Source of the DNA: Acidimicrobiales bacterium
GTDB lineage: Bacteria > Actinomycetota > Acidimicrobiia > Acidimicrobiales > CATQHL01
Assembly: GCA_965242895.1 (NCBI GenBank)
Contig: OZ251507.1
Location: 626,276 to 690,275, forward strand
DNA length: 64,000 nucleotides
Direction of reading: 5' to 3'
In this document: positions 1-64,000 of the stretch, piece after piece
Layout: each line of letters begins with the position of its first letter
Position numbering within the stretch: position 1 is the stretch's first letter
Program-made: the position numbers and the translations under genes
Notes under the pieces: model-generated
The model's database searches: none
The model's input: only the letters and a program-made list of their open reading frames with translations
What the model was told of the DNA's origin: nothing

Positions 1-188
1 GTGGCCTGTGCGTAACCCTGAGCCATGTGGCCAGCACCCTGTTCATGCCTCACTAGGACGTGACGGATGGAGGATTCCAGCAGCGGGTCGTAAACCGGCA
101 GGATCGCACCTCCCGGCAACCCGAAGATGATCTCCACTCCGTGGTTCTCCAGACTCCGCATCAGAGCCTGTCCTCCGTTCATTTTCAT
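1..188 (-). CDS. ilvB: acetolactate synthase large subunit, N-terminal fragment (continues off the window)
   Basis: Reverse translation from ATG at 188-186 gives [37 protein letters not shown]...[14 protein letters not shown], a typical AHAS/ThDP-enzyme N-terminus. A GGAGG RBS lies at 196-200 (minus strand). Confidence 0.85.
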
Positions 189-253
189 GTGTTCACCTCC
201 GGTCGATCCCCTTGCTTGGTATTGATCCCCTGTTGATTCGGTTCTTGGCCGCT

Positions 254-310
254 AAAAAAATGTCCTCCCGATCGGGAGGACAAAAGACGAGCGGCATGAA
301 CCGCTCGTCA
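254..310 (-). terminator. two consecutive hairpins; the distal one is an intrinsic terminator or attenuator upstream of ilvB
   Basis: Minus-strand RNA reads GACGAGCGG-UUCAUG-CCGCUCGUC (310-287). It is followed by GUCCUCCC-GAUC-GGGAGGAC (281-262) and a U7 run (260-254). Confidence 0.7.
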
Positions 311-364
311 AAGAATTACTACTTGAACGAGAAGTCGGCTTGCGTACGTCCTGTGGAAATCCAC
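308..364 (-). CDS. putative ilvB leader peptide (18 aa, V/M-DFHRTYASRLLVQVVIL)
   Basis: The GTG at 364-362 opens an 18-codon ORF ending in TGA at 310-308. Seven of its last eight codons encode Leu/Val/Ile. A TATACT -10-like box (377-372) lies 7 nt upstream of the GTG, compatible with a leaderless transcript. The stop codon sits inside the first hairpin. Confidence 0.55.
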   Translation of the reverse strand: MDFHRTYASRLLVQVVIL

Positions 365-409
365 AACAGCAAGTATAGCCGGAGGTTGCCGCAACCGATG
401 CGGAAGGGA

Positions 410-2089
410 TCAGGCCTCGGTCACGGCACCCTTCTCAGCGCCGGCAGCCAGCTTCGCATACTTCGCAAGGAAGCCGGAGGAGTAGCGGGGCGCAGGCGCC
501 CGCCAACTATCCCGCCGTTCGGCCAGAACGTCGGGCGGCACCATCAGATCGATGGAGTGCTCGCGCACGTCGATACGGATGCGGTCGCCGTCTTCCACAA
601 GCGCCAGAGGCCCCCCTTCCGAGGCTTCCGGCGCAACGTGCCCCACACAGAACCCGTGCGTGCCGCCGGAGAATCGTCCGTCCGTCACCAAGGCTGCGTC
701 AGAGCCTCGCCCTACCCCCTTCATAGCGCCGGTGATGGCCAGCATCTCACGCATGCCCGGGCCGCCTTTGGGCCCCTCGTAGCGGATGACCACGACGTCG
801 CCAGGGTTGATTCCTCCCGCCAGCACCACATCCTTTGCGTCGTCTTCGCTGTCGAAGACCCTCGCCCTTCCGTCGAAGCTTTCGGCGTCGATGCCCGCCA
901 CCTTCACCACAGCACCAGACGGGGCGAGGCTGCCGGTGAGCACCGCAATTCCGCCGATGTCCCAGATGGGATCCTCGAAGCGGTGGATCACGCTGCCGTC
1001 GGGAGCCGGGGGATCGATCTCGGCCAGATTCTCCGCCACGGTCTTGCCGGTCACGGTCACCTCGCCGCCGTTCAGCAGACCCTCCTCCATCAGCATCCGC
1101 AGCACCACTGGCACTCCGCCCACGCGGTCGACGTCGAGCATGTGATAGCGCCCGTGCGGCTTGGTGTCGGCTAGGTGCGGCACCCTCGCCGCAATCCGGT
1201 TGAAGTCGTCCAACTCCAAGCTCACTCTCGCCTCGTACGCGATGGCCAGCAGGTGCAGGACGGCGTTGGTGGAGCCGCCCAACGCCATCACCAGGGCGAT
1301 GGCGTTCTCGAAGGCGGCTTTGGTGAGGATGTCTCTAGGGCGTATGCCGGCGCGCATGAGGTTCAGCACCGCCCGTCCGCTCTCATAGGCGATGTCATCG
1401 CGTCGAACGTCCGGCGCAGCGGGAGAAGCGCTTCCTGGCAGCGACATCCCCAATCCCTCCCCCACCGATGCCATGGTGTTGGCCGTGAACATGCCGGCGC
1501 AACTGCCTTCGCTGGGACAGGCGTTGCGCTCTATCTCAGTGAGTTCAGCCGCGTCCATGTCACCGACGGCGTGGGCTCCAACCGCCTCGAAGACGCTCAC
1601 GATGTCCAGGGTGCGTTCCCCTAGCCGCCCAGGGAGTATCGAGCCGCCGTAGACGAAAACGCTGGGCAGGTTCAACCTGGCCGCTGCCATGAGCATCCCA
1701 GGCAGCGACTTGTCGCAGCCGGCAAAACTGACGAAGGCGTCGAGCCGCTCGCCGTGCATCACCGCCTCCACGGAATCTGCGATGATCTCCCTGCTCACTA
1801 GGGAGGCGCGCATGCCCTCGGTTCCCATGGAGATGGCGTCGCTGACGGCGATGGTGTTGAACTCCAGGGGAAATCCGCCGGCTTCTCGCACTCCGTCCTT
1901 GCAGCGTCTCGCCAGCCGAGACAGGGGCAGGTTGCACGGAGTGACCTCGTTCCAGGAGGAGGCCACCCCCACCTGAGGCTTGTCCCAGTCATCGTCGGTC
2001 ATGCCGACCGCCCGCAGCATGGCTCGAGCCGGAGCCCGCTCAGGGCCGGAGGTGACTTCACTGCTTCGAATCTTCAGGTTGTTGCTCAT
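410..2089 (-). CDS. ilvD: dihydroxy-acid dehydratase
   Basis: [56 protein letters not shown]...[16 protein letters not shown]...[21 protein letters not shown] are hallmark IlvD/Edd motifs. I prefer the ATG at 2089 over the ORF-track start at 2191. Confidence 0.95.
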
Positions 2090-2414
2090 GACTGCCAGAG
2101 TATTCGCTGCATCCCGCCCGCGCATTCCGCCCGCGCCGCCCGCGCTGTCAGCAAGGTCGACGGCGACACCAGTCAAACTCCCCGAAGGCACGAAAGAACG
2201 ACTGCCATCCCGCCCGCGCTGTCCGCGCCGTCCGCGCTGTCCGCAAGGTCGACAGCGACACAGTCCGGCGGATGCGAGTTCCCCACAAAATCCCCGCCGC
2301 TGCCGGAGACTCGTTCAGGAAGGGTCGGCTACACGGGCTAGCGGATGTGAGGGCGATATAGTCGGCTTAAAGCCCCACCCCGAACACCCTGAACACTCGG
2401 AGGACAAGCGCCGC

Positions 2415-2699
2415 ATGTGGATATCGCCGAAGAAGCATCAAGTCTCAATTACCTACTGCGTCCCTTGAGATTATCATCCGAGCGCCGTGAGCGCCGCCAA
2501 GGAAATTCTCGCCGCATATCAACACATGGTGTCTGAACTCACGCTCATCACCGGCACTGATGGGGTCTTCGACGTGAGCATCGACGGGGAGACGGTTTTC
2601 TCTAAACACGCCTGCGAAGACCGCTTTCCGCGCCCAGGCGAATTGGCCGAGGCCTTCAGCAAGATCGTCGGAGGAGACGTTCCCAGCTTCGGAACATAG
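2415..2699 (+). CDS. SelW/Rdx-family selenoprotein (CxxU) with in-frame UGA at 2466-2468
   Basis: Joining the tail of ORF 1980..2468 (MWISPKKHQVSITYCVP) to ORF 2487..2699 through the in-frame TGA gives ...ITYCVP-U-DYHPSAVSAAKEILAAYQHMVSELTLITGTDGVFDVSIDGETVFSKH..EDRFPRPGEL. This matches the Rdx pattern (I.YC..C/U...A..L...L.pG..G.F.V......S....RFP...EL). Confidence 0.8.
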
Positions 2700-2717
2700 C
2701 GGTAGGGGCCGTTCGGG

Positions 2718-2832
2718 AAGCAGCGAGAACCACACGGGGAGCAGCGAGAACCACACGGGAAGCAGCGCCTTAGACCGTTCGGGGAGCAGCGCCAGAACCT
2801 CAGAGGGAGCAGCGCCTAGACCACATCAGAGG
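2718..2832. repeat. about five degenerate 20-24 bp tandem units, each starting AGCAGCG
   Basis: gaagcagcgagaaccacacggg / gagcagcgagaaccacacggg / aagcagcgccttagaccgttcggg / gagcagcgccagaacctcagaggg / agcagcgcctagaccacatcagagg. Confidence 0.7.
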
Positions 2833-2849
2833 CCCCCCCCCCCCCCCCC
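2833..2849 (+). repeat. C17 homopolymer
   Basis: Seventeen consecutive C, counted directly, in the intergenic region between the selenoprotein gene and the SCP2 gene. Confidence 0.9.
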
Positions 2850-2886
2850 GGAGAGGATCAGAAATCAGAACGCTGTCAGGGCCGCA

Positions 2887-3306
2887 TCAGAGCGGCGCCA
2901 ACCTCTCCCTCAGTTCTCTGAGAGCGTCTCTGGAAGCACCGCTAAGCATGGGGCGCAGCCCGAAGAGCACACGCTCATAAGCCCCCTCCAACTTCAACTT
3001 CCCCTGCATGTAGGCCACGGCAGGATCCAGCCGACCCTCCCACATGGCTGCGGCGTCGGGGTAGCTGCACGTCAGGGTGCAGTCGGCGTCGACGGGAAAA
3101 ACAAGTGAAACCTCAGCAAGCTGGCCGTCCACCAGTCGGACGCCCAGACGACGCCGGCCGTCCGGGCTGTCGGAAACCTCCACTTTCAGGTTCAGGCTGC
3201 AGCCGGGCGTCGAGGGCAAGTCCTTGGCCGCGCCCTTCAGCGCCGCTAGCCACTCGTCGCTCAAAAAACGCACTCTGCTCACTCCCTCACCGCCGGCGAC
3301 GGGCAT
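2887..3306 (-). CDS. SCP2 sterol-binding-domain protein
   Basis: The C-terminal ...AAMWEGRLDPAVAYMQGKLKLEGAYERVLFGLRPML resembles the SCP-2 signature (MxGKLKxxG). Confidence 0.7.
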   Translation of the reverse strand: MPVAGGEGVSRVRFLSDEWLAALKGAAKDLPSTPGCSLNLKVEVSDSPDGRRRLGVRLVDGQLAEVSLVFPVDADCTLTCSYPDAAAMWEGRLDPAVAYMQGKLKLEGAYERVLFGLRPMLSGASRDALRELRERLAPL

Positions 3307-3424
3307 CTCGACGACGGGGCGGCGTCAAGGATCGGATGGTGCTCGTCGCTCAGAAAACGCACTCTGCTCACTCCCTCACGCCATGGGAAGGTCGAAGTGT
3401 CCCGCCGCCAGTCTCGACACCGAT

Positions 3425-4288
3425 TCAGCGGAGACCTGCGAACAGGTCGTCCTCGGGCAGTTCGGTGCTCACGTGCGAGCGGGCGAGGATGTAGTCGTCG
3501 GTCGTGTAGACGCCCCGAGCAACCTCTCTGGGCAGGGCAAACCAGAACTCTGAGTCCGGGTCTACCTGCGATGCGTGCGCCAGGAGCGCGTCGCAGCGCC
3601 TGTCGAACCACTTCTCCACCTCAATTCGGGTGGTGATCCGATGATCCAGCCACGGACGATCGAACCATTTCTCGTCGTAAGGAGACTCCAGACCGAGTTC
3701 GATGATCTTCTCGTGAGTGGCCACCAGCCTGGCCTTCGACCAGATGGTGTAGTAGAGCTTCAGGGGTTGCCAGGGGCTTCCGGCTTCGGGGTAAGCCTCC
3801 CGTTCGCCCGCTGACTCGAAAGCAGCCAACCCCACATCGTGGACACGCAAATGATCAGGATGGCGGTAGCCCTGCTGATCGTCGGCGTAGATCATCATCA
3901 CGTGCGGACGCTCGGCGCGGATGATGGCAGTGAGTCGCTCCACCGCCTCAGAGAGGGGGGCGGCAGCGAAGGAGTCCGGCGACGGAGGGTGCTCTGCGTC
4001 GGCCATGCCGGAATCCCTGTAGCCCAGCCAGATCACCTCGTCGTAACCGATGATCTCGGCCGCCCGATGCAGCTCCTCCCGACGCAACTCCGGCAAGCGC
4101 TCCCTCGCTCCCGGAGTGTCGACCGCCGGGTTGAGAATGCTGCCTTCCTCCCCGCCGGTGCAGCAGACCAGCACAGAGCGCACTCCTTCGTCCGCGTAAC
4201 GCGCCACCGTGGCGGCACCTTTGGAGGACTCGTCGTCGGGGTGTGCGTGCACCGTGAGCAGCCGCAGGGAACGGACAGGCGAACTCAC
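3425..4288 (-). CDS. mca: mycothiol S-conjugate amidase (LmbE/PIG-L family)
   Basis: LRLLTVHAHPDDESSKGAATVARYADEG...GYRHPDHLRVH...ALLAHASQVDPDSEFW...DLFAG aligns closely, from memory, with actinobacterial Mca. Its size (287 aa) also fits. Confidence 0.85.
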   Translation of the reverse strand: MSSPVRSLRLLTVHAHPDDESSKGAATVARYADEGVRSVLVCCTGGEEGSILNPAVDTPGARERLPELRREELHRAAEIIGYDEVIWLGYRDSGMADAEHPPSPDSFAAAPLSEAVERLTAIIRAERPHVMMIYADDQQGYRHPDHLRVHDVGLAAFESAGEREAYPEAGSPWQPLKLYYTIWSKARLVATHEKIIELGLESPYDEKWFDRPWLDHRITTRIEVEKWFDRRCDALLAHASQVDPDSEFWFALPREVARGVYTTDDYILARSHVSTELPEDDLFAGLR

Positions 4289-5526
4289 CGTGAAGCCGAC
4301 ACCGATTCGATCGGCTCCAGTTCTTCGATGCCCAGTTCTTCGTCCCTATACAGCTCCCAGCCCAGAAGCGCTGCGAAGGCTTCCCGTCCCTCGTCGGGAC
4401 CCGAAGCGATGATCTCGTCGCCCCGTCGAAGCAGCATGCCTCCACGCGGGCGGTAGAAATAGCGCTTCCCCCGCAGGATGGCTAGGACGCTGAAACCCGG
4501 CTCGATGTCGAGTTTCATCTCCGCAAGCGAGCGCCCCTCCACGACCGAGCCTTTCGCCACCGGATACTCCACGACCACATCGTCGGAATCGCCTAGGGCG
4601 ATCTCCAGGATGGGGTGGAGGTCTTCCCCTTTTTCCACCAACCAGACCATCTGACTGGCCTGATCACCCAGGTCTTCCGCCGCATTCGAGAGGTGGAGCA
4701 GACCCCTCAGCGGCCCCGGGTCGGAAGCCGCTGCCGCAGCTCTGAGCACCCAGAGTTCCAGTTGGTCGTTCATCTCGTCGAGCCGGCTCTCGAGATGACG
4801 CACCTGAGCCGCCAACCCCATGTCACTCAGCACAAGGGTTGAGTAGGCCAACCCGACTGCCACTTCGGAGAGGTCTTTCATATCCACTAGCAAGTCGACC
4901 GCCCGATCCAGGTCGGTGATCCAGGTGGATTCCGGCGGCGCCGGAGGTTCCCAATCCTGATCTCCGGCGAGTTCACGCAGCCTGGTGATCCCAGCGGCCG
5001 TGCCGCGCATAAAAAGGGCGTCGGCGGGCAGCAAGACCTGATCGCCGTCCACGTCGGTGATCCATTCCCTGCCCCTGCGGATGGCCATGATGCGCATGCC
5101 CGTGGCGACCGGCAACTCCAGCGCACTCACCGGGCAATTGGCCATGCGCGAACCCTCCCCCACTTCCACCCGGTGCGAGACCTCGGCGGCAGCGAAGAGG
5201 TCGGCCACCAGAGCCGCAGGAATGCCCAACTGGTGAGTGACGATGCGGGCGATATCCACGGCGTCGTTGGCGATCCGCTCTATGGCGCTGACCACCTGCA
5301 GAACAGAGGACATCCCCTCTGCGTCTCGGGGGTTGCGGGCGGCCTTGACGCACACGGCGCGCATGTCGTGCACGAGATCACTCATGCGTTCTTCCAGGTC
5401 GCTCACTTCGGAAGCCATCTCATGCTCACCGAAGTAGACAGAGGCATAAGCCAAGTCCACCATCAACTCGCTGAGGTCTTTCGCTTCGGCGAGCATCGAG
5501 CGCAGATTGCGGGGGCGTTCTTCCAT
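4285..5526 (-). CDS. PhoU-like / TrkA_C domain regulatory protein (COG3273-like)
   Basis: Two PhoU-like helical segments (DLSELMVDLAYASVYF..., DLSEVAVGLAYSTLVL...) alternate with TrkA_C-like segments (RMANCPVSALELPVATGMRIMAIRRG..., VVEGRSLAEMKLDIEPGFSVLAILRG...). A 4-nt overlap with mca suggests an operon. Confidence 0.75.
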   Translation of the reverse strand: MEERPRNLRSMLAEAKDLSELMVDLAYASVYFGEHEMASEVSDLEERMSDLVHDMRAVCVKAARNPRDAEGMSSVLQVVSAIERIANDAVDIARIVTHQLGIPAALVADLFAAAEVSHRVEVGEGSRMANCPVSALELPVATGMRIMAIRRGREWITDVDGDQVLLPADALFMRGTAAGITRLRELAGDQDWEPPAPPESTWITDLDRAVDLLVDMKDLSEVAVGLAYSTLVLSDMGLAAQVRHLESRLDEMNDQLELWVLRAAAAASDPGPLRGLLHLSNAAEDLGDQASQMVWLVEKGEDLHPILEIALGDSDDVVVEYPVAKGSVVEGRSLAEMKLDIEPGFSVLAILRGKRYFYRPRGGMLLRRGDEIIASGPDEGREAFAALLGWELYRDEELGIEELEPIESVSASR

Positions 5527-5699
5527 CGCTGCTTCTCCTGATGCTACACGACTAGCGCTCGTCTAATGCCGGCTAAGCCGCCGAAGCGGGCGGAAGGCCG
5601 CAACGCAAGCCGCCGAGACGGGCGGAAGGCCGCAACGCAGCAAAGCCGCTTGCAGCATGCGGGGAGCCCGAACACCGAGAGGTCTCTACGACCATCGAC

Positions 5700-7001
5700 T
5701 TAAGCCGACCCCAGCACGCCGAGAACTCCCAGAGCGCCGACCAGGGTGAGGGCGCCTGCGAGGTCCATGCTGGAGGTGACCAGGGGTATGCCGAAGGTGT
5801 CGGGGTCTAATCCCACCCGCTCAGCCGCAATAGTGCCGTAATAGGCGGCCAGCACCGCAATCGCCGTGGCCGCCACGCCGCCCAGAACCGCCGACGCAAG
5901 CATGTCGGCCAAGCCGGGTGACCTAAGGCCGCCGAGCACAGCTGCGCCGTGAGCCAGAAGCGAGATGCCGGCAAAGGTGGGCACGGCCAGGAGGATTATC
6001 CGGCGCAACTCCCTGCGAGCGTCGCGGCCAGGCACTGAAGTGGGTTCGATCAAGCCCAAGTGAAGCTTGCTGGCGAGACGGCTGGAGAGGATGCCTCCGA
6101 GCGCCCCCGCTAGGGCAAGGTAGCCCGGCAGAAGCACCAGCAGAGCAGGCCAGCGGCCCAGGAATGACACCTGCTGCTCGACAATCACCCCCGCCACCAG
6201 GTCAAGCATCAAGGCCACGACCAACACAGGGAACGACTCCCGCAGGATGGTGCGAAGCGGCGCCCGCCCGAAACTCCAGGAGGCTGCGGCGCCGACCACC
6301 GCAGCGCCGACGCACACGCTTCCCACGATCAGGGCAGCGTCGGGAGACTGGGCAACCGGCACCACCAATAACAGCGCTGGGAGAGTTATGGCGTCGCTGG
6401 TTGCAGTCACCAGCGGCGCCGTCACGTTGTCGGGATCCCAGCCGAAACGCGCCGAACCCGCAGCCAAGACGAGGGCGACGACGAGCACGAAGAGCGAGGC
6501 CAGAAGCCCTCCCAAAATGCTGATGACCATGAATGCGCCGAGGCTGATGGAGTCCGCAATCCCGAAAACCCATGCGGCTGCCTTCGCCAAGATCGCCAAA
6601 GCTGCCGATGCGGCGAGGCTTAACGCCAGCGAAGCGATGACGTTCTCCCCCATCACCGAGGCCGGACGCAGACTCAAGCGGTAGGTGCCCGAGTGGATGG
6701 CCGTGCCCAGGCGCGACCCCAAGGCACCGAAAATGTTGCCTCGCAAGGCGATGGCTGCAGGCACCATCATCAACAGACCGCTCATAGTCTCCAAGCGATC
6801 CGCGCTAGCTCCGAGCATCCACCCCACCAGCACGCTCACTATGGCCAGCAGCCCTAGGGCCGTCAAACTCTGAACGCCGCTCCGGCTGCGCGACGAACCA
6901 GCCGCTTTGAACAGGGCGCGAAGCCCGCCTTTAGACGGCGGCGGCAAGGGAGGCTGACCGCTGGAATGTCCGGTCGATCTGCGGCGCGGTTCGTTGGGCA
7001 T
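5700..7001 (-). CDS. MgtE-like divalent-cation transporter membrane protein (two MgtE-type TM repeats)
   Basis: Polytopic membrane protein with duplicated segments (...GNIFGALGSRLGTAIH..., ...GALGGILSSRLASKLH...) typical of SLC41/MgtE permease domains. It neighbours the PhoU/TrkA_C gene. The start is uncertain: ATG at 7001 is preferred over TTG at 7100. Confidence 0.7.
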   Translation of the reverse strand: MPNEPRRRSTGHSSGQPPLPPPSKGGLRALFKAAGSSRSRSGVQSLTALGLLAIVSVLVGWMLGASADRLETMSGLLMMVPAAIALRGNIFGALGSRLGTAIHSGTYRLSLRPASVMGENVIASLALSLAASAALAILAKAAAWVFGIADSISLGAFMVISILGGLLASLFVLVVALVLAAGSARFGWDPDNVTAPLVTATSDAITLPALLLVVPVAQSPDAALIVGSVCVGAAVVGAAASWSFGRAPLRTILRESFPVLVVALMLDLVAGVIVEQQVSFLGRWPALLVLLPGYLALAGALGGILSSRLASKLHLGLIEPTSVPGRDARRELRRIILLAVPTFAGISLLAHGAAVLGGLRSPGLADMLASAVLGGVAATAIAVLAAYYGTIAAERVGLDPDTFGIPLVTSSMDLAGALTLVGALGVLGVLGSA

Positions 7002-7417
7002 CGCTTTGGAGTCTGTCTGTCGAGGCTTTCGGAGGATTCGGGGCTGCTTGGGAAGAGTCTCTACTTGAGGAACTTGAAGACGAGTCTGGCCTGACAACAA
7101 GTCGGGCCGGCCAGAACTCTTGCGCTCGTCTAAGATCGGATGCTCAAGTTTTCCCCAGCCGAAGCCCCCAGGCGGGGAATTCCAGAACTAGGCGGGGAAT
7201 CCCGGGGGCTAAGCGAAGAATTCCGGGGGGCTAGGCGGGGAATCCCGGGATAAAGGAGAAGACGTATCAGGATTTCGCCGGAGCGAGCCGTCTGCACACG
7301 GTCACTCCGGTGCTGCCAACAGCGCGCAGATTTTGAGGAAGGCTCAACTGTCGCAAAGGTGTCCAAAAAATGTTGTCACAATGCTCCCACACGCGATAGC
7401 ATCGTCTCATAATAAAC

Positions 7418-7869
7418 ATGGCTGATCACCCCCCCCCCCCCCTCTCCCAACTTCCGAATCAGGAAGAGTTCTTTCGCCCTCCAGCGCGGTTCGGAAATGT
7501 CCCTGTCCCAATCACACCGCTCGGTTAGGGTCCAAAAAATCCCGGATTTCGCAATCATTATCCCTAGTTCAACTACCGACTCAAATAGTCGACCGCCTCA
7601 GCTTCGGAACTCCCGAACTGAAACCTAACCCCCTGACATGGGGTAACAATCTCCATATCATGTGCACTCTCCCGTCGGAAAGTATAGATCTGATCTATAT
7701 CGACCCTCCCTTCTTCTCAAACAGGGTCCACAACGTAATTTGGGGAGATCAGAACGAAAAACGCTCATTCTCCGACATTTGGGAAAGCGGCCTTGACGGA
7801 TACTTGATATGGCTCAACACTCGACTCTACGAAATGAAACGAATCCTCAAGCCGACCAGCTCGATCTAC
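7418..7869 (+). pseudogene. truncated, stop-interrupted copy of the 5' end of the methyltransferase gene at 10516
   Basis: Region 7253-7869 is highly similar to 10338-10962 (promoter region, ATG and C14 tract at 7429-7442). An in-frame TAG (ggtTAGggtcc here, ggttgggatcc in the intact gene) interrupts it. Homology ends after ...SIY, so the catalytic domain beyond DPPFFSN is incomplete and motif I is absent. Confidence 0.8.
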
Positions 7870-7989
7870 CGTCGCCCTCCAGCGCCGGCGCCGATATCAA
7901 CAAAAGCAGAAAAAACACAGCGTAAGAATTACTAGCCCAACCAACCAAGCCCTGAACAGCTCTACCGAAAGAAAGAGAAAGAGAAAACA

Positions 7990-9003
7990 ATGACTAAATC
8001 AGCAATAGCAGCAATCACACTAGCAATAGCAGTACTAGCAGTGATGCTAGCCGTAGCGCCCGCTACAGCGACCGAAAGCGCAGAAGAAGAACGCCTGCGC
8101 GAAGACATAGCCCGCGCCACCATAGCCCGCAACCGCTATCAGTCTGAAAGCGAACGCTTAGTAAGGCTTCGGGATAACTGGATCCAAGAGATCCGCGACT
8201 TTTACGCCCCCCAAATAGAGAGAGCCGACAATCAAGTCAGAATCTGGAACAACGCGATCGCCGGATACACCGAAAAACTAGAAGCACTAGCACCTACACC
8301 GCCACCCGCAGCACCAACGCCGCCACCCGCAGTCGGGTGCGTGATCGAGCCATGCGGGACAACAACAACGACCGCAGCAGCAACGCCGCCACCCGCAGCA
8401 CCAACGCCGCCACCCGCAGTCGGGTGCGTGATCGAGCCATGCGGGACAACAACGACGACCGCAGCACCAACGCCAACCGAACCAACAATAGCAATGGAAG
8501 AAGCAAGTCAACGAGAAGTTAACAGGATAATGCGCAGAAAACCACCATATCACCACAACTGGCCAAGTGGGCCTGGTCCTTATTACACCAGAGGAGAAGA
8601 TCCCTACATTTTTGACTCCCGAATCGAGGAGTTATGCAAAGATACAAACCCAGACTTAAGTGATACTACCAAACAATATTTCACACTAGAAGTGAGAGTA
8701 CCAATAATAACACAAGCAAACAGAGACACCGGCCACATCAATCAATTTCCACACCAGCAAAATTCTAACACCGCATGGTGTGATGTAGTGCCAAGAGTAG
8801 GCCAAAATCGTAGCCTAGCCTACCCCGAAATGCCCCGAACCAACATAATAATCTACACAGACTCCTGGCACCGTAAGGACGCTATAAGCTTAAGCGCCGA
8901 GAACTGGCCACTTAGCGTCGCAGCGAATGATTGCGTACAAATTAGCCCCAGCATAATCTTTCCCTGCGGCTTCAACGGATACGGTGGGGGGAGCGAGAGG
9001 TGA
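7990..9003 (+). CDS. secreted repeat protein, paralog 1 (signal peptide, coiled coil, 2x 29-aa Pro/Thr/Cys repeat, Cys-containing C-terminal domain)
   Basis: MTKSAIAAITLAIAVLAVMLAVAPATA-TESAEE is a signal peptide. The unit APTPPPAVGCVIEPCGTTTTTAA occurs twice (87-bp DNA period, ~8293-8466). It is highly similar to 9272..10261. Confidence 0.7.
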   Translation: MTKSAIAAITLAIAVLAVMLAVAPATATESAEEERLREDIARATIARNRYQSESERLVRLRDNWIQEIRDFYAPQIERADNQVRIWNNAIAGYTEKLEALAPTPPPAAPTPPPAVGCVIEPCGTTTTTAAATPPPAAPTPPPAVGCVIEPCGTTTTTAAPTPTEPTIAMEEASQREVNRIMRRKPPYHHNWPSGPGPYYTRGEDPYIFDSRIEELCKDTNPDLSDTTKQYFTLEVRVPIITQANRDTGHINQFPHQQNSNTAWCDVVPRVGQNRSLAYPEMPRTNIIIYTDSWHRKDAISLSAENWPLSVAANDCVQISPSIIFPCGFNGYGGGSER

Positions 9004-9116
9004 GCGGAGCGGTAATCATCCCAGCATAATCTTTCCCTGCGGCTTCACCGGATACGGGAACTAGTTGTTGCGCTTGCCCCAGCATATCTTTCCCTGCGGA
9101 GAAAACTAAAAAAACT

Positions 9117-9158
9117 AGCGTCCGGCCGGTCGTCCGTGCGGACGTCCGGCCGGACGCT
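9117..9158 (+). terminator. 42-bp near-perfect palindrome downstream of paralog 1
   Basis: AGCGTCCGGCCGG-T-CGTCCG-TG-CGGACG-T-CCGGCCGGACGCT forms a ~19-bp GC-rich stem. There is no clear U-tract. Confidence 0.5.
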
Positions 9159-9271
9159 AAACCTGAGAACGCCACCTCAGCAGAAAAAACACAGCGTAAG
9201 AATTTTTAGCCCAAGCAAGCCCCGAACAGTGCTGCCAAAAGACAGTGCTACCAACAGTTAAAGAGAAAACA

Positions 9272-10261
9272 ATGACTAAATCAGCAATAGCAGCAATCAC
9301 ACTAGCAATAGCAGTACTAGCAGTGATGCTAGCCGTAGCGCCCGCTACAGCGACCGAAAGCGCAGAAGAAGAACGCCTGCGCGAAGACATAGCCCGCGCC
9401 ACCATAGCCCGCAACCGCTATCAGTCTGAAAGCGAACGCTTAGTAAGGCTTCGGGATAACTGGATCCAAGAGATCCGCGACTTTTACGCCCCCCAAATAG
9501 AGAGAGCCGACAATCAAGTCAGAATCTGGAACAACGCGATCGCCGGATACACCGAAAAACTAGAAGCACTAGCACCTACACCGCCACCCGCAGCACCGAC
9601 ACCTCCACCCGCAGTCGGATGCGTGATCGAACCGTGCGGGACAACAACAACGACCGCAGCAGCAACGCCGCCACCCGCAGCACCGACACCTCCACCCGCA
9701 GTCGGGTGCGTGATCGAGCCATGCGGGACAACAACGACGACCGCAGCACCGACGTTAACCGAACCAACAATAGCAATGGAAGAAGCAAGTCAACGAGAAG
9801 TTAACAGGATAATGCGCAGAAAACCACCATATCACCACTTGAGGCCAAGTGGGCCTGGTCCTTATTACACCAGAGAAGAAGACCGTCTCATTTATAACTC
9901 CCGAATCGAGGAGTTATGCAAAGATACAAACCCAGACTTAAGTGATACTACCAAACAATATTTCACACTAGAAGTTAGAGTACCAATAATAACACAAGCA
10001 AACAGAGACACCGGCCACATCTATCAATTTCCATACAATCAAAATGCTAACACCGCATGGTGTGATGTAGTGCCAAGAGTAGGCCAAAATCGTAGCCTAG
10101 CCTACCCCGAAATGCCCCGATCCAACATAATAATATACACAGACTCCTGGCACCGTAAGGACGCTATAAGCTTAAGCGCCGAGAACTGGCCACTTAGCGT
10201 CGCAGCGAATAATTGCGTACAAATTAGCCCCCGCATAATCCTTCCCTGCGGAGAAAACTAA
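9272..10261 (+). CDS. secreted repeat protein, paralog 2
   Basis: Same signal peptide, coiled coil and 2x repeat as 7990..9003. The ATG at 9272 matches the paralog 1 start context (gagaaaacaATGactaaatc). Confidence 0.7.
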   Translation: MTKSAIAAITLAIAVLAVMLAVAPATATESAEEERLREDIARATIARNRYQSESERLVRLRDNWIQEIRDFYAPQIERADNQVRIWNNAIAGYTEKLEALAPTPPPAAPTPPPAVGCVIEPCGTTTTTAAATPPPAAPTPPPAVGCVIEPCGTTTTTAAPTLTEPTIAMEEASQREVNRIMRRKPPYHHLRPSGPGPYYTREEDRLIYNSRIEELCKDTNPDLSDTTKQYFTLEVRVPIITQANRDTGHIYQFPYNQNANTAWCDVVPRVGQNRSLAYPEMPRSNIIIYTDSWHRKDAISLSAENWPLSVAANNCVQISPRIILPCGEN

Positions 10262-10267
10262 AAAACT

Positions 10268-10308
10268 AGCGTCCGGCCGGACGCCCGCACGGACGACCGG
10301 CCGGACGC
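10268..10308 (+). terminator. GC-rich palindrome downstream of paralog 2 (same arms as 9117-9158, core inverted)
   Basis: AGCGTCCGGCCGG-ACGCCCGCACGGACGA-CCGGCCGGACGC. Confidence 0.5.
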
Positions 10309-10515
10309 AGCCTCAGTAGGCGAGAATTCCGAGAACAAAGGAGAAGACGTATCAGGATGTCGCCGGAGCGAACTGTCTGCACATGGCCGCTCCAGTGCTG
10401 CCAACAGCGCTCAGACAGAGCGCAGATTTCGAGGAAGACGCAACTGCCACAGAGGGAATCCAAAAAATTTTGTCACTATGCTCCCCACATGCGATAGCAT
10501 CGCCTCATAGCGAAC

Positions 10516-12330
10516 ATGGCTGAACCCCCCCCCCCCCCTCAACTTCCGAATCAGGAAGAGTTCTTTCGCCCACCGGCGCGGTTCGGAAATGTCCCCGTCC
10601 CGATCACACCGCTCGGTTGGGATCCGAAAAATCCCGGATTTCGTAATCATTATCCCGAGGTTCGACTACCGACTCAAATAGTAGACCGTCTCAGCTTCGG
10701 AGCTCCCGAACTGAAGCCCAACCGCCTGATATGGGGTGACAATCTCCACATCATGCGCACTCTCCCGTCGGAAAGTATAGATCTGATCTATATCGATCCT
10801 CCTTTCTTTTCAAACAGGGTCTACAACGTAATTTGGGGAGATCAGAACGAAGAACGTTCATTCTCCGACATTTGGGAAGGCGGTCTTGATGGATACTTGA
10901 TATGGCTCAACGCTCGACTCTACGAAATGAAACGAATCCTAAAGCCGACCGGCTCGATCTACGTCCACTGCGACTGGCACGCCTCACACTACATCAAAGT
11001 CGAGATGGACAAGATATTTGGATATGAGAATTTTCGCAACGAAATAATATGGCATTACGGACTGGGAGGTTTTAATGTAAAGCGCTGGTTTCCGCGCAAA
11101 CATGATGTTATTTTTTACTATGCAAGATCAGTCAAGAGTCATCATAACAAGATCCGAATGAATGTAAGTAAGTGGATGGCCCAGAAATACTCATCTCAGG
11201 ATGAGGTGGGTAAGTACTTTGTGCAGGACGGGAAAAAGTACTATCTTAAAGGAGGTAAGCCTATTGATTCTATATGGGACCATGATGAACTCATTGAACA
11301 CACCATGTCGCAAACTTCAGGAGAACGAGTTGGGTATCCTACCCAAAAGCCTGAGATATTAATCGAAAGAATCCTCCAAGCTTCATCCAATCCAAACGAC
11401 CTCGTACTAGACGTATTTGTTGGGGGAGGAACCACAGCCGCAGTCGCTCAACGACTAGGGCGGCGCTGGATCGCCTGCGACCAGTCGCGTGTTGCCATAG
11501 CAGTGACTGCCGAGCGCCTTAAGGCTCCGCTCGCCACTGAACTTGATGTCCCCGAAACACCAGACTTCACAATTGAACACTGGGGAGTCTATGAATCTGA
11601 ACACTTAGAGACTATGCCCCCTGAAGAGTTCAGGAGTTTCATACTGGCCTGCTATGACGCTCATCCTAGCAACGATGACGGGATACACGCCTACAAAGGG
11701 AACAATGCGCGTATCCCTGTCTGGGTTGGGTCTCAAAACTCAACCCAACGAGTAACTGCAGCAGACGTCAACCACTTCGCTCAGGCCATAGCGCGACTTC
11801 CCCGATACGGTGGAGATGAAGGGCTGAGAAATGGTATCATGCTGGCCTGGGGATTCCGCGAAGACGCCCAGAAAGCCGCTGAAGAACTGCGAGAAAGAGA
11901 AACGCTCACTATCGCATTCGTGCGAATTGAACAGATCCGCATCGATTCTCCAAAATTCCGAGAACACATCGCAAGACAGTCCACCGACCGAGGCGACTAC
12001 TCAGAGTTTCTTACGTTCGTCAGGCCGCCTTTAGTATCATTCACATCCCGCCGCCTCAAACATCGTCATTATTGCTTTGATGCGAGCGACAGTCATACAA
12101 CAAATACCGATTCCAAGATCATCAACGTTCAGTGGGACTTCAATTATAACGGAAAAACATTCCGCGCCGAATCAGGTAAATGGTTCCAGAACACCAAGCG
12201 TAAGAGCACAGGTCCTCTGCTCCTAACTCAGCACACCTTCCCTAAAACCGGTATATATCGAGTGGGGTGCAAGATCCAAGATGACAAAGGCGGAGAAGGC
12301 GAACACTACAAAACAATCTCGATCGAATAA
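10516..12330 (+). CDS. beta-class N6A/N4C DNA methyltransferase (Mod-like) with C-terminal PKD-like domain
   Basis: Motif IV is IYIDPPFFSN, motif X is GYPTQKPEILIERIL, and motif I is VLDVFVGGGTTAAVAQRLGRRWIACD; the IV..X..I order indicates beta class. The C-terminal FDASDS...VQWDFNYNG...HTFPKTGIYRVGCKIQDDKGGEG resembles a PKD fold signature. Codons 4-8 lie in a C14 tract (10525-10538). Confidence 0.9.
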   Translation: MAEPPPPPQLPNQEEFFRPPARFGNVPVPITPLGWDPKNPGFRNHYPEVRLPTQIVDRLSFGAPELKPNRLIWGDNLHIMRTLPSESIDLIYIDPPFFSNRVYNVIWGDQNEERSFSDIWEGGLDGYLIWLNARLYEMKRILKPTGSIYVHCDWHASHYIKVEMDKIFGYENFRNEIIWHYGLGGFNVKRWFPRKHDVIFYYARSVKSHHNKIRMNVSKWMAQKYSSQDEVGKYFVQDGKKYYLKGGKPIDSIWDHDELIEHTMSQTSGERVGYPTQKPEILIERILQASSNPNDLVLDVFVGGGTTAAVAQRLGRRWIACDQSRVAIAVTAERLKAPLATELDVPETPDFTIEHWGVYESEHLETMPPEEFRSFILACYDAHPSNDDGIHAYKGNNARIPVWVGSQNSTQRVTAADVNHFAQAIARLPRYGGDEGLRNGIMLAWGFREDAQKAAEELRERETLTIAFVRIEQIRIDSPKFREHIARQSTDRGDYSEFLTFVRPPLVSFTSRRLKHRHYCFDASDSHTTNTDSKIINVQWDFNYNGKTFRAESGKWFQNTKRKSTGPLLLTQHTFPKTGIYRVGCKIQDDKGGEGEHYKTISIE

Positions 12331-12356
12331 CAGCAATTATTACCCAATAAGTCACA

Positions 12357-14360
12357 TTGATAAACGATTTTCTTCCGCTAGAACACAAATTCGAAACTTG
12401 GATTGCGAACGGTTTCGAATCCTCCTCTAACACTACACACAATTATCTGAAGTTTCTTGCAGACCCTGAAGACGAACGTCACCCAAATCCAGACCGTCTG
12501 TGGCGCCATCAATGGGAAGCACTTCTCCGTGTCATCTACGCCAGAGAAATCGCAGGAAAAACTTTCTGGGAAAAAGGACTCTTGGTAAACATCGTTACTG
12601 GGGGCGGAAAAACAGCACTAATGGCGGCAGTCATGGTCTGGCTGCGGCTTTCTCTGGATATTCAAAGATTCCTGATTATCTGCCCAAATCTCATAGTGAG
12701 AGACCGATTGGAAGAAGACTTTTCCGAAGGGAAGGTCTTCAAAGAACGCGGCCTCATCCCTCCCGACATGATGGTGTCTGCCGAGAGTTTCGCGCTTACC
12801 ACGCTAGGTGGATCTTATAAGAGAACTGCAGCTGATCTCTTCGGATCCAACGTGGTGCTCGCCAACATTCATCAGTTCTATAGGAGCACTAGAACCGGAC
12901 AGCAAAACCTGTGGAATCTGTTACAAGCCGAGCAAACTCCTTTCGCCATTTTCAACGACGAAGCACACAACACACCTGCTCCAGAGTATTTCCGCACATT
13001 GCAGAATCTGCAGGAGCACCCCGGATACCGCTTCCGGCTCGACACCACTGCCACTCCCGATCGCCCCGACGAAAAGCCGATCGATAGTCGAATGATCTTC
13101 GAGTACGAGGTCCCGGCTGCTCTGCGCGACAGCATCATTTCAACTCCAGTCGTCTATCAGCCGGATGTTGAGACTGTTGAACTCACCTATACCGACACGG
13201 AGTCGGGCGAAACGAAACATGTCGAGGAAATCGATTGGGATGAGGTGGATCAAGCCGGAGTGAGCGCGACCCAGTGGGTAACCGACACCCAGCCGATGCA
13301 CCAGCAAATAAGCATCGCTCTCAACCGACTTGAGGAGGCCAGGCGGAATGCAATGGATCATTACGACCCCATCCTCTTCGTAGTAGCCGTCAGCAAAGCC
13401 GACGCACGCGCCGCCAAGCAGATGCTCAAACAGCAATTCAATCTCAGGACTCTCATAGTTACTGAAGATGAGGACGAGAAGGCGCGCAAAGAAGCGGCAG
13501 CTATCGGACAGAGCAGCCGTTACGAAGCGGTGGTAAGCGTGGCCATGCTCCGTGAAGGCTGGGATGTCCCCGAGGTTTCCGTCATTCTTCTGCTTCGCAA
13601 GTTTGGAAGCAAGGTCTATGGACCTCAAGTTGTCGGACGCGGGTTGCGTCGCATACGTAGAGCCGACTTCGGTTCCGATGAGCCTCAGATTTGCGCCATA
13701 GTGGATCATCCCAAGCTCGATCACGACTGGCTCTGGAAACTATTGCGCGCCCGAGTTCGCAAGAAGGTCGGTTTGGATCAAGTCTTTGAAGAGGAAGAGC
13801 TGCAAGAGATACCACCCACACAAGAGATCGTTGAGCCCGAATTGCTAATCGAGATACCTGAGCCTCTCGATAGCAGCCATGAAGTGTTGGAACCAGTCGT
13901 AGTGGAATATTTCAATGAGCCCGCAAGAGACTGGAAAGAGAAACTCGACGCCTTCCAATACGACTTCACGGCTATAGAAATCACAGATCAAACCCTCTCC
14001 GGTGTTACTGGCGAAGAATTGACACCTGACGGCTGGACTCGCCTCAAGAGTGCGCCAGGCGATTCCGAAGTGCTGGATACTCCTGCTCTGAGCAGAAGTG
14101 AACTTGCCGGGCGGATTCGTGGACGCCTGCTTGACATAGCGGAGCAGGCCGTGATAGCAGCCGGCTACCCTCCTCATCTTTCGGATCGGGTCTACAGGCC
14201 GCTCCTCCGGCACGTATCGGATCGCTTGTTGGACGAACGAAGACTTTCTCTCGCCGACCTGGACTACCTTGTCCGGGCATCCCGATTACTGCCGCAACTC
14301 GAAATGTTTGTCGGAAAACGGGCCGACATCATCGGAGGAATGATCGAATATGGCAGTTAG
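12357..14360 (+). CDS. SF2 helicase, type III restriction Res-like (ResIII family)
   Basis: Motif I is IVTGGGKTAL, motif II is FNDEAHN, motif III is LDTTATP, and motif VI is QVVGRGLRR, preceded by MLREGWDVPEVSVILLLR. It has a TTG start 27 nt after the methyltransferase stop. Confidence 0.85.
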   Translation: MINDFLPLEHKFETWIANGFESSSNTTHNYLKFLADPEDERHPNPDRLWRHQWEALLRVIYAREIAGKTFWEKGLLVNIVTGGGKTALMAAVMVWLRLSLDIQRFLIICPNLIVRDRLEEDFSEGKVFKERGLIPPDMMVSAESFALTTLGGSYKRTAADLFGSNVVLANIHQFYRSTRTGQQNLWNLLQAEQTPFAIFNDEAHNTPAPEYFRTLQNLQEHPGYRFRLDTTATPDRPDEKPIDSRMIFEYEVPAALRDSIISTPVVYQPDVETVELTYTDTESGETKHVEEIDWDEVDQAGVSATQWVTDTQPMHQQISIALNRLEEARRNAMDHYDPILFVVAVSKADARAAKQMLKQQFNLRTLIVTEDEDEKARKEAAAIGQSSRYEAVVSVAMLREGWDVPEVSVILLLRKFGSKVYGPQVVGRGLRRIRRADFGSDEPQICAIVDHPKLDHDWLWKLLRARVRKKVGLDQVFEEEELQEIPPTQEIVEPELLIEIPEPLDSSHEVLEPVVVEYFNEPARDWKEKLDAFQYDFTAIEITDQTLSGVTGEELTPDGWTRLKSAPGDSEVLDTPALSRSELAGRIRGRLLDIAEQAVIAAGYPPHLSDRVYRPLLRHVSDRLLDERRLSLADLDYLVRASRLLPQLEMFVGKRADIIGGMIEYGS

Positions 14361-14700
14361 CGAACGAGGAAATTACGACCGCCCGAGAAAAAGCACATGG
14401 AACTTCGAGAGCTTCGATAGTGGACTTGAAAAGCGCATGATGGAGCGCCTGGAGAGAGATCCGGCGGTTCGCAAGTGGACAAAGCGCCACGGCATCAGCA
14501 TCACTTGGATTGATCGCCATCGTCGTCGACACTCCTATCGCCCTGATTTTCTCGTCGAATACGTGGACAGCTCTAAGACTCTACTTGAAGTCAAGGGTGC
14601 TCATATGGTCGAGTCCGATTCCGTGCGCCGAAAGCGCGAGGCTGCCGAACTGTGGTGCCAGCGCAGGGGGATGGACTACTCCATCGAAACCATTCTGTAA
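14350..14700 (+). CDS. PD-(D/E)xK nuclease-fold protein (TnsA-N / Res C-terminal endonuclease-like)
   Basis: ...HSYRPDFLVEYVDSSKTLLEVKGAHM...RRKREAAELWCQRRGMDYSIE carries a PD...ExK core followed by a conserved K/W segment. It overlaps the helicase stop by 11 nt in another frame. Confidence 0.65.
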   Translation: MAVSERGNYDRPRKSTWNFESFDSGLEKRMMERLERDPAVRKWTKRHGISITWIDRHRRRHSYRPDFLVEYVDSSKTLLEVKGAHMVESDSVRRKREAAELWCQRRGMDYSIETIL

Positions 14701-14760
14701 CTCCTATTCGACAATGTCCACCCCCGGTTAGCCGGAGAGCACCGAGAACAGGCGGGACAG

Positions 14761-14805
14761 AGAACAGGGTGAATGGGAACAGGGTGAATGAGAACAGGGT
14801 GAATT
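14761..14805. repeat. 3 x 15-bp tandem repeat GAACAGGGTGAATGR
   Basis: gaacagggtgaatgg gaacagggtgaatga gaacagggtgaattt, located between the nuclease ORF and the lipoprotein gene. Confidence 0.85.
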
Positions 14806-14934
14806 TCGACTGCCGAGTAGACATCGTGCCATAATCGCCGCCAGCACGGATAGTTCTCGTCGATAAGGGTGAGGCTCTTACACTTACAAATCGTGCTCAC
14901 ATCGAAGAAAGGTTTTCCGCTCCGCTGGGGAGGG

Positions 14935-15549
14935 ATGACCCTCGCTTGCGTCTGCGTTGCCGCCCTGCTGACGGGGGGAATTGCCTCTTGCGGTTCGCCT
15001 GGGACAGAACTGACCCCGCCCACCACAACCAGTAGCGGGCGGTCGGATGCCGACAGCCTCCAATTCAGCGAATTTGAAGAAGGGCCGGGGGGTATGCGAA
15101 TCGGGGGGGTGAACTTCAACCCGGGCGATCCCCTGCCGGAAGGGAACTTCTACATAGGGGCGCTGCCGGAGTTGGAATGGTGGAACATCCCTGCCGAAGC
15201 CGTGGAGTTAGCTCTCTTCGTCTTGTTGCCAGACTCGGAATTCCGTCCTTTCCTTTGGGGAGCGTCGGGCATCTCGCCGGATAGCACGGGTTTCTTCGGA
15301 ACTCTCGACCTCGGACTGAACCCGCTGCAGAGGAGCGTGAACTTCGACGGGCTTCCGCTTGACGATCCCACTTCGGACTGGAGGGGCTATCCAAGACCAG
15401 AACACGAACCGGGCGAGCGGGTGATGTTCCTCCTGTGCGCCCTAGACAGCAACTTGGCGCCGGGATGGAACATCCGAGAGGTCTGGGCTGTTTGCGTGCA
15501 GGAAGTTCCCATCGGCAACGCCTTCGTGAACGCCCGCCTGCCTTTCTAG
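14935..15549 (+). CDS. putative lipoprotein, possibly degenerate PEBP/YbhB-like
   Basis: MTLACVCVAALLTGGIASCGS has a lipobox-like IASC motif. A GGGGAGGG RBS precedes the ATG at 14935. LEWWNIPAEAVELALFVLLPD... and ...WRGYPRPEHEPGERVMFLLCALDSNL loosely resemble PEBP motifs. Confidence 0.45.
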   Translation: MTLACVCVAALLTGGIASCGSPGTELTPPTTTSSGRSDADSLQFSEFEEGPGGMRIGGVNFNPGDPLPEGNFYIGALPELEWWNIPAEAVELALFVLLPDSEFRPFLWGASGISPDSTGFFGTLDLGLNPLQRSVNFDGLPLDDPTSDWRGYPRPEHEPGERVMFLLCALDSNLAPGWNIREVWAVCVQEVPIGNAFVNARLPF

Positions 15550-15623
15550 CTAGCTCCCAGGGCTGCTAGCTCCCCTGGACAAGGACTTCCAGAACGCCCT
15601 TCAGATCAGACGGCCTGCATACG

Positions 15624-15665
15624 AAAAAGGTGGGTCTGCGCTTGCTCCCACAGCGCAAACCCACC
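15624..15665 (-). terminator. intrinsic terminator downstream of the minus-strand ATPase cassette
   Basis: The minus strand reads GGTGGGTTTGCG-CTGTGGGAGCAAG-CGCAGACCCACC followed by TTTTT (15628-15624). Confidence 0.55.
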
Positions 15666-15938
15666 TTGCCGTCACGCCGAAACCCTGCTCCAACTTCGCA
15701 GTGCTCCCGAACTGCTCTTGGGTTTCGGCTGTTTGAATTATCCCGACAAGTTGATCCTTCACCGATACAGACGCAGCACCCCCCAGATTGGTTGACAAGA
15801 AATCGGAAGGAATTTGAGGAACTTCCCTAGGCGGACACAAAGGCGGGAAGCAAAGGCAAAGAGAAAAGGTAAGAAAGGCCGGAAGGGACGCCCGATGCGA
15901 CGCCCTGATGCGACGCGCTGATGCGACGCGCTACCGCA

Positions 15939-17012
15939 TCAGCAAGCAAGCCGCCCAGACACCATCGGCAGAGCTTCGCGTAGTTGGTCACGTTCGGACT
16001 TGCTTGTAAGCGCACGCTGAGCATCCCCAATGAACGCCAACACCCTTTCCGGTTCCGTGGCTTCAAGAAGAACCTCGGAATGCGTAGCCACTACGACTTG
16101 TCCGCCGCGCTGTCGCGCTACCCTGCGGATCAAGTCGTAAACCTGCCTCTGCCAAATGACATGCTGATGGGCATCTGGTTCGTCGAGCAGAATGACCGCG
16201 GCTGGTCTTGCATACAAGAAAGCAAACAGAAGCAGAACTTGCAGCGTCCCACTGCCGGCATTCGAGAGATCCAACGGCCGCTGCAGGCCACGCTCCCGGT
16301 ATTCACTCCGAATATAAGGCTGAGCAGGAGAATAGGTTGGTTTGAGCATTTCAATTCCGCAGAGGTCTTTGATATGCGCGGCAAAGTCATTCCATTCGCC
16401 CTCTCCACGCTCGACAACCTCAAAAAGAAGGTTTCGGAGTATTTCACCTGGCCTGCCTTGTCCTACTAGAAGATCCTGCATTCCTCTGTCACGCCGTGGT
16501 TCTTCAGGTCTAATGCCCATTAGAGGCGGCACGTGTACTATCCCAAGACTTCGCACAGGTTCAGGCGGAAAATCTCTCAGAACATCTTCATCGAGATTCT
16601 TGGCACCTTGAGGACGGACATAGACCATCTCACGATTGGCGTACTCAAATTCGAGGCCACATACCCAGTTCTCCTCGTCCGCAAAACCTTCAACGACGAT
16701 CTCAATCTTGCGAGGCTTACCAGGGCCGTCGGTGACTCTCCGGCCGCGCCAAAGAAGGTTCATTTCACGGAGCGGAACCGAAACGAAATCCCCACGGGTA
16801 ACAGCCACTCCGGTTCGCTTCATCCTAGTACTCTTAGCAGTGGCCTTCTGCTGAGACATCCATCTCTCAAGTCCGAACTTCCAGGTAGCGATTCCTTGAA
16901 GTAATGTCGACTTTCCAGCGTTGTTGGGGCCGGCCAAAACAACCAAATCCTCCAACTCAAAGGTCTCCTCAGTAAAGCGCTTGAAGTTCCTGATTGTTAC
17001 TTTTTGGATCAT
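15939..17012 (-). CDS. ABC/AAA_21-type ATPase (cassette gene 4)
   Basis: The N-terminus is MIQKVTIRNFKRF...LVVLAGPNNAGKSTLLQGI (Walker A). It also has ILLDEPDAHQHVIWQ (Walker B/D-loop) and VVATHSEVLL (H-loop). Confidence 0.8.
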   Translation of the reverse strand: MIQKVTIRNFKRFTEETFELEDLVVLAGPNNAGKSTLLQGIATWKFGLERWMSQQKATAKSTRMKRTGVAVTRGDFVSVPLREMNLLWRGRRVTDGPGKPRKIEIVVEGFADEENWVCGLEFEYANREMVYVRPQGAKNLDEDVLRDFPPEPVRSLGIVHVPPLMGIRPEEPRRDRGMQDLLVGQGRPGEILRNLLFEVVERGEGEWNDFAAHIKDLCGIEMLKPTYSPAQPYIRSEYRERGLQRPLDLSNAGSGTLQVLLLFAFLYARPAAVILLDEPDAHQHVIWQRQVYDLIRRVARQRGGQVVVATHSEVLLEATEPERVLAFIGDAQRALTSKSERDQLREALPMVSGRLAC

Positions 17013-17035
17013 TTGAAGTCAACAACCGACTGCAC

Positions 17036-17533
17036 TCAGGGGAACTTTCTGCAAAGATTCTTATCGGCGAGCAATCTATTTCGCTTTTTCCGATTTTCAG
17101 CAGTATTTCCTGTTGGAAAAACCTTACCCTCCGGAGAGCTCAACAAGTTAGGTTCCTGAAAATCATTACGCAGGTCCTCATCTTTTGAATATAGTAATCT
17201 AGCCCCACTTGCCTCAGCAAGTGCTAATATATGCCGATCATTTGAGCGAATTTTTCCTTTACGGGTTAACCGCTCTTTTGCTGAATCAATCGCTTCCTCT
17301 TTGATGTAGATAAGTCTGCCCGCCCTGTACGCTTGGTTAGACCAATCACTAAATTTACCTACCTTGTTGAGTTCACTGCGTAAAGTCTTTCCCGATTTAG
17401 TTTGCTCGTTTTCTTCAACTACCAAGCGACCTCTGGAATTGATCCAGTTAAAAAACTGTTTACCAGCTTCGCTACGATCTCTCCCTTTCCCGAAAACCTT
17501 ATGCACAGCACTAGCATCTAAGATTCCACACAT
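17036..17533 (-). CDS. PIN-like putative nuclease (cassette gene 3)
   Basis: The acidic residues are spaced as in PIN domains: CGILDASAV (D6), RSNDRHILALAEASGARLLYSKDEDL (D109, D127/D129). Its start overlaps the upstream ATPase stop by 1 nt. Confidence 0.5.
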   Translation of the reverse strand: MCGILDASAVHKVFGKGRDRSEAGKQFFNWINSRGRLVVEENEQTKSGKTLRSELNKVGKFSDWSNQAYRAGRLIYIKEEAIDSAKERLTRKGKIRSNDRHILALAEASGARLLYSKDEDLRNDFQEPNLLSSPEGKVFPTGNTAENRKKRNRLLADKNLCRKFP

Positions 17534-18942
17534 TACAACTTGAGCAACTTTCGTGTTTCTTCCATGAAAAACTGACGGTATGAATCCGGCACTTCGATAA
17601 AATTACCTTCACTATCAAATTTCAAAGAATAAATCTTGACATCCAAATTTCCGCTTTCAAAGTAGAGTATTGAAATGTCGTCAGGTTTCAAGCTTGTTGC
17701 CCTATCTCTAACTTCCATACGAATTCTGTCTATAATGTAATCACTGTGCGTTTCTATAACAAGTTGGCGACCTGAGCCCGCAATCTGGCAAAACAAAGAA
17801 CCTAGAGATGCCTGAGCTCTCGGGTGCAGATGCACTTCTGGCTGCTGTATGAGAAACATGATAGGAGGTTTTATAGTGAATAGTTCTGTTATAACAGGCA
17901 ATACTTGACTAACTCCATATCCAACGTCAATCAAATTTCGATTAGGTCCCTTCACTTTAGTTGCTTTAGATCCGTATTTTTTTATCTGAATCTGAAATGG
18001 ATCACTGCCACCCCTACCTAAACGCTTGATCGAAATCTCATCAAACAGACCTGAAGTTCGGCCAAACTCTTCAAGCGCCCCTTGCAGAGATGGCCAATTT
18101 TCTTCATCCTGCATTTCCGCAAGATAATATGGAACATACAGTCCTTCAGGATCGCGTTCCACGGGGTAAGGATCATATGTTCTAAATGGTTTAAAACGAA
18201 CTGGCGCACTAGCTAACACCCTCTGACTGTATCTTCGCCTAGACCTCATGGGAGAATTAGAGTAACTTTCTAAGAGTTTAATATCCTCATCCGAAGGTTG
18301 CGAAGCGCCTTCTACAATTTCAAATTTAGGTGACTCAGACCTTTCCATTTGCCTCCTTGATCTAAAAAAAGCAAAGCTCATTATCGTATTCATTGGCTCT
18401 ATCCTATGACCGTAGGGACTAGTTCTTAAGTTTCTAGCAGGTTCAGGAAACTTCCATACACCGTTTCTTGTTCCAAAGTACAATGACCTCTCTTCCGAAC
18501 TCTTTGTTTCTCCTTTTTCCTCAAACCAAACCTCCTTTTCAAACTCAAGACGTCTTCTTCTCGGAAATGGAGCAGTTCCTTTACTCTTAAATGTGACCTC
18601 ATAATGAGTTCTGACGGTCTCAAGCTTCCTGCGCCTCCTAGCATCTTGTATACTAAGGTCAAAACCTGCCTGAAAAGTCCGCGCTCTTCCACCTCTTCCC
18701 CTGTGATGCGCAATTTCGTCAAAACTGCCGAGATCGTACGGTTCCTTCTTGAAATTGGGAATGATTCCTTCAAATTCAATATCCTGCAAAGCACGAATCA
18801 AGGCCAAGAACGATGTTTTTCCTGTGCTGTTCTCGCCTACCAGCAGAGTTATGGGCGCCAAGCGGGCTGTTTGCTTATCGCGGAAGCATCGATAGTTCTC
18901 TAGTGTTATACTGTCCATTTGTTCAAACTCCTTTAACCTCAC
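17533..18942 (-). CDS. AAA_15/AAA_21 ATPase with DUF3696-like C-terminus (cassette gene 2)
   Basis: ITLENYRCFRD...ITLLVGENSTGKTSFLALIRAL (Walker A), MFLIQQPEVHLHPRAQ (Walker B), VIETHSDYIIDRIR. The C-terminal ...ISILYFESGNLDVKIYSLKFDSEGNFIEVPDSYRQFF resembles DUF3696. Confidence 0.8.
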   Translation of the reverse strand: MRLKEFEQMDSITLENYRCFRDKQTARLAPITLLVGENSTGKTSFLALIRALQDIEFEGIIPNFKKEPYDLGSFDEIAHHRGRGGRARTFQAGFDLSIQDARRRRKLETVRTHYEVTFKSKGTAPFPRRRRLEFEKEVWFEEKGETKSSEERSLYFGTRNGVWKFPEPARNLRTSPYGHRIEPMNTIMSFAFFRSRRQMERSESPKFEIVEGASQPSDEDIKLLESYSNSPMRSRRRYSQRVLASAPVRFKPFRTYDPYPVERDPEGLYVPYYLAEMQDEENWPSLQGALEEFGRTSGLFDEISIKRLGRGGSDPFQIQIKKYGSKATKVKGPNRNLIDVGYGVSQVLPVITELFTIKPPIMFLIQQPEVHLHPRAQASLGSLFCQIAGSGRQLVIETHSDYIIDRIRMEVRDRATSLKPDDISILYFESGNLDVKIYSLKFDSEGNFIEVPDSYRQFFMEETRKLLKL

Positions 18943-18948
18943 AGAATA

Positions 18949-20205
18949 TCATATATCTGTATCGGCATTCTTATTTGAAGGCAAGCTCTTCCGCAACCTC
19001 ACCGTGAAGCGGTCATCATCTTCGATCAAGTCTGGGGCGGTGCCGTTGTGCTCCCGCATTGAGCGTATGATTATATCTGGTATGCCCATCCCTAGATGCT
19101 CAATATAACGATAATCCTTCAGCATTTCCGCCAGAAAAGCATTTCGGGGGACACGTCTGCCTTCTTTTATTTTTTCCACGGTGACACCTTTGGGGAGCTT
19201 GCCTGGAGAAATGACTTCTAGACGATCTTCGTACAACGACACCTCGATGTCAGTACTATAGAACATGTAGTCGCGGTGAGCGACTGCGTTCACAATTGAT
19301 TCTCGGACAGCATCTGCTGGAAGAGCATCTCGACGTATGCGTCGAGCGCCAACTAGATAAGACTCAGTACCTACGTTACGAGTAATAAACTCCTGAGCCC
19401 TGTCTATGACTCCCTTTTCTAATACCCTCTCGCCACTATCTATTATTGATACTAATGGGCCTCTAATCCTTTCCTCATCAATAATATTGTAGCTCTTTCT
19501 CGTTCCAGAAAATACTGTAGCCGTAATGCTCGACTGGGGAAGTTGTCGATTAGGATTCTTGCCGAACAACAAGAGAGAAGCAACAGTGCTCAAGGTAGTT
19601 CCACCTTCTTCTGCAAGAAAATCCATGCTCGTTAGAATCCTAAGCCAACTAGCTTCATCGGTTATGTCCGGAGATACACGATTTCGGATCACATCAAAAT
19701 AGTTTTTTATTCTTACTAAGTCTAAACTACTCAGAGTAGTATCTGGAACGGATTTAATATCATAGCAAAATATCTGGGGTGCTTGATAAAGTCGTCCCTC
19801 TTCTTCACGCGTGGCTTCTCTAGATGTTTTCCTAGCACGAATAAAAGTAACCCAGGAATTGCCGCGCTTAGCCTTATGAGGTTTTTCTGGACTATCGTCT
19901 GACAAACGAATTATCCCAACGTATTTTTTGCCTTCTAGTCGGATTGTGCGCCAATGAGGGATGATCCGAGGCTGTAAATTATCTCGTGCTATATTCATTA
20001 CCCATTCTTCAGCCTCTTTAGGTGTTCTGCTCAACCCGGTTATGGTGCCGTCATCCTCCACACCTAATAAGATTTGCCCCCCGTCGAAATTGAGAAATGC
20101 TGACATCTCTTTCGAAATCGAATCCGGGTGAGCGTCGTCCCTTTTGAATTCAAGAACTGAGCTTTTGCCCGAAAAAATCAACTCGCGCAATTCGAATTCA
20201 TTCAT
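18949..20205 (-). CDS. AlbA_2 (Schlafen-like) plus HATPase_c_4-like putative DNA-binding protein (cassette gene 1)
   Basis: The N-terminal SSVLEFKRD...SAFLNFDGGQILLGVEDDGTITGL is the AlbA_2 motif. The C-terminal ESIVNAVAHRDY...IEVSLYEDRLEVISPGKLP...RVPRNAFLAEML...IEHLGMGI is HATPase_c_4-like. Confidence 0.8.
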   Translation of the reverse strand: MNEFELRELIFSGKSSVLEFKRDDAHPDSISKEMSAFLNFDGGQILLGVEDDGTITGLSRTPKEAEEWVMNIARDNLQPRIIPHWRTIRLEGKKYVGIIRLSDDSPEKPHKAKRGNSWVTFIRARKTSREATREEEGRLYQAPQIFCYDIKSVPDTTLSSLDLVRIKNYFDVIRNRVSPDITDEASWLRILTSMDFLAEEGGTTLSTVASLLLFGKNPNRQLPQSSITATVFSGTRKSYNIIDEERIRGPLVSIIDSGERVLEKGVIDRAQEFITRNVGTESYLVGARRIRRDALPADAVRESIVNAVAHRDYMFYSTDIEVSLYEDRLEVISPGKLPKGVTVEKIKEGRRVPRNAFLAEMLKDYRYIEHLGMGIPDIIIRSMREHNGTAPDLIEDDDRFTVRLRKSLPSNKNADTDI

Positions 20206-21920
20206 TGCGCCGCCTCCGCAACCCCCGCAGCCTCTGTACCCTCCGCATCTTCCCCAGCCTCCTCAGTTTCCGCAACCCAAGCGTCCTCCCCAGCCTCCGC
20301 AGCCCCCCAGCCGCCGCCGCCTGGGGTTCGCATCCGCACTATGTCGCCCGTCTCTAGGTCTAGCGTGACCTTGTCGGGCAGCTCCACGGCGTCGGAGCGC
20401 TGACCTGCTCGCAGCAGCCAGTTCTCCCCTGCCGCTCCAGCGCCGCCGCCGGCCAGACCCCAGGGTTGGCTGCGGCGGCGCTCGGTGATCAGCGAGACCG
20501 TGCACGGCTCCAGCAACTCCAGGTCGCGCTCTACTCCCTCGCCTCCTCGAAAGCGTCCCTCGCCGCCGCTTCCGGAACGCAGCCGCAGGCGGCGCACCCG
20601 CAAACCGTACGACCGCTCCAGGGCTTCCACGGGCGTGTTCAGCGTGTTCGTCATGCCGGTGTGCACGCCGCTCATCCCGTCGCGCCCTGGTCTAGCTCCC
20701 TGGCCGCCGCCGACGGTCTCGTAATACACCCAACCCTGCCCTCCGATGAGCAGATTGTTCATGGTGCCCTGCGAAGCCGCCCCCACCCGATCGCTGGCCA
20801 TGCCAGCCAGAGCCCCCAGGCACACGTCGGCTATCCGCTGGGACGCCTCCACGTTGCCCGCTCCGCACGCCGCCGGCGGCAGAGCCGCCACCAAACTGCC
20901 CTCGGGAGCTATCACCTGCACTGGGCGCAGCGCCCCTCCGTTCGCAGGGATGCCAGGGTCTGTGGCGCAGCGGAGGGCGAAGGAGACGCAACTGACGGTC
21001 ACCGCTCTGACGGCGTTCACGTTGCCAGGGCGCTGCGGGTCGGTGCCCGTGAAGTCGAACGTCACACAATCGCCCTCCAAAACAACCCTCACGGCGATAC
21101 GCGCCGGTCGCTGCTGAGAAAGATCAGGGCCGACGCTGTCGAGCACGTCCTCGAAACTCCAGGCTCCGTCCGGCAAAGCGGCAAGGGCTGAGCGCATTCG
21201 GCGCTCGCCGTAATCGGTCACCTCCCGCAGGGGCGCTTCGACGAACTCCGCGAACCTGGCCACTCCGCAGTTGTTCGCCCCCAACTGGGCGTCGAGGTCT
21301 CCTCGGCGCTCGTCGGGAGTGCGTGAGGCGGCGCAGATGAGAGCCGTCACGTCGTCGGTCAACCTGACAGGCGGGATACGCAGACCCTCCTCGTGGATGG
21401 TGCGGGCGTTGGCGGGCATGGAACCTGGCGCTCCGCCGCCCAGATCGGCGTGGTGGGCGCGGTTCGCAACCCAGCCCACCAGCCGCCCAGCCGAATAGCA
21501 CGGCGCAACCAGGGTCACGTCGTTCAGGTGCGTGCCGCCGGCGTAAGGGTCGTTGAGGATGACCTGCTCGCCCTCTCGGAGGTCGTCGCCGAAGCGCTCG
21601 ATGGCTGCCCGAACGGAAGCCGGCATCGAGCCGAGGTGGACGGGGATGTGCTCGGCCTGAACCAGCAGTTCCCCGTCTGGGGTGAACAGGGCAGCCGAGC
21701 AGTCCATGCGCTCCTTGATGTTGGGACTGAAAGACGCTCGACGCAGCACCGCCCCCATCTCAACGGCGATGCCCTCAAGTCCGGCGATGAGGATGGCGAG
21801 TTGGGCAGGCGACAGAGAGGGAGTTGACGACGACCGGGCGGGCAAGTCGGGCGACGACTGCTGCGAGGGAGATGACCCGGACGGCGCAGGAGACGACCCG
21901 GACGGCGAAGACGACAGCAT
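20202..21920 (-). CDS. hyuB: hydantoinase B / oxoprolinase family protein
   Basis: ...IAVEMGAVLRRASFSPNIKERMDCSAALFTPDGELLVQAEHIPVHLGSM...NDPYAGGTHLNDV... are HyuB motifs. Low-complexity N- and C-terminal extensions are present. Confidence 0.9.
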   Translation of the reverse strand: MLSSSPSGSSPAPSGSSPSQQSSPDLPARSSSTPSLSPAQLAILIAGLEGIAVEMGAVLRRASFSPNIKERMDCSAALFTPDGELLVQAEHIPVHLGSMPASVRAAIERFGDDLREGEQVILNDPYAGGTHLNDVTLVAPCYSAGRLVGWVANRAHHADLGGGAPGSMPANARTIHEEGLRIPPVRLTDDVTALICAASRTPDERRGDLDAQLGANNCGVARFAEFVEAPLREVTDYGERRMRSALAALPDGAWSFEDVLDSVGPDLSQQRPARIAVRVVLEGDCVTFDFTGTDPQRPGNVNAVRAVTVSCVSFALRCATDPGIPANGGALRPVQVIAPEGSLVAALPPAACGAGNVEASQRIADVCLGALAGMASDRVGAASQGTMNNLLIGGQGWVYYETVGGGQGARPGRDGMSGVHTGMTNTLNTPVEALERSYGLRVRRLRLRSGSGGEGRFRGGEGVERDLELLEPCTVSLITERRRSQPWGLAGGGAGAAGENWLLRAGQRSDAVELPDKVTLDLETGDIVRMRTPGGGGWGAAEAGEDAWVAETEEAGEDAEGTEAAGVAEAAQ

Positions 21921-21926
21921 GTCCGC

Positions 21927-24017
21927 CTAACGCCTCTGCTTCCGGCGAATGACCCAGGCGCCCGCCTCCCCCACTTCTGCCCGCCAACCAGGGGGTATCC
22001 ACGTCCCGGAATCCGCCTCGGCGATCACTGCCGGGCCTTCGACTGCCCGTCGTCCGGTCCCGGGCAATTCGGAGAGAGCCACTGGAGACGGTCTCGATGC
22101 CCGAGCCCGCAGAGCAACCACTTCGATGGGGTCGCCCTCCCGGGCATAGCCGTTGCGGAACCTGTGCACCTCGTGGAATTCCGACGGCGCAGACACGTTG
22201 AGTTCGTGACTCTGGCCGGCGTAACGGCAGTCGTAGGACACGACCACGTCGACATCCGAACCATCCGACCTCTCACCCCCTCTGATACCGGCACCGCTGC
22301 GCCCCCCGCCACCGACGCCCCCCTCCCTGCCAGCACCGACGCCCCCCTCACCGCCAGCACCGACGCTGCGCCTGAGAGCGGTATCGTCGGGGCGCTCATT
22401 GTGGGGCCGTCCGACGCCCCCCTCCCTGCCAGCATCAACGTCCCCCTCACCGCCCGACCCATCCCCCACCAGCGCCAGGCGCGCCGAGCGGGCAAACTCC
22501 TCGGCGGCAGCCTCCAAGCCGGCCTGATCGCTCGGAGTCGGCCATGACATGACGACGTCGTGCTGCCGCGGCCCGCCCAGGATGCCGACTGCCGAAAGCG
22601 CACCGGCCCGCGGCGGCACGACGACCGCAGGCATGCCCAGAGCCTCCGCCAAGTCGCAGGCGTGAAGCGGTCCGGCGCCGCCGAAAGCGACCAGCGCAAC
22701 CTCGCTGGGGTCTACTCCTCTCTCCACCGTCACCTGCCTCAGCGCCCAGATCATGTTGGAGTTCACAACCCTGAGCACGTCCTCGGCAGACAGACCTCGA
22801 GAGCGCAAGGCTTCTTCCGCTGCGGCAGCGTCCAGCTGTCCGAGGTCGCCCAGAACGGCGTCGGCAGGAATCCGCCCTGCCGCCAGGTTCGCGTCTGTCA
22901 CTGTCGCAGCCGTCCCGCCGCGGCCGTAGCACGCCGGCCCGGGCTCGGCTCCGGCGCTGCGCGGTCCCACCTTCAACGCTCCGCCGGCGTCCACTTCGGC
23001 TATCGAACCCCCGCCCGCCCCGATCGTCAAGACGTCCAGCGCCGGCATCCGAACGGGGAATCCAGCCATCGATCTTTGAGCGGCCGCCTCCGGTTGTCCG
23101 CCTTGAAGGAGGCAGACATCGGTGCTCGTGCCTCCCATGTCGAAAGTGACGGCGTCGGGAAAGCCGTTGATCTCGGCGTAGTAGGCGCCCGCCCGCACCC
23201 CTCCGGCAGGCCCCGACAGCAGCAACCGCACCGGCTCGGCAGCCGCAGAGATAGCCGGCACCAATCCGCCAGCCGAGGTCATCACCAGCACCTCTGCTGC
23301 CAAGTTATGCAGGGAACGCAGGTAGGAACTCACCTTTGGGCGCACGTAGGCGTTCATCACGACGGTCGAAGCGCGCTCGTACTCCCTGAATTCGGGCGCC
23401 AAATCGCTGGAGGCGGTGACGTCGAACCCTCTGAGTTCCAGCTCGCGGCGCACGACCTCCTCGTGAGCGGGATTCAGGTCGGAATGCAGCAGACACACGG
23501 CCACCGCTTCGACCTCGTCGCTGATCTCGCTCAGCGTCGAGAGGTCGACGGGGGTCAGCTCGGAACCGTCGGACGCAAGCCTGCCGGCCACCTCGTAACG
23601 CCACTTGCGGGGAACGAGCGGGGAGGGGCGGTCGGCGAACGAGTCGTAGAGGGAGGGACGGTTTTGACGGGCGATCTCGATGACATCGGCGAAACCGGCG
23701 TTCGTGACCAGCGCTACCGCTGCGCCGCGGCGCTCCAAAATAGCGTTGGTGGCGACCGTGGTGCCGTGCGCCAGCGACTCGACGTGCGCCAGCAACTCGG
23801 GCGGCCCGCCCGACGACTGGGGCAGTTCACCCGCCGTCTCCCCCCTCAGGCCGTCCGCCGCTTCCCCCGTCCCCCCCTTCAGGCCGTCTCTCAACGCTGT
23901 CAGGCCGCCTGCCAGCGCTAAGGAGGGGTCGTTCGGGGTGGAGAGAACCTTGAGAACCGCTCCGGTTTCGTCCACCAGGTCGGTGAAAGTGCCCCCCGTG
24001 TCGCTCCCGACCCTCAA
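21927..24017 (-). CDS. hyuA: hydantoinase A / oxoprolinase family protein
   Basis: MRVGSDTGGTFTDLV...HGTTVATNAILERRGA...TFDMGGTSTDVCL... are HyuA motifs. A Gly/Arg-rich low-complexity insert is present. Confidence 0.9.
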   Translation of the reverse strand: MRVGSDTGGTFTDLVDETGAVLKVLSTPNDPSLALAGGLTALRDGLKGGTGEAADGLRGETAGELPQSSGGPPELLAHVESLAHGTTVATNAILERRGAAVALVTNAGFADVIEIARQNRPSLYDSFADRPSPLVPRKWRYEVAGRLASDGSELTPVDLSTLSEISDEVEAVAVCLLHSDLNPAHEEVVRRELELRGFDVTASSDLAPEFREYERASTVVMNAYVRPKVSSYLRSLHNLAAEVLVMTSAGGLVPAISAAAEPVRLLLSGPAGGVRAGAYYAEINGFPDAVTFDMGGTSTDVCLLQGGQPEAAAQRSMAGFPVRMPALDVLTIGAGGGSIAEVDAGGALKVGPRSAGAEPGPACYGRGGTAATVTDANLAAGRIPADAVLGDLGQLDAAAAEEALRSRGLSAEDVLRVVNSNMIWALRQVTVERGVDPSEVALVAFGGAGPLHACDLAEALGMPAVVVPPRAGALSAVGILGGPRQHDVVMSWPTPSDQAGLEAAAEEFARSARLALVGDGSGGEGDVDAGREGGVGRPHNERPDDTALRRSVGAGGEGGVGAGREGGVGGGGRSGAGIRGGERSDGSDVDVVVSYDCRYAGQSHELNVSAPSEFHEVHRFRNGYAREGDPIEVVALRARASRPSPVALSELPGTGRRAVEGPAVIAEADSGTWIPPGWRAEVGEAGAWVIRRKQRR

Positions 24018-24036
24018 TTCCTAGCCCTCGACGTCC

Positions 24037-24582
24037 TCAGCCGCCTTCGACGCTGCGGGCAGCTTCGTAAGCCAGGCGGTCGGCCAACTCGTTCCAGCGA
24101 TTGCCGTAATGAGCCTTGACCCAGTGAAAGTCCACGTCGCGGTCGAGCGCCAGTTCTAGCAGAGGACGCCAGAGATCCTGATTCTTGACTGGCTGCTTGG
24201 AGGAGGTGCGCCAACCTCTCCGCATCCAGCCATCCCACCAGCGCAACTCGAAGCAGTCCACGACGTAGCGGGAGTCGCTGTAGACGTCGAGACCGACGCT
24301 GCCGCTCAAGGCGGTCAACGCTTTCAGGACAGCCGTGAGTTCCATGCGCTGATTGGTGGTTGCGGCTTCGCTCCCGACCTCCCTGCGTCCAGCTTCCGGC
24401 GCACGCTCGTCGTCGGGCACTATCCATGCCCAACCGCCAGGACCTGGATTGCCCAAGCAGGCCCCGTCGGTGTAGACGGCTAGACGCGGCTCGCTCTCGA
24501 GATCGGTCCCGCTTACCTCGCCCTCGGGCGGCTCGCCCTCGAAACTGAGGGGACGTTCAGAACTTGTTCCCATATTTCCCAT
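24037..24582 (-). CDS. rnhA: ribonuclease HI
   Basis: LAVYTDGACLGNPGPGGWAWIV...TNQRMELTAVLKAL...YSDSRYVV...WVKAHYGNRWNELADRLA. Confidence 0.9.
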   Translation of the reverse strand: MGNMGTSSERPLSFEGEPPEGEVSGTDLESEPRLAVYTDGACLGNPGPGGWAWIVPDDERAPEAGRREVGSEAATTNQRMELTAVLKALTALSGSVGLDVYSDSRYVVDCFELRWWDGWMRRGWRTSSKQPVKNQDLWRPLLELALDRDVDFHWVKAHYGNRWNELADRLAYEAARSVEGG

Positions 24583-24742
24583 ACTTCAACAATAATATTT
24601 TCTAACCCTGACTATCAAGACGAGAACGCCCGAGCCCGCAACTCCTCCCGCACCCCCCAGCCTGCCGGCCGACGCCCCCTGCCGCCCGCCCGCACCCCCC
24701 GCCGCACCGCAACCGCCATTTATCCTGCGAAAATGAGCCTTG

Positions 24743-27463
24743 ATGTCCGATCACTTCACCCACCAACTGCCTGACTCCGATCCGGATGAAACCCGGGAGT
24801 GGCTGGAATCCTTCGACGCCCTCCTCGGAGCGTCGGGTAAGGAGCGGGCGCGCCTGATCATCGCCCGCCTCCTCGAACGCGCCCAGAGCCTGGACGTCGG
24901 CGTCCCTGCCACGGTCACCACTCCCTACGTCAACACCATTCCGGCGGAGGCTCAGCCATTCTTCCCTGGCAACGAACACATAGAGCGCCGCATCCGCGCC
25001 TTCGTCCGCTGGAACGCTGCTGTCATGGTCGTGCGCGCCAACAAGGCGGCTGACGGCATCGGCGGCCACCTGTCTACGTTCGCTTCGGCGGCGTCTCTCT
25101 TCGACGTGGGTTACAACTGGTTCTTCCGCGGAAAGGACGACGGGACGCCTGGCGACCACGTCTACATACAGGGGCACAACTCCCCAGGCATCTATGCCTT
25201 GGGCTACCTCGAAGGGCGCCTCACGGCGTCGCAACTCACCAGATTCCGCAGAGAAATCGACGGTCAGGGGATCTCCAGCTATCCGCATCCCCGCCTGATG
25301 CCGCACTACTGGGAATACCCCACGGTCTCCATGGGTCTGGGCGCCCTCAATTCCATCTATCACGCCCGCTTCAACCGCTACCTGGCGCATCGACACATCG
25401 ACGACACGAGCGGGTCTCGCATCTACTGCATCGTGGGCGACGGAGAAATGGACGAACCCGAAACCCTGGGCGCCATCTCCCTGGCCGGACGAAGCGGCCT
25501 GGACAACCTCATCTGGATCGTGAACTGCAACCTGCAGCGGCTAGACGGCCCGGTGCGGGGCAACGGCAAGATCATCCAGGAACTCGAAGGCATCTTCAGA
25601 GGAGCGGGTTGGAACGTGATCAAGGTGATCTGGGGATCGCGCTGGGACGATCTGCTGGCACGCGACACCGACGGAGTGCTGCTCAACAAGATGAACTCCA
25701 CGGTCGACGGCGAATACCAGCGCTACGCCACGGAGACAGGCGCCTACATCCGCGAGCACTTCTTCGGCCCCGACCCGCGCCTGCGGGAGATGGTGAGCGA
25801 CTACTCAGACAAGGAGTTGGAGACGCTGCCCCGCGGCGGCCACGACCATCGCAAGCTCTACGCCGCCTACAAAGCGGCCACCGAACATGTCGGCTCGCCG
25901 ACCGTGATCCTGGCCAAGACCATTAAAGGATGGACGCTGGGGAGGGGTTTTGAAGGACGCAACGCCACGCACCAGATCAAAAAGATGACCACCGCCCAAC
26001 TGCTCGAGCTGAGAGAGAGGCTGCGCATCCTCGACGCAATCCCCGAGAGTTCCCTGACCGACGACGCTACCCCTCCCTACTACAAACCGCCCGAGGATTC
26101 CGAGGAGATGGTTTACCTGCGTGAACGGCGGCGCTCACTGGCCGGGACGCTTCCTAAGCGCATCGTGCGCGACCGGCGGCGCATCGTGCTCCCCGACCGC
26201 AAACTCTTCGCTGCGTACGACGAGGGCTCCGACGGACGGGAGGTCTCCACCACGGCAGCCTTCACGTCGCTGCTGCGCTCGCTGATGCGCGACGACGGGA
26301 TCGGAGCGAGAATCGTCCCGATCGTGGCTGACGAGGCCCGTACCTTCGGCATGGATTCCCTGTTCAGAGAGTTCAAGATCTACGCCCCCTTCGGCCAGCT
26401 CTACGAACCGGTGGATCACGATCTGCTGCTGTCTTACGCCGAGGACACCGACGGCCAGATACTGGAAGAAGGCATCACCGAAGCGGGTTCGCTGGCCGAG
26501 TGGATCGCAGCCGGCACCTCCTACGCCAACCTGGGCGTGCCAACCGTACCGATGTACGTGTTCTACTCGATGTTCGGTTTTCAGCGGGTGGGTGATCTGA
26601 TCTGGTCGGCGGCGGACTCTCGCGCCCGGGGCTTTCTGTTTGGGGCCACCGCAGGGCGCACCACCCTGATGGGGGAGGGTCTGCAGCATCAGGACGGCCA
26701 CAGCCACGTTCTGGCCAGCACAGTCCCGTCCTGTCAGGCGTACGACCCTGCGTTCGCCTACGAGATGGCTGCGATAATCGCCTGCGGCCTAGAAAGAATG
26801 CATCCCGAGGCGGGCGCGGCCTACGGCGATGACGTCTTCTACTACCTGACCATCTACAACGAGAACTACGAACAGCCCAAACGCGCCGACCACGTGAGCG
26901 ACGAGGACATTCTGAGCGGTCTCTACCGCTACGACTGCGGCCCAGACGGCCTAGAACACCGCGCCACCCTGCTGTTTTCGGGGCCGGCGCATCGCGCCGC
27001 CGCTGAGGCGCAGTCGCTTCTGGCCGAGCACTACGGCGTGGGGGCTGAACTATGGAGCGCCACCTCCTACAAGATGCTGAGGGAGGAAGCCCTCGACGCC
27101 GAGCGCTGGGGGCGTCTGCACCCCGAAGCTGAGCCGCGCCTGCCCGAAGTGACCCGCAAGCTCGGGGAATCACAGGGGCCGGTGGTCGCTACGACCGACT
27201 ACATGACCATGGTGGCTGACCAGATTGCCCGCTGGGTGCCTCGCCGCTACACGGTACTTGGCACCGACGGCTACGGGCGCAGCGACACCAGGGAAGCGCT
27301 GCGGCGGTTCTTCGAAGTGGATGCAGCCCACGTGGTGATCGCAGTGCTGGCGGGCTTGGCAGCGGAAGGCTCTCTGCCGGCGGCGTCCGTTGCCGACGCC
27401 ATTGGGCGCTACGGCGTCGACCCCGAAGCCGTCAACCCGCTGTACTGGGAATACTTGGGGTGA
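24743..27463 (+). CDS. aceE: pyruvate dehydrogenase E1 component (homodimeric type)
   Basis: A ~906-aa protein with DPDETREWLESFDAL..., GGHLSTFASAASLFDVGYNWFFRG..., GDGEMDEPE... and LQHQDGHSH..., typical of AceE. Confidence 0.95.
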   Translation: MSDHFTHQLPDSDPDETREWLESFDALLGASGKERARLIIARLLERAQSLDVGVPATVTTPYVNTIPAEAQPFFPGNEHIERRIRAFVRWNAAVMVVRANKAADGIGGHLSTFASAASLFDVGYNWFFRGKDDGTPGDHVYIQGHNSPGIYALGYLEGRLTASQLTRFRREIDGQGISSYPHPRLMPHYWEYPTVSMGLGALNSIYHARFNRYLAHRHIDDTSGSRIYCIVGDGEMDEPETLGAISLAGRSGLDNLIWIVNCNLQRLDGPVRGNGKIIQELEGIFRGAGWNVIKVIWGSRWDDLLARDTDGVLLNKMNSTVDGEYQRYATETGAYIREHFFGPDPRLREMVSDYSDKELETLPRGGHDHRKLYAAYKAATEHVGSPTVILAKTIKGWTLGRGFEGRNATHQIKKMTTAQLLELRERLRILDAIPESSLTDDATPPYYKPPEDSEEMVYLRERRRSLAGTLPKRIVRDRRRIVLPDRKLFAAYDEGSDGREVSTTAAFTSLLRSLMRDDGIGARIVPIVADEARTFGMDSLFREFKIYAPFGQLYEPVDHDLLLSYAEDTDGQILEEGITEAGSLAEWIAAGTSYANLGVPTVPMYVFYSMFGFQRVGDLIWSAADSRARGFLFGATAGRTTLMGEGLQHQDGHSHVLASTVPSCQAYDPAFAYEMAAIIACGLERMHPEAGAAYGDDVFYYLTIYNENYEQPKRADHVSDEDILSGLYRYDCGPDGLEHRATLLFSGPAHRAAAEAQSLLAEHYGVGAELWSATSYKMLREEALDAERWGRLHPEAEPRLPEVTRKLGESQGPVVATTDYMTMVADQIARWVPRRYTVLGTDGYGRSDTREALRRFFEVDAAHVVIAVLAGLAAEGSLPAASVADAIGRYGVDPEAVNPLYWEYLG

Positions 27464-27506
27464 CGGGCAGCACCTGGCGCCCCCCCCCCCATTGACGGGC
27501 GGCGGG

Positions 27507-28982
27507 TCAACCCGCTGTACTGGGAATACTTGGGGTGACGGAACTCCCGTCGGCGGTCGAGGGCGCCTCCTTTCCGAGTTCCCCGCGGCTGGCAGCCGTG
27601 CCGACAGGGAAGAAGATCGCCATCAACAGAGCGGAAACGAAATAGGTGGAAATTATCCAGATCCAGGCGCCCCTGTAGTCACCCAAGGCGTCCCCTTTGC
27701 TGCCTTCCCCCAGCATCGCCACCACCACGGCCACCCCCACAGAATAGAAGAGCTGCTGGACAGTCCGAGCGGTGGCGTTCCCCATGCTGAACTGATCCGG
27801 CCTTACTTCGGAGAGGGCTCCGCTGGTCAGACAGGAAATCGACAGACCTGCACCGAGCCCCAGCAGGATGGCCGAAGGGAAAAAGTCGGAGAAATAGTCG
27901 GGGGTCTCGTCTATGCGCCAGAACATAACTCCGAACGACAGACAGCACAAGGCCCCTCCAGAGAACGTCAGCCAACGATGGCCGATCCGGTCAGCGGCTG
28001 CGCCGGCGAGGGTCGAACTCGCCACGGACATGACCGGAGAGGCCATCAAGCCCAGTCCGGTCTTCCACACGGGCCAATCCCAGAGGCGCTGAAGCAGCAG
28101 GGTGTTCACCAGGAATCCCGCCAGGAACGCCATGCCGAAGAACATCGTGCTGACCGTGGAGACCGAGAAGGATCGGATTCGAAACAGCGAGAGATCCAGC
28201 AACGGCTGGGGGTGCCGCATCGATCTCACCACCAGGATGGGCAGCATCAGCAGCCCGGACGAGAGCATGAGCAAGGTTCGGACGTCTGCGTAACCCCACT
28301 GTTCTCCCTGCACCAGAGCCACTAGCAGCAGAGCTACGCCGGCGACGCCCACCGGCACGGAGAGCATGTCTAAGCGTCCGGAGGTCTCCTTGGAACGTGA
28401 TTCGGTGATCAGCCGTCGACCCACTAGCACGATAGCCACCCCCACAGGTATGTTCACCCAGAAGATCCCTCTCCAACCCAGCAGCTCGATCAGCAACGCG
28501 CCGACGGGAGGACCGATGACCGCCCCCAGCCCGGCGGTAGCCGCCCAGATGCCGATGGGGGTCGAGCGGCGTCCGTAGGGGAACTCCGGCAGCACCAAAG
28601 CCAGGGACGAGGGGAAGATCGCCGCTCCGCCCACGCCCTGCATGACTCTGAAGGCGATGAGCCACCCAGCGTTGGGGGAGATTCCGCAGAGCAGCGAGCC
28701 GACCGTGAAGAGCCCCACCGACATCAGGAACACCTTTCGCCTGCCCAGCCTGTCGGCCATTCGTCCGGCGATGAGCAAGAGAGACGCCACAGACAAGCTG
28801 TAGCCGGTGATTATCCAGGAGAGCACTCCGTCGGAGGCGTCGAGGTCTTCGCCGATGACAGGGAAAGCCACGTTGACTATGGAGGCGTCGATGACCACCA
28901 GCAGGACGCTGGGAAGGATGGCCGTTAGGACAACCCAAGCCCTGCGCGGTATCCGGTTGGAATCGATATGGGTGGACTGCAA
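27507..28982 (-). CDS. MFS transporter, DHA2 (EmrB/QacA-like, 14-TMS) family
   Basis: ...VNVAFPVIGEDLDAS...WIITGYSLSVASLLLIAGRMADRLGRRKVFL..., with about 14 hydrophobic segments. The last ~12 codons lie in a duplicated copy of the aceE 3' end. Confidence 0.85.
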   Translation of the reverse strand: MQSTHIDSNRIPRRAWVVLTAILPSVLLVVIDASIVNVAFPVIGEDLDASDGVLSWIITGYSLSVASLLLIAGRMADRLGRRKVFLMSVGLFTVGSLLCGISPNAGWLIAFRVMQGVGGAAIFPSSLALVLPEFPYGRRSTPIGIWAATAGLGAVIGPPVGALLIELLGWRGIFWVNIPVGVAIVLVGRRLITESRSKETSGRLDMLSVPVGVAGVALLLVALVQGEQWGYADVRTLLMLSSGLLMLPILVVRSMRHPQPLLDLSLFRIRSFSVSTVSTMFFGMAFLAGFLVNTLLLQRLWDWPVWKTGLGLMASPVMSVASSTLAGAAADRIGHRWLTFSGGALCCLSFGVMFWRIDETPDYFSDFFPSAILLGLGAGLSISCLTSGALSEVRPDQFSMGNATARTVQQLFYSVGVAVVVAMLGEGSKGDALGDYRGAWIWIISTYFVSALLMAIFFPVGTAASRGELGKEAPSTADGSSVTPSIPSTAG

Positions 28983-29046
28983 AAGAGAAGGGGGCTGCGA
29001 CTAGGCGGGAGCGGCAGAATCCGCCGAGCTTATATATGCTGAGATC

Positions 29047-29631
29047 ATGACTATTCGCGGCACGCTAGCGGTAACCGGCGACGACGCAGCAGACGCCCTG
29101 GTAAACGAGGATCCCTTGGCTCTGCTTCTGGGGATGCTCCTCGACCAGCAGATACCCATGGAGTGGGCGTTCAAATCGCCGATGAGGCTGGCAGATCGCC
29201 TAGATGAAGGGTTCACTGCGGCTGAGATCGCTTCTATGGACACGGCCGAGTTGGAAAACGTCTTTTCCGCCAAGCCTGCGCTTCACCGCTTCCCTGCTGC
29301 GATGGCGCGACGCTCCCAGGACCTCTGTGCACACATCGTCGAGCGCTACGGCGGTAGACCTGAACGCATCTGGGAAGAAGCCGAAAGCGGAGGGGATCTC
29401 TTCGAGCGAGTGCGGGAGTTGCCGGGCTACGGAGAGGAGAAGACGATGATTTTTGTGGCGCTTCTAGCGAAGCGTTTCGGCGTCGCTCCCTCAGGCTGGC
29501 AACGCCACGCCGGCGCTTTCGCTGACGGGCAGCCGAGGTCGGTCGCCGACATCGACGGCCCTGAGGCGTTGGGACGCGTACGCGCCTGGAAGAAGGCGCA
29601 GAAGGCCGCTGGGCTCTCCAAGCGGGACTAG
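29047..29631 (+). CDS. HhH-GPD-type base-excision DNA repair family protein
   Basis: LAVTGDDAADALVNEDPLALLLGMLLDQQIPMEWAF..PMRLADRL...ELPGYGEEKTMIFVALLAKRFGV matches the conserved actinobacterial HhH-GPD-type family, as far as I recall it. Confidence 0.7.
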   Translation: MTIRGTLAVTGDDAADALVNEDPLALLLGMLLDQQIPMEWAFKSPMRLADRLDEGFTAAEIASMDTAELENVFSAKPALHRFPAAMARRSQDLCAHIVERYGGRPERIWEEAESGGDLFERVRELPGYGEEKTMIFVALLAKRFGVAPSGWQRHAGAFADGQPRSVADIDGPEALGRVRAWKKAQKAAGLSKRD

Positions 29632-29712
29632 GTCTCGAGAGGTGTGCGGCGGGCACAGCGGGGGCGGCGACAGCTAAGACAGTTAGGGGGCAAGGGTGGG
29701 AGATGGTGAAGC

Positions 29713-32700
29713 CTAGGAATTTAGATAGTAGCCCGAACCAAAAATGATTCCGTCGTAGAGCACCACGTAAGAACGCTTCTGCCCTACTCTGCCCGTCTCA
29801 GGATTGATGAACCAGTACTCCTCCGTCCAGGCTCCCTCAGGAATGGCGCTTGCGATGATGTTGCGGGTAAAGAAGTTCCCACCGCCGTCCTGGAGATCGT
29901 AGGTATTCTCTCCGACTATGGACGGGTCGGCGGCGTTCGCTAGTGAGACGCCCTCGGTGTCCAGCACGAACACGTAGCGCTCGCCGTCTATGTAGCCCCC
30001 ATCGGGGTCGGAGAACTCTTCGAAGGCCTGCTCGCCTATTTCCTTGTAGCGATCGATGGCACGCTCGAGGTACCGCTCGACCACCTCCTCCTTCGAAAAG
30101 TAGTAGCCCGAACCGAAAATCAAACCGTCGTGGAGTACGACCCAAGTCCGCCTCAGTTCGTCCCTCAAATTCAAGGGATTGGTAGCCATGTACTCCACCC
30201 AGGCGCCTTCGGCTGAGGCTGCCTGCGAGACTTTCTGGTGCACTAGAACTCCCTCGCTGTCGGTGAGTCTCGACACGCTGCGGCCTACCAGGGAAGGATC
30301 GCCGGCGTGCGCCAGCACCTCCCCTTCGGGCGTCGTCGCGCTCACATAGAACTCGCCGTTTCTGAACTTCCCGGAGGCATCGGAAATCTGAGTGAAGGCT
30401 TCTTCTCCAAGTTCGTCGTAGAGGGCGATGGCGTCGGCCACCTGCCGGCGCGCCCAGGAATCTTCAGTGATGTAGTAGCCCGAACCGAACACGTAGCCGT
30501 CGTAGAGCACAGCCCACGACCGCTTCGGCTCTTCGACTCCGCTCGCTGGATTGGGAAAGCGGTATTCCAACCAGCTTCCCTCGGGTGTGGCGCTGTCCAG
30601 GATGCCCCGGACGACGTAGCGGTTGTCGCTGTCCTGCAGATCGAAGAGGTTCCGACCCACCAGGGAGGGGTTTCCGGCGTGCGCCGCGCCAACGCCAGAC
30701 ATGTTCAGCACGTACACGTAGTACTCGCCGTCTAGGTAACCTCCGCCGGGACGAGATATCTCCCTGAAGGCGGCGAAGCCCACCTCTTTGTATCGCGAGA
30801 TGGCGTCGGCTGCCAACGTTTGCGCCAGTTCTTCTTCGGTGAGGTAGTAGCTCGCGCCGACCACGTAGTCTCCGACTGTCACGACCCAGGAGCGCTTCAG
30901 TTCTCCTGGGTCGTCTCCTGTTTCGGACGATGCTGCGTCTCTGGGACTGACGACCCAACTGCCAGCAGAAGAGGCTGCTCCCAGGATCTTCGAAACGAAC
31001 GGATCCTCACTCCCTCCCACGCCGTTCGCAGCATTTCCAACCACCAGGGATGGATCGGCAGAATTCGCCAGGAAGATCCCCTCTGAGCTCAGAGCGAACA
31101 TTTCGATGCCTTCGATTCCGAGGTCGCTGTCGGGATCGGATATCTCAACAAGGGCAAGTCTGCCGATCTCTCCGACACTTCTCACCACGCGGGCCACCTG
31201 GGACTTCGCCAGTTCGTCTTGGGAGGAGTAATAGCCCGCCCCGAAGATGAGGTCACCCACCAGCCTGACCCAGGAACGCTTCAGTTCCTCCTCCCCGCTC
31301 ACCGGATTCACGTGCCTGAACTCAGTCCACGCCCCCGACGGAGTGGCTGTCCTCGTGATTTGCCTGAGAATGTAGGTTCCTTGGCTGTCCCGCAGGCCAT
31401 AGAGATCCTGACCCACCTGCGAACGGTCGGCGGCGTCTGCTCTCACGCTGCCGTCGGTACCTACCACGTAGACGTAATGTTCTCCGTCCTTGAAGTTGCC
31501 TGCGGGATTGGAAATCCGGGCGAACGCCTGCTCTCCCTCCGACTCGTAGAGGTCTACTGCGTCGACCACCAACTGCTTAACCCGTTCCTCCTCGCTGAAG
31601 TAGTAGCCAGCCCCTAACACGACGCCGCTGCTCACCTCTACCACCCATGAACGCTTGAACTCTTCCACACCAGTCACGGGATTCAAACGACGATAAACCA
31701 CCCACGCACCCTCAGGAGTAGCCGCATCGATAATCCTCGGAATAAACAACTCACCCCTACTATCCCTCGCGCCCGAACGATCCGAACCCACCAACGACGG
31801 ATTCGCCGCATGCGCCAACGACACCCCCCTAGCACTCAACCCAAACACATACGACTCCCCAACCTTGAAATCGCCGTTCGGATCGGAAATCCGAGCAAAC
31901 GCACCCGCACCCATCTCCTCATACAAAGCCGCTGCCTCAGCCACCAACCACTGAACCCACTCCTCCTCGGTAAAATAATAGCCTGCGCCCAGTACAATGC
32001 CGTCTTCTATCTCTACCACCCACGAACGCTTGAGCTCTTCCACTCCAGTCACGGGATTCAAACGACGATAAACCACCCACGCACCCTCAGAAGTGGCAGC
32101 GTCGACGATCCTCGGAATGAACAACTCACCCCTACTATCCCTCGCGCCCGAACGATCCGAACCCACCAACGACGGATTCGCCGCATGCGCCAACGACACC
32201 CCCCTAGCGCTCAACCCAAACACATACAACTCTCCAACCTTGAAATCGCCGTTCGGATCGGAAATCCGAGCAAACGCATCCTCACCCATCTCCTCATACA
32301 GAGCCGCTGCCTCAGCCACCAACCGCTGAATTCGCTCCTCCTCGTCTGAGTAGAATCCCGCACTAAATATGTATCCTCGGTAAAGCGTAGAGTATGTACG
32401 CTTAGGCTCTTCTACACCAGTTACTGGATTCAGGAACCTGTATTGAGCCCAAAGTGACGGGCTGTTGGACGCCGAAATGATGTTGCGAACCACGTAAGTG
32501 CCTTCGCTGTCCTGCAGGTCGAACTGATCCTGTCCCACCAAGGAGGGGTCGGCTGCGTGAGCCAGAACCCTGCCGCCGGTGCTATAGACAACCACGTACA
32601 ACTCGTCGTCGATGAACTCACCCTCCGGATCGGATATCTGTTCAAACGCCTCTTCGCCAACCTCGTCGTAGAGAGCGATGGCGTTACTCGCCAAGAGCGT

Positions 32701-35700
32701 CACATACTCCTCTTGGCTGATGTAGAAACCTGAGCCAAATACAACGCCGTCGCTAGCCTCAACCACCCACGAACGCTTCAACTCCTCCACACCGCTCACC
32801 GGATTCAAACGACGATAAACCAACCAGGCGCCCTCAGGAGTGGCCGCATCAATGATCCTCGGAATGAACAACTCACCCCGGCTGTCCACCGCATCCGAAC
32901 GATCCGAACCCACCAACGACGGATCCGCCGCATGCGCTAGACTGACGCCGTCAGCCGCAAGCGCGTACACATAATACTCGCCGTCGACGAACTCACCCTC
33001 CGTATCCGAAATCCGAGCGAACGCCCCCTCGCCCACCTCGTCGTAGAGCGCAACGGCGTTGTCCGTCAGTTGCTGAGCTAATTCTTCCTCTGTCAGGTAA
33101 TAGCCGGCTCCTAACACGACGCCTTCGCTCACCTCCACCACCCACGAACGCTTGAGTTCCTCCACGCCGCTCACCGGATTCAAACGACGATAAACCACCC
33201 AGGCGCCCTCAGGAGTAGCAGCGTCGATGATCCTCGGAATGAACAACTCACCCTGACTGTCCCTCGCACCCGAACGATCCGAGCCCACTAACGACGGATC
33301 CGCCGCATGCGCCAACGACACCCCCTCCGCGCTCAACCCAAACACGTAGTATTCCCCGATTTTGAAGTCGCCGTCCGGATCGGAAATCTGAGCAAACGCC
33401 TCCTCGCCTTCCGACTCGTATAACGTAGCGGCAGCGGTCACCAACTGCTTCACCCGATCGATCACTCTCTGCTCAGGAAGGTAATAACCCGAAGCGAATA
33501 CATACCCGTCGTGGAGCACCGAGAGGGAACGTTTGGGTTCTTCCTCTCCGCTCACGGGGTTCGTGAACCTGTACTCGGACCAGCCGCCAGCAGCGGACGC
33601 GCTCGAAAGAATGTCCCGAACCACATAGGTGCCTTCGCTGTTCTGCAAATCGAAAAAATCCTGTCCCACCACCGACGGATCTACCGCATGCGCCAGACTG
33701 ACGCCTGCTGTCGTCAAAACATGCACATAAAACTGGCCGTCTCTGAAATCATTACCTGGAAGCGAAATATACTCGAAAGCATCCTCCTCTCCCCAGATCT
33801 CGTAGAGTTTGATGGCGTCGGTCACAAACAACCTCACCAACTCCTCCTCGGAGAGGTAGTAGCCAGCCCCGAACACGACGCCGTCGCTCGCTTCCACTAC
33901 CCACGAACGCTTCAACTCTTCCAACCCGCTCACCGGATTCAAACGACGATAGACCACCCAGGTTCCGTCAAAAGAATCGCCAATGGCGTCATCGTCGATG
34001 ATGTCGTGCGGAATGGACGGAATGTACAGCCCATCCTGGGTCTCTTCTTCGTCAGCAGCAGCGTCGATAATCTTCTGAATGAACAACTCGCCGCGGCTGT
34101 CCCTGGCCTCCCAACGATTCTGCCCCACCAAGGAGGGATTCGCCGCATGCGCCAACGACACCCCGTTCGGGCTCAGAGCAAACACATAAACTTCGCCGTC
34201 TATGAACCCTCCCTGCGGGTCTGAAATCGCCTCAAACACCCCCTCGCCTTCAGCCTCATAAAACTTCAGGGCGTTATCCACCAATTTCTTCACCAATTGC
34301 TTTGGATTTCTGCTACTTTCGGAGGGGAAACTAGAACTAAACACGTGCCCGTCGTAGAGCACCGACCAGGAGAGCCTTGACTCCTCAATTCCACTCGTCG
34401 GATTGGGTAACTTGTAGTCGTACCAAGCGCCGAAAGGGGTGGCGACAGACATCAGGAGATCAATGACATAGTTTCCTTCGCTGTCCTGCCAATCAAATCG
34501 TATGTTGCTCCCGGCCAACGATGGATCGGCAGGATATGCTCGAACAACTCCCGCTCTCGTGAGTACGAGCGCATTGAAGTCGCCGTATGTGAAATCACTC
34601 TCCGGATCGGAAATCCTGGCAAACGCCTCCTCCCCCAACTCGTCGTAGAGGTCGATGGCGTCGTTTACCATCTGCTGAGCGAATTGTTCTGACGTCGGGT
34701 AATAACCGGCGCCCAACACGACGCCTTCGCTCGCCTCCACCACCCAGGAACGCTTAATTTCCTCTATGCCGCTCACCGGATTCAAACGACGATAAACCAC
34801 CCAAGCGCCCTCAGGGGTAGCAGCGTCGATTATCTTCTGAATGAACAACTCGCCCTCGCTGTCCCTTGCGTCCGAACGATCGGTGCCCACCAACGACGGA
34901 TCCGCCGCGTGCGCCAATGACACCCCGTCTGAACCTAGAGCGAACACATAAATCTCGCCGGCCGCAAAGCCACTTGGGGATTGCGATATCGTCGTAAACG
35001 CCTGATCGCCCTCCGCTTCATACAGAGCCGCCGCCCTCTCCACCATGATTTGCGTCCACTCCGCCTCGGTGATGTAATAGCCGGAGCCGAACACGACGCC
35101 GCCGTGGAGAACTGACCACGACCTTTTCGGCTCTTCTACCTGACTCGCTGGGTTCGTGAAGCGGTACTCCGACCAGCCGCCGCTGGCGGTAGCGCTGTTT
35201 AGAACGCCGCGGACTACATAGACGCCTTGGCTGTCCTGCAGATCAAAAATGTCCTGACCTAGGAGATCTGGGTTTGAGTGTGCATAGGTCGTGCCGCTGG
35301 TGCTTAAGACGAACACGTAGAACTCGCCGTCGATGAAGCCGCCGCCCGGGTCGGAGATGAGATCGAAAGCATCCTCTCCCATTTGGTCGTAGAGAGCGAT
35401 AGCGTCGGCCACCATCTGCTTGACTCTCTCGGGCTTGGAGGAGGGTTCTGGCCTTTCAGTCGCTCCTGGCTCTGTGGGCGAGGTGGGAGAAGTGGGCGAG
35501 GTAGGCGAGGTAGGCGCAGTAGGCGAGGTAGGAGAATCGGGAGGATCACCCTCAGGGGGCGACGGCTGAGCAGGGCCGTCTTCCCCTGCGGGACCGGTGG
35601 TCGTAGAAGTCGCAGTGACGCCTGTGCCGGGGGGGTCGGTAGGCCTCTCTCCGGAAATGCTAGGTAATCTCGTCTCTTCGGTTGTCGGGGAAGTGTCGCC

Positions 35701-35946
35701 CAATTCTTCCTCTTCGGCAGCGCCTCCGCAAGCAGACGCCGTCAACGCAAGGGACACAGCCAGAGCCAAAATGAGGCGTGCGCGGCGGGGTCGGAAGTGG
35801 ATGGACTTGACACCGGCTGACCGAGCGCGGGCGGACCGTGTGGGGGCGAGCCGAGCACCGGCGAACCGAGCGCGGACGAGCCGAGCACCGGCGAACCGAG
35901 CCCAAGTCGACTTGAATACGGCCAAACGAGTTGGTCGCTGATTCAT
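29713..35946 (-). CDS. giant lipoprotein of 15 tandem single-Cache (sCache_2-like) domains
   Basis: The ATG at 35946 has an AAGGAG RBS 12 nt upstream. The N-terminus has an Arg-rich RR region and the lipobox LALTASAC, followed by a PTSPTSPTSP linker. Fifteen ~125-aa units then follow the pattern A..LY.E.GE.AF..ISDP.G.F.DGE.YVF.L...G..LAHA..PSLVG......DS.G......I..A...G.W..YR..NP.SG.EE.KRSW.V...G.V.G.GYY. Confidence 0.85.
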   Translation of the reverse strand: MNQRPTRLAVFKSTWARFAGARLVRARFAGARLAPTRSARARSAGVKSIHFRPRRARLILALAVSLALTASACGGAAEEEELGDTSPTTEETRLPSISGERPTDPPGTGVTATSTTTGPAGEDGPAQPSPPEGDPPDSPTSPTAPTSPTSPTSPTSPTEPGATERPEPSSKPERVKQMVADAIALYDQMGEDAFDLISDPGGGFIDGEFYVFVLSTSGTTYAHSNPDLLGQDIFDLQDSQGVYVVRGVLNSATASGGWSEYRFTNPASQVEEPKRSWSVLHGGVVFGSGYYITEAEWTQIMVERAAALYEAEGDQAFTTISQSPSGFAAGEIYVFALGSDGVSLAHAADPSLVGTDRSDARDSEGELFIQKIIDAATPEGAWVVYRRLNPVSGIEEIKRSWVVEASEGVVLGAGYYPTSEQFAQQMVNDAIDLYDELGEEAFARISDPESDFTYGDFNALVLTRAGVVRAYPADPSLAGSNIRFDWQDSEGNYVIDLLMSVATPFGAWYDYKLPNPTSGIEESRLSWSVLYDGHVFSSSFPSESSRNPKQLVKKLVDNALKFYEAEGEGVFEAISDPQGGFIDGEVYVFALSPNGVSLAHAANPSLVGQNRWEARDSRGELFIQKIIDAAADEEETQDGLYIPSIPHDIIDDDAIGDSFDGTWVVYRRLNPVSGLEELKRSWVVEASDGVVFGAGYYLSEEELVRLFVTDAIKLYEIWGEEDAFEYISLPGNDFRDGQFYVHVLTTAGVSLAHAVDPSVVGQDFFDLQNSEGTYVVRDILSSASAAGGWSEYRFTNPVSGEEEPKRSLSVLHDGYVFASGYYLPEQRVIDRVKQLVTAAATLYESEGEEAFAQISDPDGDFKIGEYYVFGLSAEGVSLAHAADPSLVGSDRSGARDSQGELFIPRIIDAATPEGAWVVYRRLNPVSGVEELKRSWVVEVSEGVVLGAGYYLTEEELAQQLTDNAVALYDEVGEGAFARISDTEGEFVDGEYYVYALAADGVSLAHAADPSLVGSDRSDAVDSRGELFIPRIIDAATPEGAWLVYRRLNPVSGVEELKRSWVVEASDGVVFGSGFYISQEEYVTLLASNAIALYDEVGEEAFEQISDPEGEFIDDELYVVVYSTGGRVLAHAADPSLVGQDQFDLQDSEGTYVVRNIISASNSPSLWAQYRFLNPVTGVEEPKRTYSTLYRGYIFSAGFYSDEEERIQRLVAEAAALYEEMGEDAFARISDPNGDFKVGELYVFGLSARGVSLAHAANPSLVGSDRSGARDSRGELFIPRIVDAATSEGAWVVYRRLNPVTGVEELKRSWVVEIEDGIVLGAGYYFTEEEWVQWLVAEAAALYEEMGAGAFARISDPNGDFKVGESYVFGLSARGVSLAHAANPSLVGSDRSGARDSRGELFIPRIIDAATPEGAWVVYRRLNPVTGVEEFKRSWVVEVSSGVVLGAGYYFSEEERVKQLVVDAVDLYESEGEQAFARISNPAGNFKDGEHYVYVVGTDGSVRADAADRSQVGQDLYGLRDSQGTYILRQITRTATPSGAWTEFRHVNPVSGEEELKRSWVRLVGDLIFGAGYYSSQDELAKSQVARVVRSVGEIGRLALVEISDPDSDLGIEGIEMFALSSEGIFLANSADPSLVVGNAANGVGGSEDPFVSKILGAASSAGSWVVSPRDAASSETGDDPGELKRSWVVTVGDYVVGASYYLTEEELAQTLAADAISRYKEVGFAAFREISRPGGGYLDGEYYVYVLNMSGVGAAHAGNPSLVGRNLFDLQDSDNRYVVRGILDSATPEGSWLEYRFPNPASGVEEPKRSWAVLYDGYVFGSGYYITEDSWARRQVADAIALYDELGEEAFTQISDASGKFRNGEFYVSATTPEGEVLAHAGDPSLVGRSVSRLTDSEGVLVHQKVSQAASAEGAWVEYMATNPLNLRDELRRTWVVLHDGLIFGSGYYFSKEEVVERYLERAIDRYKEIGEQAFEEFSDPDGGYIDGERYVFVLDTEGVSLANAADPSIVGENTYDLQDGGGNFFTRNIIASAIPEGAWTEEYWFINPETGRVGQKRSYVVLYDGIIFGSGYYLNS

Positions 35947-36242
35947 TGTTCGGACATCTCCTTGATGATTGCTTGATTGCGTCGTTGATAGCGGCGTCTG
36001 AGACGGGCCGGCACCTAACAGCACCAGCACTTAGCAGTAGCAGACGGGGGACTCTTGCTGGCATCGTGTCGAAACGGCGCAATGCCTGCACTTAGTCTAT
36101 GTAACTTCAGGTAACTTGAGTTTACTGACTTCTAAATGGGCGAGCATCTCCACGGAATCCAACTCTTGAACGGAGAGTTCTCGCCCGCTCCCCCTCCCCG
36201 GCCTCCGGGCTTGCTTCTCCAGAGGCTCAGCCTAGATGCTTG

Positions 36243-37055
36243 CTAGGGCGGCGTCTCCTCCCGTCGACGCGGACTATGCCCCGTCAGAACGGCGTCGTGG
36301 CCGCGGCGATCCAGCCAGCCAAGCACCAGAGAAATGCAGCGCGGGTCATAGCGCAGTCGGTGGCTTCCGGCATTTAGCACTCGGAGGTCTGCCGCTCCGT
36401 GGGCGTCGGCTATGACACGGGCGTCGATGGGGGGCACTAGTTCGTCGTCGGCTCCGTGAACTACTAGAAGCGGACGCGGCGCCAGTCGGCTGGCAGCAGC
36501 GGCGGCGGAGATTCCTCCTAGACCGCCCGCCCACTCGTCGAAGTCCGCTGGGAAGTCGTCGTCGCTGATCACTCCGACTTCTCGAGAATGCACAAGAAGA
36601 CCTTCGGCGTTGGTTTCCCAGTCGACGAAATCCGCTCGAGCAGCAACCGACACCGCTCCTCCGACCTGCGGCAGGTCAGCCGCTGCAGCGAGACCGAGAG
36701 AGGCCCCTGTCCCGAAGCCCGCCACCCAGACGCCCGTGACGGGAGTGGCGGTGCACACGAACTCGACCGCTGCGCGGATGTCATCCAGCCAGCCAGGAAG
36801 CGAGAAGTTGCCTTCGGAACGCCCACAGCCTCGGTAATTGGGCACGAACGCCGTCCAGCCCATGTCTTCGACGAAACGGTCGGCGAGAACGTGATACGAA
36901 GTGCCGGCTTTCTTAGCGCCGCCGGACGCAGCCGGGAAGCCATGACAGAGGATCACAGCGTTCCGAGGCGTCCGACGCGGGGCGCCGTCGGCTCGGAGAG
37001 GCTGCGCCAAGTAGCCCGACAACTTCAGCGAACCAGAAGTGAAATGCGCTTCCAT
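36243..37055 (-). CDS. alpha/beta hydrolase family protein
   Basis: ...AVILCHGFPAASGG...FVPNYRGCGRSEG...VWVAGFGTGASLGL...LLVVHGADDELVP... shows a hydrolase-fold pattern. The nucleophile elbow is atypical (GFGTG). Confidence 0.6.
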   Translation of the reverse strand: MEAHFTSGSLKLSGYLAQPLRADGAPRRTPRNAVILCHGFPAASGGAKKAGTSYHVLADRFVEDMGWTAFVPNYRGCGRSEGNFSLPGWLDDIRAAVEFVCTATPVTGVWVAGFGTGASLGLAAAADLPQVGGAVSVAARADFVDWETNAEGLLVHSREVGVISDDDFPADFDEWAGGLGGISAAAAASRLAPRPLLVVHGADDELVPPIDARVIADAHGAADLRVLNAGSHRLRYDPRCISLVLGWLDRRGHDAVLTGHSPRRREETPP

Positions 37056-37085
37056 TCGATCTGGCTGACCGACCTGAGCTCAGAC

Positions 37086-37517
37086 CTAGCGAACTGGATT
37101 ATTGGGCGCAGACCGACCTGCGTCCTTGCCCGAAGACCGGTTTGCGTCCCCGACAGAAGACCGACCTGCGTCCTTGAGATTAGACCGACCTGCGTCCTTG
37201 CCCGCCGAGCAGTCTGCGATCTTGCTCGAACGAGTGCGCCTGCCCAGTCGTGCGATGCGTCTTGACGCTTCACGGAAGGCGCGTCGGCGGTAGAGGCGGT
37301 AGCCGCGGTTGCGAGCCTCGGCGAGCATGTCGGGAGCGAAACATATGTAGAGCTCCGAAGCCAGCACCTCATCAATAAGTGAGCGGGGCGTCGAACCCTC
37401 TTCTGAGTTCACGTCGCCTTCCGAACTCACGTCGTCGAGATCGTAGACGACGCCCGAACGCTTGTCTCCAAGATAGCGATGACCAGCAACCTGCCGCGGT
37501 CTATACACGTTCAGCAT
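37086..37517 (-). CDS. hypothetical protein with C-terminal 8-aa repeats
   Basis: ORF only. The C-terminal GKDAGRS-type repeats are encoded by the 24-bp tandem repeat at 37110-37205. I recognised no motif. Confidence 0.3.
   Translation of the reverse strand: MLNVYRPRQVAGHRYLGDKRSGVVYDLDDVSSEGDVNSEEGSTPRSLIDEVLASELYICFAPDMLAEARNRGYRLYRRRAFREASRRIARLGRRTRSSKIADCSAGKDAGRSNLKDAGRSSVGDANRSSGKDAGRSAPNNPVR
37110..37205. repeat. 4 x 24-bp tandem repeat (AGACCGACCTGCGTCCTTG core)
   Basis: Units start at 37110, 37134, 37158 and 37182 and are contiguous, with no spacers. Confidence 0.85.
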
Positions 37518-37899
37518 TCTAGAAGACCATCAGCATTCCAAAAAGCGACCAACTCCAACCCAAGTGGTATAATTTCTGGAATAATTTCGCAAGAATTTTC
37601 GCATCCAACCTTTTAGCAGGCATTTCTAAGCCTAGCTCTGAGATCAGACCGAAGATTCGAAGGCTTCGTGTCCCCGTTCCAACGAATAAGACCGGTTTAA
37701 ATTGGGAGGGGTTAACTATTAAACATGCTGGCAAGGACAACGTGATCTGGTGCGAAGAACTTCCCGCAACAGATCAGTTGCCGGTCGTGGAACCGCTCCA
37801 TGCCAGAGAGGAACCAGAAAGACCAGTGCTCGAACCGCGCCGCTCCGTTCTACGCAGAGACGTCATGGAAGGCGGCGATGTGTCGCAGACAGATTAAGA

Positions 37900-38949
37900 G
37901 TGAGTTTCGGGGAGGCACTCTCCACGGCGCGGCGCGCACTCGGCATCTCGCAGAGCGAGATGTCGGAACGGACAGGGGTTGCTCAGGCTGCGCTCTCTCG
38001 CTACGAAAACGATCTGAGAGAGCCGAACGGGGAGATACTCGATGCGCTAGCGGGAGAACTCGGACTCACTCCTGAGTTTCTCCGCAGATCAGACAGGATG
38101 CAAGGAGCGTTTCTTATAGACGCTCACATGCGGCGCAGGGCGACGGCACCAGCGAAGGTCTGGAGGCGGCTTGAAGCTCAACTTAACCTTTACAGATGCC
38201 ATGTTCGTCTCCTGCTAGACGAAATAGACGTGCGTGCAGACCTACGCATCCCCTATTTCGACCCTGACTCGGTCTACCCGGGGGAAGCCGCCCGCATGAC
38301 GCGGACGCAATGGAGAATGCCGACTGGGCCGGTGCAAAACCTAGTGGGATGGATGGAGTCGGCCGGTTTCTTGATCTTCGACAAAGACTTCGGGACGCCC
38401 CGAGTGGATGCACTTTCCCTGTTGGCAAGCGGCTATCCGGTGATGCTGCTCAACGAACAGGCGCATACGGAAAGACGTCGATTTACTCTGGCCCACGAAC
38501 TAGGGCACATCTGTCTGCACAGCGAGTATCAAAGCGACGACGTAGAAGCCGACGCGAACACATTCGCCTCAGAGTTCCTAATGCCCGCCGAAACGATCCG
38601 ACCCCAACTCCGCAACCTGAGCGTCGGGAAGCTGCATAGCCTAAAGCGCCAGTGGAAGGTTTCCATGCAGGCGCTTATCGAACGCGCCTACCAACTCGAA
38701 ACCATCGGTTCCAAGCAATGCTCGAACTTCTACAAGATTTTTAGTCGGAACGGATGGCGCAAGCGTGAACCTCTCAGCGACGAACTGCCGCCAGAAAACC
38801 CTTCCTTACCGAAAGACATCGGTCGGACGTTTCTGGAACGGGGATTGACTGCCGAAGAGATTGAAACCATGACCGGTTTTGCTCCAGGAACAGGACGATG
38901 CCCGTTCTTGCCAGAGAGGCTGGAGAGGCCTGGGCTGCGCATCGTCTGA
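37900..38949 (+). CDS. XRE-family HTH fused to ImmA/IrrE (COG2856) zinc metallopeptidase domain
   Basis: The HTH is LGISQSEMSERTGVAQAALSRYENDLREPNGEILDALAGELGL and the HEXXH motif is FTLAHELGHICLH. The start is uncertain: GTG at 37900 is preferred over the Arg-rich extension from 37750. Confidence 0.8.
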   Translation: MSFGEALSTARRALGISQSEMSERTGVAQAALSRYENDLREPNGEILDALAGELGLTPEFLRRSDRMQGAFLIDAHMRRRATAPAKVWRRLEAQLNLYRCHVRLLLDEIDVRADLRIPYFDPDSVYPGEAARMTRTQWRMPTGPVQNLVGWMESAGFLIFDKDFGTPRVDALSLLASGYPVMLLNEQAHTERRRFTLAHELGHICLHSEYQSDDVEADANTFASEFLMPAETIRPQLRNLSVGKLHSLKRQWKVSMQALIERAYQLETIGSKQCSNFYKIFSRNGWRKREPLSDELPPENPSLPKDIGRTFLERGLTAEEIETMTGFAPGTGRCPFLPERLERPGLRIV

Positions 38950-39003
38950 TTCTTCGAGACCCAACCCGAGCAAGCCCGGATTGAGCGAGCCCGAAAAGCC
39001 GGG

Positions 39004-39783
39004 CTAGGAAACTACTTCGTCTCCTACGGCGCCTATGTGGGACAAGTAGTTGGCGGCCTCTTCCAAGACGAACGCCATGTCCACTGCGTCGATTTCGACC
39101 TCGGCGTCCTGGGCTCGGCGCAAGAGGGCGTCTAGGGCTCCGTCAGCGACCTGCTCGAGTTCGGGCGGAGGCGTTTCGTTCTCGTCGTCACCCGAGTCAT
39201 TCGCCGGCGTCACAGCCGACGCGGGCGACGCGGGTGGCGTCACGGACGGCGCCGGCACGGCCGACGGCACCACGGGCGCGAGCGGGCGCTTGCCTTCGAG
39301 CTTGAAAGCCGCAGCCGCCAGATCGTCAGCCCGTCCGAAAGCCGCTACGCCCATTGACCTCAAGTAGTCCAAGTGCCACGCCAGCAAGAGTTCCACAGCT
39401 TCGGGGCCTAGCCGATCGGAGACGTTGGAAGGCAGTCGGGACAGCACGAACTCCTTGGCCGCTGTGAGGTCGTAGACAGCTACCCGCTCGGTTCGGCCTA
39501 GCCGACTGCTGACACCCCAAACGGTGACGACTGCTATAGCCACCACCAGGAAAGCGGCGATGCCTGTCAATAACCAGAACACACAACAAAGAGTATAAAG
39601 ATTATGCTGAAGAGGTATCTCAGCCGTCCTCCGCCGCTCTACCCGCGGCGAGCCGACGCAGACCTCTTCGACCTCCGAATCCTCCGAATCTCCAGGTCGC
39701 CAGGTCAAGTCGCAGGTCGAGACCGCAACTCCAACGAAGAAGCGAGGAGCCCCCACAATGAGCGAAATCACAAACTCCGACAA
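39004..39783 (-). CDS. hypothetical membrane-anchored protein (start uncertain)
   Basis: It has one clear TM segment (LCCVFWLLTGIAAFLVVAIAVVTVW). The ORF-track start overlaps the divergent MBL gene head-to-head, so the true start of at least one of the two genes is probably internal. Confidence 0.4.
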   Translation of the reverse strand: MSEFVISLIVGAPRFFVGVAVSTCDLTWRPGDSEDSEVEEVCVGSPRVERRRTAEIPLQHNLYTLCCVFWLLTGIAAFLVVAIAVVTVWGVSSRLGRTERVAVYDLTAAKEFVLSRLPSNVSDRLGPEAVELLLAWHLDYLRSMGVAAFGRADDLAAAAFKLEGKRPLAPVVPSAVPAPSVTPPASPASAVTPANDSGDDENETPPPELEQVADGALDALLRRAQDAEVEIDAVDMAFVLEEAANYLSHIGAVGDEVVS

Positions 39784-40537
39784 CTCCGAACGCTCGGCCG
39801 ACGATCCCGCAGCCGTCGACGATCGAGGTATCGAGCACTACTGCTGGAAGCAGATCGGCACTAAGCGTCAAGCCCAGGACGCCGCCCCCACACTGCACTA
39901 CCGAGACGGCCAGATGGAAATCCACCGAGTGGTGGTCGGCGACCTAGACAACAACGTGTTCGTCTGCCGCTGTCGACAGACCGGAGAGGCGGTGCTCATC
40001 GACGCCGCCAACGAGCACGAACTCCTGCTGGAACTTTGCCGTCGCCTGGACGTGCGCTCCGTGCTGGAGACCCACGGACACTCAGACCACATAGGAGCGG
40101 TAACCGAACTGCGCAACGCAGGCTACGAAGTCGGCGTCACCGAAGCAGACGCTCACATGCTCCCCTCATACGACCAGATACTGGAAAACGAGTCAGTCAT
40201 CGAAGTAGGTCGGCTGCGTCTGCACTCCACCATCACGCCAGGCCACACGGACGGGTCGATCTGCTTCAAAGTGGAAGGCTCGCCAGTGTTCTTCACTGGC
40301 GACACGCTCTTTCCGGGCGGGCCGGGGCTCACGCGAGACGGCTTTATGCGCCGTGAGGGAAAAGCCCCGCCGGCTCAGTTCGCTACGGGCGACTTCGCAA
40401 CCATCATCCGATCCATCGACGAACTGATGTTCTCCAAGTATCCCCCAGGCACGATCGTCATGCCCGGTCACGGCGACGACACCACTCTCGGCCACGAAAG
40501 CCCTCACCTACAGGAGTGGATAGACCGCGGCTGGTGA
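39758..40537 (+). CDS. MBL-fold metallo-hydrolase (glyoxalase II-like)
   Basis: NVFVCRC...VLIDAANE...VLETHGHSDHIGA...TPGHTDGSICF...GDTLFPGGPG. An alternative start is the ATG at 39914 (MEIHRVVVG). Confidence 0.8.
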   Translation: MSEITNSDNSERSADDPAAVDDRGIEHYCWKQIGTKRQAQDAAPTLHYRDGQMEIHRVVVGDLDNNVFVCRCRQTGEAVLIDAANEHELLLELCRRLDVRSVLETHGHSDHIGAVTELRNAGYEVGVTEADAHMLPSYDQILENESVIEVGRLRLHSTITPGHTDGSICFKVEGSPVFFTGDTLFPGGPGLTRDGFMRREGKAPPAQFATGDFATIIRSIDELMFSKYPPGTIVMPGHGDDTTLGHESPHLQEWIDRGW

Positions 40538-40685
40538 GCGCCGACAGCGCCAGGTGGCTGACGGCTATCTGGCAGGTGGCTGGCCGCCGCCGTGGAGGAG
40601 CGCACGACCCTGAGAGGAGAGTCGCTGCTATAGAGGGCGGGAGACACGGCTATAGAACAGGGGCTGCGGGCGTAGACTGAAGAAC

Positions 40686-41588
40686 GTGAGTTCCACGCTC
40701 AGTCCCGCGCCTAGCGCTGACCCCGACCTGCAGGCAGCACCCGAAGCCGCTCCCGAGCCCAGCGCCGGCCCTGCTCCCCAAGCCGAATCCAGCGACCCCG
40801 ACCTCGAAGCCTGCCCGAGCCCCGAGCCGCTGTTCGTCATCGAAGGACTGCATGTTTTCGCTGCTGCCTCAGAAAACGGCGGGGAAAAAGGCGGCAGCCA
40901 CATACTCAAAGGCGTCGACCTGGAGATTGGTGCGGGCGAACTGCACGCCCTGATGGGGCCGAACGGCTCGGGCAAGTCCACGCTCGCAGCCGCCCTCATG
41001 GGCAGTCCCGAGTACCGGATCACCGACGGGGAAGTGCGTTTCAAAGGCACTGACATCACCGACTGGAGCCCCGACGAGCGAGCCAAGTCCGGCCTCTTCC
41101 TGGCGTTCCAATATCCGCAAGCCATCGTGGGGGTGTCGGTGCTGAACTTCCTGCGTCAGTCCATGACCGCCCGCACGGGAACTGAAACCTCCATACTGCA
41201 GCTGCGCATGAAGATCATGGAGTGGATGGAGCACCTGCAGATGGACCCGTCGTTTGCCGACCGCTGCATCAACGAAGGGTTCTCCGGCGGCGAGAAGAAA
41301 CGCAACGAGATACTGCAGATGGCCATCCTCCAGCCCGAAATGGCCATACTCGACGAGACGGACTCCGGCCTGGACATAGACGCCCTGAAGGTGGTGGCGG
41401 ATGGTATCGGCTCAGTGTCGCAGCAGAACCCCCGCCTAGGCGTGCTGGCCATCACCCACTACCAGCGCCTGCTGAACTACCTCACCCCCGACTACGTGCA
41501 TATCCTGCTCGACGGGCGGATCGTCGAAGTCGGCGACATCTCCCTGGCGCGCAAGCTAGAACGCCGCGGCTACGGGGCTTGGCGCTGA
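40686..41588 (+). CDS. sufC: SufC-like Fe-S cluster assembly ATPase (paralog 2)
   Basis: GELHALMGPNGSGKSTLAAALMGSPEYRITDGEVRFKG.DITDWSPDERAKSGLFLAFQYP...FSGGEKKRNEILQMAIL.P..AILDETDSGLDIDAL. The ~50-aa low-complexity N-terminus makes the GTG start uncertain. Confidence 0.85.
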   Translation: MSSTLSPAPSADPDLQAAPEAAPEPSAGPAPQAESSDPDLEACPSPEPLFVIEGLHVFAAASENGGEKGGSHILKGVDLEIGAGELHALMGPNGSGKSTLAAALMGSPEYRITDGEVRFKGTDITDWSPDERAKSGLFLAFQYPQAIVGVSVLNFLRQSMTARTGTETSILQLRMKIMEWMEHLQMDPSFADRCINEGFSGGEKKRNEILQMAILQPEMAILDETDSGLDIDALKVVADGIGSVSQQNPRLGVLAITHYQRLLNYLTPDYVHILLDGRIVEVGDISLARKLERRGYGAWR

Positions 41589-41590
41589 AA

Positions 41591-42880
41591 GTGCCCGCAC
41601 TCCGCAAAGCGCCCGCACCTGACGAGGCGCCCGCACTCCGCAAAGCGCCCGCACTCGACGCCGCCTCGTTGAAGACCGACTTCCCCCTGCTAGCTCGGGA
41701 GGTGCACGACAAGCCCATCGTCTACCTGGACTCCGCAGCCACTTCGCAGAAGCCCCAGTCGGTGCTCGACGCGATGGACGACTACTACAGGCTCATCAAC
41801 GCCAACGTCCACCGCGGCGCCTATTACATAGCGGACTTGGCGACGCAGGAGATGGAAGAAACCCGCGCCAAAGTGCAGCGGTTCATCGGCGCAGCCTCGC
41901 CCAGTGAGGTGATCTTCACCAAGAACGCCACCGAAGCGCTGAACCTAGTAGCACATAGTTGGGGGCGCACCCGCCTGAGCGAAGGCGACGCCATCCTGAC
42001 GACCCTCATGGAGCACCACGCCAACATCGTCCCGTGGCACATCCTCTGCGCCGAGCGCGGCACCCAACTCCGCTGGCTCCCACTTGACGACGACGGCCTC
42101 CTCGCCCTCGACAAACTCGACGAACTGCTAGACGGCACCAACCTGGTGGTGCTCACGGCCATGTCCAATGTGCTAGGCAGCATCCCGCCGGTGAGGCGCA
42201 TCGCCGATGCAGCCCACGAAAGGGGAGCAGTGGTGGTGCTCGACGGCGCCCAGTATGTCCCTCACATGCCCACGGACGTAGAAGCGCTGGGCGTCGACTT
42301 CCTGGCGTTCTCCGGCCACAAGATGTGCGGACCCACGGGTATCGGCGTGTTGTGGGGGCGTGAGGAACTGCTGGACGCCATGCCGCCTTTCCTCGGCGGC
42401 GGGGAGATGATCCTCAACGTCACGACCGAAGGCTTCCTCCCCAACAAACTGCCCTGGAAGTTCGAGGCCGGCACGCCGCCGATAGCTGAAGCGGTGGGGT
42501 TGGGAGCCGCCGTGGACTATCTGGAAAACATCGGCATGGAGGAGGTCAGGAAGCACGACAAGGCGCTGATCGACTACGCAATGCGGAGCTTGCCTGATCG
42601 TTTTGGCGACGTGCTGAAGATACACGGACCGACCGACACGAAAGTGCGCGGCGGAGTGTTGTCGTTCGAATACGGCAGCATCCACGCCCACGACATCTCC
42701 CAGGTTCTAGACGGAGACGCAGTGTGCGTACGGGCAGGGCATCACTGCGCCAAGCCGCTGATGGACCTCCTGGGCGTGGCGGCCACGGCGCGTGCGTCGG
42801 TCTACTTCTACAACGATGAGTCCGATATCGACCGCCTCGCAGAAGCCCTGGAACGAGTGGGCGAAGTGTTCGGCAACTGA
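41591..42880 (+). CDS. sufS: cysteine desulfurase SufS
   Basis: FPLLAREVHDKPIVYLDSAATSQKP..VLDAM..YY...NANVHRG...SGHKMCGPTGIGVLWGR...RAGHHCAKPL. I prefer the GTG at 41591, 3 nt after the sufC stop, over the ORF-track start at 41222. Confidence 0.9.
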   Translation: MPALRKAPAPDEAPALRKAPALDAASLKTDFPLLAREVHDKPIVYLDSAATSQKPQSVLDAMDDYYRLINANVHRGAYYIADLATQEMEETRAKVQRFIGAASPSEVIFTKNATEALNLVAHSWGRTRLSEGDAILTTLMEHHANIVPWHILCAERGTQLRWLPLDDDGLLALDKLDELLDGTNLVVLTAMSNVLGSIPPVRRIADAAHERGAVVVLDGAQYVPHMPTDVEALGVDFLAFSGHKMCGPTGIGVLWGREELLDAMPPFLGGGEMILNVTTEGFLPNKLPWKFEAGTPPIAEAVGLGAAVDYLENIGMEEVRKHDKALIDYAMRSLPDRFGDVLKIHGPTDTKVRGGVLSFEYGSIHAHDISQVLDGDAVCVRAGHHCAKPLMDLLGVAATARASVYFYNDESDIDRLAEALERVGEVFGN

Positions 42881-43025
42881 GGTGACGAACTTCCAGTCGA
42901 ACTGCCAGTCGGCAAGGGTATGCACCTCGCCTTCAACAAACCAGACGAGACGATGGGAGAGGCACACGGGGGGACGCTGGGGGGCGGGCGCATGGGGCTG
43001 AGATGCTCCGGGGACGGAACTGAGC

Positions 43026-43481
43026 ATGCCCGGGCTTGAAGACCTGTACAGAGAGGTCGTGTTGGACCACTACCGCAACCCGCGCAACCGCGGGGAGTTG
43101 GCCTGTCCGCCTGCCCGTCGCACCGAAGGTTTCAACCCGCTCTGCGGCGACGAGGTGATCGTCTACGTGGCGACCGACGACGGCGGCGATGTGATCACCG
43201 ATTTGCGCGTCGACGGACAGGGGTGTTCAATCAGCCAAGCTGCCGCTTCGATGATGTCGGTGAGCGTGAAGGGGAAGACCATAGCCGAGGTCAGGGCGCT
43301 CGAACAAGCTTTCAAAGCGATGATGGACATCCACGAAGGGACGGAGGGGGACGACGGAACCCCCGATCCTGCCACTCTGGGAGACTTGGCCGCCCTACAG
43401 GGTGTGAAGAAGTTTCCTGTAAGGATCAAGTGTGCGACGCTGTGCTGGAACACTCTGGCAGAGGGGTTGGAGGAGGGGTAG
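43026..43481 (+). CDS. sufU: SufU/IscU-type Fe-S scaffold or sulfur-acceptor protein
   Basis: LYREVVLDHYRNPRNRG...NPLCGDEV...DGQGCSISQAAASMM...FPVRIKCATLCW. Confidence 0.9.
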   Translation: MPGLEDLYREVVLDHYRNPRNRGELACPPARRTEGFNPLCGDEVIVYVATDDGGDVITDLRVDGQGCSISQAAASMMSVSVKGKTIAEVRALEQAFKAMMDIHEGTEGDDGTPDPATLGDLAALQGVKKFPVRIKCATLCWNTLAEGLEEG

Positions 43482-43582
43482 GGGGAAACACCCTCTTGAC
43501 CAGGCCGCCCCTGCGGGTCAGGGGAACGCTCCGCGCTCCGATTAGGAAGGATTGGGGAGGGGTTGGGAAGGGCTGGGAGACT

Positions 43583-43876
43583 TCAGAGGAGTTTGTTGAC
43601 GCGCCTTGCGAATTCGAAGTCGAGGTCGGTGATGCCGCCGGCCGAGTGGTTGCTGATCTCGATGGACACCTTGTTCCACACATTCGACCACTCGGGATGG
43701 TGAAACAAGCGCTCGGCCACGCAAGCAACGGAGGCCATGAAGCCGAATGCGGCGGTGAAGTCGGCGAATTCGAAGTCCCTTGCCAGGGCGCCGCCGCGCC
43801 TCCTCCATCCAGAGATTTCCGACAGGCGGGCTTCGATCACGTCGTCGGCTAGCAGTTGGTTGCTGTCTTGGCTCAC
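43583..43876 (-). CDS. 4a-hydroxytetrahydrobiopterin (pterin-4-alpha-carbinolamine) dehydratase
   Basis: ...FEFADFTAAFGFMASVACVAERLFHHPEWSNVWNKVSIEISNHSAGGITDLDFEFA. Confidence 0.85.
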   Translation of the reverse strand: MSQDSNQLLADDVIEARLSEISGWRRRGGALARDFEFADFTAAFGFMASVACVAERLFHHPEWSNVWNKVSIEISNHSAGGITDLDFEFARRVNKLL

Positions 43877-43995
43877 GACCGCAACCCTACCCCCGACTGA
43901 ACCCCATCACTTCAGAGACCGACCCCTCTAGACCTCAGAAACCGACCCCCAGATCTCTAGCAGTTCTCTAGCAGCCCGCACCAAGTCACCCCGAC

Positions 43996-44844
43996 CTAGC
44001 CGCCTCTTCGCCCGAGTCGCCCCAGCGAAACGGCCACCTCTTCGGGCTGAGCCCAGCGTTCGTAGCCGCTTCGTTCCAGTTCGTCTGCCAAATTCGGGCC
44101 GCCCGAGGACACTATGCGTCCGCGCATCAGGATGTGCACGTGGTCGGCGCGCAGTTCTTTCAACAGTCGGGAATAGTGGGTGATCGCCAACACACCCAAA
44201 CCATCTTCGGTGGCGGCCCGCTCGATGCGACGAGAGACGTCGCGCAGTGCGTCGATGTCGAGACCTGAATCGATCTCGTCGAGAATCGCTATGACAGGCC
44301 TCAGCACGGCAAGCTGCAAGGCCTCTCCCCGCTTCTGCTCGCCGCCCGAGAAATCCACGTTCACAGATCTTTCCAGGAGTTGCTGCGGTACGCCCAGCAG
44401 GTCGGCTTCGGCGGCGATGCGCTCGGCTAGGCCAGCGACGGGCGGGCAAGGATTGCCGGAAGGCATCTCGTCGGCGGACACCTCAGCAGATCGGGCGTCC
44501 ATGGCGGCTCGGCGACCAGACGAGGCGGCCAGCGCTGCCGCCAACATGTCCACGAGGGAGACGCCGGGCACTTCGGTGGGATACTGCATGGCCAGGAAAA
44601 GGCCGGCCTGCGCCCGTTCGAACGGAGTCAACTCGAGGAGGTCGACGCCGTCGAGGCTCACCCTGCCATCGACCACTTCGTAGCCAGAGCGCCCCATCAG
44701 AACGTGAGCCAGCGTGGATTTGCCAGAGCCGTTCGGCCCCATGACGGCGTGGACCTCGCCTCTGTGCACGTGCAGGTCGACCCCTCGGAGAATCAATTCG
44801 CCTCCGGCCATCACCTTGAGACCCTCCACTATCAGTTCGCTCAT
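43996..44844 (-). CDS. sufC: Fe-S cluster assembly ATPase SufC (paralog 1, with internal insert)
   Basis: MSELIVEGLKV...GEVHAVMGPNGSGKSTLAHVLMG...GLFLAMQYP...FSGGEQKRGEALQLAVLRP..AILDEIDSGLDIDAL...LAITHY. Confidence 0.9.
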   Translation of the reverse strand: MSELIVEGLKVMAGGELILRGVDLHVHRGEVHAVMGPNGSGKSTLAHVLMGRSGYEVVDGRVSLDGVDLLELTPFERAQAGLFLAMQYPTEVPGVSLVDMLAAALAASSGRRAAMDARSAEVSADEMPSGNPCPPVAGLAERIAAEADLLGVPQQLLERSVNVDFSGGEQKRGEALQLAVLRPVIAILDEIDSGLDIDALRDVSRRIERAATEDGLGVLAITHYSRLLKELRADHVHILMRGRIVSSGGPNLADELERSGYERWAQPEEVAVSLGRLGRRGG

Positions 44845-44876
44845 TGCTTTACCACCTTCTGCCGGCGCCGGTTGGG

Positions 44877-45236
44877 TCAGCCGTCGGTGCCGGAAGCTTC
44901 GGAATCGGAATTCGCCTCGAGGGTCGGAAGTTCGACGTACACGCCGTCGTCTTCCACCGACACCTCATAGGCAGCCACCCGACGAGTGGCAGGCAGGGTG
45001 AGCGGTTCCCCCGTCCGCAGGTCGAAAAGGCTGCCGTGCTTGGGGCATTCCAGGGTGCAGTCGAAGTTGTCCACTTCGCCGTCGGCCAGGGAATAGTCGG
45101 CGTGGCTGCACCTGTCTCCTATGGCGAAATAGTCGCCGCCGATCCGCACCAAGGCGATGCGGTGACCGGACGCTTCGAAGCGGCGCGCCGTGCCGTCGGG
45201 CAGGTCTTCGATGCCGCAAAGACGGGCGGTGCTCAT
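44877..45236 (-). CDS. Rieske [2Fe-2S] ferredoxin (suf-associated)
   Basis: CSHADYSLADG...CPKHGSLFDLRTGEP gives the CxH...CxxH Rieske ligands. It overlaps the sufD stop by 4 nt. Confidence 0.85.
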   Translation of the reverse strand: MSTARLCGIEDLPDGTARRFEASGHRIALVRIGGDYFAIGDRCSHADYSLADGEVDNFDCTLECPKHGSLFDLRTGEPLTLPATRRVAAYEVSVEDDGVYVELPTLEANSDSEASGTDG

Positions 45237-46669
45237 CGGGCGCCCGCCTGCCCACGGGGGACGCCCGCCTGCACATGGGGGGCGCCCACCTGCACATGGG
45301 GAGTGAGTTTTGCGCTCACCAAGCCACCTAGCGCTTCGGCTAGTTCCTGCACCGGCAGACGACGTGCCACCTCACCAAAGTATCCCTCCACAATGAGCCG
45401 CTCGGCCATGTCGGGGGGCACTCCCCTGCTCTCGAGGTAAAAACGCTGGGCTTCGTCGAGCGGGCCTACGGAAGTGGCGTGGGCACAGCGCACGTCGTTG
45501 TTTTCGATCTCCAGGTTGGGCACCGATTCCGCCCAGACATCCTCGGCGAGTTTGAGGATGCGGTTGGTTTGCACGGCATCAGTGCCGCGCGCCTGAGGCC
45601 CCACGCGGATGAGGCCGGAATATATGGAGCGGGCTTCGTCGTCCACCGCCCCCACAAACAGCAGGTTGCTGTTTGTGTCGGGGGCGTCATGGTTCTGAAA
45701 AGTGCGAAAGTCGTGAACCTGGCGGCGGTCGGCGAAGTACATGGCGGATATGTCGCCGGTGGAACCTCTGCCCGCCAAACTGCAGTCGGTTCGCAGGCGG
45801 GCGTAAGAGCCGCCGACCGCCGCCAAGCCCACGCTCAGGTGCGCCTGAGCGTCGACCACAGCTGCAGTGGAGGCGACGGCGGTGGTGTGATAGCCGAGTT
45901 CCTGGATCGACAGATATCCGAGGTGTGCGCCCGCCCCTAACTTGATTTCCACCACTGGTGCTGCGAAGGTCGAAGAGTCGTCGGATGTGTATAGGTCGAT
46001 GATCCGAGCTTCGGCTCCTTCACCGACCGTCACCAGGAGGCGGGGGAACACGGCGGCGGCTTCTGCGTCGAGGATGTGTGCCACGACGACAGGGGAAGCT
46101 ATGCGTACGCCTTGGGGTATATGTATGTGGATCGGGGCGGCGCTGAGAGCGTCGTTTAGGAGAATGAAGGCGTCAGGCAAGTCCGTGGCTGCGGTGGCAA
46201 GGACGCTGCCGAGACCGGGGTCAGCGGGGGCATCGGCGGCGGGAGCGGAGGGGGAAGCGAAGGCGGCATCAGAGTTAACAGAATTGGGGCGCCCGACGCC
46301 CTCGGCGAGAGAAACAACATCCAGACCGGCTGCGGCGGCTTCGGGAGCGACCTCGACACGCACAACGGCACCGTTCCGAACGACGACCAAGCCGCCGGTC
46401 AGTCCGAAACGCTCCGACATCCGCTGCGGCAGGTCGGAGGCAGACGGCTGAGGTTCCGAACTGAAATCCGTCAGGCGGTACTCACCCAAGTCGATCTCCC
46501 CGACCGGGCTGTAGCGCCAGACCTCTTCGGCTTCAGAAGGAAGCTCGGACGTGCGTAGAGCTTCGGCGGCAGCCACCCGGCGGCGACGCAGCCAGTCTGC
46601 GCCCGGCAAGGCGGCAGCATCATTGACCGAGCAGAAGCGGCCGAGTCCAGTCATCGGAGCATCAGTCAC
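45233..46669 (-). CDS. sufD: Fe-S cluster assembly protein SufD
   Basis: The C-terminal ...TDAVQTNRILKLAEDVWAESVPNLEIENNDVRCAHATSVGPLDEAQRFYLESRGVP...A..LIV.GYF is the SufB/D beta-helix region. Confidence 0.85.
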   Translation of the reverse strand: MTDAPMTGLGRFCSVNDAAALPGADWLRRRRVAAAEALRTSELPSEAEEVWRYSPVGEIDLGEYRLTDFSSEPQPSASDLPQRMSERFGLTGGLVVVRNGAVVRVEVAPEAAAAGLDVVSLAEGVGRPNSVNSDAAFASPSAPAADAPADPGLGSVLATAATDLPDAFILLNDALSAAPIHIHIPQGVRIASPVVVAHILDAEAAAVFPRLLVTVGEGAEARIIDLYTSDDSSTFAAPVVEIKLGAGAHLGYLSIQELGYHTTAVASTAAVVDAQAHLSVGLAAVGGSYARLRTDCSLAGRGSTGDISAMYFADRRQVHDFRTFQNHDAPDTNSNLLFVGAVDDEARSIYSGLIRVGPQARGTDAVQTNRILKLAEDVWAESVPNLEIENNDVRCAHATSVGPLDEAQRFYLESRGVPPDMAERLIVEGYFGEVARRLPVQELAEALGGLVSAKLTPHVQVGAPHVQAGVPRGQAGAR

Positions 46670-46738
46670 CGACAGGCGTCAAAGGAGATAGCGGAAGATG
46701 GGGGCGCAGTCAGGGAAAAGATCGCAAATCCAGGCAAC

Positions 46739-47143
46739 CTAGGGGCGACGACCTCTGCCCCGCCGCTTGCCGTTTCGCCCGCCGCCCGACCGCCGCCCCC
46801 GCCGTGAGGAGGGTCGACGTCGAAATCGCCTAGGACGGTTCTGTTCAGCCTCGACCTCGGCGATGATGCGGGCGCCCGCTAGGTTCACCACGTCTTCGGC
46901 TTCGTCGAGGAGTGCAGCCACCGAGTCGTCCTTGCCCACCGAGTCGGGCTCGTCAGGAGTGCGTCCGACGGCGAGTGAACCGTACGACCAGCTCACGTCC
47001 ACCCGTCGTTTCACGTATGCCTCGCAGTCCTCTGGACAGCGCCAAGGAGCTTCCGGAGCCAGATCGAGGTTGCATTTACGCACCGTGTCGCCGCCGCTGT
47101 AGGTGCGGCTCTCGAAGTGCTTGCAGTCGTAGCGCATTGGCAT
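46739..47143 (-). CDS. hypothetical Cys-rich protein with Arg/Gly-rich basic tail
   Basis: The ORF has a coding-like N-terminus (MPMRYDCKHFESR...KCNLD...WRCPEDCEAY). I could not assign a family. Confidence 0.45.
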   Translation of the reverse strand: MPMRYDCKHFESRTYSGGDTVRKCNLDLAPEAPWRCPEDCEAYVKRRVDVSWSYGSLAVGRTPDEPDSVGKDDSVAALLDEAEDVVNLAGARIIAEVEAEQNRPRRFRRRPSSRRGRRSGGGRNGKRRGRGRRP

Positions 47144-47381
47144 AAGTCATCTAAGTTTACCGATCCACCAGCGCCCTCTGCGTGCGATTGCGGAAGAGGA
47201 AGGGCTGGGATAGAAAGGCGGGGGGCGAGACGCAAAGGCAAGAGGAGCGGGCGCAAACTCTCTCGATGACGCTGATCAGGGGCGGGCGGTGGTGCGGGGG
47301 GCGCAAAACAAGCGGAACAGGACGCAAAGGCAAGCAAGGGAACAGCCAGCGGACTGATTGAGGACGTCCCTCCCTTTCCCG

Positions 47382-47390
47382 CGGCAAACT
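47382..47390 (+). promoter_or_regulatory. extended -10 promoter element TGCTATACT upstream of TM/coiled-coil paralog A
   Basis: It matches the TGnTAnnnT pattern. Equivalent elements precede paralog B (TGCTATAAT, 50735-50743) and paralog C (TGCTATAGT, 55336-55344). AT-rich sequence follows. Confidence 0.45.
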
Positions 47391-47510
47391 CTGCTATACT
47401 GACACACTTACCGCTAGAATTGCCAATTTTTCCCATTTATGATATCTAGCTAATTTCAATATATTTAAATCATTGTTGAAACTTTTCATAGGAGAAGATA
47501 CACTGAGGCA

Positions 47511-47987
47511 ATGAACACAGGCATGACAGCCCTCTTCGGGTCGCTGACAGGCATCCTCTTCGGGTTGATCATCTACTTCCTCAACGACCTTAAGAAACAC
47601 ATATTCGCCCTAGGAGGCCAGTTAGACAATCTCCGCAGGGAGTTCAATGACCGCTTCGACGAAATACGCAGAGAGTTCAACAACCGCTTCGACGAAATAC
47701 GCAGAGAGTTCAACGACCGCTTCGACGAAATACGCAGAGAGTTCAACGACCGCTTCGACAATCTTGACAAGCGGGTGCACGAGAACACCAAGGCGATCGG
47801 CGAGCTGAAAGCGACGACCTCCAGAGAAATCGGCGAACTGAAGGGGATGACGTCCGCTCTCCTGAGTCTGCAGACCGGAACTACGGAAGAGGACGAGAGC
47901 TCCGGGCCGCCCGAACCGGGCAGGCAACAGGAAGAAACACCTGAGCAGCAGATCGAAATGCCGGCGCTGGGGAGCTTCAAAGAGTGA
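47511..47987 (+). CDS. TM-anchored coiled-coil repeat protein, paralog A
   Basis: It has an N-terminal TM segment (ALFGSLTGILFGLIIYFL). Four 11-aa repeats (RREFNDRFDEI) are encoded by 33-bp tandem repeats at ~47633-47765. The conserved tail NLDKRVHENTKAI.ELKG MTSALLS.QTGTT.EDES is shared with paralog B. Confidence 0.7.
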   Translation: MNTGMTALFGSLTGILFGLIIYFLNDLKKHIFALGGQLDNLRREFNDRFDEIRREFNNRFDEIRREFNDRFDEIRREFNDRFDNLDKRVHENTKAIGELKATTSREIGELKGMTSALLSLQTGTTEEDESSGPPEPGRQQEETPEQQIEMPALGSFKE

Positions 47988-48438
47988 TCCACGCAGTCGA
48001 TCTCTTCTGCGGTATTGGCGGTCTGACGCACGGGCTTGCCCGCTCCGGGATCACAGTCAAAGCGGGCATTGACATAGACTCTTCCTGCCGTTACCCCTAC
48101 GAGGCCAACAACCCTGATGCCCAGTTCTTGACGGCGGACGTTCGTGACGTAAGCTTCGGCGACATCGCAAAGCACTATGAGGGCGCCGACGTTTCATTGC
48201 TCGTGGGGTGTGCACCCTGCCAACCATTCTCTGCTCATACACGAAAGACCGCTAATTCGAAAGCGGACGACTGCTCGCTGCTAGGAGAATTCTCCAGACT
48301 CATCAGAGAGGGTCAGCCCGACATCGTATCAATGGAGAACGTTTCGGGTCTGCGATGGCTAAACACATCGGCAACGCAGTCCCGATGAAACTTGGAAAGG
48401 CAATCGGAAACTCGATATTGGATGCTGAAAATGTCTGA
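47984..48438 (+). pseudogene. dcm: remnant of a C5 cytosine DNA methyltransferase (internal deletion plus frameshift)
   Basis: Motif I is DLFCGIGG, motif IV is GCAPCQPFS and motif VI is SMENV. The frame then terminates. In another frame, immediately after, motif X appears (KHIGNAVPMKLGKAIGNSIL, ending in TGA at 48436-48438). Motifs VII-IX and the TRD are missing. Confidence 0.75.
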
Positions 48439-49780
48439 GCAAAAAGCCAAATACAAGATGAGCATCAGCCTCAACGTGCTGAACCATCTCGGCCTGCACC
48501 TCTACAGCAACATCTCGGCAGTGCTGGCCGAAGTGATCGCTAACTCCTGGGACGCCGACGCTACGGAAGTACGGGTCGACTTCGACATCGGCGGCAAGGT
48601 CATAAGAGTCAGCGACAACGGCACAGGAATGGACGTAGACGACATCAACGAAAAATACCTGCGAGTCGGCTACCAAAAGAGAGAAGTCGAAGGGTATGAG
48701 ACCCCGGGCGGCCGCAAGCCCATGGGCAGGAAAGGGATAGGAAAGCTTTCACTATTCTCAATCGCCAACAGCATCACTGTCTATACGAAAAAGGAAGGGG
48801 CAGAAGGAGAAGCTTTTCGACTGGACGCAAACAAGATAAAAGAGGCCATCCAAACTGAAGGCCCTTCGTCCAGCGATCCTTCCTCAGCAGAACAATACGA
48901 ACCCGAACTCATAGATTTCGCCAACAAAATTGACGGACAAGGGACGATAATTGAAATTAGAGATTTGAAGAAAGTCCGCCTCACGACTGCTTCGGTTAAC
49001 GGACTAAGAAAAAAGATCGCCAGAAGATTTGGCCTCATTGCCGATCTGGAAAAATTTAAAATAATAATCGATAGCAAAGAAGTAACCTTTGCTGACCGCG
49101 ATTACTTTCACAAAGCACAGTTCTTATACCAATACGGTGACTACGACTATTCCCAACACTGCACTAACTTGGATGAAAATGGAAAGCAAAACACTAGATT
49201 TGCTAGACAAGGGAGTTTTAACACGCAAGGGAATCCTGATCCTAAAGGTGGCTACAGCATCACAGGATGGATAGCCGTAGCAAGAAAGTCAAGCGACTTG
49301 GACGATGGACCAGACAACGAGGACAACCTGAATAAGATCACAATCCTCGTTCGCAATAAGGTTGCCCAGGAAGATATTCTTCAGGAGTTCAGACTCGGGG
49401 GAATGATTACCAAGTACTTATTCGGTGAAATCCACGCCGACTTTCTAGATAGCGACGATCCAGACTTGGAAGATTGCGCCACCTCCAGCAGACAGCGTAT
49501 CAAGGAAGATGATCCAAGGTACAAAGCATTGCAATCGTTCGTAGATTCAGAGTTGCGCTACATATGGAAAGATACGAACGAACTAAAGAACAAGAAAGGT
49601 ACCAATGCAGCCTATGAGCTGCATCCAAATATTCGCGAGTGGTTCAATAGCCTCAACGGTGATCACAAAAATGCAGCCAAAAAACTGTTCGGCAAGATTA
49701 ATCAACTGCCAATTGACGACTTCGGCGAAAAACGTCGCATATTCATCAGCAGCATACTCGCCTTTGAGAGCCTGAAATGA
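48431..49780 (+). CDS. GHKL (HATPase_c_3-like) ATPase, N-terminal part of an interrupted reading frame
   Basis: LAEVIANSWDADATEV (N-box), SDNGTGMD (G1), GRKGIGKLS (G2-like). It ends at TGA 49778-49780, and the same frame continues open into 49814..50497. Confidence 0.8.
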   Translation: MSEQKAKYKMSISLNVLNHLGLHLYSNISAVLAEVIANSWDADATEVRVDFDIGGKVIRVSDNGTGMDVDDINEKYLRVGYQKREVEGYETPGGRKPMGRKGIGKLSLFSIANSITVYTKKEGAEGEAFRLDANKIKEAIQTEGPSSSDPSSAEQYEPELIDFANKIDGQGTIIEIRDLKKVRLTTASVNGLRKKIARRFGLIADLEKFKIIIDSKEVTFADRDYFHKAQFLYQYGDYDYSQHCTNLDENGKQNTRFARQGSFNTQGNPDPKGGYSITGWIAVARKSSDLDDGPDNEDNLNKITILVRNKVAQEDILQEFRLGGMITKYLFGEIHADFLDSDDPDLEDCATSSRQRIKEDDPRYKALQSFVDSELRYIWKDTNELKNKKGTNAAYELHPNIREWFNSLNGDHKNAAKKLFGKINQLPIDDFGEKRRIFISSILAFESLK

Positions 49781-49813
49781 CGCAGTTTACTTCATAGGCT
49801 AGATGATCTGAAG

Positions 49814-50497
49814 GTGGAGAATCTGCCCGCATTAAAGAATGTATTCATTCAATTGGACGACTTGGAAGCTAGTTCTTATTACAACATTGTCAAACAAAGA
49901 ATAGAAGTGATCAATAAATTAACCAATTTAGTAGATAACAATGCACGAGAAAAAGCACTGCAAGAACACCTATACAACCACTTGTGGTTACTAGACCCTT
50001 CTTGGGAACGAGCAACCAGCACCGCGCGCATGGAAACCCAAATTATGAACATCATAAATGATGTCGACAAGTCACATAATTATGAAAAATATAGAGTCGA
50101 TATATATTATACTACTACCGGCAACAAACACGTAGTAATTGAACTTAAGCGCGCAAATCGAACACTGACTACTTCCGATTTATATATTCAACTTAATAAA
50201 TACAAATCTGAAATATTAAAAGTATTACAGGATGCAGGCACAGATGAACCATTAGAGTTCATCTGTGTAATCGGTAAACAACTGAAAGATTTGAGTGAGC
50301 CTGGGGGTGAGTTCACTTCCGAAAAATCACTGGAAGCAGTAAACGCCAGAGTGGTGCTATACGAGCAATTGATCCAGAACGCTCTTGAGCAGTACAAAGA
50401 TTATCTCGACAAAGCCAAGGATGTTGGCATGACTTATAGACTCATCCAGAGCATTGACAAAGACGACGTCAGTGAGATGAATCCCGCCTCGGATTGA
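49814..50497 (+). CDS. DUF4263/Shedu-like PD-(D/E)xK nuclease domain protein (in frame with the GHKL ORF)
   Basis: LQEHLYNHLWLLDPSWE...YRVDIYYTT..NKHVVIELKRAN gives the D...ExK core with the preceding WLLDP motif seen in DUF4263-type nucleases. Confidence 0.6.
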   Translation: MENLPALKNVFIQLDDLEASSYYNIVKQRIEVINKLTNLVDNNAREKALQEHLYNHLWLLDPSWERATSTARMETQIMNIINDVDKSHNYEKYRVDIYYTTTGNKHVVIELKRANRTLTTSDLYIQLNKYKSEILKVLQDAGTDEPLEFICVIGKQLKDLSEPGGEFTSEKSLEAVNARVVLYEQLIQNALEQYKDYLDKAKDVGMTYRLIQSIDKDDVSEMNPASD

Positions 50498-50734
50498 TTT
50501 GGCTGCTCAAGCAGTCAGGGCTAACGCCCGAGAGAAGCCTTTACTGCCCCTCTCTCGACGCTGCTCCCCTCCTCTCAGCTAAGCCCGAGCCCTCTCGAGG
50601 GGGAACTGATGCGCCAATCAAAATTTCTTAACTTGACCCTGCCTGAACTTGCCCCGGAGCATCCGGCAGCTTTTACAAGAAACTGATGCTAATATCTGTC
50701 CTTAAGCAGTGACATACACAATATACTCAAACTG

Positions 50735-50743
50735 TGCTATAAT
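50735..50743 (+). promoter_or_regulatory. extended -10 element TGCTATAAT upstream of paralog B
   Basis: A consensus extended -10 in a very AT-rich stretch, ~280 nt upstream of the ATG at 51022. Confidence 0.45.
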
Positions 50744-51021
50744 CCCCATAGAATCAAATATGAACGCTACAGCCAAAAATTGTTATATACTAAATTAAGC
50801 ACATTAGAGCATATAAATATCTAAAAATGCTTATATGATAGGAAATAGCCCTAAAACACAAACTAGGCGGAAAGCCTCAGCACGCAGAGGCACAGCCCTA
50901 CGGCAGAATTATCAGAGGCCGGAAAGCCAGTCGAGCAACCGACTGACAGACGACCTCGATCTACACCTTGCCTCCGACAAGGAAGGCCTGAAATCCGCAC
51001 ACGAGAGAAGGGGTAGACAGA

Positions 51022-51867
51022 ATGTATGAAGCAACTTTTCCTATCGCAGAGGTGCTGATCAGCATCCTGGGCTTATTCGCAGCCGCCTTACTCGCAATTG
51101 TCTTCTACATGTTCAGAGACCTAGGCAAGCGAATCGCAACCACCAACTCAACCCTCGAAGATCACCGCAAAGAAACCAAAGCCGACATCAAAGCACTCCG
51201 CCAAGAAACCAAAGCCGAATTCGACAAAGTCAACAACCGGTTCGGCGAAATCCACAGGGAATTCAACAACCGGTTCGACAAAGTCAACGACCGGTTCGGC
51301 GAAATCCACAGGGAATTCAACAACCGGTTCGACAAAGTCAACAACCGGTTCGACAAAGTCAACGACCAATTCGGCGAAATCCACAGGGAAGTCAACGACC
51401 GGTTCGGCGAAATCCACAGGGAAGTCAACGACCGGTTCGGCGAAATCCACAGGGAAGTCAACGACCGGTTCGACAAAGTAAACAACCGGTTCGACAAAGT
51501 CAACGACCAATTCGGCGAAGTCCGCAGGGAATTCAACGAGCGGTTCGACAATCTTGACAAGCGGGTGAACGAGAACACCAATGCGATCAGCGAACTGAAA
51601 GGGATGACGTCCGCTCTCCTGAGTCGGCAGACCGGAACTACGGGGGAGGATGAGAGTGACGGATCGCCCGAAGCAGGCAAGCGACAGAGAGAAACACCTG
51701 GGGAACAGGTCGAAATGCCAGCGGCGGAGATCGGACTTATTAGGAAGCAGCAGGAGAACCCTGAGCAGCCAGAAAAACGCCCTGAGCTACTAACGGAGAA
51801 CCCCGCTATCTCAGGAGAAGCCACAGACCGAGGCACTCAAGCGATAGCAAGATCAGAAGCCAATTAG
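51022..51867 (+). CDS. TM-anchored coiled-coil repeat protein, paralog B
   Basis: It has an N-terminal TM segment (VLISILGLFAAALLAIVFYMF). Many NNRFDKV / NDRFGEIHREF modules are encoded by 21- and 33-bp tandem repeats at ~51217-51545. Its tail is highly similar to paralog A. Confidence 0.7.
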   Translation: MYEATFPIAEVLISILGLFAAALLAIVFYMFRDLGKRIATTNSTLEDHRKETKADIKALRQETKAEFDKVNNRFGEIHREFNNRFDKVNDRFGEIHREFNNRFDKVNNRFDKVNDQFGEIHREVNDRFGEIHREVNDRFGEIHREVNDRFDKVNNRFDKVNDQFGEVRREFNERFDNLDKRVNENTNAISELKGMTSALLSRQTGTTGEDESDGSPEAGKRQRETPGEQVEMPAAEIGLIRKQQENPEQPEKRPELLTENPAISGEATDRGTQAIARSEAN

Positions 51868-52100
51868 GAGTTCCGCAAACCTTAGACCCTTAGACCAGCG
51901 ACAGCCAATTCCGATTAATAGAGTAGGTTGCCCTGTCTTCGACGAGCGCTCAACAGGCGCCAGCGCGTCTAAGCCGGAGTCGCCTAGACATTAAGGAGAA
52001 GATGCCGTGTTCTCCAGGCGACTAGTTGGAATTCCCCCGAGCAACTAGCCGGTAGCCGGAAACCTCCAGGGAACTAGCCAGACCCCCCCCCCCCCAGCGA

Positions 52101-52505
52101 CTAGTCGGGAGTTCCTAGACTGTTAGTGTGGGAGGGGATGCAGGTGGCTGAATCTCCACCGCTAGCTGGTGTGTACGTGAACACGAAAATGCCCGACCAC
52201 TGCTGGAGTCGGCCGCCGGGTTCGGTAGAGCAAGCTTCTCGGCTGTAAATTCCGTCTTGGGCTCCGTCGGCTTTAGCGATCTCATACAATTCCTGCCTTG
52301 CGCCGTCGACCTCTTCGCTTGCTTCATTATTAGCGCTCCTTACCATAAGAACGCCGAGCGTGGCTATGCCACCCACAGCCGCTACTAAAAGAATCCATTC
52401 CAGAGTACTAAGACCGCTCTCAGAAGCAGGGAAAGCCGACCGGACGCGGGCGAGAACTGCCGAACGAAATCGAACAGAACGAACTCGATAAACCACAGAT
52501 GCCAA
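52101..52505 (-). CDS. putative Flp/DUF4244-type pilin-like protein
   Basis: ESG-LSTLEWILLVAAVGGIATLGVLMV resembles class III (Flp-type) prepilin signal plus hydrophobic segment (G/xSTxEY/W). Confidence 0.35.
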   Translation of the reverse strand: MASVVYRVRSVRFRSAVLARVRSAFPASESGLSTLEWILLVAAVGGIATLGVLMVRSANNEASEEVDGARQELYEIAKADGAQDGIYSREACSTEPGGRLQQWSGIFVFTYTPASGGDSATCIPSHTNSLGTPD

Positions 52506-52541
52506 GCCTAGAAAACTGCGACTGACGAGACAGCAAGAATG

Positions 52542-52739
52542 CTATAAGCCATTATCGTTAGTACCCTCCGTGTTCTCACTTTCTAGAATTTCTTTCCCCA
52601 GATAAGGGTGTCTCTCTGCTTCAGACCATGGGGCGCAAAACTGATTACCAGTAGCGCCATCTACGAAATCCATATTCCCTAAGCTATCGTTGATCTCTTC
52701 TTTGAGGATTTTTCTACACCGCAAACAGTTGACCGTCAT
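52542..52739 (-). CDS. small hypothetical protein (65 aa) in low-GC DNA
   Basis: ORF only. It has a CxxC at the N-terminus (CLRC). Confidence 0.3.
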   Translation of the reverse strand: MTVNCLRCRKILKEEINDSLGNMDFVDGATGNQFCAPWSEAERHPYLGKEILESENTEGTNDNGL

Positions 52740-53037
52740 CTCTTAACGAAGACTGTCGCGAAGGTCGCAGCAATAATTTAAGGGCTATTGAAGTTCCAAT
52801 CAGCATTGGGTTAATTGTCTCCTTCATTCTTGGATGTCTGTTTGTAAGGGATGTCCATTATAAGTTGCCAGTATAAGTTGCCAGAAACCTTACGGCCATC
52901 AACCCCTTGTCCGGCCAGGCACGCAACTCGTGCCAGGCAGTTCTTACCAAGCACTTGTTAACTGAGACTATCAAGCCCGAACGCGATTCGCAACCATTTT
53001 CGGAAATCAGCATTTGGGCTGGTCAAGCGTGTCAAAG

Positions 53038-55140
53038 CTAGCCAATCACGGCGAGGAGATCGCCGCCGCCTACCAGATCGCCTACCTCAACTAAGAGTTC
53101 GGCGATGACGCCGTTAGTAGGGGCGATCAGGACGTTCTCCATCTTCATGGCCTCTAGCGTCAGGATCGGTTGGCCTTCGCTTACCTCCTCGCCCTTGACC
53201 GCAGCGACTTTCACGACCGTTCCCTGCATGGGCGCCCTGATTTCGCCGCCGTTCTGCGTCTTGGGTCGGGCAGGAGATGAAGAGAGGCGTTTCGGCTGCT
53301 GCTGAGGAATGGGCCTGGACGAGCGCCTTCGGGCGGGAGGCTGCGAGGGTCGGAGTTGCTGCGACTGAGGCTGCGGCTGCGGCGGGGAGGGCACCCAGAC
53401 GGCCACGTTGAAGAGTTTCCTGTTCACTTCCACCTGGATCTCCTGGCGGACGAGCTGGGGATCGGGCTCTGCAGCTTCCGCAGTTGCCGCAGCAGGAGGG
53501 GGTGGGCTAGCCGCAGCAGGAGGGGGTGGGCTAGCCGCAGCAGGTGGAGGGAGGCTGGCTGCTTCGGTCTTCTCCGGATCGGACGGGGGAACGGGGAGGG
53601 CTTCAGCGGTCGTCTTCGGGCCGTCTTTCTGTTTCCCTGTCTGGCTCTGCCCCTGCTTTTTGGCCTCCGTAGTCGCTGCCCCTTCGGAGGCGGGAGCGTA
53701 GAGCGTCTCGGTGACCCAACGGGTGGAGTGCTCGACGGCTTGGAAGTCGGGGTGCGAGAGGATGTCGATGTGGGCGGGAATGGTGGTCTTCACGCCGGCT
53801 ACCTCCGTCTCCCTCAGAGCTCGCAGCGTGCGGGCGATAGCCGTTGGACGGTCTTTGCCCCAGCAAATCAACTTGGCGAGCAAGTTGTCGTAGAGGGGGT
53901 TGGCCTCGTCTCCCGCCTCGTGCCCGGCGTCGAAGCGGGTTCCGAAGCCGCCCGGGGCATTAAGTCTGGTTATCAGACCTGGTGAGGGAAGGAAGTGGCC
54001 GCCAGCGGGGTCTTCGGCGTTTATGCGCACCTCGATGGCGTGGCCGCTCGTCCGAACGTCCTCCTGGCGGAGTCTCAGCGGCTCGCCGGCGGCGACGGCG
54101 ATCTGCTCGGCCACGAGATCTAAGCCGCAGACCATCTCAGTGACCGGATGCTCGACCTGCAGACGGGTGTTCATCTCTAAATAGTAGAACTCGCCAGCCT
54201 GATAGAGCATCTCCACAGTGCCTGCGTTCACGTAGTCACAGCCCTTGGCGACCTTCACAGCCGCCTGTCCCATCGCTTCGACCACGCCGGGCGGGAGGTT
54301 CGGGGCAGGGGCTTCCTCGACGAGCTTCTGGTGGCGGCGCTGAGCGGAGCAGTCCCTCGTGGAAAGCCAGATGCAGTTGCCGTGGGCGTCGGCCAGCACC
54401 TGGACTTCCACGTGGCGGGGTTTGGTGAGATAGCGCTCTAAGTAGACCTCGGGGCGGCCGAAGTAGGCCAGCGCCTCCCGCTGAGCAGATTCCAGGGCTT
54501 CTTCGATCTCGGAGGGGTCGTGGACGACCTTCAGCCCTCTGCCGCCGCCGCCGTGAGTTGCCTTGATCGCCACGGGGTAGCCGTGCTCGGCAGCGAAGGT
54601 TTCTATTTCGTGCTCGCTGGGGGCGGCGGCGGGCACGAACTTTAAGGGCTTCGGCATCGGGCTCTGCGGGGGGTCGGGGATGGCAGGGTACGAAAAGGTC
54701 GGCTGATCAGACAGGACGGGGGCGATCATGAACTTTGTCTGGCCGGGGACGCAGGACACCCCTACCTTCTCGGCTGCTTGGCGTGCCGAGAGTTTGTCGC
54801 CCATCGTGCGGATGGCTTCGGGCGGGGGGCCTATGAAGGTTGCGCCGGCGGCGGCGACCGCCTGGGCAAAGTCGGCGTTTTCGCTTAGGAAGCCGTAGCC
54901 CGGGTGGACAGCTTCCGCTCCGCTGCTTCGGACCGCTTCAATTATGGCTTCTACGTTGAGGTAGCTCTCTGCGCTGGTGCTGCCGCCTAGGGCGTAGGCG
55001 GCGTCGGCGGCTCGGACGTGCATGGCCGTGCGGTCAGGGTCGGAATAGACGGCCACTGTCTTTATGCCTAGGTCGCGACAGGTGCGGATAATGCGCACGG
55101 CGATCTCGCCTCGGTTGGCGATGAGGATGGTGGAGAACAC
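53038..55140 (-). CDS. accA: acyl-CoA carboxylase alpha subunit (biotin carboxylase plus BCCP domain)
   Basis: [26 protein letters not shown]..., [10 protein letters not shown], and the C-terminal biotinyl motif LEAMKMEN. A Pro/Ala-rich low-complexity linker is present. Confidence 0.9.
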
Positions 55141-55335
55141 TAGCGCTTAGCGTAATTTGCGTGACTGCCCTTTTGACTGTCCTTTGACTCGCAGTAACGG
55201 CCTAGTGACTCCCAGTCGCACGGACTGCCGATGTCGAGAGCTCGGGAAGCTCTGAGTTTCCAAGTTGTCCCGTTTCTTCGCCTCTCTTCGATATATTCGG
55301 ATTTGTGACATTAGGAACGCTATAGACGCACATTT

Positions 55336-55344
55336 TGCTATAGT
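55336..55344 (+). promoter_or_regulatory. extended -10 element TGCTATAGT upstream of paralog C
   Basis: Same TGCTATAnT word as at 47382 and 50735. An AT-rich leader of ~210 nt follows. Confidence 0.4.
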
Positions 55345-55557
55345 GTCAGTATTTAGAGAATTTGCCTGAATAGACTAATTTTTAGTTAATTTTATTATTT
55401 TTTCTGATATACTACATTTAGAATGGCTCATAATGTATTACGAACCTAGGATATTGCCGAGGAGGCCGCAAACAGAACCGATGCTCTAGAGCAGACGGCC
55501 CAAGACCAGGAGAGCCGGGTTAACGCTCTGAGCAACCACAACATCTAAGGAGGCGAA

Positions 55558-56037
55558 ATGGGAGCCGCTACCACAGCCCTGCTAGGAACGCTGATAGTCG
55601 CACATTTGGGGACACTGCTCTACTTGGGTAAGAAAATTGATACTCGCATAGAAGACACCAACAAACGCATCGAGGCGCACTCCGAAAACCTCAATAATCG
55701 CACCTACGAAGTCGACACCAAGCTCACTGCGCTTATCCGAGACACCAGCAAACTCATCGCAGCCAACGCAAAAGGGATCGCAAAACTCGGAGTGCGCGTC
55801 GACGCCAACGCCGAAGCCATCAAAGAACTCAGAAAAACAGCCGCATTCCAGAACCAGTTACTGCTCAAGAACAACCGGAGCCTCGGGAGAATCGAGGGCA
55901 CCCTTGGAACACGGCAAGTAAACGAAATAGCCGAACCGGCAATTCCTCTCGACGACCTCCCGGCAGAACTGGACGACAATATGGAAGATGCGAAGGAGGA
56001 GATCGAAGAGCGGGCAGAGATGTCTCGAGATCGCTGA
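55558..56037 (+). CDS. TM-anchored coiled-coil protein, paralog C (divergent)
   Basis: It has an AAGGAGG RBS, an N-terminal TM segment (ALLGTLIVAHLGTLLYL) and heptad-like IEDTNKRIEAHSENLNNR... Its stop overlaps the birA ATG (TGATG). Confidence 0.6.
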   Translation: MGAATTALLGTLIVAHLGTLLYLGKKIDTRIEDTNKRIEAHSENLNNRTYEVDTKLTALIRDTSKLIAANAKGIAKLGVRVDANAEAIKELRKTAAFQNQLLLKNNRSLGRIEGTLGTRQVNEIAEPAIPLDDLPAELDDNMEDAKEEIEERAEMSRDR

Positions 56038-57227
56038 TGACCGCAGAAGTTCAGAGAGAACTGTCAGACACGATCTTTACTCGAATCGAGTGGGTGACCG
56101 AAACGGCTTCCACGAACTCCGACCTGCTAGAAGTCGCCGCAGGGAGACGGGCGTCCGGAGGGTGGCAGTTAGGGGAACGCCAGGCGGAAACCGAGGAGGG
56201 CGGGCACGGCAGCGTGCTTGTGGCGGATTACCAAAATAGCGGCAGGGGGCGGAGGGGACGGTCTTGGGTGGCTCCTAAAGGGTCTGCGCTGTTGATGTCG
56301 GTGCTCTTACGCCCAGCTGGCTGGGAGACGGCTCGGCTGGCGCTGTTGACGCAGGCTATGGCGGTCTCGACGCTGGAAACCTGCAGGTCGCTGGGCGCAG
56401 ATGTTGCGATCAAGTGGCCCAACGACTTAGTTAGCTGCCTCGACTCGGGTTCGAAACGGGAAACGAGCGCACGGGGGCAAGAGAGCGCCTGGAGGCAAAG
56501 GGCAGGAGATTCGCAAGGGAGTGAGGACACGCCCACTGAAACAAGTGAAAACTTGGAAGAGGCCGCGCTCGGGATGGGCAGGATGGGCGGAACGGGCGAG
56601 ATGCACAGGGGGGGCGCAGAGGCGCAAACAGGCGCAAGGGCAAGCGCCACGAAGTCGAGCGCAAGGTCGAAAGAGATGAAGTTGGCGGGAGTGCTGGCCG
56701 AGACTGCTCCCCCCGTGTTGACTGGCGACGGAAACAGGGGCGAACCTCGGTGGACAGACGCTGCTGTCGTCGTGGGGCTAGGTCTTAATCTGCGCTGGAG
56801 CGAAGAACTGGAACGGGCAGTCAACGAAGCAAAGGAAGACCCTGGCGAAGGAGTGTTTCAATCATTGCCGCCGGTGTCGCTGGATCAACTCGTCGGAAAG
56901 CCTGTGGACAGAAACGAACTTCTCGTGCAGGTGCTGACAAACTTAGACCTCTGGTATCGGCGCCTAGACGGGGGGACGACGGGGACGGAAGCCCTCGTGC
57001 GGAAACTCGGTAGTTACTGTCTCACGCTGGGAAGTTCGGTGCGCGTGAGCACCCCCGGGGGTGTCGTGGAGGGAACGGCGGTGGGTCTGACCGAAGGCGG
57101 TCACCTGATCCTGGAAACAGGCAGAAAGGTAACAGGCAGAGGTGAACCGGGGGCGGAATTGGTGGCAAAAGGCGAGCGAGGCGGTCGAGTCGTGATCTCC
57201 GCTGGAGACTGCATTCACCTACGCTGA
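56037..57227 (+). CDS. birA: biotin--[acetyl-CoA-carboxylase] ligase with large low-complexity insert
   Basis: The GRGRRGRSWVAPKGSALLMSVLLRP motif and ...IKWPNDL... are present. A ~100-aa insert follows KWPND. Confidence 0.85.
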   Translation: MTAEVQRELSDTIFTRIEWVTETASTNSDLLEVAAGRRASGGWQLGERQAETEEGGHGSVLVADYQNSGRGRRGRSWVAPKGSALLMSVLLRPAGWETARLALLTQAMAVSTLETCRSLGADVAIKWPNDLVSCLDSGSKRETSARGQESAWRQRAGDSQGSEDTPTETSENLEEAALGMGRMGGTGEMHRGGAEAQTGARASATKSSARSKEMKLAGVLAETAPPVLTGDGNRGEPRWTDAAVVVGLGLNLRWSEELERAVNEAKEDPGEGVFQSLPPVSLDQLVGKPVDRNELLVQVLTNLDLWYRRLDGGTTGTEALVRKLGSYCLTLGSSVRVSTPGGVVEGTAVGLTEGGHLILETGRKVTGRGEPGAELVAKGERGGRVVISAGDCIHLR

Positions 57228-57328
57228 CGCACCCAATATTCCGCACCCAATATTCGCATCCTGCATTCACATACGCCGACGCACACCCGTTGTAGGTTGA
57301 GAAGGTGATCTGAGCGTCGGAACAGTAA

Positions 57329-57889
57329 TTGGTTCGGGCACGAAATTTAAAAAAGAGACAGGAGCTGCAATTGGCCATTTACGCACTAGGAGAAGTGGAA
57401 CCGGAAGTCCATTCAACGGCTTATGTGCATCCTGAAGCGTCGGTGATCGGCGACGTTGTGATAGGCGCAGGCAGCAGCGTCTGGCCGCAGGCCGTGCTGA
57501 GGGGAGACGACGGGCGCATCCTGGTGGGAGATCGGACGTCCGTCCAGGACGGGGCTGTCATCCACGTGACCTCCGAGGACTGGACTTCGGTGGGCAACGA
57601 CTGCACGATCGGCCACCTGGTTCACCTCGAAGGCTGCTCAGTGGAGGACGGGGCGCTCGTAGGCAGTTCTGCCGTGGTGCTGCATCGGGCGGTGATCGGC
57701 TCTGGAGCCTTGGTGGCGGCGGGCGCAGTGGTGCTGGCCGACACACACGTGCCGGCTGGGGCGATGGCGCTGGGGGTGCCGGCCAAGATTCGGGAAGATG
57801 CGGTAGACGCAGAAGAACTGATGGAAGGAGCGAAAAGCTATGTGGCAAGGGCGCTCCGTTTCAGGCGGGAACTGCGTCGGCTAGACTGA
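57329..57889 (+). CDS. gamma-class carbonic anhydrase family (left-handed beta-helix) protein
   Basis: YVHPEASVIGDVVIGAGSSVWPQAVLRGDDGRILVGDRTSVQDGAVIH...GHLVHLEGC. Confidence 0.8.
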   Translation: MVRARNLKKRQELQLAIYALGEVEPEVHSTAYVHPEASVIGDVVIGAGSSVWPQAVLRGDDGRILVGDRTSVQDGAVIHVTSEDWTSVGNDCTIGHLVHLEGCSVEDGALVGSSAVVLHRAVIGSGALVAAGAVVLADTHVPAGAMALGVPAKIREDAVDAEELMEGAKSYVARALRFRRELRRLD

Positions 57890-58068
57890 ACTACGAAAGA
57901 AAGTTGAAGTCGCAGATACTGCTTCGACAAGGAAACATTCCGTCGCCGTTGCTTCGGCAACCTGGCGGGAAGTTGAAGTCGCAGATACTGCTTCGACAAC
58001 AGGAAACAACAGAGGATCATCCTCCCAAAGGAAACTAAAGAGGATCATCCTCAAGAGGGTGGAACAAA

Positions 58069-59478
58069 ATGACCGATACTGCCACCAAAATCGGTGTTGA
58101 ACTGGGCAACTACGCCCTGGGATGGAGCGACGAGGAAGACTACGTGTTCAAGCCCCGACGCGGGCTGGACGCCGACATTGTCTCCGAGATCTCGCACATG
58201 AAGAGCGAACCCGACTGGATGAGGGCATTCAGAATGAAGTCGCTGAGCCGATTCGAGAATCGCCCTTTGCCGACCTGGGGCGGAGAACTCGGCAACATCG
58301 ACTTCGACAACATCTACTACTACATCAAGCCCACCGAGGAGCAGGTGAGCGAGTGGGACGAAGTGCCCGAGAGCATCAAGAACACCTACGAGCGGCTGGG
58401 CATCCCCGAAGCCGAGCGGAAGTACCTAGCAGGCGTGACGGCACAGTACGAATCGGAGGTCGTCTACCACCGCAACCGCGAAGAACTGGAAGCCCAGGGA
58501 ATCATCTTCTGCGACATGGACACGGCGGTGCGGGAGCACCCCGAACTGGTCCGCAAGCACTTCGGGAAGGTGATCCCGCCAAACGACAACAAGTTCTCTG
58601 CGCTGAACTCCGCAGTGTGGTCGGGCGGATCGTTCATCTATGTGCCGCCGGGCGTGAGCGTGGAACTGCCGCTGCAGGCCTATTTCAGGATCAACGCAGA
58701 GAACATGGGGCAGTTCGAGCGCACGCTGATCATCGCTGACGAAGGGTCGCAGGTCCACTACATAGAGGGATGCTCGGCGCCGGTCTACACCAGCGACTCC
58801 CTGCACTCTGCGGTGGTAGAGATCGTGGTGGGCAGCGGAGCGCGAGTCACCTACACGACCATCCAGAACTGGTCATCGAACGTCTACAACTTGGTCACTA
58901 AGCGCGCCCGGGTGGAAGCAGAGGGGCACATGGAGTGGATCGACGGCAATATCGGCAGCCAGCTGACCATGAAGTATCCAGCTGTCGTGATGGTAGGGCC
59001 GAAGGCGTCCGGCGAGGTGCTTTCGGTGGCGTACGCAGGAAGCGGTCAGCACCAGGACACGGGCGCCAAGATGACCCACGCAGCACCGGAAACGACCTCC
59101 AAGATCGTTTCGAAGTCGATCTCTAAGGACGGCGGTCGGACGAGTTACCGAGGGCTGGTCAGGGTGGAAGAGGATGCCTACGGCTGCACGAGCCACGTGC
59201 AGTGCGACGCCCTCATCCTCGACGCCGACAGCATCTCAGACACCTATCCGTACATGGAAGTCGGCACCCAGGACGCCGTGATCGGCCACGAGGCTGTGGT
59301 CTCCAAGGTGGCCGACGAGCAGCTCTTTTACCTGATGAGCCGTGGGTTGAGCGAAGAGCAGGCCATGGGAATGATCGTGAACGGGTTCATCGAGCCGGTC
59401 ACACGGACGCTGCCCATGGAGTACGCGGTGGAGTGGAGCAGGCTGATTGAGCTGCAGATGGAGGGGTCGGTGGGCTGA
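58069..59478 (+). CDS. sufB: Fe-S cluster assembly protein SufB
   Basis: ...[30 protein letters not shown]...[33 protein letters not shown]... Confidence 0.95.
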
Positions 59479-59619
59479 GGCCGCTGGACTGGGTTGGGCA
59501 GAAACCTGAACGTCAGACGGAGGCGACTCGGGGGATACTGGGGCTGAGGCGACTCAAGACGGCTCGAGAGCCGCTGGACTGGGTTGGGCAGAAACCTGAA
59601 CGTCAGACGGAGGCGAGCG

Positions 59620-60624
59620 TCAGGTCGGGAGCAGACCGAGTTCGGTCACGGCTTCCCGCTCTTCTGCTAGCTCGGCAAGCGTGGCCGAGAGGCGCGAGCA
59701 GCTGAAATCGTTCAGGGCAATCCCCTCCACGATCTCCCAGCGTCCGTGCTCGCTTGTGCAGGGGAAGGAACTGATCAGCCCAGGCGACACGCCGTAGCTG
59801 CCGTCGGAGGGCAGGGCGACGCTCACCCAGTCGCCCTCGGGAGTGCCGGAGTTCCAATCACGCACGTGGTCGATGGCGGCAGAGGCGGCGGAGGCGGCGC
59901 TGGAGACTCCCAGGGCGTTGATGATGGCAGCACCACGCTGCGCGACGGCGGGGATGAACTCGCCTTCCAGCCAGGTCTGAGACACCAACTCAATCGCTGG
60001 ATGGCCGTCGACAGTGGCTGAGAAGACGTCAGGGTATTGCGTAGAGGAATGGTTTCCCCAGATAGTCATGCGGCGGATAGCCGCAGTGGGCGCCGACACC
60101 TTGCGGGCGAGAGCGGCGACGGCGCGGTTGTGGTCTAGCCTGGTCATTGCGTTGAAACGCTCTGCAGGAATGTCCGCGGCGTTGTTCATGGCGATCAGGC
60201 AGTTCGTGTTGGCCGGATTTCCTACTACCAGGATTCGCACATCGTCGGACGCTTCTTCGGACAGCGCCCTCCCTTGCCCAATAAAGATTTTGCCGTTGGC
60301 CTCTAGAAGGTCTTTCCGCTCCATGCCCTTAGTACGCGGTCGGCTGCCCACCAGAAGAGCCCAACTAGCTCCGGCGAAGGCGACCTCCGCTCGGTCGGTG
60401 AGTTCAACCCCCGCCAGGAGATCGAAGGCGCAGTCGTCAAGTTCCATGGCCACGCCTTCGAGGGCGTCCATGGCCGGCGGTATCTCCAGGAGTTGGAGGA
60501 CGACGGGCTGGTTCGGGCCGAGCATCTCCCCTGCCGCGATGCGGAAGAGGAGGCTGTAGCCGATGCGTCCGGCTGCGCCGGTGACAGCCACGCGGACGGG
60601 GTCTTTCAATGTGTTTTCAGTCAT
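59620..60624 (-). CDS. mdh: malate dehydrogenase (NAD-dependent)
   Basis: [40 protein letters not shown]...MTRLDHNRA...[12 protein letters not shown]. Confidence 0.95.
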
Positions 60625-60717
60625 GGCCTAGGGAAAAGGGAATCCGTCGACAGCTATTTGAACTCACCGGCAGCCCGGCCGGCCATTGTCAAGAACCCGT
60701 GTTGAGGCAGTGATCGG

Positions 60718-61944
60718 CTAGAGCCGGTCGATGATGGCCGAAGCGAACTCCGAACAACGCACCTCGGTAGCGTGATCCATGAGGCGGGCGAAGTCGTAGG
60801 TCACTATGCGCTCGGCGATTGTCTGCTCCATTGCGGCGATGATGTCGGCGGCCGGGGAGTCCCAGCCGAGGTGTTCGAACATCATCACGCCCGAGAGCAT
60901 CACGGAGGACGGATTCACCTTGTCCAGCCCGGCGTACTTGGGGGCAGTGCCGTGTGTGGCTTCGAACACGCCGTGTCCCGTCTCGTAGTTGATGTTGCCG
61001 CCTGGAGCGATGCCGATGCCGCCGACCTGCGCGGCCAGTGCGTCGGAAAGGTAGTCGCCGTTCAGGTTCATCGTGGCGATCACGTCGAACTCAGCGGGTC
61101 GTGTAAGAATCTGCTGGAGGGCGATGTCGGCGATGGCGTCCTTTACCAGGATTTTCTCGCCAGGGTTGCCGCCGCAGTCGTCCCAGCCCACAGCGACGTC
61201 GGGGAACTCCTCGCGCACCAACTCGTAGCCCCAGATTTGGAAAGCGCCCTCGGTGAACTTCATAATGTTGCCCTTATGCACCCAGGTGACACTGGAGCGA
61301 TCATGGTGGACGGCGAAGTTCAGGGCGGCGCGCTGGAGTCGGTGAGAGTTGGCGCGGGAAACCGGTTTAATACCGATTCCGGCGTCCTCGGGAACTTCAC
61401 GTCCGAACACCTCGGCAATGACCTCCCTCAGCTTCGTAGCTTCGGGCGAGCGGGCCTCCGCTTCGATGCCGGCATAAATGTCTTCCGTGTTCTCGCGGAA
61501 GATCACCATGTCGACGAGTTCAGGGCGCTTGACCGGTGAAGGCACTCCTTTAAACCAGCGCACTGGACGCAAACACACGTACAAGTCGAGAATCTGGCGG
61601 ATAGCCACGTTCAAACTGCGGAAACCGCCGCCAATCGGCGTAGTGAGCGGGCCTTTAATACCGATTAGGTATTCGGAAAAGGCTTTGATGGTCTCTTCAG
61701 GAAGCCAGTCGCCAGTCTCTTTGAAAGCCTTTTCGCCTGCGAGCACCTCCATCCAGGCGATGCTCTTGCCGTAGTTAGCTGCTGCAGCGTCAAGGACGGC
61801 CTGGGCTGCGGGCCAGATATCAATCCCCGTGCCGTCGCCTCTGACGAACGGGATAATGGGGCGATCGGGCACGTTGAGGACGCCGCTCTCCCCTAGGGTT
61901 ATCTTTCCTTCTTTTGCTTTGTTCTTTTTTGACATTGAACTCAT
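60718..61944 (-). CDS. icd: isocitrate dehydrogenase (NADP-dependent)
   Basis: ...[24 protein letters not shown]...[29 protein letters not shown]...[22 protein letters not shown]. Confidence 0.95.
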
Positions 61945-62156
61945 TCTACGGAGGGAAGGGACTTTTGAGCGTCCCTCTGGGGCTGGATGTTGGAGGGCGA
62001 GGCGGCAAGGGACGGCTACACCGGATCAGGGACGACCGGAGGCGCCTGAGCGACGTCTAGGAGAACCCTCAACCGGGGGACTCAACGTTGGACGGCGGAG
62101 ACTGTGCTGCTCAAGATGAACTCTTCACTCACTACGTCATTAACGTCTATCCGCTC

Positions 62157-63005
62157 TCAATGTTCGGCTGCGGAGACTGTGTTGCTCAAGAGCATCGCCC
62201 TAGTCATCGGGCCGACTCCGCCGATGCGGGGCGACAGCCAGCCTGCCACCTCGGCCACTTCGTCAGAAACGTCGGAGAGCAGCCTGCCCCCTTCGAAACT
62301 CACGCCAGCCGCTACGACTGCGGCGCCCGGCTTGACCATGGAGGCGGTGATGAGGCCGGGCGAGCCCGCCGCCGCGACGAGGATGTCTGCCTGGCGGGTG
62401 AAGGCGGCGAGGTCGTTGACTCCGGTGTGGACGACCGTCACCGCGGCGTTCGCACCAGGGCGCTTGAGCGACAGGAGGTTGGCCAGCGGGCGTCCGATGG
62501 TGAGGCCCCTGCCCACGATCACCACGTGAGCACCCTTGGTGGGGACGTCGTAAGCGGCAAGCATGTGGACAATACCTGCGGGCGTGCAGGCCAAGGGAGC
62601 CTCAATACCCTGGAGCAGCCGTCCAAGGTTCACCGGATGCAGCCCGTCTGCGTCTTTTTTTGGGTCGACGGCTGAGAGAGCGGCTTCGTAGTCGAGTCCG
62701 GGCGGGAAGGGATACTGCATGAGGAAAGAGTGGACGTCGTCGTCGGCGTTGAACTCGGCCACGACCTCTGAAACTTCGTCCTGCGAGGCGTCGGAGGGGA
62801 GAGGCACGTGTTTCGACTTGATGCCTACCTCCGCACAGTCTCGGTGCTTCATCGACACATACTTGGCCGAGGGCCCGTCGTCGCCCACTAGAAGCGTTCC
62901 CAGCCCCGGGGTGATCCCGCGCTCTGCAAGCGCTTCAATGCGGCGGCGCAGGTCGACCTTCAGATCGGCAGCTAGACGCTCTCCGTCAAGGATGATGGCT
63001 GCCAT
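62157..63005 (-). CDS. folD: bifunctional methylenetetrahydrofolate dehydrogenase/cyclohydrolase
   Basis: ILDGERLA...ITPGLGTLLVGDDGPSAKYVSMKHRDC.EVGI...VVIVGRGLTIGRPLANLL...GGVGPMT. Confidence 0.95.
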   Translation of the reverse strand: MAAIILDGERLAADLKVDLRRRIEALAERGITPGLGTLLVGDDGPSAKYVSMKHRDCAEVGIKSKHVPLPSDASQDEVSEVVAEFNADDDVHSFLMQYPFPPGLDYEAALSAVDPKKDADGLHPVNLGRLLQGIEAPLACTPAGIVHMLAAYDVPTKGAHVVIVGRGLTIGRPLANLLSLKRPGANAAVTVVHTGVNDLAAFTRQADILVAAAGSPGLITASMVKPGAAVVAAGVSFEGGRLLSDVSDEVAEVAGWLSPRIGGVGPMTRAMLLSNTVSAAEH

Positions 63006-63144
63006 AGGACGAGGTCGAGCGCTTTCTCGAAGTTAAGGGAGGCTGGGGATGAACGTAACGGCGGCGGGCTGGGGATGAACGTAACGGATGCGGCGGCTGG
63101 GAGTAAACGTAACAGCGGCGGCGGCTAGAGAGCTAGGGGCGCTG

Positions 63145-63789
63145 CTAGCGCTCTTCGGGAAGTCTGACGCCGGTTCCGCCTAGGCCGCAGTAACCCGACG
63201 GGGTCTTGGCCAAGTACTGCTGGTGGTAGTCCTCGGCGTAGTAGAACTCTCCCGCCGGAACAATTTCGGTGGTGACGGGGCCGTAACCGGAAGCGCTGAG
63301 CGCCTTTTCATAGCGAAGCTTCGTGCGTTGCGCCGCTGATTGCTGAGCAGCGTCGGAGGTATAGACGCCTGAGCGGTACTGGGTACCGAAGTCGTTGCCC
63401 TGGCGCATTCCCTGGGTGGGGTCATGGTTCTCCCAGAACAGGGAGAGCATGCGTTCGAGATCGCTGGCAGAGGGGTCGAATACGACAAGGACGACCTCGT
63501 TGTGCCCGGTACGCCCAGAGCAGACCTCTTCGTAGGTGGGGTTCGGGGTGTAGCCGCCCGAGTAGCCCACGGCCGTAGTGAAGACGCCCTCGACCTGCCA
63601 GAAGACCCGCTCCGCCCCCCAGAAGCACCCCATGCCCACCAAAAAGACCTGCATATGGCTAGGGAACGGCGGCTGCAGAGGAGTGCCTAGGACGAAATGG
63701 GAAGCCGCCACCGGCATCTTCTGCGTGCGGCCGGGCAGGGCTTCGGCGGGCGTGGGTAATCGGTCTTTTGCTCTCGTGAAAAGCGCCAT
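63145..63789 (-). CDS. msrA: peptide-methionine (S)-S-oxide reductase
   Basis: [54 protein letters not shown]...DPT.GMRQGND.GTQYRS. Confidence 0.95.
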
Positions 63790-64000
63790 AGGTAATATCT
63801 CCTGTCTTTCTCTAACTAATCGTAGTTGAAGTTCGCTTTTCGGATTCTCTTGCGTCCCCTTGCGGGTCGGAGGTCACTGCTCGCTCCGAATGTGGAAGCA
63901 GCGAGCGCCGAACGTGGAAGCAGCGAGGCGCAAGAGTTGCGTGGGATGAGCGCAAGCCGATACAAGCGCAACAGCCAATAGACGCAAGCCGATACAGAGA

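Follow-up and report, generated by a model that had tools for sequence, protein, structure and literature searches.

Within the 64,000-nucleotide stretch analyzed here (the window), from a contig of an uncultured, sponge-associated Acidimicrobiales bacterium, a complete CDS on the minus strand (29713..35946) encodes a predicted lipoprotein of 2,077 aa in which 15 sCache_2 domains follow each other head to tail without any output domain. In prokaryotic signal transduction, Cache domains are considered the principal modules for extracellular input, and according to the founding census Cache proteins possess known output domains, a single small exception aside (PMC4822843). In the protein studied here, this ligand-binding module is repeated many times over without output, and the same is true of a whole family of secreted or lipid-anchored proteins from bacteria and archaea, including other sponge symbionts. 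This family comprises approximately 290 protein clusters (50% identity), whose members contain as many as 18 units and hardly ever an output domain. We tentatively propose that the poly-Cache protein is a non-signaling, multivalent surface binder of small organic acids, a reading that falls a little short of probable.

Architecture of the poly-sCache_2 lipoprotein

Translation is predicted to start at the ATG at 35946, located 11 nt downstream of a Shine-Dalgarno sequence, AAGGAG (35958..35963, minus strand), of which the orthologue L004 has a counterpart. An N-terminus of the form MNxR is common to the 15-unit protein and its orthologues. The first 73 aa (35728..35946, minus strand) form a signal peptide with an Arg-rich n-region of unusual length, the h-region LILALAVSLAL, and the lipobox TASA|C. 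The signal and lipobox stretch reads ..LILALAVSLALTASAC, with the codon of Cys73 at 35728-35730. The sequence ..RPRRARLILALAVSLALTASA|C satisfies the PROSITE-style lipobox rule (positive n-region, hydrophobic h-region, and final Cys), and both lipobox and h-region are kept in four orthologues (L010, L004, P0003, and P0004). Cys73, the sole Cys of the mature protein (2,005 aa, 218 kDa, pI 4.3), would, judging from this motif, be lipidated after export. The n-region contains a 30-bp tandem repeat in 2.7 copies (35821..35901, minus strand), which encodes ARFAGARLVR repeats and is missing in the 91%-identical orthologue.

A signal containing RR, a lipobox, and a PT/S linker had been predicted for this protein. 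The lipobox was confirmed, as was the linker, an acidic, Pro/Thr/Ser/Gly-rich stretch of 94 aa (35449..35727, minus strand; 21 Pro and 19 Thr) that we take, from its composition, to be disordered. The RR is also present, but it does not belong to a canonical Tat motif and is missing from the signals of P0003 and P0004. Export by the Tat pathway was rejected: PRRARLI has an Arg at the position of a hydrophobic residue, and a regular-expression scan for S/T-R-R-x-F-L-K found no match.

Our unit HMM counts 15 units, the number originally predicted from the translation. They are 124-128 aa long, except U4 (156 aa), and the protein ends only 3 aa past U15. Two types recur, as had been noticed (coordinates, all on the minus strand, and pocket signatures in parentheses). 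Type A, with mutual identities of 49-62%, comprises U1 (35074..35448, YFHVYFK), U5 (33481..33855, YHHVYFK), U8 (32350..32721, YVHVYFK), and U13 (30472..30843, YYHVYFK). Type B, with mutual identities of 65-88%, comprises U7 (32722..33096, YYHIYRK) and five units sharing the signature YFHIYRK: U2 (34699..35073), U4 (33856..34323), U6 (33097..33480), U9 (31975..32349), and U10 (31600..31974). A 30-aa acidic loop is inserted in U4 (33964-34053), and U9 and U10 are 88% identical in amino acids and 89% in DNA. The subtypes are not limited to these two, as U3, U11, U12, U14, and U15 form further classes. U3 (34324..34698, NLYIYLR) is divergent, with an incomplete carboxylate tetrad, and U12 (30844..31227, EFNVSRK) is degenerate. 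U11 (31228..31599, YYDLFHK), conserved in unit 11 of L004, and U14 (30100..30471, YSHHYAR) are separate classes. U15 (29725..30099, YFNTYFK) represents a terminal class, its signature being fixed in the final unit of the four orthologues compared (4/4).

Fold, pockets, and absence of an output domain

In agreement with their first description as Cache-like, the units proved to be true sCache_2 domains. The Pfam sCache_2 model (PF17200) matches the protein with 510 bits, against a cut-off of 25 (E 9e-155), in 14 stretches; the unit omitted is, we presume, the degenerate U12. Compared with the PDB, the unit profile matches TlpB, 4EXO/2QHK, Adeh_3718, and PscD. AlphaFold modeled U5 and U6 together with a pLDDT of 96.4 and a pTM of 0.78. 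In this model, a long N-terminal helix leads into a PAS-like alpha/beta core in each unit, and the last beta-strand of one unit continues straight into the N-terminal helix of the next without a linker. The best Foldseek matches are chemoreceptor sCache_2 ligand-binding domains (4EXO, TM 0.70-0.71, rmsd 2.6 Å), with further matches to 4K08 (TM 0.69) and TlpB (TM 0.57). The Cache fold is kept in the AlphaFold model of U12, in which the ligand loop has a pLDDT below 50. The protein also matches the dCache_2 model (PF08269) with 440 bits, a match explained by the origin of dCache_2 through sCache_2 duplication (PMC4822843). In dCache_2, two modules share one long stalk helix, whereas each of the 15 units has its own. 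A dCache-like pairing of neighboring units was rejected, the superposition on dCache giving TM scores of 0.2-0.36 and rmsd values of 13-19 Å.

No transmembrane helix was found beyond the signal, whose h-region is the sole hydrophobic 19-mer, and no other Pfam or NCBIfam domain reached its curated cut-off, nor was there a transmitter domain. Together with the end of the protein just past U15, this bears out the claim that no transmembrane or signaling domain follows the units. Matches to MctS and CtpM cover the sensor part only and are far under the cut-offs of these models. PF27194 ("TP_0008"), which is annotated on the protein, left no trace in the literature searched. The chemoreceptor domains PscD (5G4Y), Adeh_3718 (4K08), Vibrio parahaemolyticus 4EXO/2QHK, and Helicobacter pylori TlpB (3UB6) belong to the same Pfam family, have the same fold, and are likewise extracytoplasmic. 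However, each of those proteins has a single such domain, which sits between two transmembrane helices and passes its signal to a transmitter in the cytoplasm, whereas here 15 copies stand behind a lipid anchor with neither a second span nor a transmitter. A Cache-type signal-transduction receptor (chemoreceptor, histidine kinase, or cyclase) was rejected for lack of flanking transmembrane helices and of a transmitter.

The ligand contacts of PscD (Tyr90, His103, Tyr143, and Lys156; PMC5062169) and the motif described for 4EXO/K1 (PMC11844446) fall on conserved columns of the units. The Tyr/His/Tyr/Lys carboxylate-binding tetrad is complete in 10 of the 15 units, partial in four, and lost in U12. 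It is complete in 39 of the 64 units of four orthologues, and the same signature prevails across 644 units from 150 proteins of the family. Columns at hydrogen-bonding positions rank with the better conserved ones; those at specificity positions are variable. The two subtypes had been taken as a hint of two ligand specificities; the pockets do vary, but their signatures number at least five instead of two. Across species, distinct pocket classes are kept position by position. The aromatic "sandwich" residue is kept in type A and replaced by an Arg in type B, which suggests that type B units may accept a more anionic ligand. The ligand of other sCache_2 pockets is urea in TlpB and a phosphorylated C3 compound in PacP, which speaks against the organic-acid reading. 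Membership in sCache_PC3 was rejected, as the fifth position after the pocket His, in the conserved motif AHAADPSLVG, is a Ser and not an Arg (Arg105 of PacP).

A proposed surface binder of organic acids and its alternatives

In the function that we propose, the Pro/Thr-rich tether of about 94 aa would keep the string of 15 sCache_2 modules outside the membrane. Most modules retain the residues with which chemoreceptor sCache_2 domains bind the carboxyl group of C2-C4 organic acids, and the varied specificity positions place several pocket classes on one protein. Such an array may capture and retain small organic acids or related anions multivalently, as a tethered, high-capacity binding layer at the cell surface. 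Lacking both a second membrane span and a transmitter, the protein itself cannot signal that its pockets are occupied, and multivalent surface capture therefore appears to be the most likely function. Among the roles originally suggested, none of them demonstrated, surface ligand capture by a binding array best fits the conserved carboxylate-binding residues.

Solute-binding lipoproteins of ABC and TRAP systems in monoderms are likewise lipid-anchored, extracytoplasmic binders of small molecules devoid of catalytic or signaling parts. Their fold is unrelated, they have one site per protein, and their gene usually lies beside a transporter gene. We rejected a transport solute-binding protein, given the Cache fold and the absence of an adjoining cognate ABC, TRAP, or TTT transporter. 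Against organic-acid capture, no organic-acid uptake transporter is encoded nearby, and a tethered binder offers no obvious gain in uptake.

The array architecture is not unique to the 15-unit protein. The largest members of the family are Acidimicrobiales proteins of 15-18 units. Some members belong to lineages without a known animal host. P0103 fuses the same units to the solute-binding modules SBP_bac_5 and Peripla_BP_6/ANF_receptor, in favor of surface capture. The genome scan used the type-B units as the query. The Limisphaerales hits (L006-L008) were discarded as arrays, being 828-aa proteins with one C-terminal unit each. In databases, the relatives are named just "hypothetical protein" or "cache domain-containing protein." The literature searched contained no account of poly-Cache lipoproteins, so that the family does not appear to have been described already. 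Poly-sCache_2 proteins may form an unrecognized, widespread class of non-signaling, multi-specific "ligand-antenna" surface proteins for organic acids. A sensor domain would have been repurposed in bacteria and archaea as a modular, multivalent capture device, especially in host-associated lineages like the sponge symbionts, with the 15- to 18-unit Acidimicrobiales proteins as the most elaborate, each array position having its own conserved specificity. We advance this generalization with more reserve than the function of the single protein. Should the units bind organic acids, these proteins would constitute a new extracellular device for nutrient capture or surface recognition, with a bearing on symbiont life in the sponge matrix. 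They would also offer, on one polypeptide, a natural library of related pockets of differing specificities, useful for deriving the specificity rules of sCache_2 and for biosensor design. In that case, the "Cache enrichment" reported by domain-count studies may reflect such arrays and not more signaling.

The strongest competitor, although unlikely in our view, is an adhesin or host-recognition factor, in which the array would bind carboxylate groups on sponge-matrix polymers or host cells (uronic or sialic acids, acidic glycoproteins), avidity holding the symbiont in the mesohyl or marking it as "self." Tandem arrays without flexible linkers, like this one, are typical of adhesins. Sponge metagenomes are the source of both the gene and its nearest relatives, the sample names of L010 and L011 point in this direction too, and Cenarchaeum sponge symbionts carry family members. 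Units are found on an autotransporter scaffold in P0045 and beside Laminin_G/Ig modules in P0066, adhesin-type scaffolds that fit adhesion as well as capture, and the P0169 gene adjoins that of a 3,451-aa Ig/fn3 surface protein. Bacterial repeat adhesins (autotransporter passengers and Ig/fn3 giants) are likewise very large and acidic, with a signal peptide and many tandem domains. However, their units are Ig-like or beta-helix spacers, whereas here the unit is a small-molecule-binding sensor fold with a conserved pocket. Cache Pfams are reportedly enriched in sponge Thaumarchaeota and have been proposed as recognition factors (PMC7848895), in favor of adhesion, but a comparison of actinobacteriotal sponge symbionts makes no mention of Cache (PMC11706023). 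In solved sCache_2 structures, a small ligand is enclosed between two aromatic residues (PMC5062169), an arrangement difficult to square with polymer binding, and the members from lineages without a known animal host also argue against adhesion.

Two further readings are improbable. The protein could be an accessory subunit that presents ligands, its loaded units docking to a distinct sensor or transporter in the membrane; chemoreceptor stimulation by solute-binding proteins would be one parallel, and the calcium-channel subunit alpha2delta, also lipid-anchored and multi-Cache, another. Alpha2delta is extracellular, lipid-anchored, made of several Cache modules, and binds small molecules without an output domain of its own. 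This eukaryotic, GPI-anchored protein is among the Foldseek matches (8x90_B), but the match is weak, with no homology beyond the superfamily, and it is an obligate channel subunit with four dCache_1-type modules and a VWA domain, against 15 units here. There is ample precedent for signaling by way of separate binding proteins (PMC8050422), and a gene for an HTH/Peptidase_M78 regulator lies near the poly-Cache gene in three genomes. Against this reading, none of the ten loci inspected has a conserved sensor kinase, chemoreceptor, or uptake system beside the gene, and 15 sites far exceed the need of a docking partner. The neighboring genes encode an alpha/beta hydrolase, an HhH-GPD repair protein, and a DHA2 efflux MFS transporter, and the order alpha/beta hydrolase, poly-Cache, HhH-GPD, MFS, PDH E1 is kept in four Acidimicrobiales genomes. 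The MFS protein was rejected as an organic-acid uptake system, since DHA2 is an efflux family. No partner gene recurs in five other lineages (distant members L003, L009, and L011-L013), and the neighborhood was accordingly discarded as a clue to function.

Just as improbable is a structural envelope protein, an S-layer-like coat or spacer in which the Cache fold would be a building block and the pocket ligand a structural cofactor. The very large size, the pI of 4.3, the single Cys, and the linker-free units are consistent with it, as are an SLH-domain protein encoded two genes away from one relative and the retention of U12 despite the loss of its pocket. Yet ligand-contact residues are conserved above the average column and pocket classes are kept by position, which a mere spacer would not need, and the Pfam scan found no SLH, LPXTG, or other wall-binding module.

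Copy number, selection, and upstream region

The repeats could also have been inflated by assembly, or the gene could be a decaying pseudogene, the 375-bp repeats breaking short-read unitigs between U6 and U10 and database gene calls beginning at the internal Met178, but such an artefact is very improbable: the frame (29713..36030, minus strand) is open over 6.2 kb, dN/dS is about 0.3, and two orthologues also have 15 units in mostly matching order. The calls from Met178 cut off the lipobox and the h-region. Inflation is unlikely since units are at most 89% identical in DNA (the next pair 74%) and Logan unitigs from three other samples tile 29000-37200 with 0-6 mismatches per contig; breaks are confined to the U6-U10 zone, and every segment is covered at single-copy depth. 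Recovery in these independent samples and in orthologues thus removes the concern, raised with the original prediction, that the copy number was inflated.

The two orthologues, L010 (91% identical) and L004 (dN 0.22), correspond to the protein unit by unit, one-to-one for L010 and, for L004, with the exception of the type-B units U6 and U9. Positional correspondence thus extends across species, save for recently homogenized type-B units. Overall dN/dS values of 0.27 and 0.31, with each unit under 0.55, show from codon comparison that the gene is under purifying selection. For a core function, however, a ratio near 0.3 is relaxed, which speaks against our preferred reading.

No known RNA or riboswitch was detected upstream of the gene, either at gathering scores or at E values up to 1, and no candidate sigma-70-like promoter or terminator exceeded chance level. 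The search for expression data gave only runs of unknown type, with an even, DNA-like depth over intergenic DNA. The 296-nt upstream spacer contains an AT-rich element (36097..36136, minus strand) that includes a partial palindrome, GTAAACTCAAGTTAC, together with a direct repeat of AAGTTAC. Partially conserved in L010 and L004, this element is a candidate promoter or operator.

Architecture and fold of the poly-Cache protein

From 27 to 39 kb of the window, no ORF is longer than the one at 29713..36030 (− strand). It encodes the poly-Cache protein, which is 2,077 aa long when counted from the ATG at 35946. An AAGGAG motif (35958-35963, − strand) precedes this codon. Public gene calls start at the internal Met178 (window 35413-35415), yielding 1,900 aa here and 1,897 aa in a relative sharing 91% identity. 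The signal peptide, with the conserved lipobox and linker, is therefore missing from these calls, and the database entries appear cytoplasmic as a result. The N-terminus MNQRPTRL.. has similar counterparts in orthologues (MNKRPVRL.., MNGRATWL..). As the skipped segment is kept in orthologues at the protein level (..LILALAVSLAL[TMV]ASACGGAAEEE..), the long form was taken as the real one.

The predicted signal peptide (residues 1-73) starts with an Arg-rich n-region of unusual length, continues with a single hydrophobic stretch and closes with a lipobox whose last residue is Cys73, the sole Cys of the mature protein. The protein does not classify as a Tat substrate. A 30-bp tandem repeat (2.7 copies, 35821-35901, − strand) within the n-region adds about 25-30 Arg/Ala-rich residues that the 91%-identical orthologue lacks. 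The predicted 73-aa length is thus due to an n-region enlarged by this repeat in this strain only. A Pro/Thr/Ser/Gly/Glu linker (residues 74-166; 94 aa counting Cys73) leads to 15 units arranged head to tail at residues 167-2074, numbered U1 to U15 from the N-terminus. They measure 124-128 aa each, except U4 (156 aa), whose length is accounted for by a highly acidic 30-aa loop insert, DEEETQDGLYIPSIPHDIIDDDAIGDSFDG (window 33964-34053). This insert is also found, with changes, in L010, one of the two closest orthologues. The C-terminus lies 3 residues past U15, and no second hydrophobic segment was found across the whole protein besides the signal-peptide stretch. The mature protein has a mass of 218 kDa and a pI of 4.3. 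The original prediction of a lipobox and linker, followed by fifteen units of about 125 aa and nothing behind them, is borne out on each of these points.

Pfam sCache_2 matches the protein over 14 stretches (E = 9e-155). The dCache_2 model matches as well, as expected since it derives from duplicated sCache_2 (PMC4822843). The units classify as sCache_2 and not as dCache_2, and the protein falls into no receptor class. In NCBIfam, only the sensor portions of MctS, a monocarboxylate kinase, and CtpM, a malate chemoreceptor, were matched, in part and below threshold. Searched against the PDB, a profile built from all 15 units retrieved TlpB, 4EXO/2QHK, Adeh_3718, and PscD. AlphaFold modeling of U5-U6, with 40 two-unit fragments from the poly-Cache protein and two orthologues as input, reached a pLDDT of 96.4 and a pTM of 0.78. 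By Foldseek, the sCache_2 chemoreceptor domains of the PDB search superpose best on this model (TM 0.56-0.71); the fit to double-Cache and tandem-PAS structures is poor. Profile and structure comparisons thus place the units where the original prediction had put them. In the model, a single residue joins the final strand of one unit to the first helix, 31 residues long, of the following unit, so that the array would be devoid of flexible linkers. With 24-38% identity to the others, U12 has degenerated furthest; its model keeps the fold (pLDDT 89.5), with the ligand loop at low confidence.

Copy number, selection, and genomic context

Tandem repeats might have inflated the unit number during assembly, and breaks in Logan unitigs are indeed confined to the region of repeating type-B units (U2, U4, U6, U7, U9, U10). 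However, DNA identity between units does not exceed 89% (U9/U10), the next pair reaching 74%. Unitigs of three further samples span 29000-37200 at uniform depth and with 0-6 mismatches per contig, and both L010 (91% aa identity) and L004 (dN 0.22), the closest orthologues, carry 15 units. An artefactual array is therefore very improbable. Units are closest to the same-position unit of L010 and L004, with the exception of two recently homogenised type-B units, U6 and U9. Arrays of 16 and 18 units occur in orthologues that are more distant. The dN/dS ratios (0.27 and 0.31 overall, 0.12-0.53 per unit) indicate that the gene is under purifying, somewhat relaxed selection, a regime common among surface proteins. 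A contig of low depth, seen in two runs, leaves out 202 bp within U14 by connecting 30210 with 30413 through an anchor of only 22 nt; the probable cause is a k-mer join across repeats or a minor strain variant.

Orthologues were identified in the Acidimicrobiales MAGs OZ241998.1 and CATQHL010000001.1 (~2.4-2.8 Mb), and the gene is present in sponge metagenome runs. In four genomes the genes follow one another as alpha/beta hydrolase, poly-Cache, HhH-GPD (convergent), MFS, and PDH E1. As the MFS gene encodes a DHA2 efflux pump, synteny does not point to a function. Upstream of the poly-Cache gene, no known RNA element was found. The upstream region does contain a short AT-rich element, TTTAGAAGTCAGTAAACTCAAGTTACCTGAAGTTACATAG (36097-36136, − strand), in which a partial palindrome is combined with a direct repeat. 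It is conserved in L010 and, in part, in L004, and may be an operator. At the same place, locus L001 harbors a different, perfect palindrome, TGTTCACTAAAGTGAACA. An HTH_3 and Peptidase_M78 gene (ImmA/IrrE-like, spr1629 family; 37750-38949, + strand) lies upstream of the poly-Cache gene in the window and in L010, and directly downstream in locus L002.

Ligand pockets and possible roles

In PscD, propionate is contacted by Tyr90, His103, Tyr143, and Lys156 and sandwiched by Trp92 and Trp145, Phe126 forming the back (PMC5062169); lactate and pyruvate sensors share this motif (PMC11844446). We carried these seven positions onto the units through HMMER alignments to PscD and Adeh_3718. The full Tyr/His/Tyr/Lys tetrad is found in U1, U2, U4-U10, and U13. 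A single residue differs in U14 (Arg for Lys) and in U15 (Asn for His); the tetrad is partial in U3 and U11, and is lost in U12. Type A units (U1, U5, U8, U13) carry the signature Y[FYHV]HVYFK and type B units Y[FY]HIYRK, in which Arg replaces the second sandwich aromatic. The two subtypes proposed initially do recur, but there are more than two, as U11 (YYDLFHK), U14 (YSHHYAR), and U15 (YFNTYFK) have signatures of their own. That of U15 is found again in the final unit of each of the four orthologues compared, and L004 has, at the same positions, the exact U11 signature and a near-match to that of U14 (HSHHYAR). Among 64 orthologous units, the hydrogen-bonding positions belong to the more conserved columns (12th-38th entropy percentile) and the specificity positions to the variable ones (51st-72nd). 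The units lack the Arg with which PacP senses phosphate, and they do not belong to sCache_PC3. From these residues, we infer that most units would bind a carboxylate-bearing small molecule and that the array would combine several specificities, type B being predicted to favor a more anionic ligand.

The evidence firmly supports a non-signalling protein that is exported, probably with a lipid anchor, and consists of 15 ligand-binding sCache_2 modules under selection, and the initial description as a poly-Cache lipoprotein was sound. Its most likely role, still tentative, would be to bind small organic acids in multivalent fashion on the cell surface. Adhesion or host recognition is a less probable alternative; a host-recognition role has been proposed for the Cache Pfams enriched in sponge Thaumarchaeota, where arrays were not described (PMC7848895). 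An accessory subunit presenting ligand is unlikely, and a structural coat, for an array whose hydrogen-bonding pocket positions are conserved, is equally so. The protein does not classify as a transport solute-binding protein.

The poly-sCache_2 family and other observations

Searching 1.84 billion representative proteins with a profile returned 289 clusters at E <= 1e-30. Among the best 151 of these 289, 137 proteins have at least three units, 44 at least five, and 12 at least eight. An N-terminal hydrophobic signal or anchor is present in 133/151 and a lipobox-like motif in 31/151. Some lipoproteins, such as P0151, have only one unit. The C-terminus lies within 30 aa of the last unit in 130 of the best 151, and only four have a membrane-like segment after the units. 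Exceptions to the pure array include an autotransporter barrel carrying seven units, units joined to SBP_bac_5 and Peripla_BP_6/ANF_receptor, and proteins with Laminin_G and Ig domains or a 5'-nucleotidase domain ahead of the units; no signalling transmitter was found in these members. The largest proteins, with 15-18 units, are from Acidimicrobiales, and members also occur in Cenarchaeum sponge symbionts and Candidatus Dependentiae. Among 644 units of 150 family members, the pocket signature of the poly-Cache protein predominates. Database names of members do not go beyond "hypothetical protein" and "cache domain-containing protein", apart from an erroneous "cytochrome c".

The 2016 census assigned known output domains to all Cache families except SMP_2 (PMC4822843), and Cache goes unmentioned in a 350-genome study of sponge Actinobacteriota (PMC11706023). 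In the literature covered, mostly outside subscription journals, no description of tandem sCache_2 surface proteins was found, and as to whether such a family had already been described, the original prediction would stand. The poly-Cache protein is an extreme example of a known domain in an apparently undescribed but widespread architecture.

P0169 (11 units, 1,561 aa; L009 1-7611) is encoded directly downstream of a surface protein of >3,451 aa with Bact_surface_Ig-like and fn3 repeats, with several transposase genes nearby. P0005 and P0009 (L003, L009) form a divergent branch (29% identity) whose units alternate strictly between the signatures YFD.YFK and ..Q.YHK, which suggests two-unit super-repeats.

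Elsewhere in the window, three islands are of low GC content. The first (7990-14360; ~50% vs 60-65% elsewhere) encodes an N6_N4 methylase (10516-12330) and a ResIII helicase (12357-14360), which form a restriction-modification pair of type III, beside two ORFs that match no family. The second (15939-20205; 44-47%), probably a defence island, encodes two AAA_15/AAA_21 ATPases (OLD/Abi-like) and a Schlafen AlbA_2 and HATPase_c_4 protein. In the third (48392-50497; ~48%), a HATPase_c_3 protein is followed by a weakly Shedu SduA_C-like protein.
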